NCBI GenBank assembly: GCA_000934665.2
Contig: KZ538515.1
Span: 1-64,000, forward strand
Direction: 5' to 3'
From: Catajapyx aquilonaris
Taxonomy: Eukaryota
Length of the DNA: 64,000 bases
In this document: one piece after another, positions 1-64,000 of the stretch
Position numbering within the stretch: position 1 is the stretch's first letter
Layout: each line of letters opens with the position of its first letter
The notes under the pieces: generated by a model
What the model saw: the letters and a program-made list of their open reading frames with translations, nothing else
Database searches by the model: none
Told to the model about the DNA's origin: nothing
Made by a program: the position numbers and the translations under genes

Positions 1-264
1 GGCCCCACATCCAGACATGTTCAGAAGTGTCCAAAGACCAATTGTGGCGAGTTTAATGTTTTTGTCACCCAATACAAGGTCCTAAAAGGATGCTGCACCT
101 GGTAGTTATGGAAACCCTGCGAAATGGACCACCACCGGGGTGGGTCATCGTGGCTCCACGTCCAGATATGATCAGAAGTGTCCAAAGGACAAGTGTACCG
201 AGTTTCATACTTTTGTCCCAAAATGCAAAGTTTGGGTCAAATTTGTCCCTTAGCACCTGGACTA
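1..264. repeat. Partial repeat with two diverged ~150-bp direct units (possible Helentron-type non-autonomous element, truncated by window edge)
   Basis: ggccccacatccagacatgttcagaagtgtccaaag (from 1) recurs as ggctccacgtccagatatgatcagaagtgtccaaag (from ~152), with further similarity downstream. The class assignment is a guess. Confidence 0.4.
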
Positions 265-584
265 TTAGATAAGTTTGGCTTTTTTAAAGCACAGAACTCT
301 ATAAAGAAGCCTACCTTCATATCCAGCAACGTAAGGTGTTCAAAACTTAAAAATAACTGTCACTATTACGCTTCCAATGTTCCTCGTTGTTTTGTTGTAA
401 AAAAATCTCCGTTATGAACATTTGCCAGTACCCTTAGATTCAAGGATTCAATTGTCACAATCGAGTCAAACCCTTCTTTCGGTACGTCTGGTAGACGGAG
501 ATCAGGAAATTGAGCCTTTCTGTACTGTGGCCTACTCTCGACTCTTCGGCTGGGAAATTAGAAAATTTTCCGTACTCCCCAACA

Positions 585-780
585 TGAACTTCGACTTAGG
601 GAGACTGAAAATGCATTTATATCTCATCGTAAGGCCCTGCCTGCACTTCGAGTTATAGAAATTCGAGTTAGGGAAGTTTATTTCACTATTATTTTACATT
701 GTGACCAACCAAGCTCGTCATTTTCTTCGACTTATAGAGAACTTCGACTTAGGGAAGTTCGACTTATAGAAGTTTTACTG
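585..780. mobile_element. Right end of a Tc1/mariner-pogo-like MITE
   Basis: Repeated subterminal TTCGA(C/G)TTA(T/G) motifs end in ...agttttactg|TA at 780-782, i.e. a CAGT-starting TIR plus TA. The left end was not found. Confidence 0.5.
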
Positions 781-1077
781 TATCTTCTCTCTTGGAAACC
801 GATGTGATCATGTCAACACATATTTAACTACTGCTTTTTATCAAGGTACTACGATACTATACTACTTTCTCAGGATACTGGGTCACTTGGCATTGGTGAA
901 GATTTTTTGCATGTGTTGTCTGAAGGAATTGCATTATTGGTTTCCCTTGCTCCAATTTTTTAATGGCCAGGAGTGATAGTGCATGTCAAAGCTAGGTCCT
1001 AGGACATTTTGTGATGAGTAGCAGGGTGGGGGGGATGAAGGCAGCAGATTGTCTGAAAATAGGTTGCACTGCTTATA

Positions 1078-1300
1078 ATGGGTGTTCCAAGTGGTACTTT
1101 CAGTTACAAGACATTTCACTGTAAGCGGTAATATTTTTTGTAGCTTGTCCCCCTAACCATGTGCCCTATTCTATTGAAACTGCTATACAAATATTCTACC
1201 ACTTGATAGCACCTGGATGAGGGTGCAACAAGCTACACAAAAATAACTAAGGGCAATATTAGCGATAACTAAAAATAACTCACGAACTTGGAACACCCTG
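1078..1300. mobile_element. Degenerate Tc1/mariner-type MITE (CAGGGTGTTCCAA TIR family)
   Basis: gggtgttccaagt at ~1080 and acttggaacaccctg|ta at 1286-1302. The same right end (ctcacgaatttggaacaccctgta) recurs at ~23803-23826. Confidence 0.55.
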
Positions 1301-1552
1301 TATAATCTTGCTCCGAATATGTTGGCGTTTACTTCTCCATATCAAGTGGATTGACTGGCTGCAGTGGAAGTGAGGTGACGTGGGCATAATAAAATTGAAC
1401 ACCATTCAAAGTGATGTTTTTAAAAGGTGCGAACGTGAACGTGAAATCGGGAGGGGACCAGAACTTGGCTTGATTTTGGGGTGACACGGAAGTTGAAGTG
1501 GGTGGCAAGGAAGGAGGGACAAATATGAGGGAGTTGAGTCTGTAGCCATTAA

Positions 1553-1814
1553 CCCTGGTACCGTGACATGCCTGAAAGTTACATTAACCGTGACGTGGGG
1601 TCTTTTAGGACCCCATCCATATTTTAATTTTGATTAATTTTTATATAATGTATTGACATTCTTTGAACAATGCCTAAAATGATCGCTAATTCAAAATAAA
1701 CATGCACTTCGTATTATATACCTTTAAAAATGGCAACAGTTCATTGTAATTATCATTTTAATGCATTTTAATTTTTTGGGGGTCCTAGAAAGACCCCACG
1801 TCACGGTTCCAGGG
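1553..1814. mobile_element. piggyBac-type MITE in OGT intron
   Basis: TTAA target duplication at 1549-1552 and 1815-1818. TIRs CCCTGG(T/A)ACCGTGAC, plus subterminal inverted ccgtgacgtggggtctt..taggacccc. The empty site (single TTAA at 5056-5059) is seen in the inverted paralogous copy. Confidence 0.9.
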
Positions 1815-2195
1815 TTAATATTGTGAATGACATTCAACTGCAGGAATTGTCCCGTATTTATGAATATTGTTTGCTACAATTGCCACTTATCATTAGAAAT
1901 CAAGAAGTATGGTGGAGCCATACACTATCAGGCAGGAGAACTATGCCATGTCATCAGTGGACAGAAAGGTTAAATTGGTTTGTGTTAAATGACATCATTG
2001 TTGGTGTTTACCATTTGCGGGACCTTTTGCAGGCCTACATCATTGCATGGGGTATCAATTATTATTATTATCATTATCATTCTTATTGGGGGAAGTAATG
2101 CTGCACAGCTGTACTGGAAAACACCATTCAAGTGAAAAATTTTAATCCACAAGGTGGTACTTGACATTTCCACTTTTTTCTTCCCGTTTTCTCAG

Positions 2196-2572
2196 ATAAT
2201 GAAGTGTGTGCCCCACTCCGTCCTGTGGCTTCTCCGCTTTCCGGCAGTGGGAGAGGCAAACCTGCAGCAGGCAGCCCAACAGATGGGCCTCCCACCAGGT
2301 CGCATTATCTTTAGTAACGTGGCAGCCAAGGAGGAGCATGTGAGGCGTGGCCAACTGGCTGACGTTTGCCTCGACACACCCCTCTGCAATGGGCACACCA
2401 CTTCCATGGACGTCCTGTGGGCAGGAACCCCTGTTGTTACCTTGCCTGGAGAGACACTAGCCTCCAGGGTAGCAGCTTCTCAGCTGGCCACCATTGGCTG
2501 CCCAGAGCTTGTGGCTGGGACCAGGCAGGAGTACGAGGACATTGCTGTCCGTCTGGGAAATGACCGGGAGTA
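2196..2572 (+). CDS. Ogt: O-GlcNAc transferase (OGT / super sex combs), penultimate coding exon, C-terminal catalytic lobe
   Basis: Pyrimidine tract and ctcAG acceptor end at 2195. Translation [23 protein letters not shown]...[56 protein letters not shown]...[14 protein letters not shown] matches the conserved OGT C-Cat sequence. The exon ends GAG TA|gtaagt (phase-2 donor), so the ORF-track stop at 2571-2573 is a split TA|C Tyr codon. Confidence 0.97.
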
Positions 2573-2792
2573 GTAAGTTTCAAGTTGCCTGCCATACTGT
2601 GTTAGGACCAGGGTATCATGAGTATTGGTTCAAGGGAATTAGGGTGGAATGCGGGTATGAATTTACGCCATGAAAAGGCACAGGGATGCAGTGGAAAGTA
2701 AACCTAAGTAATAAGGAATAAGAGAGAAACTTAACGTTCAAGGAAGTGTAATGTGTAATTTTCTGGAGATGCTTAGGTATTCGTCTCGAGTA

Positions 2793-2953
2793 CAGTGTTG
2801 GGCATTAATCGAAGCATGCTGCTAGCGACATTTTCTGAAGCGGCAGAAGAAGGAATCTTGCTCGCCCGGCTTGCACTATCCTTATCTTCGTTCCTTCATC
2901 TGCCGCTTCGGAAAATGTCGCTAGCAGCATACCTCGATTAATGTCTAACACTG
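2793..2953. mobile_element. Hairpin MITE (TA TSD) in last OGT intron
   Basis: TA|CAGTGTTGGGCATTAATCGAAGCATGCTGCTAGCGACATTTTC... pairs with ...GAAAATGTCGCTAGCAGCATACCTCGATTAATGTCTAACACTG|TA; arms are about 60 bp. Confidence 0.85.
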
Positions 2954-3401
2954 TACACCCAAGTTTTACCGTGGATATTTTTGGGGGAGGTCAGGGAGGG
3001 AATAAATGTCAAAAGAATTCTGGATGGAGATTATGCATGACAGGACCTGCCAGTTATGAGGTAGAGAAGTCACAATTGCAATATTTTAGGAGTTTTGTTT
3101 GTTAGAAATGAACTGAAGGGTGGTGGTATAGTGAACAATACAGGTGGTTAAAAATGGCTGGGATGTCCAAACAGTTTGAAAAGGAGTAAAGTAAACTCCA
3201 AACTGATACTTGGGACTACCATTTGAATACAGACTTTGTTTACATTGGCAGAGGGGGCCAATCCATCATCCTGATCATTTTCTGTTATCCTGGATTGTTA
3301 ACTTGGGAAGTGCACCACCAAGTATAATCATTGTCTTGTATTTTTTAGCCAGCTGTAATTCTATGGAATGAGTGTAAACATGTTGATCTTTTGTGTTCCA
3401 G

Positions 3402-3564
3402 CCTGAAGGCCATGAGGGCTAAGGTGTGGCGTTCCCGGATGACATGCCCCCTTTTTAATTGTAAGCAGTACGCAAGTGACCTGGAGAGGCTGTTCTTCCG
3501 TATGTGGGAGAGGTTTGCACATGGGGAGAAGCCTGATCACATAACAGACTGGCCCGAGCAGTAA
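3402..3564 (+). CDS. Ogt: OGT terminal coding exon
   Basis: Acceptor tcttttgtgttccAG ends at 3401, and C3402 completes TAC. Translation (Y)LKAMRAKVWRSRMTCPLFNCKQYASDLERLFFRMWERFAHGEKPDHITDWPEQ* matches the OGT C-terminus (YLK..R.KVW..R..SPLF...QY...LE.L...MWE.....KPDH). Stop TAA at 3562-3564. Confidence 0.95.
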
Positions 3565-4364
3565 AGCCAATGGGTGAAGATTGGTGTGGAATCAAGAATA
3601 ATGAAGATCTGTTTGTTTTTTTAAATGTAAATAGCGCAGCGGGGTTGGGCGAGTATTTTTACTTTTTGTTAAGCCTTTATCTTATGTTTGGTCCAAGTGC
3701 CAATTGCAACTCGCCCAAGATTCCCGTTCCATGAAATAATCTTCTGCAGACAAAGTGCCACCTATTTTTCAACCGATTACTTACTGGTTTGTAGCAAATT
3801 TTTGTTGAATCGTGATTTTGACATGGCACTGGCTGTAGAAAGCTGTACAACAAACCATTTGTAGTTTATTTTGTGGTCTTTAGTGCACTGGGAACCTTCT
3901 TCAATCATTGGCATAATTCATGCACTTAGGCTGTTTAGTGACAAGACTTTAAGGTGGAGTTGTAATTTTGTGAAGGTTTGAACAAGCACCTACAGGAAGT
4001 GCTTTTTTGGAGGAGCAAGTAAGGAGGGGTCCTGTTACAAGGAGTGTATGATTATGATGTCAAGCAGCGTACTTACGAGTAAAATGCCTGTAATATAAAG
4101 TGTGGAGCATTCGAGGCAGAGTGCTTGTGACTATTTTTTTTAAATCAAGACATGCTAGTCAGCTCTACCTGTTGTTTAGAGAGGTGAGAGTAGGTAAAGA
4201 TGTTTGAAACTCTCTATTTTATATCCTCTCTTTGCAGTGCACTTATTTTTCATTTACCACTATCAATAAAACATTATTTCTGTATAACTTGTAGAAGGCA
4301 GGTAGGAGTCCTGGTTGGTTTCGCTTTAGCTGTGTTTATTCAACTCTGAACTGGTCTGAATAAA
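3565..4364 (+). other. OGT 3' UTR with candidate polyadenylation signals
   Basis: AATAAA at 4265-4270 and 4359-4364, downstream of the stop. The true transcript end is not determinable from sequence. Confidence 0.55.
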
Positions 4365-4744
4365 GTGATGGCGCTCATAATTGCAGTTATTTGACGTTAA
4401 ACCCACCTTGAGCGTGGCACGCTCTTTGACACCTTTGACTCAGATATGCCTGAATGATTTTTTGTTTTAATTTTGTAAATATTTTTATGAGCAAATGTAC
4501 TCGCAACTAAAATCTTAACTGGTACATGTGTCCTATATACAGGACACTAGGCATATCTGTGTTGCTCCTATTTTGTGGAGGGAAGGGAAGGTTAGGGTGC
4601 CCTTACCTGGGATTCTCCTGCAGCTCTACCCAGGAGAACAGGTGAGCACCACTATTACCTATGGTTAGTGCGAGTGGACTTTGGTTGTGGCAGCACAAGT
4701 AGGTGTGGAAAAGGTAAGTTGGACTTCATACTGATGAGTATATC

Positions 4745-5096
4745 CATTATCTGAGAAACCGGGGAGAAAAAAGTGGAAATGTCAAGTACCACCATGTCGA
4801 TTAAACTTTTTCCCTTGAATGGTGTCCTCCAGGACAGCATGCACAGAATTACTTCCCCCAATAATAATAATAATGGATACCCAATGTAATGACGTAGGCC
4901 TGCAAAACCCCACTGATGCCATGCCAAATAGTTCTGCTGCCTGATAGTGCATGGCTCCACCATACTTCTTGATTTCTAATGATAAGTGGCAATTGTAGCA
5001 AACTATGTTCATAAAATAATGAGACAATCCCTGCAGTTGAATGTCATTCACAATATTAATGGCTACAGCATCCCTCATTTGTCCCTGCTTCCTTGC
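4745..5096 (-). repeat. Inverted, diverged duplicate of OGT intron and 3' splice site (source ~1505-2201, minus the piggyBac MITE and a ~60-bp segment)
   Basis: The reverse complement aligns with 1505-1552, 1819-1960 and ~2023-2201, ending ...tttctcag|ATAATG, 6 nt into the OGT exon. Confidence 0.92.
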
Positions 5097-6638
5097 ACTG
5101 GAAGATTTGACTGGAAATGGCAGAAACTGAACACAAAATGCAATTGTGTAATTCCAGCACTGAATCTGCCCAAAATCGAAACCAGGCTGGCCCCACGTGC
5201 GTCCGATTGAAGCACGTGGTTCGTTGCTCCAATTCATTGTTATTCCAGGTGGGCTGGTGACCTAATAGCGATGACCCACCTGTCTATGTCACGCATTTCC
5301 CTGGTATTTACTCTCCCCCCCCCNCCCCCCCCCCTTGCACTTGATTGAGGTAAGCAAATGGTACTTATTGTGTCAGTGTATAACGTAGAATTCAGAGCTT
5401 GACCTCCAGGGTGCCAACATAGTTTCCACAATAGGCGTTAATAGACTTGGGGGCTTGGGTAGATGTGCTATCAAGTTGGCAGCACTGAAACGGATTTCTC
5501 GTACGGAATTTCGTGCCTCTACATTTTTGTTTTGTTCTGTGTCCATTGAATCAGTTCTTGTGATTATGGCCTGCAGGCTGAGCTGTCCATTGTCGACCGC
5601 TGCCGACCTCTTCGTCTGGCAGAGCAAAAAGGAAATTGTGAAAGAACGTCGGTGGGATGGGAGGGGGGGGGGGGGGGGTTGAAGGGGGTAATCTGGGTAA
5701 TGTATCAGCGTTTTAATCGGCTGCCGTGTCTTNGGGGGGGGGAAGAATCGATACTGCAGTTTTCTGGGGATATACTCACCCAGAGTAGCAAGTTTGCTCC
5801 AATCTTAAATGGTGTTTCATTACCACCTGTCTGGTGCACATTGTAAATAACTACAATGTTTTATGACTATCTTATTTGAGATATGAGCGCTTCCCGCTCC
5901 TAATGCCAAATGAATTTAAAAATTTCGAGATATTGCATTGTGGGCGGTAGAGTGTACGATATTTGAGACAAAAAATGCGAGGTTTTATAACCTCAAATAA
6001 TTTGCATTAGGCTTTGCTGATATGCATATATGGTAGGGTTACCAGCTGCGTGCACCTAATTTTTAGTAATTTTTAGGAAAAAATTATATTTTAATTTCCT
6101 TGTGCGTGACACAGCTGAATATTTTTGACCGGATATATAGTGTAAGCATTATTGTACTCTACATACCGGTTTACTTGCTCATCGACGTTTGTGCAATGCA
6201 ATTTGCTCTATCTTCAGTTCTGAAATTATTGGGGGTTAGTGATGAAATTATCACGACTTTGTGCCTGAACACTGAAGGTATTTAATGTAGGCTAATTGTT
6301 AAATAATTACAACCCCTAATGTAATACAGTATATGTAGTCAGACTTTTCCATGTGTCTGACTCGTCACAATAGTAGGCTACAATATTTACAGATTTTCTA
6401 ATATTAGCGTCAATATTCCATTAGTATACAGCAATTGCTGCTTTTGATACCAGAATGTCTAATTTCTGAACAATTAATAGTGTGATGACCACCTGGAAGT
6501 GGAGCAACCAAAATTGTATACTCCTATGATATATCATAAGGCAAAGGCGCCCCCCTCCCCTCACACACACACACCGCTTTATTTGAATGCGACCCACTCA
6601 GGATCACCCCCGGGCCCCGGTGACAACTGAGTGCGATA

Positions 6639-7882
6639 ATGGACTTGGATAGAATTGTCATCCTTGATTATGATAACACTATGGAAAATAATATTTTGTC
6701 CACGGAAATTCATTGCTATGTTTCCATGTTCCTTAGGTCACTCGTAACTCATAGTGACCATTCATTTTGTCATCGATTTTTTTTTACCTCGTGGCAGTCA
6801 AAAGCCCAAAATCCTCAGGGGTATCCTAGGGGTTTTTCCCAATCAAGTGGACCTAAATGTTGCTAGAACCTCTCGGATTTTACTGGAAAAAATCTCAGCT
6901 GTACACACCTATGTCATAACAGTGCATATCAAGTTTCGGCAAAATTGCGAAATACCTTGGGGAGAAAAAAAAATCGTGAAAATTTGGGAATTTGGCCCTT
7001 TTTGGATATTTTTTTCGGTTATTGGAAGTGGTTAAAACCCATTCAACATAATTATACATCAAATGAAAGAGAAACACGAGGAGAATGTGTCTATGGTATT
7101 TGCTTTCCTCTGAAATGTATACCCAGAAAAATGTGTGTGGCATTCGGTCGGTTACATGTCCAAGAATTTGGGCCCTTGAAAATTAATAGTAATTCTGCAA
7201 AACATATCTATTATTTTCTCGAGAGCTATGCATGACCCAGTATTGAAACTGAACATATTACATCTTGTACGGGTCACAACGCCTGTCACCAAATATGGTT
7301 GTTCTTACGCCAACACATCACTAATTGTTGGGGTCAAAATACTTGGACATATGAGCATATGACCGATGGAATACCACACACGTTTTTCTATGGTTACATT
7401 TTCGAGGAAAACAAATACCATAGGCGCATTCTCCTCGTGTTTCTTTTTCATCTGATGTAACTTATATTCTGATTGGGTTTTGACTACTTCCACTAACCGA
7501 AGAAAATTATCACAAAAAAAGGCCCCATTTCCAAATTTTCGCGATTTTTTCCCTCCCCACGGTATTTCGCAATGTGGATGAAACTTGATATGCAGTGTTA
7601 TGACATAGGTCTGTACAGCTGTGATTTGTTTCATAAAAATCCGAAATGGTCTAGCAACATTTAGGCCCACTTTATTGGGAAAAACCCCTACATTTTGGAA
7701 GATTTTGGTTTTTTTACTGCCCCGAGGTCAAAAACAATAATATTGCAGACAAAATGAATGGTCATTATGAGTTACCGGTACAAGTGACCTAATAAGGAAC
7801 ATGGAAATGGCGATGAATTTATATGGACAGACAAAAGTTGATTTTTGTTGCATAGTATAATTGCGAATTGCCTTCAGTCCAT
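6639..7882. mobile_element. Foldback-type element with ~550-bp diverged inverted arms
   Basis: Arm 6639-~7190 is the reverse complement of ~7320-7882 (e.g. aaacacgaggagaatgtgtctatggtatttg vs caaataccataggcgcattctcctcgtgttt), with a ~130-bp spacer. No coding capacity. Confidence 0.8.
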
Positions 7883-10264
7883 GGTATATGACAAGTCCGC
7901 ATCATTAGGACCACTGGGTCGCACTCAGTTATCGCAGTGGTTTATCGGAATGGGCCCATTCAGATCTGCCGTATGTTGTAGGAAATTACTATTGCGTATC
8001 CGTGCTGCCCTAGCTGTTTTACCCGATGGTAAAACAGGGCACGGATACGCAATAGTCATCATTTCCCTCTTTGCCCCTATTTGACAAGTACAATTAATTA
8101 TGTGCTCTTGGCCAGACGTTTTTTGACCTCTCCACGTCTCGACGTCTGCTGGTGTTTTTGTCCGGGTCCAGGTGCTGCTGTTGTGACGCACACCCACTGT
8201 CATCTAGCTCTCCCAGATATTAGGTAACGTTGTCTGTTGAGATGGAAAATATTGCCGGGACACCCATAAAATGAGATTAGATCCTGCAGAGAACCATTTG
8301 AGTCGTGTCCTTCAACAATAGCCAGCAGTATGATTCTTGCGACGACAGGTCTGCATGTCTTCTGGCAGTGTGAGTACAGTACATCATTCACTTGTTTATG
8401 GTGGGTTTTTGGAAAGACAGCTACCAAGATGGCCATATACTAGTGGTCAATCAAGTAGAACTGTAGTAAAAAGCTACTTGTAGTTTGTGGGGGGGGGGGG
8501 GGGATAAGTGGCCTTAAACCACAGGATTGATACATTTCTTGCTGGTCAATTTTTATTGCATTTTTCAAGGGTTAAACAAATATTACGATACCTGTAGTGA
8601 GAAGTATTTCCTTGTAAATATCTGCACCTTCAGATTGGTGCCGGCGGGAACTGCGAACTACGTATTATCCAGATCCTACAGCAGTGAGAAATGTAGGAGT
8701 AATGCATAATAAATAAGACGACTACTATGAACGACGTAGGCTACACGTCAATGAAACTGTGTCAATGGACATTCCGACATGGGTCTTACCGTCATTAGTA
8801 CCAGAAGCTCAATGAAAAGGGTGCACTGGCAGAATGAAACGGCGAAGCAAAACATACTACACGTAGTGCGACGGCACATGTAGTGGACGCAATATTTTGG
8901 TACAATATGCCATACTGATGCTCAGACGGGATTTTCTTTGTGACACTTATATTCTGCGTGTCATTCTGTACCTGATTCTGTGTCAGTACGGTTCCTACCG
9001 GATAGTCCATGACACATGACATCTACTCATTTGACGGTTGGTCACGAGCCATTTCGTACCCCTACATGCCCGTCATGTTTTGGGTCAAAGAAACTAATGC
9101 TGGTCAAAATTCATCTTTTTTACGCCTGGTCTATACTATGAACCTTGGAGACGATAACATAGGTAGTCTATAATTATTACACGATCAGGTAAATAGAATC
9201 TATGTTCGGTTTATGAATGAAATAATGTGAATGCAGAACATCGACTATGACAACAATGAATAAGGAGTCCATTGTAAGTGTCAACCCCCACATCTCCATG
9301 TCTTACCACGCCCTCTTTTTTTGCCTGCTCCAGAAGCGTTACGGGTATCGTAATAGGCTCTGTGTTGATGTAAAATTGTGTACTGTCACAAAATATGACA
9401 AAACTGTAGTGGGGCAAAACTTGGATGCCATATAAGCGGTGGGTATGTGCCTCATGGTTACAATATTCTTAGGGAGTGGGAGCTACGGCAACACATGGCC
9501 CACTACACACTTATGAATTAATTAATAGTGAGGCCTTCGCGATTTCATACCTCTACATTTTCGACTTGATTTGACTCTCAGTATTACCTCGCAATGGAAT
9601 AATTATTGTGCAGTATGACGTGACAGAGTCGCGTCATGACGTCAGGGACATTGCAGTTGGACGTCGTGAATTAATATCTCGAGCTGTAATTAACAAGTAG
9701 GAAAAGATGTAGAAGTAAAAAATGTCCCAATATAGCAAAAACGTCATGAACATACATAAGAAATGAAAACAATAATAATGTTACCCAACAACAGGAGAAG
9801 CTCTGGCCACAACCACACACTAATATGAAACTTTGGCTCTATTATATCCTTGCATACCGCAGAATAGCTCCAAGCTAGTATCACACCGTGTGTACATACC
9901 TCTGCCCCACATTTTGTGCCTCTAGTCACATTTGGGCCTCTTTAATAGTTCACGATCCACACCAGATTTTTAGGCCGGATCCACACCATCGCCCTTTAGG
10001 CTGGCTTTAACATGAGAACACAGAGCAGAGGGGAAACAGATGACTCTAAACGAGCGAATTCAGCTGTATCCAACATCCACTTGAAATCAGCAAGACGGTA
10101 TTATATGGACCTATCATGACATCATGAACATGCTGAAAGCCATGTGAGTAACTCATAACTCGTCCTAAAATAAACATATCGAAAAATGAGTAGACGACAA
10201 TAATGTTCAAAGTCACAAACTACATAAGAATTCTTTGAAACTCAGCACCTGAATCCAAAGTAAC

Positions 10265-10950
10265 ACGAGGTAAAAGCACATGCCCTATCGACATGCGCGT
10301 TTTGGAGCCAGAGCTGCTGAGAGCAGGCCGCATTTGGCAGTCGGTTCCCTTAGAGGCTGGTAGACAGTTGTGGTGTAAGAAACGTCCTCTGCAGTAATCA
10401 GATTAATGCAGGATAATCATCCACATTGTCGGATTTAACAACACTTGCCAAAAGTCCTGTTCTTGTATCCTTTTGGTGTATGCATCGTGACCGCGTCTTA
10501 TCAAGGTAAATTTTACTCCACTGAATTCGCTGAATGTTGTCCATTCAACAGAGCATCTTCCATAGTGTGTTGTTGCGCCCCATTTGCGTGTAATGTTCGA
10601 ATAGTGACTTAGGTATAAAGTAGGGATACCATGTTGGGCATATGACCAACCTGTGGCATACAACAAATCCTGGCTGCAGCCAGTAGGATTGCTTTATTTG
10701 GACCATGTGAAAGCAGGGAACCTTTTCAAGAAACACGGTTCTCCCAAAGTACAACAAAAAGGCTGTTTGTTGTTGCTCATTGTTCAAATTGATACTGAGC
10801 TATCTCTTCATTGTTGTGACGGGAGTTTCTTACCCCCACGACTGTCTACCAGGCTCGAAGAGAGCCGACTGCCAAGTTCAGGGTTGTGCTCCCAAAACCA
10901 TACGCGCCCAGGACAGCGCATGCCGACAGAGCATGTGCCTTTACCCCGTA
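10265..10950. repeat. Diverged ~120-bp inverted repeat pair (10265-10383 / 10825-10950)
   Basis: ttggcagtcggttcccttagaggctggtagacagttgtggtgtaagaaac is matched by the reverse complement of 10825-10875. The outer part taaaagcacatgccctatcgacatgcgc is matched by the reverse complement of ~10915-10945. Confidence 0.65.
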
Positions 10951-13900
10951 TCACGTTGACTTACTGAAACTTTCTACTAGTGTTTCTTACAAAGGCATTG
11001 GTTTAGAGCATTATTAATGCCTACTTATTTTTTGATACGATGATTACTTATGGAGAGACAGTTAGGTTTACCCATGAGGTTTGCTTGTGGCTGGTGGTCT
11101 ATTGAGGAATTCAGAATTTGAGTAGAGGCACAAAATGTTGGAAATCAATCAGGATATTGATTCTGGATATGAATGAAATGAAAGGAGGTCTGGTTTCAAT
11201 TTGGTTGACAATCTTGACTCGGTTGTCCTTCCTCTTGGGAACAGCCTTTATGAGAATCAGCAAGGCTAGTGAGTGGCTGAAATCGCTGAATGTTCTAACC
11301 GTCATAATACGCAACCTTTTACATATTTAACCAAATTCTAGCTACTGTCAAATCAAAATTGTGACAATATCATAATTTTTGTACTTCATGTCCGCGGTTT
11401 ACATGGGACCTGATTATATCTAGAATAGCATGCATCAACCAGAAAATGAGGTAAACGGCTTTCATTTGGGCAATGAGTTCAAAAACATATATGAAAATCG
11501 ACTTTCCGTCTTCATCATTTATTAAATGGTAGCCGGTCATCCAAAGGTGTACCGTATGAGCAGTGATTCTATTCCGTGGTTGTCTATACAAAAACGAAAA
11601 GGGGGAATCAAAGATTGGCAGGTCACGGTGAAAACGCAACTATATCAGCTGTTTACAAGCCAATAAGAACCGCTCTGAAGTAGTTTCAATCAATGCAGTG
11701 ACTCATTCCCATCAATTTTTACCTCTTGTCACATTTTGCCATCTTGAATAGGTCACCCTTCACAGTCGATTTCTAGATAAGGCCTCCGTCACATACACTA
11801 CACTTGTTCAAACATTGGTGCATGCAACGACGTGCAGCACACAAAGAACTTCAATAGAGGAGATCCCAAATTATCTAAAGAGTGGGGACCTAAATAACTG
11901 TCCCACAGACCTCCCTCCTGCCTTGACCACTAATTTATCTCATATCTGACTGTAATGAGCAGGCGCTCCATGTATTATCTAACATATGTCAAGTCACTAC
12001 CACAGAGGTCAAACATACGTTCTGTGGATTAGTTGGTCACAACAAAGGTGACATCTGTCATCATGGCTAGGGTCAATCACTCATTTTTTTCTGCCTTTCT
12101 GTTTCATTTCCTTCTACCATTTTATTAATCAAGTTTCCCGCGTCTCATCACCAGATAGCTTGGGAGACCTGGACGGGTGGCGTCTTTGCCCCCACACAAT
12201 GTCGATACGGCCCCGTAGTCGGCCATCTTGCGAGCCGCGCCCTAAACCCCGGATCAGACCCATAACCTATGCAGCCCGCCACCCGGTTTAAACCTATATT
12301 CTACAAAGACTGATTAACATTTAACATACATCTTCAAAACCAATATTTGTGCGTGATTCAAGGATACGAAGAACCCAAAGTGACCTCTGACATGACATGG
12401 CAGGTAAATCACAGGCTGAAAAAACATTGGCCAAGTCACTTAGACGCACCTTCGAAGTTTTTTTTTTTTTGAGATAAGAGGGACAAAAAAAAGAGTAAAT
12501 AACATGTTGCTTCTCCGTGATGCAAGCTCAGACCTGCGTGGAGACAAGCGCACGTAACGTTGGAATAGTGGGGGAGCTGGGGGTTAAGGAACTTTCGTGA
12601 ACACCGTGGATACGATCCATACCGCATCGGCTCCGTTGCAAGCCACCAGCGACCCAGAAATCGGCATCGTTTTTCAGTTGGTACAGTATACCCCAAGTGA
12701 GGCTCAGACTATGTTGTTCCAGTGGAAAGAGAACAAAAGTGATGTAAACAAAACGCTTTGGAAATAATAAAAAATGTACATGGTTTTCCTCCATTTATTG
12801 CGTGTTTATGTAAGTTTTTGCCATAGCAGGATTTATCATGGAGAAAGTATGAGTATTTTGCATGATTATTTATAGGAGATGACGAATGGATATTGAAGAA
12901 AATGTTAGCGGGGCTTCGGTAATCGAACTTGGGATTTCTGGAATGTCATTCTTACGCCTGATTCACTATCGGCTAAATGTGGTTTTGCGAGTGACCACTT
13001 CTGATGGTCCTTCCAGTGTAGGATCAAGGGGGTAACCAAAAAGTGTACACCCGTTCCTGGAACCGTCCGGTTCCACAAAGTTGTTACCCCCTTGTGTAAC
13101 ATACACCCATTTTCAAGACAAAGTAGTAGGCCCTAATGAAGTGAGGGACAGTTTCATATAAGCAAAATAGGAACATCTCTGGTTATGTCCAGGAATTTAC
13201 GATATATATATATATACTCGGAAATTATCAGACAGTGACCGAGGCGACGTATGTATCATACTGACCCAAGTGATTGCTGCTGATCTATAAGTTTGTTTGA
13301 ATCATAAACACCTTGTACGTTTACTAATGCAAGGTAACTAATGTTTTTGTTGGCCGGTGACGAGAGGGCATTTGCACTAAATTACGTAGCCTAATGTAAT
13401 GTAAATTCGCAATGAATTTATGACGATTATTATGTACACCAGCGTTTCTCGGGACTGTTAACAACCTTACTCTGATTTTTGATTTTTATAGATGCACCAG
13501 TTTCATCCTTAAGAGGTTGACTGTTCTTTGGTCTCCACAGCCTCGATCATTTTAAAATGCCAATATGTGTCCCTTTTCATGAACTCGCCTTTTAAATTTA
13601 CAGTAGAGTTTTACCATGACATTTTAAATTTTAATTGCGATCTCATTAGGGTTAGCAGGCAGTCGCCGTGTAAGTGTCGCAGACTGCATCCACACTCGAT
13701 GGCATAATGCACTCTTCGATTGATACTAATTACCTCAGTAACGAGCTATGTGAAAACCCAAGACACATCCATATAAAATAATCCCATGCTACTCAGGGGT
13801 TCATTCCAGAACATCGTTATAGAAACAACTGCAAAACAACTTACGTATTTAAATTGAGGCTATATTCAGAAGTCTTGATAAGGAACCTCATTACATCTCT

Positions 13901-14199
13901 ATTCAATATTACACAGCATTGAGGTAAGATTAATTTTCTCCTAATTCATTGCCATGATTCCTATATACTCCTGAGTCCCGAGAGAAAATGCTACTAAGAA
14001 TACACTCGTAATTAAATCGATCCATTTTTTTCTGAAGCGTGTAATGCGTTTCATTGGCTGGAAGGAACCAACAGCACTTTTTGCTGAAGAAGGAAGCTTG
14101 GATGCCTCATATAGGCTATACATTTGATTAGGTACACACGTACACTTCGGGCGTACTTGTTATTTGTGTTAATGATATTGCTGTGTCTCAGATTTCGAG

Positions 14200-14345
14200 A
14201 CACAAAGTGTATGGGAGAAACCCAAGAAAACCCATCACCCAAATATGAGAGAACCCCATCGAAACGCATGAGATTGTCCACTCCCTACCCGGGGATCGAA
14301 CTCAGGACCTCAGAGGTGGAAAGTTGTACCGCCAACACTCCGGTA
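14200..14345 (-). mobile_element. Degenerate tRNA-derived V-domain SINE
   Basis: The minus strand has B-box gagttcgatccc followed by tgggttttcttgggtttctccca. Similar to the copy at 23460-23657. Confidence 0.6.
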
Positions 14346-14680
14346 TTTCCTAGTTTCAAATTTAATTTCTAATTAGGTTCGCTACATGAAAACTAGGCGT
14401 ATATACTGATAGGGTACAGCAGTCATGGTGAAATAAGCAAGTGGAGCAGTTTATACTCCAACATGTCCGCCTGTTAATGGAATTCAATTCAGTGCGCCAA
14501 AATTGTCCTCGGCTAGAACGGCCACTTCGTGCCTAAGGAATTTTGCTGTTGGAAATATATATAGTGTCAGAGAACTACTGCAATAATTGAGAGGTGACTG
14601 AAGGACTTCTGATTGTGAAATTGTGACAATAAACGACATGCACTGCTAGAAATATAAAAATTAAACGGGGGAATCAAATA

Positions 14681-14935
14681 GGGGAGTGGTGCTTCGGTAA
14701 TGTAACTATATGTACGCTTCCACAGATAGAAAGGTCCCGGGTTCGATCCCACGTCCGGGCCTTCCTCCTCATCGTGCGGAGTTGGGTCGTCTCTGGCTCT
14801 GTCTCAGGTACTCTGAGACTATCCATCCTGGGGAACTCACAAAATAATGACCGTGTCAAACACTGCACTTGCACCTCCCCTCCCACTCCCAGTCACCCCC
14901 GCCCTCTGACCCGGGCGTTACACTCCAACTTCTCT
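14681..14935 (+). mobile_element. tRNA-derived SINE, family A
   Basis: B-box gggttcgatccc (~14738-14750); body ggggaactcacaaaataatgacc...cactgcacttgcacc is shared with 15692-15983 and 35420-35636. Confidence 0.7.
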
Positions 14936-15440
14936 TGTGCATATAGAGGACGAGCTGAAAGCATGCTTAAAATTATGAGCTCAATGCCTGCTGAGACTTG
15001 GGCAGCTAGTACACATAATTACGAGTATCCGCCATCGCACCCGCAGACATAGGCCCAGTGGGTATAACTTGGCTAATTACAACTGAACACCACAAACTTT
15101 TCGATTAATTTGAAGTTATTGTTCCACGAAACATGAATAATGATGATCAGAAATGGTAAGTTCCCTAATAATTAGGCCTACATGAGATAGGGCTATTTCC
15201 ATATTTGGTAGGCTCTACAATGCATGCGAATAAAACCCCACATATTTACTATGATAAGTTTATATCAACTTAGGAGATGCGTAACAATTTAATACAAAAT
15301 TTTATATGTATAGGCTACTGGCCATGGCTAAATATTTTTTTTCAAAAATACCCACTGAACAGGAAGACTTAGATTCAGTTACATTTTAGCTTAGACTATT
15401 GCAGATACAGTATTTCTGGCCACGTGCTTGTATGGTATAT

Positions 15441-15456
15441 AGTAGTAGTAGTAGAC

Positions 15457-15490
<34 letters not shown>
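15441..15490. repeat. (TAG)n microsatellite, one interruption
   Basis: Direct reading of the sequence. Confidence 0.9.
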
Positions 15491-15525
15491 CAGGGTAGTG
15501 CTTTCCTCCTCATGCTGGGGTATAA

Positions 15526-15670
15526 CAGTGACGTAGCCCCCCCCCCCCCCGAAATCTTGTGGATTTTTTTAAAAAATAATGTTTTCAAATTGCTAATTTT
15601 TTCCTGATTTTTTTTTGGAAAAAGTGCGGCGGGCCTCCTACCCGCNACTGGAATCCTGGCTACGTCACTG
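15526..15670. mobile_element. hAT-type MITE
   Basis: TIRs CAGTGACGTAGCC / GGCTACGTCACTG. Perfect 8-bp TSD GGGTATAA at 15518-15525 and 15671-15678. Confidence 0.88.
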
Positions 15671-15691
15671 GGGTATAATACAGCATGGATC

Positions 15692-15983
15692 TTTATTATT
15701 ATCGTCGTGTACAGTACATGGTAACAAATTGAACCTTTGTACCCTGGTCCACGGGGAGGGTGACAGGGAGGGGATGTGCAATGTGCAGTGCAATGTAGTT
15801 GCTATGGTCATTTTGTGAACTCCCCCGGGTGGTTAGTCTAGCGGAAATCCCACCCGAGACGAAGCTAGAGATGACCCCGAACGCTCCACGAGATGAAGTG
15901 GGGAATACCCGGGCTTGGGATCGAACCGGGGACCATTACAGCCGTGGGAGCATACGTTACCGTAGCACCATATCGGCCTCGCC
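15692..15983 (-). mobile_element. tRNA-derived SINE, family A
   Basis: The minus strand begins ggcgaggccgatatggtgctacggtaac (A-box-like), then ccggttcgatccc (B-box). Body gggggagttcacaaaatgacc...cattgcactgcac, with an AAT-rich tail near 15692. Confidence 0.8.
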
Positions 15984-16033
15984 TTGTATACAGGGTAGCC
16001 TATAGCTAGTACACTCCGTATAGCCACAAAATA

Positions 16034-16497
16034 CCGAAGCAGTAGTGGTGGAGTGGATTTGGTATCCGACTGCTAATCGGGAGGTCCTGGGTTCGAGTCC
16101 CGGAGGCCGGCGGTCCTGACCTTGGTTTTCTGTGGTTTTCCAAGGTCGCTCCAGGAAAAAATTTCGGGATCGTACCGTAAAATAGGCCACAGCCGCTTCC
16201 TTCCTTTCCTATCCTTGTCCTGTCCTTGAGGAGGCGCGGTGTCGGTGGGGGATTTCCGACCCGCACCTAGGGGTGTCTTGCAGCTTGGCCCCCTGGGGGA
16301 CTGCACACGACCCCCAAATTTCGGACATTGTACTTGCACCCGTATCCCCCACTCACAAATCCCTATCCTGACCCCTGCACCGGAGAGAAAAATGCGATAA
16401 AAATTTCGTAAGAAAAAAATGGTGGTAACCCACCCCCCTAAAAGGGCTCTGTTCCCTGTAATGGGGAAAGCTAAATAAAAACATAAATTAAATAAAA
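16034..16497 (+). mobile_element. Full-length tRNA-derived SINE, family B (long form)
   Basis: 15-bp TSD TATAGCCACAAAATA (16019-16033, 16498-16512). A-box-like tggtggagtgg, tRNA-Ser(GCT)-like loop gactgctaatc, B-box gggttcgagtccc, internal ggccacagccgcttccttcc domain and A-rich tail. Confidence 0.9.
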
Positions 16498-17289
16498 TAT
16501 AGCCACAAAATAGCATTTTAAGATTCGATTATAGCAGGCCATTTTGTCCAACATAATGCAGTCAGCAATTTTTCATTAAACATATTAGGTTCATAATATA
16601 TTTTCAGCCTATATATTATGATCGTATATGCAAGTGATAACGATGGATTACACGCCTCAGTTCCTTCTGAGAACCAGTAACTTATCTGTACAAAATTTAT
16701 TTAGCACGTGATATCTACCGAATAACGAGGTCCGCACCAATTCCTGTTAAAATAGGCCCTCAACTATTCTACGCATATGTGCTGTTCCATCGCATGCCAG
16801 CTGCACAGTATGAGATAATATAGGAAGTTGTCGAGATGCTAGCAATCACAGATTGTCATGGAAATCGTTGGTTTCCCACGATCGCATATACCAAAAAGGG
16901 TATAACGAGGCCGACTGTTGTCATCCTCGCAAGGCCATGCGGTGTTCATTTTATATTTTCTGCTTAAATTACTTCTGAGGAAATATCAAAATGCATTTTC
17001 AAATGCTAAATAATATATCTGAGGTATTCACACAGGGACCATGCATAAATGACGCCACACTGTTTTCCCCTTTCCCCTGTCACACTTCCGTCACACCCGG
17101 TCGAAACCCCCTTTTCCCTCCTTATGAACTGACATCACACTGGCCTTACCCCCTCGCCACTTGTAGGGTTCCATCATGGCATTACCACTAGAAGGAAATG
17201 CCTCACATAATTCTGTTTCTCAAGAGGAAAACTGACATGATAAGCGGTTATTCATACGACAAAAAAAAAAGCACGTGCCTATGTTCAAT

Positions 17290-17345
17290 TTGCAATTCGT
17301 AACATGTTAATGACCTTTAGGTCATTAACATGTTACGAATTGCAA
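17290..17345. repeat. Perfect palindrome, 27-bp arms, 2-nt spacer
   Basis: ttgcaattcgtaacatgttaatgacct-tt-aggtcattaacatgttacgaattgcaa. Confidence 0.95.
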
Positions 17346-17480
17346 CCGATTCTTGTGTCTTTATTGCATGGTAATGTAACACGTGCAAGCATATGCTTCA
17401 CACACTTATTCTTTCAGGTAAATAAATGACCTGCACATGCTGTGGGGAGCGTGCCAACAACATGTTTACACAACATTCCT

Positions 17481-17550
<70 letters not shown>
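17481..17550. repeat. (TAG)n microsatellite
   Basis: Direct reading. It is the source of the poly-Ser and poly-Leu ORFs in the track. Confidence 0.95.
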
Positions 17551-17552
<2 letters not shown>

Positions 17553-18674
17553 CTCCACTAATTAGTCGAAAATTGTATAGTGAAAAAAAATTAGGAGGGG
17601 CACAGGCTTCAGAGAAATGGGAAGTGGGGTGGGTGGGAGCCGTGTTTGAGGGCAATGGACCCAGAGTTTGGCAGCCGAGTTCTCATTGGCCCCGGCAAGG
17701 ACAATCCAACCCTCAAAAAGAAAGAAGAGAGAAAAAAATCTCCCCAATGGCATGAAGGGGGGGGGGGGGGNNNNNNNNNNNNNNNNNNNNAGGGTGGGGT
17801 GGAGGGATGAAGGTGGGTCACAAAAAAAAAAAGGCAGAGAAAGAAAAATCTGGGACGATCGCCAGCAGCATCAGAGTCCTCCAGATATTCCAAGTCACGA
17901 GGCCTTGTGCTAGTAATTTTTATCAGCCCCCCCAAAAAATTTGTTGACAATGAGTATTTCCAACGGTCCCAAGATTGACAGCGACATCATTCCAGGGACA
18001 AGGGTACTATTTTCTATATGAAAGGCGGTAGAAATGTAAATAAACAAATATCTTATCAAGTGAAGCCACCGCGATATCTAATGCCTGATGTAGGCCTACC
18101 CCATTTGTGTTGTTGATGGACACATATCACCTAGTAGCACATACGTCACGAACAGCATACATTGACCTCTCTGTTCCTGCTCCCTGCCCGCCCTCCCAAA
18201 CACATGACGTGCAAGGTTCATCCTACCGGGGTCCCGAAACGTGAGAAGAGAGGCCGTTGCCATAGAAACATGTAAATGCATTGAGTATCGTTTGTTGCGC
18301 TCTGCAGCTGCTTCCATGCTCCCTCGTCATTGTTTCCGCGCAGACATATACTTATCATAATATCATAAGCCAGAAAAAAAGGGGGGGGGGGGGAGGTCGC
18401 ATAACACCCCCCTTAGCAAACGGTTTCCTGCTGCCATGTATGTTATGTACCCGGAACGCCCCTCCTCCGGGTTGGCTATTTAGGATTGGATCGTTGGCAA
18501 CATGGCAACAAGGCCCAAAACCCATGACCCNGAGATGGGTACACGGCAGTGACGTCACAATCCTCCCCTCCCTTCATCTGACACTAAAATGCCCCCCATG
18601 CATTATTGAGTCCCTAACCAAATCTGCATCCACCCTGTAAGGCTACCCATACTTAAAACGAAAAGATTGGAAGT

Positions 18675-18763
18675 TTTTTAAATATAGGTTTACCCCATTA
18701 GAGGGTACCCATTTTAGGGGGGTGGACTACCACCATTTTTCTTACGAAATTTCTTCGCATTTT
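18675..18763 (-). mobile_element. Isolated SINE/LINE 3' tail fragment matching the family B tail
   Basis: The reverse complement aaaaatgcgaagaaatttcgtaagaaaaatggtggtagtccacccccctaaaa...taatggggtaa matches ~16388-16470. Confidence 0.7.
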
Positions 18764-21700
18764 TGGAAGCAAATATTTAATATGGAGGATATACCTTGCT
18801 CGTGTGTCACCCATAAATTACAGGTTCATTTTTTTTAAAAAAAGGAGGGGATTTGACCTGCCGGCCCCTCCGGATATTTTGCATCAGTAACGTGATTCAG
18901 TTCAGGTATGTGTCGTGCTGTCCGTGGCCTAGAAAAGGCGATTACGTTAGCTCAGACCTGAATGAGAGTAAGTTTGGTTGCTAGACTTGCAGGATGCAAT
19001 AGACTCTTCCCATGATAATTTTACCCGAGGCGGAGAGTAGGTTACTTGTTACTGCTGATTTAGGATTATAGTAATAAAAGTTATGGGTGTATCGATAGGT
19101 TATAATTTTTTAAAAAGGCGTTCACAGCTCTCTAAGTTAGTGCCATGTAAAGCGCTAATCCCCCCTCCCAAAAAAAATAAACATCAGGAGAACTATCGTA
19201 AATAATTATACAAAATCGCAATAGGAGCAAGGAACGAACTAGTTATTATTAGTCGATTTGAGATTCCCTCATTATTATACAGAGCTTGATTCGCTTTATG
19301 AGAATGTACACCTCTTGTTGAGCTCCAAAAATTGTTTTGGGAATCTGCAAAAATTATATGAAGAATTTTTATTTTCTAGTGGGGATTTATGTACTTGAAA
19401 TAGTACCCAATGCTTTTGAGTGAAATATCTTTCATTACTTAATGACACTATAATTATTGTGCAGTTATTTTTCCAGGTTCAGTAAAAATTGTGCCCAAAT
19501 TGATGGAAAATGGTTGCTTTAAAAAGTAGTGGCTGAATCAATTGGCACAAAATTTTGCTGAAAAAGGAAGCAAGTTCTACTGGATTTCAAATGAGCAGGA
19601 AAGTAGTTTTGAGGCCGCCTTATGTCATCTGTTTACATTGCGTATAAAGTTAACTGCATGCTCAAAACCACAGCCCTTCAGTCAAGTATTCCACCTTATA
19701 TATTATACCCGTCAGACTTTTAACATCATATTTTGAAATATGAGCCTATACAGTACAGAAAATAACGCCGCTAAAACAGGTTTACAATCAGAGTTAACAA
19801 CCATTGTCCTCATATCCCCCCGCTGTAAATCCGCGTGTGTACTTGCATCAGGCCATGTCTATTCCGGACGCCCCTGATGTGTAGAACTTATTAATTACCT
19901 AGCCTCTATTGGCAGCTGCATTTTGCAGAACACAGGAAGCCACCTGAGACTTGACAATGGCCGACTGCCTGCCCGTGTATTTATCCGGGCAACATATGCC
20001 TCATACTCCTCCCCCAGGCAGCACCCTCTGTACCTCCCCCTTTTTGCAACGAGTTGGCATTAATTAAGGCCAAGACCTATATCCTGTTTGCTCTCTGTGG
20101 GTTGGCTTTATGCGAGACCCTGACCTTCCCCTCCAACCGGATGGATAGGGTAGGTCAGTAAAAGGCGGCCATTTTGGGATTTCTGATAGCGTCCCTATCA
20201 CACACACACACACACATGTACACACACCGTCTCCATCGATCTCATTCAAGCCAATTACACGCATCCGTTGCACACAAAGCAGGGGGATACACTTCCCCAT
20301 CAAACTCCCCTCAGAGGACACATCCCACATATGTGATCGGGTTACACACATTCCCATCCCCCCCTTTCCTTCCCCTCCTACCAATTTCCCCTGCACACAG
20401 GCTACTGAATGCGTGTCGAGCCATTTGGGATAGTTGACACTGGGGGTTCAACAATCTGCTGTCAGGCCTTTTTCAATGTTTAAGCTTGTGTCTGAAATCA
20501 ATGCGAATTGTAGGTAAACTTCGGTATCAACTCAAATGGGTTTGGTTTAAATTTTAATATGTAACATATTGTTTTTTTATATATTCAGAATGCATCAAAA
20601 TAATTGCTCTTAGAACAGTGGTCAGATATACTATAATCCAAATCGAATATCAGGTAAATTTGCTCTAAGTATCTATTGCCCTCATGTTGCTTCAATCTGA
20701 ACCAGCTCTATATGCATATTTTTTTGTGGGGTCTGCCTGTAAAGAGATAACTATTGAACATGGGCCTCTAGTGACGGCTCTTCCTCGTGGTTCATTACCT
20801 CGTTTTGTAAGGAAAGTTTGGCGGCTGTGGGAGTGCTGCGGGCTCCTAAGAATGAAGGTGGGTTGCCTTTACATATATGCTTCGAAAAGGTGGGTTCAGG
20901 CAAGCATGGCAATGAGTTAAGCGGAAGAGAGAGAGAGAGAGAGAAAAAAAATTAATGAACAGATAACCATATGTACGCAATAAAAATTGCTGTTTTGACA
21001 GTATATTGTACAACTGTTATCATATTCGCAAATTATCCTTATCGCTCATATTAGTGGAAACACCCCCTTCCTGTGAAAGGTGGTGCGGTTATTGAGCGAT
21101 TATGTAGTACTGTACACTAAATTGCGGAATAATATACTTGACCTTTCTGTTATCGGCCAATGGATATGCGTAATATGCGATTACAGCAAAATAATTGCGA
21201 ATGTGATAACTTCTTCACAACATCACAACTCCATGTAGCAGATAAGGACACAATCAAGTAGTATTCCACAAAGCCAACCCAGAATTTTCAAATGAACTAC
21301 CCCCCCAAAAAAGATATTTCAGTTTACGCTTCTTTAACGAGCAATATCAAACAATACGATTACTTTAACAGCCCATCACTTTATTAACGAAGGGTTACAT
21401 CCAACTACAAATGACTGAACTTCGCAACTTTCTTCGGATTTGTCACAGGGGTTCAAGCTCCGGACTTACGCGCTTTTATCATTATTTGGAAACTAGAAAA
21501 GGGAGTGGCTGCTGTGGCAGGGCGGCGCTCAGTATAATAGTGGCGCCATCTAGAACCCCCCCCCCCTGCCTTCCCTCTCCTCCACCTCCCCCCCCCCCTC
21601 AATCTCCCCATATTATATACGCTCCTGGTCCTCTCCGAAATCGATCGCGTCAGCATACGCGAGAGAGTGTTGCCAACTGCAAAATTGTCAGCTCCTAGAA

Positions 21701-22437
21701 TCAAGTGCTGAAGGAAATCATTTGCCATATCATCAACAATGTCTAAGGTGCTACATGTCACATCATTCTGCCAGATTTCGTGTTTTGATGTGGGTGTGAA
21801 ATGTTGCGAAATATATTTGAGGGTTCTTCATGACACATATATACAATGGCAGGAGGAATGTTATGATGTCAGGCGTGATGATGGTTTACGCACTGCGTAT
21901 ATTGGCGAAGAAAGGGACAATGTATGGTCTTATGTTATACGTACAGGTGAGCTGGAAAGTACGTATGTGGTGGATCCTACATTATTTTTTAATTGCCCAA
22001 ATTATACTAAACATGCCAGTATGATCATTGTAAACATTATGCGTAATTATTGGTATAAAGAGCAAACGTGAGTGAAGTAAGAGTTATTTCACTTGTCTGA
22101 CAATGCATAAAAGCATACATACTGGATACTGAATAGGGGGGGGGGGTGTTCAGTGAGTAACTGAGTATACCTGCATAATGGGACTGGCAATTCGATTCCT
22201 TGACCTATTCCAATACTAAAATATACTCTACATCTTTTTTGGCTGGGAGGTCTCGTTATGGCGTGCACACATAGAGACATGAGAATTTTGGGTAATAATG
22301 ATCGTGAATATCTTGTTGGATCGACTTGGTTGCAACGTGTGAGTCAAGGGACTTATAACCAGCAGGATATTTCCTAAAATAGAGCTTATCTGTCCTTTAT
22401 GACTATGCATGTTTGTAAGCCTGTTTTTGTTTGGGAG

Positions 22438-22836
22438 GGTGTAAACAGCAAAATCTTATGATCCTTTTCCAATTGAAAATATCTTTTGGTAATTTTTGAC
22501 ACTAACCTGCTTATTTTAAGCAATTACCTTTAGTAAATATCACAATATTAGTTGCTAATAGGCGAATTCCATCATTTGGTAAAAATGCGAATTTCAATGA
22601 TAGTTTCCAGTTGGGAATGGCCCATTGGAACTATTGGAATCGAACGACAATGATACAGTATATAGAACCCACTGATTTTTCCACAGGTCAGACTCTCGTG
22701 CAGGCTTTATGACGGATGGATAGCTAATATACTTTTGATAAACATTTAATGTAACTCTGCAAAAGTAACTACTTTAAAATAAGCAGATTATTTCCAAAAA
22801 ATTGCTAACAACTGATACTCAATTGGAACAACCTGT
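22438..22836. mobile_element. Degenerate MITE (related copies at ~54700-55070 and ~56550-56846)
   Basis: Inverted ctgcttattttaa / ttaaaataagcag arms and a shared core (ttccagttgggaatggccc-like). The right end reads acaacctg|ta. Confidence 0.55.
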
Positions 22837-23459
22837 ATGTTTTCCCCATATTTTTGCAATGAAGCTCTTATTAGCTCCCTTCCACACCCATTGGTACTTC
22901 CAAATATCGATTCATGGCTCTATTAATGATAGCTCCAGTAGTATACTTTACTATACTAGAGCACAGTGTTGAAGGGACAAACTTTAGTAGGTACAGAGGA
23001 TTTCAGCATCAGTTATATTTGCCAAGTAAACAACTTCCTCTCCTGTGGCGATTTTAAATTTTAACAAAATTGCAAAAATTGCAGTGTAACGCAACACAAG
23101 TACTGTATACCAGAACAGAGAGGAAAAGACACACGACTAACAAAATGAGAGTTTCACTCTTTTCACCTTAAATATTATTATATAAACAAATTCCACTAAA
23201 ATGTGAGTGTTCACGAAAAAAAACCCTAGAAGGAATCCTTCATCCATTTCAAATTCTATAGTATAGTACTACATAAAGAGGGAGTATATAGGGTTAGTCT
23301 GAGTGATCTTGTACAATGTTCCATTTTTGGGTCGATAGGTATTGGAGCTTAATCCACAGATCAACATTTGCTTTGGATTTACCGTGTATACAGAACACTC
23401 GATTGAACGTCCCTCTGAAATGAAACGCAATATGTATTCCAGACATGCTTCCTGCCTCA

Positions 23460-23657
23460 AGAAAATGTTAAATTGGTGGAAGTGTACTATGTGGTGATGG
23501 GTTTTTGGTAGTGGGAGGAAACCGGAGAACCCCGAGAAAACCCACGCAAACACGGCGAGAACCCATGGAAACTCTTCCTTCGTCCGACCCGGGGATCGAA
23601 CTCGGGATCTTAGAGGTGGAAGGCTGTGGCGATATAACCACTACACTGTGTCGACCC
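23460..23657 (-). mobile_element. tRNA-derived V-domain SINE
   Basis: Minus strand: cagtgtagtggtta (A-box), gagttcgatccc (B-box), then gcgtgggttttctcgggttctccggtttcctcccact, the V-SINE central domain motif. Confidence 0.82.
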
Positions 23658-25280
23658 AGATTTGCTTTGGTGCGTCATGAGAAATGTTATGGGTATTCAC
23701 GATAGTCATCTCATTATTTTAATTCTGGTAATATGTGTGCTATTGAGTTTATGAATTGCTATTATTAAATTAATAAACAGTAAGCTGATAAGGTAGGGGA
23801 GACTCACGAATTTGGAACACCCTGTATTTTTAAAATAGAAAGGACTACTGTGCCCCATGGACCACTGTGCCCCGTTCTCCCCTAATATACTATACATTTT
23901 ATCACCCCATATAGAAATTATGCGGATTTAAAAACTGGAACGTATTTAGTGTAGATGCAGTTTTTGCACGGTGCGGTGTTGAGATTTGCTTCGAGTGGGA
24001 CTCATGAGAGCGTCTTTTGTTAAGGGGACAAGAGAGTCAGTTGTAAGGTCACCTCTGAACAGTCCTATATTTGTATCTGAACGAACAGGAGGGGCACACA
24101 TGGAAACTTCCTCACACTGATGCAGCGATAAAAGAAAATTATTGTATTTTGGCGCACTTGGAAACAATTTTGTTTAAACGGCACAATAAATATATTGTTC
24201 TCCGTTCCAATGAAGTGTATACGACCTGCACGACACAAAAAAATAGTCTGTACTTATTTGTATACAAGATGTCCTCCAACATCGTGCTACGACGAAGCGG
24301 TCTTCGAAGAATATATGTCCATTCAGCTGGAACCCTTAGCATATGTGATGCTACCTGTGACATTGCTGTGACAATGACTCACTTTCACAAGCATGGTTCG
24401 CGATCAGTCTTATGGTGGCATGTCCTCTCGGAGAAAGACGTTCAAAGAAGTTCTTCGAAACAATCCCCTATACCTTATTTCAAACATTGCCCCCTTAGTA
24501 TTTTCATTCATTTTCTTATGTTATAGTAGAGTAGGTTATAGTAGGTGTTATATCAGGTTTCTAGCCACCTGCGTTAGTTAAAACTATTAAATTAATGAAG
24601 CCTGCAGCAGTGTAGCCTGAGCCAATGAAAAAGCGACTTGAAATGTAAAAATTCCTCGGGTGGCCTTGATGTGAGTGGCTCGACACATTGCGAACACTCC
24701 ATTTATTTCCTGCTGGTACAGCAATGTCTATAGACCGTCTACAGACTTAATGCTGATAAGAACAGGTGACCTATCGACCTCCAGAATGCCAACACTTCCT
24801 GTTCCATCTCCGAAAGACACGCAAGCGATTTAGTTACCTGATCATTTGACTTTCATTCAGATCAAAATAACATAGGGGTCTGCTATATAATTGGGCGAGA
24901 GTACAAGCAAATCCGGTATGAACAAAAAACGTGAACAGTATATATGTTGTATTTTCAAAAGGTGCATTAATGCATATTACTTACGTTATACTTTCTAGCT
25001 GTGTCCCAGACATGTTTTATTCGGTATAGCACAGCAGGATAAAGTTGTTAGTGTTTTTTTCGCTTCCTGTGCGGCTTCCAACCTTTGTACTGTGAGATTG
25101 TGGCATGGTCTTCGGATGTAGGTGGTGGTATTTCCGTAAGCTTGAGCAGTAGCAAGTGTAAATGTTGGTTATACCATGGAAAGTTGACATAACTGACCTT
25201 TTGGAACACATAATTTTTCACTGCTCATTTTGCTTGACCAAGTTTGTCGCACCCAACCCTTGTAGTATCATGAATCTGAC

Positions 25281-25868
25281 AAGGGAGATGTAAGTGTTGT
25301 CAATGGAGTTGCTCAATGAAACTTGGCACAATAATATAGGCGGGTAAGTTATTAAACAAAATGCAAACCGTTTCGGCGAATGCCTACAAGGTCAAAAGTT
25401 ATAACCTCTCGAACTCACAAGGGACACTTTCCAAGGTGTCACCGATTTTCTTGAAATTTGGTACATTGGTAGACCACCCCAAGGGATGAAAAACGCGCCT
25501 AAAGTGACCTGCTCAAAATGACCCGGTGACCCCTTTTTGGGGGGTAGAGGTCAACTTGTAAATGCCGAAAACTTATGGATTTTCTTGAAATTCGGTGCAT
25601 TGGTAGCCACCAAAAAGGGGTCACCGGGTCATTTTGAGCAGGTCACTTTAGGTGCGTTTTTCATCCCTTGGGGTGGGCTACCAATGTATCGAATTTCCAG
25701 AAAATCGGCGACACCTTGGAAAGTGTCCCTTGTGAGTTCGAGAGGTCATAACTTTTGACCTTGTAGACATTCGCCGAAACGGTTTGCATTTTGTTTAATA
25801 ACTTACCTGCCTATATTATTGTGCCAAGTTTCATTGAGCAACTCCATTGACAACACTTACAGTTCCCT
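25281..25868. repeat. Near-perfect ~260-bp inverted repeat inside a repeat element (Helentron-associated or foldback)
   Basis: 25281-~25541 is the reverse complement of ~25609-25868, with few mismatches. The spacer carries a further copy of the internal unit gattttcttgaaatt(t/c)ggt(a/g)cattggtag. Confidence 0.88.
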
Positions 25869-26816
25869 GCTTGTGAGCAGCGTAATATCATGGGTTTTTT
25901 TTTGCGTGGTAATTTAATTAGATTTAATCTGAAATTCATGTGATTAAATTTTGAATGTCATGTAAAATAAGCTCACATAAATCTTAATGTGTAGCCTAAA
26001 AATGAATCAGACTTATAGAAAATGTTATTTAGTATTAGTAACTGCAAATGAACTGGTATGTGTATAATATTATGTAGATACCACAGCAGCAACCTACAGC
26101 ACTAAGAATTTTCAAATAAGCTTACTATGCAGAACGTCTGAAATTATGAGCATATGATCTCTACATGAAATGATCTACAATTAATATTTTCGAAAGTATA
26201 GATAAAAGTCCAGGTATCTTAGGCCCATGTATTCCCTACAGCACATGCACCCCACCTTGATTGTAGCTGTTTTTTTCTTTTTTGAGGGCCCTGAATTTTT
26301 CCCCCAATTTCAAGAAAATTAACACGTAGGCAAAGATATGTTTGAGGAATACACAATGTCATTTGTTGGCTTTTGATTAATTAGTTACTTGACACTGTTA
26401 ATTCTCGTAAGCTTGGGGTCACAAAAGAGACCAAACTAAAGCAAGCAATAATGGCTCATTATCACTATGATCGTTATTATCAATGACGTATATAATTCTA
26501 AAGCAACTAAATTACCACGCATGTTGTCATTATAACTTCATTTCATTATTTGCTGGAACTCCATGATCAACAATGTCAGCAGTACAGCACTCTACTTTAA
26601 TAATGTCATCCGTCGTTTACACAGTACAGTATTATATATGGTGAAGTTGCATTACATGTAAAATTACTAAAATAATATAATAAATATTGCATTTGGTTAT
26701 AATAATACTTACAATATTATATATTCTTATTTTGCTGCCGCTCCTAGTGAAAAGTGTTGGTCTTACTGAAGCTCCATCTTATTCAGTTGCAAAATAATTT
26801 GTATTTCTATGTACAG

Positions 26817-27376
26817 CAGGGTGTCCACGATGAACCTCCCTAGTTTCAACTTGCTGTCATTACTCAAGTAACTGGACCATGGTGTCGAAATTGTACAAAT
26901 GAGAAGAGACACTCATCAAGTTTATGTAAAAAAAATCAGTAGCCATTTTACATGTGCTCTTTTAGTAGAAATCACAATTTTAACCCGATAATCTCCCACC
27001 TCGAGGTGCTCTCCAGCATGTCAGGGGTGATGGAGGACACGTCATTATTTGAGTTGTACACTTTAGTTGCATAGACTCTGTCTTGTAATTTGTGATAAGG
27101 AGAAAATGTCCAGCATGTCTATAGCACTTCTGTGATCGACTTCAGCCCAGCTAACCACCACACAACTTGCGTTTTTCCCTTTGAAGATGCTTTGTTTGCA
27201 TCTTTCGACAGCATCCCCCACAGGAGCACCACCACATCATAACAAGCTGTTCCAAAAATTCAAACTGAAACTTGTAGAGTCTCCAGACAATTTAAACACC
27301 CAAAATATTAAATACCTCCCCATGTCTATATTTTTACTGCTCTTTGAAACTAGGGACATTCATTGAGGACACCATG
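26817..27376 (-). mobile_element. Internally deleted IS630-Tc1-mariner transposon with transposase remnants
   Basis: TIRs cagggtgtccacgatgaacctccctagtttca / (rc) catggtgtcctcaatgaatgtccctagtttca. Minus-strand peptide remnants ASSKGKTQVVWWLAGLKSITEV (N-terminal-like), DMLDIFSLSQI and QDRVYATK...VSSITPDMLEST (C-terminal-like) are joined by deletions. Confidence 0.72.
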
Positions 27377-28834
27377 ACTTACAGGTGCACATCTATGTAC
27401 TGTACTAAGTACAGTCTTGAAAGTCATGGATAATCCGTAGATACATCTGATGATGAGCAAGGAACGATGTCGTCACCAAAGGTCATCTTTTGCTCAGTGC
27501 ATTTTCAGTTGTCAGTTTTCCAATTGAATATTACATATACAGTATAGCAAAACGGGCGACTGTGACGAACAAGGTGCTGGATAAGTGGGGAGACAAAGGA
27601 AAGAATCCCAAGTCCAGAGACTTAACCATGTTATCATTTGCAAATTAGAAGGAAGAACCGGATTTCAGGTCTTCCTCGATCCGAAGGCCGGTAGGATATT
27701 TAATGCCTGTGTTAGAAATAAACAAATTCTATCAGTTCAAAATTTATTATGTTTTTTGTGCCTCCTGAAAAATAGAGGTGCGTTGGACTTGGAATATATT
27801 TTATTCTCACCTATTCAATTCAAGAGAAGGGTAGGGGAAGAAAGTATTAATTCATAGTTCACCCCATCAACCAATTAAAGAGAAGCAACAGTCACTAATA
27901 TAATTGAATGTGTCACTGTTTATTTATTCCAATTGGTTTCTTCTATTTAAACTGGCTGCAGCTATAGGCGTGAGCAATAAATAAATTCTTCCCCTATACC
28001 CCCCCTGTTGAAATTGGGACGTGGGCCCCCATATCTATATAACTTATCTATACAGTATATAGACCTGTACTATGTTGATGGAACGGCGGTGCAAAAGGCG
28101 AAACTGTGATAACTTATATGACGATGAAAAGTTAGGTCAGGTCAACTTTCGCGTATACTTTCTACTGTGGCTAGGTTGTTGTGTTAGGTCAGCGTATGTA
28201 CGTGTCACTTTATCATAATGAGGAAATTGATGTAAGTGTGCGTGCGTGTTCAGTTGGGAAGAGGTGAGCTGGTACTGCGTGCTGCTTATAATTGCCATCA
28301 GCGCCATGTAGGGTATAAAATAAGAGCTGGTGTCAGTGGAATGGAAGACTGATGACCACATAATCATCATCATGAGATGGACTTCTATACTACTGTCAAT
28401 GCGTCTATACGCATGACCCGGTTTGCATCGCCTGTATACAGCAATAATAGGGCTATCCCGCTGACGGACACTGTGTGTATAGATGATAAAAACTTAAATG
28501 CCATTGGATTTGCTTTAAAAAAAATTACGGTGATGATTTAAATGGTCACCGATTTCAAATTAAACGACCCAAAAATGCAATATTCCAGATGTCAGATCCA
28601 ATACGGCTGACCAATATGATTGTAAAAATATGGCTCCAATAAGTGAAAACTTGTGATGAGGATTTAAAATGTTGCTGAGTGTCAAAACATCCAACGTATA
28701 CACCTCAAAAATATTTATGTAACAATAATTATTTAGAGTGCATATGGGTATATAGATGGTACAAATAAAACGGTCTTTCCAATTAATTGTTGTGGTGCAT
28801 ACAGCTGTTGCTTTTGCGCTAATGACAATACCAA

Positions 28835-29490
28835 AAAGGATCCCTTTCTGGATTGTATTTCCTTCTGACCGCCACAATTTTAGTGTAAATTATTCGTAAT
28901 AATGTGAAATGAAAAAGTGAAACTCAGTTTTGTCCTATATAGCTCTTCTGGTCATTTGAACGTCACAATTTTACAGTTTCTTGCATCATTTTTTAATCGT
29001 CACAGGAGGAGCTAATATAGGAACATTACATTATTTTTATTTTTATTTTTCAAGCAATTTGTATAAAGCCTACCTGTTATTCATAAAAAACAGAAATCAA
29101 TGATTTTGTGTCCAAAATCATATCCTCCCATTGTTTTACCCCATTTGAACCTGTGTAAACAGTGCTGAAAAATAATTGATTTCATTAAATATCTTATTTA
29201 GTGAAAATATGCAACTCTAAAAATCGAGAGTCGTATAGCATTCCCTGATAAATTAGAATAAATATATATACCGATTCTATAGTCTTTTGCTGAGATTTTA
29301 AATGGAAAATTTGTAAAAATTGCAAATTTTTCTCAAAACTCGAACAGAGAGTAGCCTACAAAACTGAGTTTCACTTTTCATCTAACATTATAAGAACAAC
29401 TTCCACTAAAAATACACGGTCGGATGAAAAAAACAACAACAGATGAATCAACGTGTGATATAGGATCCCTTCAATGGAAGGGATCCTTTT
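28835..29490. mobile_element. Degenerate MITE with ~100-bp inverted arms (solo arms at ~23140-23245 and ~48660-48770)
   Basis: aaaagtgaaactcagttttgt (~28912-28933) vs acaaaactgagtttcactttt (~29358-29378); ggatccctt occurs near both ends. Confidence 0.6.
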
Positions 29491-30778
29491 ACATGGTGGA
29501 GTAGCCAAATACGGTTTTCTACTAATAACTTCGGCACCTTTTACTCTGCCACTTTTCTACAAAAACGAGATGTCTCTATTTTTGGAGCAATTACGAAAGA
29601 ATCGATGTTTTCTTCAGGATCAGCGATCAAAAGGAGTCTGCCTTGAAGAAGATATACCTTCGATCGCTGCCACGTGCATGTCTCATAAGATTAAAAACCA
29701 ATTCTAGAGCTGTTTTATTCCAATTCTGCTGCTGTTTTATTCATATTTATGCTGCAGTGTTCCAGCTCATCATTGCAGAATGTTCGTAATAATTTGACTT
29801 TATGACTATAACAACCACTATACCACTCTGTCTATATTATCAACTGTAAACATTTGAGTTAATCACGGCCTGATTACATTAATAAGGTTCCACATAAGAC
29901 CACCATAGTAACAAAAAATTTCTACGCTTTTGTAATATGCATATAATTATAATTAAGCTAGAAGTGACATCAGAGGCACCTTAAATCTATCTTGTTTCAT
30001 ATAGAATATATCATTGTTACCCGTCTGTATACACAAGGGCTTTCTGAGAGGCACATAATGGGGTCTGATAATCCAGACCACTTTCAATCCCCGTTGTAGG
30101 GACTGTAGATTATGTGAATCACATTATGAAGCAGATGCCAACGCAGAGATGCTGGACTCCGACATTTCTCATTTTCGAAGTTATTTCTAATTTGGCTTAT
30201 GCCCAAATAGGAATTAAATGGGTCACACAATATCAAAATTTGTCTCAATTTCATTATAAAGGAAATTAGAAGTTACGTCATGTTGGCATCATCGCAATAT
30301 GCGTGTACAGCAAAGGTAATAAAAATGTTGCAATGTATGTTATACTGTAGGCTATTTAAAACAGAGCAGTCTGTCAATTACAGTAATTTTCATTTTAGAA
30401 GTTCCGTTCTGACGTCAGGACGACGTAGATAAATGTCACGACGTTACAGTCATCGTCGTCTATACGTCGACATTCTTCACCACTATATTTTGGAATTGTT
30501 TTGCTTCAGCAACTACCTTAGTGGGAGATTGACCTGGCCGTCTGACTCACCCTGTACACTGCTGATAAAGGAAGAAAAAAAAAGTTTCAGTTGGTTGCGC
30601 CGCGCATACTCCCAAATCCATCTCCAACTGAAGGTGGTCGATTCCATTTTCACATTCACTTTGGGACATGTGCTTTCAATTGGTTTTAAAATATGTAATG
30701 GCTACAAACAAAATATATAGTTCAAACGTATAACTGTTATCGAAGTAGGAAGATAACTTGGAATTGCACGAAAGGTCC

Positions 30779-31047
30779 ATGAAGACCTCGGGGGAAGAAC
30801 GATCAAGGTTCACCTTTCAGTTGTCAAAAATGAGTTGCATATCTCAGAAGATAGTTTCACTGTAGCCTATATGGAATATGATGGTTTGGCCGTGGTTATG
30901 TAGTAATCATCATATATGTAACTATATGGAAGGCCCTGAAAATGGGATTTACAATAGAACCTTATGGGCCTTCGAAATTTGAAATTGGAATATCTCAATT
31001 TCACCTGAGGTGGACCGCCTTAATCGTTCTTCTCCCGAGGTCTTCAT
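30779..31047. mobile_element. MITE with ~25-bp TIRs
   Basis: atgaagacctcgggggaagaacgat ... atcgttcttctcccgaggtcttcat. Confidence 0.72.
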
Positions 31048-32732
31048 ATAAACTCTGGATATAGAAGACATGGATCAGACGTATTATATTGGTGGCATTT
31101 ATTCTAAACCTAATTTCATCATCTATTATATACTGATGCATCTAGGGTTAAATCCAACTTATCGTTTATTATAGCTGCACAAAATGCCAAAGAAGAGCCT
31201 TCAGGTTGCAACATATTTTGGTTTGTGAGATGTGACCAATTCAAGACATCCGTAAAGAACATTGTTACCTGCAGTTATAGTGGTGGACATTGTAGGCTTA
31301 CAGCTGGTATAGTAGCGGCGCGGCGCGGCGAAGCAATATTTAAAAATTACGAGCACCAGAGCACGGTATCACTTTATTGCTGCTGAACATGTACAATAAT
31401 GAACTATGAATGGGGAGAAGGTTTGTAGCTATCCTGTCCAAGGCTATCAATTGAGAGGTCGCACGCGAATCACACACGACAAGCCTGGAAATAAAATAGT
31501 TACAGACAACCCCAATAGGTCTGTTAAGGTGAATTGACATATATAATATGCACCTATGCCCGTTGTTCCCCATCGCAGCCTCATAGCCGCCGCAGTGTCA
31601 AACCTGAAAGAGGTCACCATTGAACTATAGTTCGATTCAAAATAATTCAGAGAATATAATATGTTGCACTGACAGTGAGGTCAACCCGGACTGCTTATAT
31701 AGTTTGTAAGGTACGGTATATGAACGGATTCCATTCCCACACAGGGTCAAGGTGAAGTTGCTCTGCTGGAGATATCCTGTTATCGTAAATATTAGGAAGT
31801 TTTGGTTACAAAAAACGTAATTGACTGTGTACATAAATGACTGAGTATATTCATTATGCTGATGGCACTGAACTTGCCAAGTGAGGTGGCTATTTAGACA
31901 GAGTACTTATACCACAATCTGATATAACACTATGTTTACTGATAGAGCATTGTATACAGGGTCTGAACTCATGAGCAGCACTGTTGCTAATCAAATGGGT
32001 ATAATTATGGAAAAAAAAAACTTTGAACACAGTGTTACGATAAGATCCACATTGAGGACCTTTTTGTCACAATGCAAGAAATGAGTTTGTCACCAGTTAT
32101 TGGACTCACATGTGTCACAGGTATAAAATTAGCATTATTTGACTATTTTGTTCACTATTCGATGGTAGAAATATGTTTAGCATACGGTAGACTATCGTTG
32201 ACCAATGACCATGCTCAACAGCCTCCATATTACCTGAGAAAGCCTGAACATAAGTACGCCATCTGATTGGTAATAAGGCTACTCCCATAATATTGAGATA
32301 TGACGGGATAATATAAATCATTGGAAACTTGTCGATGATTGATTTCAATTAATTATGGCAAATGCTTCGGATCATGACCTTCAGAAGTCCTGTGACGCAG
32401 CTGTCAAAATATAGCCTGCTGTTATATCCTACAGTAAATTGATTCCTTGCAGTGTCGAAACACACTGCTGGCATTGCAAAAGTAATTATGACCAAAAGTT
32501 ACTCGACACCCTTCCGGTGTCCGGTGTCCGGTGTCAGCAAGTGGACGAATGTCACCACCTGACATCACCCACACACACCCGGCTCCTGGCCAAAGTCTAA
32601 CTTCGAATGAGTTTAACCCTGAACTACTTTTGTAACTGTAGACACTGTCTTAGTCTCCCTTGAGTCATTACTCGTACATAATGTGAGTGCGTAAAAAATA
32701 TAATTCAAAAGTTCACCCGACACTTGTCTATA

Positions 32733-33129
32733 CAGGGTGTCCGTGAACCGACCAGTCAGACCTGTACCCGTGGCTTAAATGACACGAGAGGATCATGTTA
32801 TGTAGAGGAGACATTATGTCTGGGCAGCCTCATTACTGAGATAATTGCCTTTATACGACAAGTACAAAGTATCCTGGGAGGTATGGAAACCTTCACCCCC
32901 GAAATCGCATCACGGGTGAAAATATAGCAGCTTTTCCATTTGGCTACTAGCATGTCGCATGTGATCTGTGACAATCAGTGACAATCACTCTTAGGCCCAA
33001 TCGCTAAATCGTAAATGATCGATTATCTCAGTAATGAGGCTGCCCAGACATAATGACTCCTCTACATAACATGATCCTCTCGTGTCATTTAAGGTAAAGG
33101 TCTGACTTGGTCGGTTCACGGACACCCTG
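32733..33129. mobile_element. Tc1/mariner-type MITE, ~110-bp TIRs, TA TSD
   Basis: TA|CAGGGTGTCCGTGAACCGACC... and ...GGTCGGTTCACGGACACCCTG|TA; arms are nearly identical. Confidence 0.9.
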
Positions 33130-35419
33130 TATAGAAAACCTAAATTTGGCACTTGGGGCCTACCATGCCTAAAGGCAATATTTTTAAGCCACGTAATGTC
33201 CATATGTCACCAGCAATGACGAGGTCAAAAATTGAAAACCTCAAATCCTAATAAGAATACGGAGGCATATTTCTTTGAAAATATCGCTTTTATACATATC
33301 TAGGACAGGCATTATGTTATGTGGCCTAAAATGGAAATATTAATTCCGATGGGTATATATAACAATATGCAACCAAAATCCAGCTTCAATTCAGGATTTT
33401 CACAATAAGCTTCGTACATCCTATGGGGTTGTGAATGTAAACATAATAGGGGTACTGTAATTAATATTACTAATGCAGCAACAATTATTTACGTCGCATG
33501 TGATTAACGTGACTGACAACTACTCTTTTGACTATAAATGACGTAAATACAGCCGTTGTCGCAAATCACACCCGGAATTATACCTAATGCACTCGTAAAG
33601 TTGTGTATGCATATATACAAGCATAATTTCATGTTCCAATCAATGAAAACTACAAAATGCAATAACTGCTAACAAAATGTACGTTAACAGCACGATTCTG
33701 TCGGTATATTTTAATGTAGGCCTATACCTGACTATATAGATTCGGAAGTGCAATAATGCCATACCGTATGACCTTCAAGTGTACTATATCGATGTCACCT
33801 GAACTACATGTATTGGCATTGTTCAAATTTCAAAAGTCCGCACATCACAAAATTCACTGAATAATTGAATCACCCAGTCTATAAATAAGGAGGTCGACAT
33901 GTAGACTCCACCGGTACCTGAAACGATCAGTTTATGTTCTATCAGAAGCTATAGACCTATTCTATTTTTTTCCCCCCTTCCCCACTGGGGGGTTGGGGTC
34001 GTGGTTTCCTGCTTCAGCTAGATCTTTTTCCGCTTTTGATTCGTGGTGCCCAGCAGGCTAAGCCCACAGCAAAGGTCAGGTGCAACACAAAATATTCAGG
34101 AAGATAATGCATAAGTAAACCAGGCATATACACCGCATCGGTTTTTCTCCTTGAGAACAACCCAGTGCTCCTTCTAAGTCACGAACATGACGTCATATCA
34201 ACATATACGTGTGCAATGATGGGCGGTCTGTTGGTCATGAACCCGTTCCAGAACTATACTAGGACATAATATCCATCTCTTAGATTCTCCTTGTCACCAT
34301 TACGCTTACATAACTGCCAGTATGAGACCAACGACCGCATGGTTTGATGTGGCAACGTCGCATGGATGCGCGCGCAGATACTGTTTTGGGCTGTATAAGA
34401 CAGGGTTGGAGTTATACGAAGGACCGTGTGTATATAGTAAAAGAAAAATAATTATGGCCATGGTAAGGGATTGGGTGGGGTGTGGGGGGGGGGGGGGGGG
34501 ANNNNNNNNNNNNNNNNNNNNNNNNNNNNNNNNNNNNNNNNNNNNNNNNNNNNNNNNNNNNNNNNNNNNNNNNNNNNNNNNGGGGGGTATGTTTGTAACT
34601 GCCTCCCGCCAAAATCTGGCTAGCAGTTTGGCAAAAATCTCCATATGACTTTTGATGGGTTGTGTAACAGTTTTGGCGGGAAAATCGCGGTGAATGCCCC
34701 CAGAAAGAACAGTGTTGCCATATTTCATAAGACGCAGTACAATAAGCATTTTAGACACGTGAGGATGCTTCTCCCGCTCAAAAGCAGCTTTTTTTTCTTC
34801 TTCTTAGAAACAGTTACGCATCCGGCCACTTAAAATCAAGGTTATGACNAATTACACCCCCCCCCCCTTCCAAGACCAGCTCATTTTGGGTTTGTGCATG
34901 AAGACTAGTTTCCCACGTCTTCGTACCATGAAAATTACGGTGCTGAAAATGTCTTTCTTAATCGCATGCTCTCAAAAGAAGGGGGAGGGAAATGTGACGT
35001 CGCTAGTGACTAACTTATTCCTCAAGACGTTGTTGTAAGCAATGGTTTGTAACAACATTGTAAATGTGAAAGTCACGGTTGCGTTTCTTTTCAATGCTCT
35101 CTCTCTCTCTCTAGTTTTTTATTGCGTGCGCACAAGTGTTAGGTGGTGCCCGTTGGAGCCATGGAGATTTCGCCATCCAAGGTCTCAGTTGTTGCTGCAT
35201 TAACCTATACGAACACTTGGGTTGCTGTTATCTACGTTGTGACAAAACTAATGCAAATATATGATTAGCTCTGAAATTGCTAAAGTTATAGGTACACCCT
35301 GTACTGCCCTGCTGCTTATCTACATTATTTTGAGTCTCCCTGTAGATTTAATAAATGTTTACTCAAATCGAGAAAAATTTCATGTATAGGAATATGTGAA
35401 ATATGTTCGAAGTATATTT

Positions 35420-35636
35420 TATTTGTTATTTTTTTACTGTACCCCATTATCGGGCCCTGGCCCCTTGTTAGGGGAGTGGGATACCACCATTTGTTGGAAC
35501 CATATACTGGATATGTCTAGTTGTTCCAAGGGTAAGTATAGGAGGGGATGTGCAAAGTGCAAGTGCAATGTCGTATATTGGTCATTTTGTGAACTCCCCC
35601 GGGTGGTTTAGTCTAGCGGAAATTTCCACCCGAGAC
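35420..35636 (-). mobile_element. 5'-truncated SINE, family A
   Basis: ggtcattttgtgaactccccgggtggtttagtctagcggaaat matches ~15806-15848. Its tail (rc) aaatggtggtatcccactcccctaa...taatggggta resembles the family B tail. Confidence 0.75.
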
Positions 35637-38600
35637 TCCCGAGTTCACCGAGTTCAAAGTATATAATGTGTGTAAGAATATGAGCTCGGTAAATTATATG
35701 CAAGAAGTATTCACGAGGCTACCATGATATAATTAAATGTTAATGATGAGCCGTTCATGACAACACATGGTCAAAAGGCTGTTAAGTGATTGCTGTGACA
35801 CATGTACGGCACTTGGCTGTAAATATAGACTCTGTACACAATCACATGCTATAAATTGCCAAAGGTCAATGCCGATAATATTCATGTTCCATTCCCTACT
35901 TTATCTGACAATTTCACACTATACATAACAAGCATTACTGGGAGTGTTATATAAGGTTAGGTCAACATAATTATATCTGTCACTTTAGCTTTCTTTTGTG
36001 TAGAAAGTTTCAATGACTAAATGACAAGGCAAGTCTCATTTTATATGCCATAAAATGCGGTTTGCCAGTAGTTATGCGAGATGTAAAACATGATTCTGAA
36101 GGTTAGAATAATCAAAATGCGTCATGTGAAGTGGCCCAGTTCGAGACTTTGTTACCTAAGATGAATAATTTCTGATTCTGATTCAGCATTTAAAAATACC
36201 ACTCAGTGCCATGAATAAACATGCACTTATGCAACCAATTAAGGCACAGATTTTTACATGTGTACATACACACGCACTTTTTCTCCAGAAATCGCAAAAA
36301 TACACATAACTTTCATTATCTCGAGTAGTGACACATGCACAACTGAAGCATGAGTTGTAATTTGGGGCACTTGAGATAACGTTCAGAACAATGCTCAGAA
36401 TCAGAATCTGAAGTTCTACAAAACTGACTGACGAAATGAGGAATGTGACTATTTCCAGATATTCCTGAACCTAACTGTGTGTCTTGTGGGTAGAGTGCCA
36501 ATAATGTTGTGGCCTTCACATCTGCTCTAATTTCCATTACTGAGAAAAACCAGCTGCAATATGCAAAATTGTCTGTGACGCCATCGTTTTCTCTGCTCAA
36601 GATCATTGTCCTGAATACGCAAATAAGTCGGTAACCTCGGAGTTGCTTCAGGTACATGGCAATTCCCTAGCATATTCGAAGACCAAAATACTTCATAAGA
36701 CATTTTTAGTTCAGACCTGGCTTCATTACGTATAGTGTATATACAAGTAGAATATCTTGTAAGACATATTAGCTGTCAAGTGGGGTTACTGTACGTGTAC
36801 TATACATGATACTTCCTAGACATGCAATGGTAACCTGATGAAATCTTATAATTGCCATCGCACGCTATAACCACCTAAAATGATGTAAAAAGTATTTTGA
36901 TCTTGTAATACATGCCAAGGAATCGCCTTGCCTCAATCATCTTCGGGAGTCACTGACCACTCCAGTACTGCAATTAAAATGATGACATCATCGATGCAAT
37001 CTATTTTGTAGCTCATCCAACACGTTTTTCCAAGCAATGGAGGTCAGAACATGATTTCGTCCCTCTACATTTCTAGCTTCAGTCGGCTCATACAATCACA
37101 TGGCCTGTGCATCTCTAAGACTGCTATACATACTGTTGGTGACCTGTGTATATTTGCATGGTTATGGCCTGATTATGTCAACAAATCCTGTAAACAACCT
37201 TTGCACATACCCGGACCTGCAAGGCTTATTTTGACTCTGCCCAGATTTTGAAAAACGCCAACTGCATCAGTATACTGTATAGTGTACATCCAGTTCCATG
37301 AAAGGTGCTTAGTATTGTACTGTACACAAACGGGAAGCGGAAGTGTCATTTCATACGCAGCATCTCTTGTTCGCCAGGAAGTATCCAGCAGGGGTACACC
37401 AGTACATGCTAAAAACACGTGTGCTCCATACATGACACGTGACTTTGTGACCAATATGCTGAAACAATAACTGCCTACTGTTTCCAATAGAAAAAAAAAG
37501 GTGAAGCCATAAAATGTACTGTAAGTTGCTCATTTCAAGGATTGTTAAGTCATCACCTAAGGAACCGTTATCCATTCAACCAATCTATTGCTTGTCCCAA
37601 TTCTGGTTATAGGAACCATCAAAAAATTGGAAGCAGATGGCCATCGATGTTGTCCATTTTTTTTGTGTGTCCAATCTTTTTTTTCTGCCTTCATTTTGGA
37701 GGTTGGATTGGAATAAGGCCAAGAGAAAGCCGTAGGAGGAGCAATTCCATGAAACCAAGGTTATGGGGAGGGAAGGATTTGCACACAATGGAAGATGGTA
37801 GGTGTGTGGTGGTGGGGTTGGACTGGGGGGGAGGGAGGGGGAGATGAACATGCGAAGCAGTGTTGCTACATATGGTAACCCTGTTTTTAGGGAGGGCGGT
37901 TTGTGGACAGGATTTTTTTTTTTTTTTGCATGCCCTTAGGGAAGGATTGCAACATTAGACTAAATCAAAAATGGCGTCCGCAACGTCAGCACATGGTCTC
38001 TGGCATTACCATGGTACATGAAAATGGTTAGTGACCTCCAGTTTGTGATACACATGAGAACCTCGATTACGTTGCTGTAAGCTCAAAATGATAATGGTGA
38101 GTGGAAGAGAGTGAGATACTGCATGGGAGAGAAAAAAAAAAATAACGGTTATATGGCCTACTTTCACTAACTTGTAAATCAAAAGTAGGACGCGCATGGC
38201 CAAGCGGAGTGGAACACGCTTTCGGAAATGCGCAGTAAAAAAAAAAATTATAGAGGGGGTAGGTGGTGGAGGTAGATTTAGTACGCAATTTTCCATGTTC
38301 AATGGAGAATACGGTACCGTACACCTCTTGCCACATATTATGCTGGGCGTTGTAGTTGACCCTGTAAAAATTTTGAATTTTTGGTGCTTCAAATAAGTCA
38401 TTGGCAGATTTTTTTGGGCTCTAATATGTTTAATTCATTTTTTTTTTTCAGGTTTGAAATCATGGTACATACATGACCAATATTCGGCAAGTGTACGTTG
38501 CCGTACATCACAATTACAATTTTTCTGATTCAGAACCATTTGACAACAATGGTACCAGGAAGTTGTATATATACCAAACACCCACTTCCTGTTCCATGCA

Positions 38601-38782
38601 CACCCACACACACACACACACACAGACAGAACCACGATAATTCGACAAAATGTTCGAACTAACGAGGTTACTTATATACCTACATCATCATGGAAGACAA
38701 CAAAAAAGAATACACGACCCACATTTTCAGCTGTGTTGATTGTTGTGTGTAATAAATCCCACGTTGTTCTGCTCGGTGGAAT

Positions 38783-38845
38783 CATAGGAGAGAGAAAAAG
38801 ACTGACTGTCGGTCACCCACGTCGAGCCTGCTTCTCTCTCCTATG
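38783..38845 (-). ncRNA. mir-14: microRNA precursor mir-14 (mature 3p 38784-38805; predicted 5p/star 38821-38842)
   Basis: Minus strand 38805->38784 reads UCAGUCUUUUUCUCUCUCCUAU, identical to insect miR-14-3p as I recall it. It pairs with AGGAGAGAGAAGCAGGCUCGAC across a 14-15 nt loop. A lower stem UCGGUG/CACCGA, a loop-proximal GUG and a CNNC (CAAC, 38766-38763) 18 nt past the 3' end are present. Confidence 0.95.
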
Positions 38846-39199
38846 CAGTGCACACCGACATTATCGCCGCCATTTTTGTTTCAGGATGTCCTCTTCTGGT
38901 TGTGTCACCGAGTCTCTTATACTACACTCCACTACAAGGGGGGGTCATGGTCGTTCGCACTGGGGTCACTGCCACTACCCCAGTGGTCGACCTCAAGGTG
39001 GATGGACTTGGCCGGTTGGAACAACACACACTGTCTTCTGCTTCTTCTCTGGAGGAAGGACCGGGCTCAACTGCCACAGTGGGACGCTTGGGATGGCAAT
39101 GGGGATGTGGCATGTGGGNNNNNNNNNNNNNNNNNNNNNNNNNNNNNNNNNNNNNNNNNNNGGGGGGGGGGGGGTGCTACCGGACACATTGCGAAAAAC

Positions 39200-39480
39200 G
39201 GACGCCTCGCAGATAGCGGCCTGCAACGCGAGTGAGCCGCCGTTCCATGGAAGCCACGGAGCCAACATTTCAAACGCAGACCACGCCCCTCTATTGCAGC
39301 TCCGACCAATCCCAGCAGTCTTCTACCTCTCTCTACTATCCCCAGCCAACCACCCCCACTATCCACCGCGTCCCCTTCTACCCTCTCAGCCACCCCCTAC
39401 TCCCCCCCCCCCTTCCCGCGCAAAAAATCCTAGAGGGGGGGGGGCGGGGGGAGGGGGCGCAGTGTTGCCAAAAGCAGGAT
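39200..39480 (-). promoter_or_regulatory. Candidate proximal promoter of pri-mir-14
   Basis: GC/CpG-rich segment ~0.4-0.6 kb 5' of the hairpin on the minus strand, with Sp/KLF box CCACGCCC (39281-39288), CCAAT (39306-39310), poly-C/poly-G tracts and CAGTGTTGCCA (39460-39470). Confidence 0.45.
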
Positions 39481-40617
39481 CCGACCTTCCTCACCATGAA
39501 ACGCGGTTGTCCACTGCCCGTATTTTTCGGAGGCAATGGGGCGGCCGGTACCGGTACCGGTCCTACCCTAACTTGGTTGGCCGGAGTGGGTGGCAACTAG
39601 GGTTAGGGTAGGGTAGGATATCACATTGAAATTACAGGCTAAGTTATACATAGTCCTAGCGGTTGGTTGGCTATCGATCTCTACGTGCGAGCGTGGGGAA
39701 AGGGGTGGGTAGATGCGGGGGAGGAGAATCCGGAGTGGGGAGGAACGGGCGGACGGGTAGATGTGCGGGGAGGTATCGACTCAACCTCTTCATCCTAATT
39801 CCCAAAAACCGCTATTGCTTTCTACCAAACACTGGTTTTTTTTAAAGGGGCAATGTGGCAATGTAGCCGCTATTATTTTTACACCGTAACTGCTGGGACA
39901 TCAAAATATATATATAAAAACGGGTGTCCTTCACGCATGCGTATGGTGGCCATGGAATTTGGTCGTATTTATGGCGCATTGACATACGTGCGGCTTGATA
40001 CACGCATAGTTCCAGGAAGAATAGATTGGGGGGGGNNNNNNNNNNNNNNNNNNNNNNNNNNNNNNNNNNNNNNNNNNNNNNNNNNNNNNNNNNNNNNNNN
40101 NNNNNNNNNNNNNNNNNNNNNNNNNNNNNNNNNNNNNNNNNNNNNNNNNNNNNNNNNNNNNNNNNNNNNNNNNNNNNNNNNNNNNNNNNNNNNNNNNNNN
40201 NNNNNNNNNNNNNNNNNNNNNNNNNNNNNNNNNNNNNNNNNNNNNNNNNNNNNNNNNNNNNNNGGGGGGGGGGTCTATCCATTGTGCATAGAAATAACCT
40301 ATGGTGTCACAAGTGCTCATAAATAAAGGAATTTGCCTTCGAGCCCATAAAATATCTGCGAGTTATTTTTGCAACCGTTTTTTGATGCAAAAAGGGCTAG
40401 CACATCAGGCGTGTACAGTTACCTTTCTAATGTTCTTTTTCACTCATGATGTCATCCCGCAGAGTGTCCGGTGAAGTCAGCCTGCAAGGATTCAAATCAC
40501 TTGTATAGCTGTTATCTGGCGACATGGGACAATAAGGAGATGAAGGACTATATAGTTGATAAGCTAATATCCCAGACCCCCATTGTCTCTATAGAGGAAT
40601 TTCGAAAACACGCAATA

Positions 40618-40669
40618 CAGTCGCGAGCATAAAGATGTGGACGCGTCCACATCTTTATGCTCGCGTATG
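40618..40669. mobile_element. Collapsed Tc1/mariner MITE: two TIRs fused into a perfect 44-bp palindrome (40622-40665)
   Basis: TA-CAGT-cgcgagcataaagatgtggacg|cgtccacatctttatgctcgcg-TATG-TA. Confidence 0.7.
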
Positions 40670-42542
40670 TACCACTGACACTCCCAGCAACAGGGGCAGT
40701 GAACCTCCCAAAATTACTGGTTGGTAGAACTGGTTGCAACAAATTGCCCAAAAATTTGAACCAGGTCATCCGCACAATTCAGCAAACCGAACTGAAACTA
40801 TTCTAAAACTCTTACCAAACATGCGTACATTAAAAAAAAAAAAACGGCTGCGTGTCCATGGTCACTTTGATTGCCGCCCCAACCATCGGCAACAGCACTT
40901 AGTGAGCAACCAACCAACCAACCAACAGCCATATCAAGGCTTCCATTTTTTTTTCTCCCACCGCGTGTCCTCCCTCAGCGTGCCAACCTTGAGATCCGCC
41001 AGAGTTGCCAATACCTTACGCGCAGTTGCCTTTTACTTTTAATCAAAAATTTCACTTTCGCCCTCCCCTCATAATAAAATACCGCATATATCCGGATCGT
41101 ACCGGTTCAAACCGTTGATGCTACGGTGTCCATTTTGTCTCCATAATGGCAGTTTCCGTAAGTTGGCCGGATGTGCCAAGTGTGCATCTTGCGCAAGTGT
41201 TCTGAGAAGGTGGCATACCGGTACACGTGAAATTTTATCAAGACGCCGACCTTTGCTGACGCACATCCGTGGTCTCCTATCGCAATACTGGGGCTGTAGG
41301 GGAAAATACCCGGTTTTTACCATTTTTTGGGGAGAGGTTACACATGGAATGCGTTTGGCATGAAGTACAGACACCGCATACCTCTGCACGATATTCGCGA
41401 ATGAGTCAACGGCTGGCAGACTCATAATACGATCGTTGCCTCCCCTGTGTCGATTATATAAGCGTCGGATGGTAGTTACAGAGCGCCCCCCCCCCCACCC
41501 CCCCGAAGGACGAAAGTGGGGTAAGGGCCGTTGTCCTTCCATCGGGGTGCTCGACGAAGGTCACCTGACTTGCAGTCCCCACCCATAAGAAAAACGGCCA
41601 AACCGGACCGGTCAGGCTTGACCTTGTGGCCCGGCCAAATCTCTTTTTTATTACTTATCCTCTTCCGATAAGTCGTTTATCCCCTCAGTTTATGTAATCC
41701 CACACCGACCTCAGTACTACTACACAGGAAATTGTAATCATGGCGGCCGGAATGGGCTTGCAAAACTCAGATTTGGCAACATGTATTGTGTCACGTCACT
41801 TCCGCCAGTAAGGTCATCTCGGAGGGGGGGGGGGGGGGAGGTGTTACAACCGAAAATGCGTCTTCTGGGAACCGTGAATAATAATAACGAATTGCACGCG
41901 ATTACAGTACTGGTGTCTTTGCAGTTATCCCACAATGCGGCGTGCGATTTTTTTTTTTCTGTTACGAGGCTAGCAGATCTGAATGATACCCGAAACGAGG
42001 ATGGATGGCCAGTTATCAAATGGCCGGAAATCTGTTCCGGAAGCGGGGGCGGAGAAACCAGATGCCAATCTAAAACCCTATGTATTTTTTTTTTTGCTTT
42101 TTTGTGATTGCAAAACTGGACACACCTGTCATCATAATCCCCGCATGGTCTTTATTTTTTTATCATTTTTCCTTCCCCCCCCGGTTTTTGCAATCTCCCC
42201 CATGGAGTTAGTCACGTGATGACGCATCAGGCATGCCAATGTAACAATTTCGTAAACATTCGCACGTGTGTGGCCGTGTGGGTATAGCACTGGATACACG
42301 TGCACGACTGACAATAATGGAGGCAAATGGTGCACTTTCACCCTATTACAGGACGCCTCTATTGGCAACCTTGGCCCTGACAGATTTCGACTGAGGGGCG
42401 ATATACAAGAGGGTGAGATGGAGGGAGGAAAAATTAGTGAGGAAGGGCAGTTGTTATTGGACGCTGCAGGGTCTTCTGCCATTGGTCAACACTCTTTTGG
42501 AGCCTCTGTAGCACGCCATTTTGAGGACATGTGGAAGAAGTC

Positions 42543-42604
42543 AAAAACCAAATCCAAATTTAATACATCAATATATTGATGTATTAAATTTGGATTTGGT
42601 TTTT
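42543..42604. repeat. Perfect 62-bp spacerless palindrome
   Basis: aaaaaccaaatccaaatttaatacatcaata|tattgatgtattaaatttggatttggttttt. Confidence 0.95.
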
Positions 42605-44356
42605 CACACCTGAATTCATTTTATAACGATGTACTGTATACGCCCTAAAATATTTTCGGATATATATGCCCTACCTATAGCTACTAGATATAACTAGGCA
42701 TAGTTATAGCATGAAGTCGACCATGCTGTAACCTTTACAGTATGGAGTCAGTAACAACTTGGGAGCGTTCAGTGTGAATAAAAGTTAGAGGCCTGTATAA
42801 TGGGATAAGTTTGTGAAGACCTGAAATGTATAATGATGAACGATCAGTCACACTGGAATGATTTTTAGATATGAAGGGTTGAATCGAGTTTGAAGATTGA
42901 ATTATCCTATATATAGGATAAACTTTTCCTCCTCCCAAACATTTCTCTAGGGAACTGTGCATGTGATATAATCAAATCCACTGTACACGTCAAAGAGACT
43001 GTATTCCGATTTATTTCCACCTAATTGTTAGCTACTTATTGGATCGTTATGCATTTCAAGTCTTCGGTTGTATCAAAGAAAGGCAGGGTTTTCTTCTGTT
43101 GATATATCCTTAGGTTATTTCGAATATGTACTGGGAGTCAAAATAATGTTTGAAAGTGTCTTGTGTATTTTCTGCATATGTATATTAATATATTGATGAA
43201 TACCTGTAATATACTATAGAATATAAAACAATAAAATGAATTCATATACCAAGCATTTCTCACCTTACCCCTGTATTTTTGGACATAAGCTTAGAATATT
43301 CCATGTCTTTTGTGTTATAATTTGTGTTATGATTCTTTTGAAAATTATGAGTTTTCTTTCCCACTATAGGTGGCCTATAAAGTGGTGCATAACGAATCTA
43401 TACATCTAAATTGTCCATCAAATCATCATCCAAATGTCCATTTCCACCTGGAATTTTTGAAGAGTCATCACATAATTATACCATGCAGAAGTCGACGAAG
43501 AGAGACAATACTGGATAGGTGAGTACACGCCATGCTGACACAATGGAAAGTACAGAATTGACTTGGAATGCACGAGCACAAAACGAAACGAAAAAGTAGA
43601 GGTACACCATTTCGTAACATAGTCGGAAATCGATGTGCACGACCAAGAATGCTACAGGCCTTCAGCCTCTTAGGAATACTGGATAAAATAATCATTGTCA
43701 GCAGCACGGTAAGTTGCAGCTTTGTTCTTTACGTTAACGAATTTTGTATACCTCTTCCTATCGGTGCCGCAAGATAATTTTTAGTGGAGGTTGTTCCTAA
43801 AGTATATACTGTAGCATATATATATAGGTCATATAGATAAGAGATTGAAAACACGGCTTTTCCTCTGTATATACGTATAGGCTATATGCTATATCTATTC
43901 CCTGATTGTGAAAATGAGCGTACAAATATGGGTGTAAAATAATGCAACGTGATTCTGCAATTTATCCTGTTAATTTGAAGATTTGACGTGCCGAACCATG
44001 CGAGTCACATTTTGTGTTGTGTATAGATTTCGACGAGTATACGAACTTCTGATGGTGAAGTGCTCCGGTTGAAAAAATTATCCAAATATATAGGGATAAT
44101 GGAATCTTCAAGGTTCAACGCCTCGTATCTCGAAATCATTCCATCAATGTGACTTTGCTGTTATACATTTCAGGCCTCAATCAATTGGATGACAGTGCAG
44201 CAAAATGGCAATCGGAAAGTCCACTGACATATGGTCAAACAATTAACGATCCACACATCATGCTCAAAATATACCGTATAGATTTTACGCGAGGAAAAGG
44301 AAAAAGGACTGGAACGGTCGGTATATAAGTAATAATATATTAATTACAAGATATTA

Positions 44357-44640
44357 AACCGAAGCAGGTTGGTGTAGGGGTTAAGGAGCCAGACTACTAA
44401 TCGGGAGGTCCTGGGATCTAATCCCGGGGCCGGCAACTCTGACCGTGATTTTCTGTGGTTTCCCACGGTCCTTCCAGGAAAATTCCGGAGTTGTTTCCGT
44501 AATTAATAGGCCACAGCCGCTTCCTTCCGTCCCTATCCTATCCCAAAGAGCACAGTAAAATGAAAGCAAAGAGTTCCAGGCAAAACAAACTTCCCCCCTA
44601 AAGAGCCGAAAAACGGCTGATAACGGGGTATGAATTATTA
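44357..44640 (+). mobile_element. Full-length SINE, family B (short form)
   Basis: 16-bp TSD TAATTACAAGATATTA (44341-44356, 44641-44656). The head and ggccacagccgcttccttcc domain align with 16034-~16215; the middle is shorter and different, followed by a ccccctaaa...taacggggta tail. Confidence 0.85.
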
Positions 44641-45289
44641 TAATTACAAGATATTATAATTACGTATAATCCCCCCCCCCCCTCGTATACCTAATGGTTT
44701 TGAGAGTTGGTCTAATTCAACTTTAGTCAGTAAGCTTCTCAATAGCAATAATGACTTCCAGAAAGTATAAGGTATATAGATTATACCGGTATATACAGTC
44801 GCGGCACAGCGAGAACGTTGCGCAACAATAGGGAACAAACCAATAGGAATCATATTCCCGGTTTGACCTACCAGTACGCCTACAACATCCTTCACTCCTA
44901 TTTATACCTCAAGGAGAGATTGGGAATAGAAAAGGGAAGGTGGGTGGCGAGGGAAGCTGTAAGGGGACAAGTAGACTATAATTACGCGGAGTTCTTCTGT
45001 TGTATGCAGTATATACACAGTGCCCAATATATGAAAAGATTTTCTCCCACCATGCTGCAGGAAATGCTTTGTGGATGGTATACACCCACGCTGTTGCTTT
45101 TTATATATCCTTTATAACTACTGTAGCATTTATTGGACTTGCGAACAATGCTTGGGACCATTTTGGCTCGTACAGTACATATTGAGCACAAAGTGAAGTA
45201 ACTGAATGTATATAGCAATTTTATAGAGGCCTACACACGCATGAATTCATCCTCTCTTGATGCAGTATGTAGTATAGATGTCTATATAC

Positions 45290-45921
45290 CAGGGTGATTC
45301 CGGGTAACTTTGGCAAAAATCACAGGGTGGGTAGAGGCCCCATAGGTAAGTATTTTGAGCTTCGGTACCCATGTCCGGAAATGCCCCCATACGGGGGTAC
45401 GGCCGTTTCCACCTTTAGTATGTTGCGCCTGGTGGGTAGGCAACCTCGAACGCCATAGAGGGGATTCATAGACAAGGAACGGGTGCGCTCAGACGCTTCA
45501 CGCGGGAGGCGCTAGGCGAGAGGACTGTTTTGTTGATAGATGGCGCGCAGTTGTTCCCAGGTTATGGCGCATCACGTCGTTGTAAGCAAACAACGACGCG
45601 ATACGCCATAACCTGGCAACAACAAAACCGTTGTTTACTCTCCACACGTCTCCAACAGGAGGCGGACTTTAGTTGCTAGATGGCTCTGCTGTTGCCGGGT
45701 TATGACACATCGCATCGGTGTTTACTATCCGAGCGTCATCTATTAACAGAACAGTCCGCTCGCCTAGCGCCTCCCGCGTGACGCGTCTGAGCGCACCCGT
45801 TCCTTGTCTATGAACCCCCTCTATGGCATTTCCGGGCACAGGTTCCTATGTCAAAAAAAAACTTGTCTTTGTCCCCTATATTATCCCTGCAAATCTTTAC
45901 AGAGTTACAGGAAACATCCTC
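45290..45921. mobile_element. Tc1/mariner-type palindromic MITE, related to 46073-46634
   Basis: CAGGGTGATTCC left end and degenerate gaaacatcctc|ta right end. Its internal inverted arms (ggaacgggtgcgctcagacgc...) are shared with the adjacent element. Confidence 0.8.
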
Positions 45922-46072
45922 TATGCTGTACTTTCCAGCAGAAATCATTTCTGCATTTTAAATAAACGTCTATTCCGCTATACCCTTTCCCTTCAGGAAC
46001 TGCTGCTATTATTGACTTTCATAGTATAAGCCTAACATGTACTAAACAATCCTATGTATGAGAAACAATATA

Positions 46073-46634
46073 CAGGGTGTAAATGAATTCAGCCGACAAA
46101 CTTGTAGGGGTGATAGAGGGGACCAAGACAAACATATTTGACATAGGAAACCGTGTCCGGAAACGCCATCTAGAGGGGGTTCATAGACGAGGAACGGGTG
46201 CGCTCAGACGCTTCACGCGAGAGGCGCAAGTCGAGCGGACTGTTTTGTTGATAGATGGCGCGCAGTTGTTGCCAGGTTATGGAGTATCGCGTCGTTGTAA
46301 GTAAACAACAACACGATACGCCATAACCTGGCAACAACAGAACCGCTGTTGACTATCCGCGCGTCTCCTGGGAGGCGCACTTTATTTGCTAGATGACTCT
46401 GTTGTTGCCACGTTATGGCACATCGTATCGTTGGTTACTATCCAAGCGCCATCTATCAACAAAACAGTCCGCTCGCCCAGCGCCTCACGCGTGACGCGTC
46501 TGAGCGCACCCATTCCTTGTCTATGAACCCCCTCTAGATGGCGTTTCCGGACACGGTTTCCTATGTCAAAAATATTTGTCTTGGTCCCCTCTATCACCCC
46601 TAGAAGTTTGTCGGTTGAATTCATTTACACCCTG
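46073..46634. mobile_element. Tc1/mariner-type MITE, ~190-bp TIRs, TA TSD
   Basis: TA|CAGGGTGTAAATGAATTCA ... TGAATTCATTTACACCCTG|TA. The mirror ORFs 46083..46304(+) and 46382..46624(-) simply reflect the two arms. Confidence 0.92.
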
Positions 46635-47899
46635 TATAGGCTATACTGTAATTATACTACGTCAGAAACGAGATTATAGGCTCAAATGACCAAACTACTT
46701 ATGACAATGAGAGTAGCCAGAAAAAAAATAGTGTTGCAAAAAACCGTATTTTCCGGATCGTAGTCCAATAATGAAAAAAGCCTTTTTACAAAAAATGTGG
46801 ATTTTTCCTGCCAACGGCGAACTTTTCCAAAATTCCTTTTTTTAACAAGTCCATTGTCCATTTATCTATTATAACTCATTACTGACATCACCTGATTAAA
46901 CAACTCAAAATCGTATTACTGACAGTCATAAATCTGGGAAATGGGCCTGTCACTGCGTCGGCAGTGCTTACTTTTCTGGGGATTCCCCGAAGGGCAGAAA
47001 GGTATATTGCAGGCCCCAATCACACTGCAACAGCAGATTTCTGCAGGGATTCCCCCTCACTGATTGGCCCAGAGATCAAGTATAGGAGCCAAGCAAATAT
47101 TACAGTAATTTTTGAGGACTTGCATAAAAATTATTCGCCATAAAAGTCGTTAAACCGTTATTATTAGACCCACTTCAGAATACTTTGTATACTGTATCAG
47201 CAAGAAATGATACACATCAGCCTTATACATCAGTAACTCCCGCATGCTGGCAGGTATAGGGCAATTCCCCTTGACCTATTCCAGAGACCAAAATACCCTG
47301 ATGCTTCATATTGGCTAGGAGGCCTCATTATACAGCAGGAGGCGTACGGCGGCAATTCAGTTTTGGTAATGCCCCCATGTGAATGACAGAGAATAGCCTA
47401 CAGGTTAAACCACTCGGGTATCATTGTGGGTTATGTGGTTTCATAACCATCAGGGTATTCCTTCTCATTCACATCACATAATTGCAGCCATGTGTCCCCA
47501 TTCAAATACTATTTTCTTGAAATAGATCAGGAATTTCCCTTACTTCCTTATCAAGAAAATCGAAAAATAAAGGGTCAGTGGGACATAAACAAGGTCACGT
47601 AATACAGTAATGGTTATAATTTGTATATGATTGCTATTAATAGTTCAGAAAATCGCGAGTCACGAATAGCTCCTAATTATTTCACGGGATTAGGCTATAA
47701 CTGTAAGCTGTTATTCGTTTTCCGCATACGCAACTACTACTATACATTTAATCTACGACTATTACAACACTCGCCATTTATCAGTTGCTATTTGCGTAAC
47801 CATTTCCCAGCACTTGTTTTGACTCAGCACGATGCCCATTATTTACGCAACAACATAATGGCACTTGCCATTAATTTGTCTACATTCAGTAAGATTTCT

Positions 47900-48340
47900 T
47901 GCCGGATTTTTGATGGCAACGGAAAAAAATGGTCCCTGAAATGCGAGGTGTTCAAAGTGTTTAACCGACCTTGGTGAAGTGGCTATTGTGCGAATCCGAT
48001 GCATTTTTCTGATGACTCTCAACCCAACAAGTTCAGACTTTGTTCAGGTCATGCTGATGGGAACTCGACCAAAATGGCAGTGCTGCATACGACCTCAGAT
48101 AGGGAACTTGACTGTCAATTGCATATTGTCCCCACGACAAGTTCTTCCACTTAATAAGCATTTTCTGATGTGAAAACGACCTTCCAGATATAGAGTGTCA
48201 TCATCCACCCTGTTCTGCTGACCATGTTTGAACAGGATGATGACATCTCTATAGCATACTTGATATAGCACTACTATGGAGCGAAATTTTTCTCCCAAAT
48301 GTTTCAATTCATGAAGCAAATTTTCGGAAATTTGAATATA
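47900..48340 (-). pseudogene. Decayed mariner transposase, N-terminal (HTH to WVP linker) region
   Basis: Across frameshifts and stops the minus strand gives LHELKHLGEK...LFKHG..RVDDD...TSENAY*VEELV...KV*TCWV...KMHRIRTIATS. The order matches mariner IHEEL..LGE...FKRG.TSVEDD...T.ENI.KVEELV...KVCARWVP...QK..R. Confidence 0.6.
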
Positions 48341-51300
48341 TTGGATGGAAAATTGTAATTTAATTACTGAGAGAGAAAGGATCATACTAATCGATAATGG
48401 ATTTTGTGTTCGACGATAATTTATGTTGGAAATTGATCCTAATAAATTACATCAAAAAGTGACTCAGTTTTGAAATTATTTTTCGTGAGTACTATACGTA
48501 CAAGTAGCTAGTGATAATTTATAGTTGAGAATTTCAATTTTCCTAATTTCAAATGGGTATCACTTACTGTGGCTATTGAAAATGCTAAACAATTACAAAT
48601 GTTCTCAACTTTCAAGCATAGCCTATAGGTTTTCGCAATTGAAGAAAGACATACGGTGGTTTAAAAATTGAGCTTCAGTTTTCATCTAATAACAATTAAC
48701 GATAAACAACTTCCAACAGAAATGATCGTCGAACACCGCAAAATCCATCTTCATGAGATCCTTTCATCCAAAAAATAGGGAAATAAAGCCGCATGGAAAT
48801 ATAGTACAAGGTGTTTTCGTTTCATATATTAATTTTTTGTGATTAAAATCTAGAATATATGAAGGTGTACAGTATGATGCCAAATAAGCAACTGTATATA
48901 CAAATGGGTACAATTTCTTCCACAAAAAATAAGATAGCTCAAGTATAACAACCTTGTACAGTGCCCTTCCTCTGCATGTTATAAAATAGCAAGTGTCATT
49001 GAATCACCATGCGTGCAGTATACAGTATATACTGCAGACTATATCTATTAAGTGAATCACTCCAAAGAAACGCGCTATATCAGTTAGATAGTGTAACAAT
49101 TAACTTACATATCGCATGCTGCAATGTGAATAACTTAAGATATAATTCGTAACAAATGAAGGGGTTGCAATCAAGGGTATAGTTACCTCCAGCGCTTGGG
49201 ACACTTTGAGATAATCCATAGAACAAATGTAACAGCTCTGCCATGTTACACATAGCTACTGACTTGATAAGGAAAATTAGAGTAACTTTTGATAATTCGG
49301 TGCATACATCATTATGTTAAATCCCAAAATTCCTTTATACTGTGATAATCAAATATAGCAAATGATCACTGTAGCAGAAAATAGCAATAACGAATTTACT
49401 GAGTCACATGTTACTCGTAAGTCCAACCATTTTTTTTTTCTAGATTCCAGTGTATCTATTATTATTGTGTCACAACCCGGTTTTCTTTTCAGCCCAATTT
49501 TTAATCTCCCAGCTATACAGCCTGTATACCTACTGCATAGGCTATAGGTGCTTTGTATACAGTTGCATTAAGGTTGGGTCGCCTCAATGAGATTCAGGGC
49601 TGCATAGGTCATGGTACGCCCTAGGGTGCGAGTGTGTGTTGTGCTTGTGGGAGTGAGGGGGATGTGTGTGTGTCAGAGAGAGAGAGAGAGAGGGGGGGGG
49701 GATTGGGGTAAGGGCTTTTATTGCAAATTCCCACCTCCCCTTCAGCCCCTTTACCCCCATATCAATAATAGGACCGTTAAATCACGTGTCTATGAGATAG
49801 TAGGCTACATAAGAACGAAATGTATAATTTCCAAGGCAGGGCGGGGGCGGCAGATTGGTAGGGTTGGTAGTGATGCTTGTGAATTAATTTGAACATAAGT
49901 GATTGTTAAGTCCTTGGCCCTCCGGTCGCCACTTCCCGCTTTGGGCACAGTCCTGCCAAATTACAATTAATTAATTCGGCCTTCTAACTCAAGTTTGTCA
50001 ATTATTTTCTTTTGTTGCCATCATTCTCTCATATACAGCCGGCCATTTTTTGGGACGTGTGTAGGCCAGGTGTCAATGTCTGGTTCTGAACAGGTATTGA
50101 GCTTGGTTTACTATAAACGTATATATACAGAAGGCATACCCGGTATGAATGGGATTAGAAATGTTCATTCACCGAATCGACGCTCCCAGTCTTGGGAAAG
50201 TTTACCTTCCGCCTTTGTTTAGTATACGCTTATACAGTACGTTGATCCATACTACGATAGTCCATATACAGGATCAGTAAATAGAAAAAAAATAAAAATC
50301 GGTTAACTTGGCAACCCTCGCAACGGCTCCCCCCTCCCCCCCATCCCCTACATTTATATAGGGGAAAAGTCGGAGGGGTAAAGTGCACGTAGGAGAGATT
50401 TGGGGGATGGTGGGTATAGCCTTTTTTCTATTGGCTGCCTCAAATTCCAACGGCGGAAGTCCCCCCCCCCCCCCCNNNNCCCCCCCCCCCCCTCTTCTAC
50501 TACCCTCCCTCCAAACATTGCAGCACGTGGCAACACTGCCAAAAGAGGATGGCCAACTGTTGCTGTAATGGCCGCCCGATTTATGTTCCGGTGAAAAAAA
50601 AAGAAGATATGGATCCAAACATGTCATGTGTTAAGCAACCGGTAACTTGGAGTAAGCGTAAAAGCAACAGTTTTTCGCAAGTGATCAGAAGGGTTGGTAA
50701 TTTTGGGGCGCCATGTTTGATTTTTTTTTTTACAGGAGGTGGGAAAGGGTGGCGGTTTTTTTTATTTATTTGTAGCACGCAGCAGATGCGTGGTGTGCGT
50801 GGTTACTAGGACTAAAATGCCCTTGGGAGAGTTTGGCATTCTTAACCCCCACTGTTGCGTGTGTGGTCAATGTTTGGGTGTGTATTTGAAGGGGGGGTAC
50901 AAAACGTAGCCAATTGGACTCCGAGGCCACCTCTTTTTTGACCGACAGCGACCTCCCAGCCCAATCCAACCCCCATGACCTCCATGACATTTTTCTGCCT
51001 GCAAATCCTCCCCACCCCCGTACAGTTTCGCCAAATTATCATCTTGCAACACTGTGTGATTATGACCAATTGGTACCATTCGACTAATAAAAAATGGCAG
51101 AGCTGGCAAAAACTTGCGGGCAAGACTTGTCCTATTTAGACGGTTGGTATATAGGAGGGGCTGGGGGGGTGGGGGCCAGAAGAATAAATGCCTTGGCACC
51201 TATTAGGTCCTTAAGTGTCGAAGATTTAGTTCGCCATATCGAAGTCACGTACGTCAGTCACCATCAATATGGATCAGATCACTGATGTATTTTTAGCCTC

Positions 51301-52379
51301 GGGGTCACCGGATGGTCATCACGGGTACACCCAGTCACAAATCTATCGGGTCAGTTACACACGACATAAGGATCAAATTCCTCCTTTAAAAAAAATGTTC
51401 GCCATACGTTGCAACAAGGCCTTTTCAAATGACGTGGAAAAACTATTTGCAATCCTGCTAATTATACGACCCTTTACAACTCGAACATAATTAAGGAAGC
51501 TGTAATCAGTCCATCCACGTGTAAAGATGACGCCAAAGGAGAGACGCAGGTTTGAGGTCGAGCAAGACAATGGCTCGTAACAATATAAAAAAAAGGGAGA
51601 CACGTGATCCCCACATGCCCCATCTTACTCGTAGTTTGGGTAGCACTGGGTGAGTCAGCTTGTTATCCTGGAAAGTAGGTGACCCACACCTCGAACCTTG
51701 CATCACTATCGTTGCGTACTACTAGGCTAGTTTTTCAGTTATCGGGGGTATGATATCGGTGATATGTGGTTTTCATCGTGACGCTTTCATGTCAATAGGA
51801 AATCCGATTTCCTATTAAATCATAGGGCTTTGACCCATAGTAGGCTGGGTAGCAAGTTGATGGGTTGTGTCCCTGGTGAATAATAATCACTCGAAGTGAT
51901 ATAACCCGGCCATGATGTTGGAAGTTCTGCAGCTGCATGACGGTCAAATGAATCTGTCTACACTATAATCGTATAATAGTGTCTAGCCATGATTACAGTG
52001 GAAGTTTGTTCGTTACTTGTATGGTCACTACGACAAATCCTGCTGTGATTTGTTGAAACAGTAAGTTACCTGGTAATGTCCAAAGAGAAAAACAGTACGT
52101 TTACAAAATTATTTTAAATTGATATTAACTACTTATATAGCTAATGTATAACCTCCATTAAGAAATGTATGTGGATATCGTGTTCAAGCATTTTTCCCAT
52201 CCCAATGCTGTCCCATTTTATACAGCATATGCAAATATACAAAGTATTCCAAAAACAAAAAAAGAAACACTTATTGTCACAAGCATTTCTAATAAAGGAT
52301 TCTCACCCTGTAATGCTGAATAACCATAATTTTTGTATTATACTGCACTATGATATATGCCTGCTGCATACAGAGGGCA

Positions 52380-52563
52380 TGACTGTCATTCACACTGCAC
52401 AAAAGTTTCATGATCGGATCATGTTCCGATCGTGCTTTTTCCATTGTCATTAACTGACCAATATAAAAATTAATCGATAACTATGAATTAGTAATTAACT
52501 TAATTAACAACATCGAAAAACACATGACCATATCACGAAACTTTCGTATCGTGTAAATGACCC
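52380..52563. mobile_element. Small degenerate inverted-repeat element
   Basis: gtcattcacactgcacaaaagtttcatgatcggatcatg vs the reverse complement of catgaccatatcacgaaactttcgtatcgtgtaaatgac. Confidence 0.55.
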
Positions 52564-54098
52564 TATATAGATTACACTCTAAATAACCTATATCATATAG
52601 AGCTATAGAGGGAAACAAGCTTCCAGCCACTTCTTGTATTCATATCAAATAAAAAATGTAAGGGTGCAGCCAGGTGAGGGACCAACTGTTAATGCCATAT
52701 GTGCTTCTGAGGGAATTGAGTCAAAATAAGGTTTTATTGGCACCGTCGCAGTGTGAATATCAAAGAAAACTGTGCCAGAGCCCTAAACAAGCCGAAAATG
52801 TAGAGGCACAAAATGTCGTAGAGGTGACTTAGGTGTGACATGGGAGGCATCCCATCTTGAACGATGTAAACGTCAATTAAAATGGGAGTAAATATTTCAA
52901 CAGTCGGCAAACGCATAATTGCTACATCGGAAATGAAAAACCGACGTTAGAAGGTGCCTGGATGCAGGAGAAATCTGAAAGATAGAGGCACAAAATGGGA
53001 CAGAAGTAAAGGTGAACAAAGAACAATCCAACAAATAGTGCAATGTGGTCGTGGGACTAGGATTTGGTGTTTATGCCAATGTCCTTCACTCTGTAAGTAT
53101 TTTGTGCCTCTAGATTTGTGGCTTGCATTGTTACCAAACACATATTTCACTTCTCGTACTGTTACGAAAGCAGTATAGACCAATGTTCCACTATGTCAAT
53201 TCACAGCGTTCATCGTCGTCTACGTAGTTGACGATGGGCGTCTAGTCATTTACAGCCTGTACATTTTTGACTTATTTTAGGTCAAGAAAAGCACTACTGG
53301 TATAGAAAAACCATTGTTGTTACACTATTGAGCATAAATGACACACACTACCCTTGTACAACATAACCATGCCTGCAATTATCAAAAAATATTGAAAATT
53401 CGCATATAAGAGGTTACAAGAAAATAAGTGGTGTTTTGACACCTATTCTGATCAAAACCGATAGTCAATTCATATATACTTTGAATGATTGTATGCTTAT
53501 AGACGTTACTTTTATAAAAGGAAAATGCAGAAAAAATTTATACTATGAACACGTTTTCATATGTTCTAATCTAACTCCTCCTGGGCCAGTTAACAAATGT
53601 TCTAATGAAGTATTGTCTATTCAGAGTGGTAATGGGATTAATATACCTTAGTATTCATTATTATGATTACGGATGGGCAATTGTCCAGAAAAATGAGGGA
53701 TTACATCATTATCATCCATGCAAATATAGGTGTTTTTTTCTTGCCTTTCCAGCCAAATGTGAGGCATTACATTCTCTGTGGCATATTTTAAGTTTTCATT
53801 TGAGTCATGTCATATAGACAGGGAAACAACTCTTGATCACGTGTGCACCGGATTAATGAAGTTATTGGTTCCCCCTCAGCTGCAGGATGCACCATTAAAA
53901 ACTAATGAGTAAAACCTACTAAGTGCTGGGTGGTGATAGTTTTATTCCACTAAATATGTCGTAACATAAAACTATGTCGCTTTAGTAGAACTTAGCTACA
54001 TGGTTTAGGACAAAATATGTTGTTAAAGTTTAACGTAATATGAGGATGTCAACAATGCATACGACACATACTGTACACGTACACATATTTGAACAATG

Positions 54099-54492
54099 CA
54101 GGGTGTTTCATATAGGGTGAACTTCTGGGCACCAAAGAAACGTTTTATGTAGAGGTGTCATTTGGCCTCCCCAACCTCGTTACCAAGACATTGCATTATC
54201 ATATGAAACATCTTCACATTTCATGTAAAATATCCTGCAGGTATACGTCCATCTGCGAGAAGACCATGCCTTTACTCTTCCAAATATATTACCGTGCAAT
54301 TATATCAACTGCGATCTCATTAGGCGTAGCAGAAGTGCCCGAGGCGATAAGAGTGTCGCATGCTTGTATCCGCGACATAGGACTAAGTACAATGCCCTCT
54401 CTGACTAATGATATTTAGCTGGGTACAGAGGCTGCGGACACCAAGTGACACCTTTACATAAAGTGTTCCTTTGGGTGCCCAGAAGTTAGCCC
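54099..54492. mobile_element. Tc1/mariner-type MITE, right end degenerate
   Basis: CAGGGTGTTTCA start; aacttctgggcaccaaagaaacgttttatgtagaggtgtca is inverted at ~54445-54488. Confidence 0.68.
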
Positions 54493-57400
54493 AAAAAAGT
54501 TTGTCTGAATCACTATAATGCATCATATGTATAATAATAATGTTTAAAACTCTTGCAGCATTTTCGTAGGATAAAATGTACTGTACTGTATAATGCAGAG
54601 TACAAGTTACTGCATGGGGAGTGCGGAACGCTTCCAAGGGTATACCTCTCACGACATACATGATATACCGGTAGTATTATTTACTCCTATTTGTATCTAG
54701 GATGCTGTTCAAATTGAAATGTCCATTTTATTTAGTTAGCAATTTTTCGGCTATAAACTGCTTATTTTAAAGCAGTTTGGACTAGTTACTTTCAGTGGCT
54801 GGCAAAAATATAGCTGCTAACATTTGGCCAAATTGAATCATCTGTCCAAGCACTAAATTGCAACTTTCCCATTGGAATAACCTGGCATTGAAAGTCAATG
54901 ATTGAACCCACATTTTGCAAGCGTAGGCGTTAAAAAGAATGTGTCTACACAACCTAATATTACCAACTGGTAACCACTAAAAGTGACTCTATTCACAAGT
55001 AACTGTTTGAAAATTAGCATCTAATGCCATAAAATCGCAAACTAAAGAGACGCAAATCGGGACAACCCTGCATACAGACCCGAGTGCACATCGGGATCTA
55101 CAATGGCAACGCGCATGCGCGACTGGCGTGCGTAATCAATCACATATTTTCCCACCCTATTGTGGTATGTTATCTGAGCGTTCCACCCTGTATAATTTAC
55201 TGTACAAGCAGTACGTCACAGCATTACATCACCAAACTGAGGTAACTGTGTCCCACATGTTACACATCCACAGATTAAATGACATGCTCGAAAGAATTCA
55301 CTTCTCTTGCCAATGGTACTGTACTGTAATGAAGTATCATGTACTTGTTAGGAAGTAATTTCGTGTGTTTTCGCGCCTCATGAGTCACAACAAGTGCTGA
55401 AAGACTGACATATACGCAAGAACAAGCATACATAGTATACTACTCGAGCACTATTACTCAACAAGAGACAATTCAATTTATTCGGCTAATTACAGTATAA
55501 ACATGAAACATCCATTAAATATAATAGAACCGGCCTGCGCACACCTTCAACGAGGCAATAAATAGTGGCAGGCGCAAAATGTCAAAGGAGCGTCTCGGAA
55601 GGGCGAAACAATTCGGGAATGCAAATGAAGCTGATTGGCGTCCTTGAATTGCCACAGTCCTATCGCAATCAGACCCTGCTTAGCTCCAAACAAAACATCC
55701 CTAAGTGCCAACAACTGGGTGAAAAGGAAGCCCCCTTTGTTTTTGCACTTACGTCCCAAATGGAGGAAGCAGATAAGCCTGTTGACCAGATTACACTGTC
55801 TATTCCTGGAACACGTCACCCCCACCCACCATATACCACAAACCCTAGCAATAGTGTTTGTATAATTGATAGACAGGCAGGAGTGTATAAAGCACAAAAA
55901 ATGTGAAGGTAGTCTATATACCCTTCTTCACCTCCATTATGGGATTTGAGGCGCTAGTGCAATATAGACGTTAATTTTTGATGACTTTGCAGGAGAAACA
56001 ATATTAGCACATATGAGCAAAATACTTGAGTGAATCCATAATTCAAATTGTGATTAAGAGCATAATAAGTTAATAGTATCTCTAACATGTTGTCATCAGT
56101 TTGTATAAGTGGCACTACTATTATAGCAAACTTGTTAAAATGTAGCCTATTTGCATACATTAAAATTTTCAAAATGATATCTTTGATCCATTTCGATGAA
56201 AGTTGAAAACGTCAGAGGATTTGTATGTAATAGGTGATACATTGTGGCCAAGAAATACAGTCCTCGCCCGTATTTTCCCAGGCGGCTTTTTCTGATCGAT
56301 CGGTCTTGCCCTGGTCTTCACCATTTTGGGAAAGGATTCGGCGCAGATGGCAGCATATTATATAGGACTAGGGCGCTAACCCAAAGTTGAAGTGGTCAAT
56401 CCTGGTTATTGCACCAAGTTCATAGTCATTTACACATCGGATATTTCATTGAGCAATGCAGTGTATAAGATAATCATTCACCTTATTTGGCTGTTTCATA
56501 TAATGGGTTCTCGACAGGTGATACAATTTGCTTAACATCCTACTGACCTACAGGGTGATCCTAAATACTTAGGCCTATCCGATGAATATGGTTATTTGAT
56601 GACCCTATACTGCATTTTAGAAGTTACTCTCTACATATAGTCTTTTAATGGTAAAATGAGATGCCAATTGTTGAAACGGGCCATTCCTAATTGGAAATAC
56701 TTTTCTGTTGCAATTGGCTGGATGATTCCCATAGGCGTAATATTAGGAGCTAATACTTTCATAACCATTAAGAGTAACTACTTCAAAAAAGCAGCTTAGG
56801 GGTAATAAATAGCCATATTAGTTGGGCAGTATTTTGGATCGCTCTGTGTATAGTAGTTTTTATCATTTAGGTTTGCGAAGCAGACAATTGAAGTAGTAAT
56901 GAAAGTAAAAGTACATATCTCATATTTCAATATATAGTGAGCAAAATTTGTTCGTGGTAAAAGATTAAAATAAACGTAAATAGCATACAGTTTCAGTCAC
57001 TATACTCGCTTGAACTGTCTTCCTTAGTTGGCAACCATAACACAAACGAGCAGGAAGAATACAGAAGATTTACGTAGCAAATCTTTCAATGAGATATGGT
57101 AAGTGATTGTGTAATAGTTATTGAGTAGGCTACATGAGCATCATTTAATTAGGATTAACATCTTCACATATTAATCCATGAGGCTTCAAGCCAAGCTCTG
57201 TATACCATCATCTATATGATATTCCTAAACTCTGTAAACAGTACCAGGGTAGAAGTCTGATAAAATATTGCCGAGGAGAAAATAATGCTGAGGTGTATTT
57301 CTTTGTTCACATGCTGCATGGCGTTTACTGCTGATTTACATTAATAGCGCAATTAGTGTAATCAAGGTGTAATTTTATAGCAAGCTCTCTCATTTGTTAT

Positions 57401-58480
57401 AATTTATAACAATAAAGCTATAGCATTCTTGTTCCATCTATCTCATCCCTTTGATATAGAGAAACCTGAGGTATTATAAATGTATATGGATAATTTGCTC
57501 CAATAATTACATCAATTGCGTTAACGTTCTACACCTAATTATAAATTCTCAATTGTAAACTTGTTTGACATCGCCTTGACATTCAAGATTATTGACATAT
57601 TTAACTGGAAGTCTTCATTGAATCATTATTATTCAGACTGTGGCAAACAACGTATCAGCATTGCTACGTGCGCTTGTGGCTCATCATTACCCTCTTGGCT
57701 ACTGTGTACAGTACAGTATACCGGTTATCCGTGCTGCAAAGCTATAGTCATTATGTGACTATCACTTCATATCAATGTCAATGTACCTTGCATAACAACT
57801 GGACATTAATGACATTACGACTGCACGAGGCATCATGCTGTTGCAATTCAGGTGAGAAAACCTGCAATTCAACATATTAGATCACATTTTATACCAACAT
57901 TCATGTCACGTACAGTACCAGTTACTGTACACTATTATACATATTATACCAGTTACCACATACAGGTATTGCATACCCATATTACTTCATTCACCAATAA
58001 CATGAGAGGTCTTATGGCTTCTAAAATAAACTTCAAGAACCCACTACCATTCGGATTTGTCACACTGCTTTACTCTAGGTCACACACTCCGAGCAATTAT
58101 ACGACATGAATAAACCACAACCTCTAGCGTACGGTAATTTGCTGAAATGAGGCTGCATTGTGTTGACAACTGGAAGCTAGACTGGGGGGAAAAACCAGTA
58201 GTACTATCATACCCTATACTGTATATACATAAACCTATCATTAGTCACGATCACATGTGGCCTTGCTGTACAATGACAGGTATCGTGCACACATATACTT
58301 ATCTCCACCCTGCATAACTACGAAGCCCATCCCCACTCTAATCCCCCCCCCCCCAATTCTTCCGCAATGAGGCATGGGGGCATTGACCTCCTGGGAAGTG
58401 ACGTCACATATGACGCTCAGTCACAAATATTTTTATACTCAAAATCAAATCATCTGGAAATATTACAGTGCCAATTAGGC

Positions 58481-58547
<67 letters not shown>
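58481..58547. repeat. (TAT)n microsatellite
   Basis: Direct reading of the sequence. Confidence 0.95.
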
Positions 58548-59027
58548 TACTGCAAATTCAAAGTGCAAATTTGCAAATCGCCCCATCTACAAGTCATACG
58601 TGACACTCACCTCTTAAAAAGGTGGGCAGTTTCCAAGAAATTACAAAATTTGGAAGGAAAAAAAAACCCACATGCTGCCGCACACCAATACGCTTCCTGT
58701 TGCTTCAAAGTCTCGGCCACAAAAGACGTCACACTCACTCCGCGTTGTGTGCGTGTGTATATGTAGAGTGTGTGTGTGTGTGAAGAAAAAAAAAGGAAAG
58801 GGGGGGGGGTAGGGCATTGACCTCTTACCACGGGGACGTACGTAAACCCACAGAATAACAATAATCAACAGACCTACATACTGTCACCCAAAATTACATG
58901 TGTGGACGTCACACTCTCATACGCACGCTCATGCACACACACACTCACATATGCACTGCGATTGCCACCAGTCACCAGGCTGCCCACCAGGCCTAGTTGA
59001 ACAATTCAACTCAAAAAATTTCGCACG

Positions 59028-59284
59028 CACGTGGACCACTTTCGCGCACTTTTTTTTTTTGGCGCGAAAACTTTTTCCCGCCCTGACCAATTTGACGCGC
59101 CCGATTTTTGCAGACCTTTTGGAGGAAAAGAGCAAAAAGAGAACCGGTGTGAGAGACACAGAGCCTCGTAATGTAACTCGCGCCATTCCACATCCCCCCT
59201 CTCTTCTCTCTCTCACACACCCTCTCTCCCTCTCTCCTCTCTTTCTCTCCCTCTCTCTCCCTCTCCCTCTCTCTTGGCGGGAAA
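59028..59284. promoter_or_regulatory. E2F-site cluster / CpG-rich candidate promoter
   Basis: TTTCGCGC (59040-59047), TTTGGCGCGAAA (59058-59069), TTTCCCGC (59074-59081), TTGGCGGGAAA (59274-59284), CCAAT (59087-59091), CACGTG (59028-59033) and a long CT/GA tract (~59195-59273). Confidence 0.6.
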
Positions 59285-59697
59285 TCAGACGCATGGGTAC
59301 CGATTCGGCTCGAAGTAAGGCGCAGGGGGTCTAGATGGTGGGGGACGCATAACCCCCCCCCCCCCCTAACCCTCACATCCCTCTCTGTATGATCATACTA
59401 AACTTGGTTTTTGTTAAGGAGGCATTGATTACAAATTATTTGAAAATGCCATATTTTAAAAACTAATATTTTGATTGGGTGCTATATGGTTAATGTGCCT
59501 AATTGATATGGGTAGTGTTGAAAATTATGAGACATGTTTTTGCACTGCTTGGCTTTATTAGGGTAATTAGGTAGGACCGTATTGCGTGTCCGGCCTTGCG
59601 CAAAATGCGTCCTATACTTAACCTACTGCGCTGAACAGGTGTCATACAGTACAGTACAATTCGAGCTTGCGAAACTATGAATGTACAGTACCATACC

Positions 59698-59962
59698 CAG
59701 GGGCGTAGGCAGAAAAAAAATCGGAAGGAGGCCCATTCAATAAGCAATAGGTGAACAAGCCATAAAGGGAGGGGAAGAAGCCCGCCGGCCGCCGCAGGCG
59801 AAATGGGGGGGTTCAAGGTCACACGAGCTTAGGTGAATTGGGATATGTATTTGATGAAACTGGTAGCACTTTTTCCAAATAAAAACATGAATTAGTAATT
59901 TCTAATGCTATTTCAAACATTTCGGGTGGGGGTCCGGCCCCCTGCCCCTGTATACGCCCCTG
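59698..59962. mobile_element. hAT-type MITE
   Basis: TIRs CAGGGGCGTA / TACGCCCCTG. CCATACC lies directly on both sides (7 of an expected 8-bp TSD). Confidence 0.78.
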
Positions 59963-62332
59963 CCATACCATTACTCATATAGGAAAAAATCTGAAACATC
60001 TACCATTTCCACGTGCAATGCCTTTTATTCCCCCCNCTACCCCACCCTGATCAAGATACCGTAATGCGAAATTCCGTGACGGTAGCCCCTAGATAAAGTC
60101 GATCTCTGGTCAGATATTGGATGCTGCGAAAGAAAAACCGGGAGGGTGCCCTAAGAATGTTTTCTAGGATGACCTGGGGGCCCCCACCAGGCACGGAAGG
60201 AGAACAGCAAAAGGGTCACACACACAAAAAATTAAAGAAAAAGAAGGGTAAAGGATGAAGAGGAATAACAAAAAAAAGGAGGGACGCACGTGGCGATGGA
60301 AAAGGAGAAGAAAAGGGCATTGACGCTATTCGAGGGTGGTGGTACAAGGAAAACAAAAGGTAGCTGAGGGCATGGATCAAAAACCCGGATTGTTACGCTC
60401 ATTGTTGGTGGCACGCAAAATCCGGAAGAGGTCTGAGGAGGAAATGGGGGAAAGGAATGCGTGCGACCTTGGTTCGATGTGAGGTGAACGAACTTATAAA
60501 AGACGTAACCGGCAACACTTACACGCCATCAAAATAATATAACACTATTTTTAGATGCCCCATGGTTTTGTTGTTGTTGTTGTTGTTTGTAAACAAAACA
60601 ATATGTAAAATTGAGCATTGTAATAAATCATGCTGTTGGGAGAGATAGGTTCATTCATGCCAATTCATCAGGGAGGTTTTTCCACGCAGTCGTAAACTGG
60701 GGGCTTTCACTGGCAAAAACGACAAGTTGGTCATGAATGACGACCCATTTCGAGTTATAAGTCCATAACCATCCTTAACAATCCTCTTCTTGCACATCAG
60801 CTTTTATACATGTCACCCCCCTCCTTCCTACCACACCCCCCCGAAAAATCGGATTCGACGTCCAACCATATCGTAATGAAATCTCACCATCGATTTTTTT
60901 CCCCCAGGTTCATCGCACTCTTGTAATTAATAATATTTTAAAAACCATCGAAGAGTGCCGGATATAGCCTCAGTGTCCTAACTACATTTTGGAACCCCTC
61001 AGTTTAAAAAAAATTAGTCACATAATAGCATTTTCAGTCCTAATTTTTGATACTCTCATCCTCAGCCAACTGAGGCACGGGAAACAGCATCGTTACCAAG
61101 GCGTCGAAGATCACCGTACATTTCCCTCTGAAGAAGCTTGAAGAAGAGTGGAAAAAAAAAAGAACGGCAGGAAGCCACGTGGAGGAATGGTCAACAAGCA
61201 GCAGAATCTACCCCCGTATACTTCCTCTTCCCCAAGCCTGTTTAATGGCCCCCACACCGCCAGCTAGATAAATCCCATCCACCCCTACTCTTCTATTCAC
61301 AAGAGAGGATGAAAAAACAGCAAAATGTTGCCCCACCAAAATATTTTATGGTCGACCAACAGCTGAGAGACTCGCTCGGCAAACTTGCCAAAACAATTAG
61401 TGGTAATATGGCATTGTTTCAAGTCATCATGATTCCATTGAATTTTCCCATTGCGTGGGTGAATCATTTTGTATCTGACGTTGTGGTCTACTTATTCATA
61501 GTTTTTTTCCCCACCATTTGCGACATTATGTTACAACAGCCACCAGGTCACGTGTAACGCTCTCACGCACCAACACACACATCAACAGGTGCCAATGTCG
61601 CCCCCCCCCCCCTATCCTCCCACACCCCCATGGCCTGAAAGTGAGTTATTCAGGCAGGTTCATTGCTCACATTAGAAGAATGCCCTTCAGGTTAAGCCCT
61701 CGTAATTCTCCTTGAACAGTAGCTTGAACTGACACATTGTCATGTAATCTGTACTGTACACGTTGCATGTTACGTACATTGTCTAACCCGCAGGGCTCTT
61801 TCCCATCCATCATTTAGGCCATCAAAAAGTTTGACTTAAACCCGGTTGTATACATACATTACCCTTAGTATGTACACTCGCGACCATAATGTGGACGGTA
61901 GGTCCACAACTTTATGTTCGCGACAGTACTGGCCGATTCGAAAAAAAAAATGTAATTGACTCAAAATCTATAGGACTAGCATATTAAATTAAAATTAGGC
62001 AGATATTAGCCAGTAGCCGTTATCACGTGGGGGGGGGGGGGGGTTATCATGCACATGCCGGGTAGAATCCTGTGTCCCGTTCCCACGTGGGTTGGGTGGG
62101 GTTGACAGACTCCTTCTCACCAACCCGTATTTATCCCCCTCCCCACCTCATCCCCCAACCTGACTACTCCACCCCCTTCCTTTCACTATCGCCTAAAAAC
62201 ACGTCAGGAAATCCTATAGGGGGCAATGGGGAGGGGGGGGGGGACCTATTCCATATGTCATTCCCTAACTTCCCAGATGACGCAGGTTTTTTTCTATGCG
62301 ACAATGTCCCACTTTTGAAGCACCCCCGCCAC

Positions 62333-62380
<48 letters not shown>

Positions 62381-62393
62381 TGTAATAATAATA
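62333..62393. repeat. (AAT)n microsatellite
   Basis: Direct reading of the sequence. Confidence 0.95.
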
Positions 62394-63629
62394 TGTAGTG
62401 GGTCTAGCTCTTGAAAATAACGGTAATTTTTGGGGGTGTTTCGGAATGGGAAAAGTAGATCCAAGTGTCGTTGGCGTCGGCGCCATATACGCACAGATGA
62501 CTATTGATCGAGAGAGAGAGAGAGAGAGAGAGTTGCGTGCAGTGTTGCCATGCCTAAGAGCAACCCCCAGGAGTGGTGCCGAGAGGTCACGAGGCATACT
62601 TTTCCGCGAGCCAAAATAGCCTAGCTGACTAATTAGACTATCATATGGCCTATTTCTCATTACGTGTGTAGTAATTCCGCTCGTTTATTTCAAAGTGGAA
62701 ATGGGCATCATAGGAATTAAGCTGATTAGGTCCGTACCTTTTTTTTAAAAAAATGTCCAAATGAAAGCGACATATTTTGATGAGCGGAAATTAGGTGGAT
62801 TCGTCCACTAAAATGGATATATTTAAATATTTGACAAAAAAAATTTTGAGCCCGACTGTACCTCCAAATGTAGGTCAGATGGGGAAGTTGCACTGGCAAT
62901 ACCCAATGTTTTGGGTGCGAGGTCAAGTACGGAAAGAAAAGCCTCATTTTCCTCCCTCGCACGCGAAAACTTGGCGCCTTCTTCGAGCGCTGCCAACATA
63001 AACGGCATGATTGCCAACAGTTGTTTTTTTCGCGCATTTACAATACAGCACCCCCCCCCCCCCCCCCGTTCCACCTCTCCAACCCTGCAAACTTCCAACA
63101 TCCAATCCCAGTGATAAGTAGAGGCGGTCAAGGACTGTAAAGTAGGCCACGACGCATTAAAAAAAAAAAATCTACTCATAATCACAAAAAAATGCGATAT
63201 TCATGCATTTGCATTTTAAAAATCGAGAGTGGACCGTAAAGTGGAAAGTTATGTCAGCATTTCATATGCGAAGTGCAACTGATGAATGAAACCTCGCCTC
63301 AGGTTTGTACCCCCCACAAAACTAGGGTTGGAATTATCTTGGGTATATATAGGCCTGTATATAAAAAAAATGGGTAGGACCAGGATAGCTAATGCGTATT
63401 GATTTAGTTTTTTTTTCAGGTTCTGTCGACCTACTTTGCTGGTCCCTCCACACTTCATACATCAGTAATCATCTTTTCCGATTGTTCTCTGATAGATCCA
63501 TTGCGGTTATATTTATACCATATCATATATAGTCGATCACTGACATTTAAATAACCCATACATCCAAACCACCCACACGCACCTTTAAAAAAAAACTCTG
63601 CACAATATTCCACACACAAATTTATTTAA

Positions 63630-63632
<3 letters not shown>

Positions 63633-63718
<86 letters not shown>
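63633..63718. repeat. (AT)n microsatellite
   Basis: Direct reading of the sequence. Confidence 0.95.
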
Positions 63719-63722
<4 letters not shown>

Positions 63723-64000
63723 CAAGCCGTTTGTAACAATCCTGCTGTTGGCCCCTTGGAGGCAATGGGCATCCTCTCTTTTTGGGAGTTTCTATCTCCG
63801 CATCCTCCTCCTCCTCCCACCATCCCTCCCCTCTTCCCCTCTCCACCACCACCACCTCCTTCCAGCAGCAGAGGCAGCTGGATCTGGCCTAGCTATCGAT
63901 CTCCATTCCCAGGGCATTGCCCTCTCACAAGGGCGTAGCTATACTACGCTGGGACCTGGAATACGTACATACAAAAAAAAGAAGAGGGAGAGAGAGAGAG

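Follow-up and report, generated by a model that had tools for sequence, protein, structure and literature searches.

The window, by which we mean the whole 64-kb stretch of DNA that was analysed, carries the last two coding exons of an OGT gene on its plus strand and, on its minus strand, a hairpin that matches the mir-14 microRNA family. The features of these two loci are as follows.

2196..2572, plus strand: penultimate OGT coding exon (PF13844, 2.9e-72), with acceptor tctcag/ata at 2195/2196 and donor TA/GTAAGT at 2572/2573
3402..3564, plus strand: last OGT coding exon, with the stop codon (PF13844, 24.2 bits) and acceptor ttccag/C at 3401/3402
38763..38766, minus strand: CNNC motif CAAC, its first C at +18 past the 3' end of the mature arm (position count)
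38770..38783, minus strand: 3' side of the lower stem, with the CACCGAG block (fold)
38783..38845, minus strand: pre-mir-14 hairpin (RF00752, 57 bits; fold z -5.1)
38784..38805, minus strand: mature miR-14-3p, 22 nt, a unique exact match, with its seed (nt 2-8) at 38804-38798
38806..38819, minus strand: terminal loop region, about 14 nt (fold)
about 38820..38842, minus strand: predicted 5p (star) arm, from the fold pairing and assumed 2-nt 3' overhangs
38843..38860, minus strand: 5' side of the lower stem, including a TCGGTG block common to most of the metagenome loci described below (fold)

When the window was searched with 4227 Rfam families at their curated thresholds, mir-14 (RF00752) was the sole family above gathering. 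The match covers the model from end to end (positions 1-63 of 63) with 57 bits and an E-value of 7.7e-10, the curated gathering score of this family being 53 bits, and the opposite (plus) strand of the hairpin reaches 35.9 bits with the same model, which is under gathering. No further miRNA or other ncRNA was found in the 20-60 kb interval, 17 extra Rfam matches at E ≤ 1, one of them the antisense strand of the hairpin, all lying far under their thresholds, and within the window the mir-14 locus is solitary, without a clustered miRNA. An earlier note on this DNA had reported an exact 22-nt match to insect miR-14-3p on the minus strand, and we could verify it: the 22-mer reads from 38805 to 38784, constitutes the 3' arm of the hairpin and occurs a single time in the window even with three mismatches permitted, the number expected from 100 dinucleotide shuffles being 0.00. 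A database sequence differing in the seed had been named as grounds against the identification; in the Aedes albopictus and Culex quinquefasciatus miR-14 entry, as given in the available part of PMC2834634, the seed and all 22 letters are the same as in the window (22/22).

The structural evidence points the same way. The 111 nt from 38760 to 38870 on the minus strand fold at -49.3 kcal/mol (z -5.10), against a mean of -31.7 and a standard deviation of 3.45 for shuffled sequences, none of 200 of which was equally stable; the plus strand of the region folds less stably (-40.9, z -3.3). The stretch with the hairpin is identical, with 0 differences, in two DNA runs. The mir-14 features that DNA sequence can show were all found at this locus, namely the RF00752 score, a mature 3' arm with its seed, and a stable hairpin with a duplex of about 22 nt and a basal stem past the cleavage site. 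The mir-14 precursor that had been proposed on the minus strand is thus upheld by the Rfam match, the fold and the identity of the 22-mer, and 38783-38845 is, judged from its sequence, very probably the host's orthologue of arthropod mir-14 and a canonical miRNA dependent on Drosha and Dicer. The copy could be one of several paralogues.

The fold also gives the anatomy of the precursor. A 15-bp run pairs 38845-38831 with 38783-38797. After it, guide position 8 is mismatched (C/U) and position 9 forms a G-U wobble; beyond the position-8 mismatch there are 5+3 further pairs, split by a one-base bulge. Under the duplex come a 5x3 internal loop and then a basal stem of 7-9 bp, which bears out the earlier description of a well-paired hairpin with a lower stem. 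A star arm starting near 38842, also proposed earlier, would follow from this fold and a 2-nt overhang. The CNNC motif that had been pointed out is present, as CAAC at 38766-38763; it is weak evidence by itself, and a CNNC at +18 would occur by chance in roughly one case in five. A motif of this kind some 16-18 nt past the Drosha cut is said, after Auyeung et al. 2013, to be a Microprocessor-enhancing element. The hairpin overlaps none of the window's repeats, among 3 direct families and 10 inverted pairs.

The comparison set consisted of 13 loci (L001-L013), which were fetched with 400-nt flanks from metagenome contigs using the 22-mer and which, because they hold the exact 22-mer in a hairpin, are taken to be arthropod DNA within environmental or host-associated metagenome assemblies. 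Each of the 13 folds into a hairpin that carries the mature sequence in its 3' arm. Eight pass the RF00752 threshold with 53.3-58.3 bits, L006 and L007 scoring best at 58.3 bits, and five fall under it; the 57 bits of the window are near the top of the passing range. The window's margin is narrow, at just 4 bits over gathering, and is to be seen in the light of those five mir-14 loci that score under gathering themselves. The alignment comprised 12 sequences, 11 of them metagenome loci and the other the window; L006, which is cut short and nearly duplicates L007, was left out, as was L010, which is identical to L008. The consensus structure has 20 pairs, and 95.8% of the 240 cells in this alignment are paired; when the partner is shifted by 1-3 columns, pairing drops to 52-62%, and none of 500 shuffles comes up to 95.8%. 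Substitutions in the 5' arm are swaps from A-U to G-U that preserve pairing, both sides changing in one of the 20 pairs, while the length and sequence of the loop vary across the 12 hairpins. Since the metagenome loci were fetched with the miR-14 22-mer, the 3' arm is invariant by construction, and the covariation support therefore consists of one-sided changes.

Outside the duplex, the CGGTG...CACCG basal stem is common to the window and most of the metagenome loci, and a CNNC with its first C at +16 to +19 is found in half of the 14 hairpins (the window and six of the 13 loci). The window resembles each of these loci only over 23-36 nt around the mature arm, and not in the flanks, from which it follows that the 13 loci do not stem from close relatives of the host. 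Four of the loci (L004, L008, L010 and L012) belong to a single lineage, agreeing at 83-100% over 820 nt, and L006 and L007 are near-identical.

The OGT exons define the other landmark of the window. Spliced together, they read ...GNDRE-Y-LKAMRAK... through to the stop codon, with clean splice sites; the last exon scores 24.2 bits with PF13844 against a cut-off of 25, and it covers the end of the profile (516-543 of 543, the final 28 positions). Since these exons are read from the plus strand and mir-14 from the minus strand, OGT and mir-14 converge, as the earlier note had proposed, with OGT ending at 3564 and about 35 kb between them. OGT was considered as a target of miR-14 and dropped: there is no 7- or 8-mer site after the OGT stop on the plus strand from 3564 to 12306 (about 8.7 kb), and the lone miR-14 seed site at OGT is a 6-mer, located within the coding sequence at 3546.

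The region beyond OGT had been described as gene-empty, and this holds for the frames that we tested. The Pfam search took 54 of the 226 stop-to-stop frames of at least 70 aa, comprising the N-free frames of at least 100 aa, the last OGT exon and the N-free part of a 355-aa frame; excluded were 19 frames of at least 100 aa that span N stretches. Pfam matches came from the two OGT frames only, two other frames giving weak, sub-threshold scores (16 bits vs 40, and 15 vs 27), so that the roughly 60 kb past OGT are without a Pfam-recognisable ORF among these 54 frames. The term "gene-empty" is valid at the resolution of an ORF search only, because short exons would escape it. The earlier note's further idea, that this interval is the regulatory and host-transcript domain of mir-14, is conjecture. 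One feature of this region lies close to the hairpin.

39001..39500, no strand assigned: G+C-rich block (61.7% G+C, with 41.4% over the whole window); candidate promoter, with the N run 39119-39161 inside

On the minus strand this block is located 200-700 nt upstream of the hairpin, and it is possibly the promoter region of mir-14. A second local G+C peak, of about 49-50% and with a CpG observed/expected ratio near 1.0, lies at 41001-42000. Both peaks lie upstream of mir-14 in the sense of its own, minus strand and may be promoter regions of the CpG-island type. A stop-free frame of 355 codons (38544-39611, plus strand) spans the hairpin and the G+C-rich block and is broken by the N run; it was rejected as a gene, its N-free part being without a Pfam match, and has probably arisen by chance in DNA rich in G+C.

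The remainder of the window is marked by repeats and by short assembly features. MITE-like repeats had been reported from it, and palindromic elements are indeed present: the inverted-repeat search returned long, near-perfect palindromes with arms of 85-265 nt that are 84-95% complementary.

6827-7690, no strand assigned: palindrome
25282-25868, no strand assigned: palindrome with 265-nt arms at 95%
32774-33093, no strand assigned: palindrome
45449-45830, no strand assigned: palindrome
46069-46638, no strand assigned: palindrome
5324, 5733, 15646, 17771-17790, 18531, 34502-34581, 34849, 39119-39161, 40036-40263, 50476-50479 and 60036: N runs

These palindromes look like MITE or foldback elements, and the two at 45.4-46.6 kb are adjacent, related copies. 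An inverted repeat pair at 1857-2201 and 4745-5015, with arms of 88-94 nt at 90-95%, flanks the last two OGT coding exons, and one arm stops at the acceptor of the OGT exon that starts at 2196. For the putative V-domain SINEs of the earlier note, ARAGORN found 0 tRNA-like heads, and no tRNA-like sequence at all in the window. The 11 N runs are of 1-228 letters and sit mostly within or beside long G or C homopolymers; they look like homopolymer assembly or base-calling gaps rather than scaffold gaps, and the one nearest to the hairpin is 270 nt upstream of it. Long microsatellites at 17426-17682, 58480-58550, 62330-62400 and 63630-63720 show up in the reading frames as homopolymeric amino-acid runs (poly-Ser/Leu, poly-Tyr/Ile, poly-Asn/Leu) and as an (IY)n repeat of dinucleotide type.

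We used OGT to place the host. The 125-aa OGT exon has no match above 90% identity among the best 120 of 1082 proteins, and for this reason the host's own OGT is considered absent from the protein collection, within those best 120. The highest identities listed among the same 120 are 90% for a termite and one other protein and 88% for moths and stick insects. The best E-value to the exon (2.7e-94) belongs to an entry ascribed to the lung fluke Paragonimus kellicotti, at an identity of only 76%; the probable cause is that parts of that entry match repeatedly. The C-terminal exon alone matched 10 proteins among 11 candidates, all at no more than 71% identity and just one of them, a tapeworm protein at 54%, with a species name; by itself this exon is uninformative for the taxon.

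A phylogeny was then estimated from 178 kept columns, using the window's two exons and 55 proteins hand-picked from about 170, with rows that included all named non-insects, a spread of insects, and further proteins without a species name. In this tree the window OGT is sister to all 17 winged-insect rows (ultrafast bootstrap 96, SH-aLRT 79), of which 14 carry genus names and which themselves form a clade with support of 100/98. It stands apart from the springtail (Orchesella), branchiopod (Artemia, Daphnia), copepod-like, isopod, chelicerate and centipede clades. A prior tree of 45 rows had placed the window in the same position, next to a sister protein that was later found to be springtail-like. 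In AU tests, for which both groups were chosen after the tree had been inspected, joining the window to the springtail clade lowered the log-likelihood by 1.28 and was not rejected (p-AU 0.23), and joining it to Polyneoptera was 27.7 log-likelihood units worse (p-AU 0.03).

These results, from one 178-column fragment of a very conserved protein, suggest that the host is probably a hexapod outside the winged insects. The basal-hexapod host put forward in the earlier note therefore stands as a lead, given the sister relationship to winged insects at 96/79, but it does not displace a springtail affinity, which stays unrejected at p-AU 0.23. A more far-reaching interpretation, to which we accord slightly less than an even chance, is that the host lineage split off ahead of the winged insects or has its affinities with springtails, and that the locus would then be an uncatalogued mir-14 of an early-branching hexapod, with an arm that has stayed unchanged at 22/22 letters since before wings.

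Other explanations of the locus have to be weighed against a functional mir-14 orthologue of the host. One may postulate that the hairpin is a silent relic, derived from mir-14 and no longer transcribed or processed, with a functional paralogue elsewhere; lineage-specific duplications of mir-14 are known, for example in Cameraria (PMC4408404), and would supply such copies. A decaying copy should gather changes in its stem, however, and here the mature arm is intact at 22/22, the duplex pairs along its full length, both the basal stem and the position-8 mismatch persist, and the Rfam score is near the top of the 8 passing relatives, so that we regard this scenario as improbable. Still less credible is a chance hairpin, or one derived from a MITE-like palindrome, that merely resembles mir-14. 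Several long palindromes do occur in the window and the antisense strand of the hairpin folds well too, yet the exact 22-mer had an expectation of 0.00 and the Rfam match an E-value of 7.7e-10. Within the window the hairpin occurs once and belongs to none of the repeat families identified there, and its basal-stem motif is common to unrelated loci; we consider this origin next to impossible. A MITE or foldback identity was rejected along with it, as the multiple copies and long terminal inverted repeats that mark such elements were not seen for the hairpin within the window.

A different concern is that the contig might derive from a contaminating insect (prey, a parasite or laboratory carry-over), in which case it would be uninformative on a basal lineage. 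The four runs in which the stretch was found represent one sample from one study and are perhaps the very data from which the assembly was made, which leaves room for this scenario. Against it, the OGT exons are without a match above 90% identity among the best 120 of 1082 proteins, OGT falls outside the clade of all 17 winged-insect rows, and a grouping with Polyneoptera (a group named post hoc) carries the cost of 27.7 log-likelihood units at p-AU 0.03; in addition, the depth of the contig is even along the stretch, at 19-27. We consider contamination highly improbable, ranking it between a silent relic and a chance or repeat-derived hairpin, and a mir-14 gene of the host is the reading that we carry forward.

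How such a gene would work can be sketched from the established miRNA pathway, from which the processing and targeting steps given here are inferred. The minus strand would be transcribed by RNA polymerase II as a longer primary transcript starting above 38870, with the G+C-rich block at 39.0-39.5 kb as the candidate transcript start. The Microprocessor would cut about one helical turn above the basal junction and release the pre-miRNA, some 60 nt long and running from about 38842 to 38784, from which Dicer-1 would remove the loop, and the 3' arm (38805-38784) would then be loaded into Argonaute-1. The retained mismatch at guide position 8 is compatible with Ago1 sorting. Once loaded, the seed (nt 2-8) would direct the repression of mRNAs with complementary sites in their 3'UTRs. 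The functions that the earlier note quoted for Drosophila miR-14 (cell death, fat metabolism, autophagy and ecdysone) agree with the available portions of PMC10985886 and PMC10511911: there, miR-14 is described as acting on autophagy via ip3k2 (Nelson et al. 2014), as modulating ecdysone signalling (Varghese and Cohen 2007) and as controlling insulin production via sugarbabe (Varghese et al. 2010), and it is also tied to cell death and fat metabolism.

The mir-14 locus is an ordinary, expected and strongly conserved miRNA gene, and no new type of element. Because the standard Rfam model finds it at the default threshold, routine ncRNA annotation would report it, and its significance beyond annotation is slight. 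If the host is a non-pterygote hexapod, the locus would add one data point to the effect that the miR-14 guide strand is fully conserved across hexapods, and the convergent arrangement of OGT and mir-14, about 35 kb apart, would offer an anchor for testing old hexapod microsynteny.

The type gene of the mir-14 family (miRBase/MirGeneDB) is Drosophila melanogaster mir-14. In the literature, the miR-14 22-mer string turned up in 21 papers; of the 20 that were listed, 19 are by title miRNA studies of winged insects, and in one insect miR-14 was fed to a springtail. Our limited literature search found no report on wingless hexapods, the 9 papers on miR-14 in hexapods that it returned being, by title, all on winged insects. 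For the 5' arm of the window hairpin, a text search of the literature gave no match, nor did we come across a statement of the node at which MirGeneDB places the origin of Mir-14. Two crustacean leads came to nothing: in a mud-crab miRNA paper the miR-14 sequence is absent and the "mir-14" names are those of miR-146 and similar miRNAs, and in a Parhyale paper the "mir-14" names belong to mir-141xx, the miR-14 sequence being absent from its supplements.

The family reaches beyond insects nonetheless. Leite et al. (PMC4987109), in the part of the article available, report mir-14 in the genomes of the spiders Parasteatoda tepidariorum and Stegodyphus mimosarum and interpret its absence from other chelicerates as loss. 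Pseudoscorpion small RNAs include hundreds of miR-14 reads, which the accessible section of PMC6305488 names by their match to mosquito entries only, and Marco et al. (PMC2956262) list mir-14 among arthropod-specific miRNAs. The earlier suggestion that the family is possibly not confined to insects agrees with the spider and pseudoscorpion reports, to the extent that those excerpts cover them. The further suggestion that the present locus is informative for the family's origin was overstated, mir-14 being already on record, in these partly available sources, from two spiders and a pseudoscorpion and listed as arthropod-specific; because it has already been reported from chelicerates, a basal-hexapod mir-14 leaves the inferred origin of the family where it was.

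Compared with known systems, the window locus is like the spider and pseudoscorpion mir-14 in belonging to a family that is not restricted to insects, a likeness that is one of report, from the available parts of those papers, and not of sequence. With the metagenome loci L001-L013 it has in common the mature 22-mer, the architecture of the hairpin and, for the most part, the basal stem, whereas its upper duplex is nearly all Watson-Crick, with A-U where most relatives have G-U. While its 5' arm and loop are unlike both the Rfam consensus and all 13 fetched loci, the locus corresponds to insect mir-14 (RF00752) in its hairpin of about 63 nt and in a 22-nt 3' arm that is identical, seed included.
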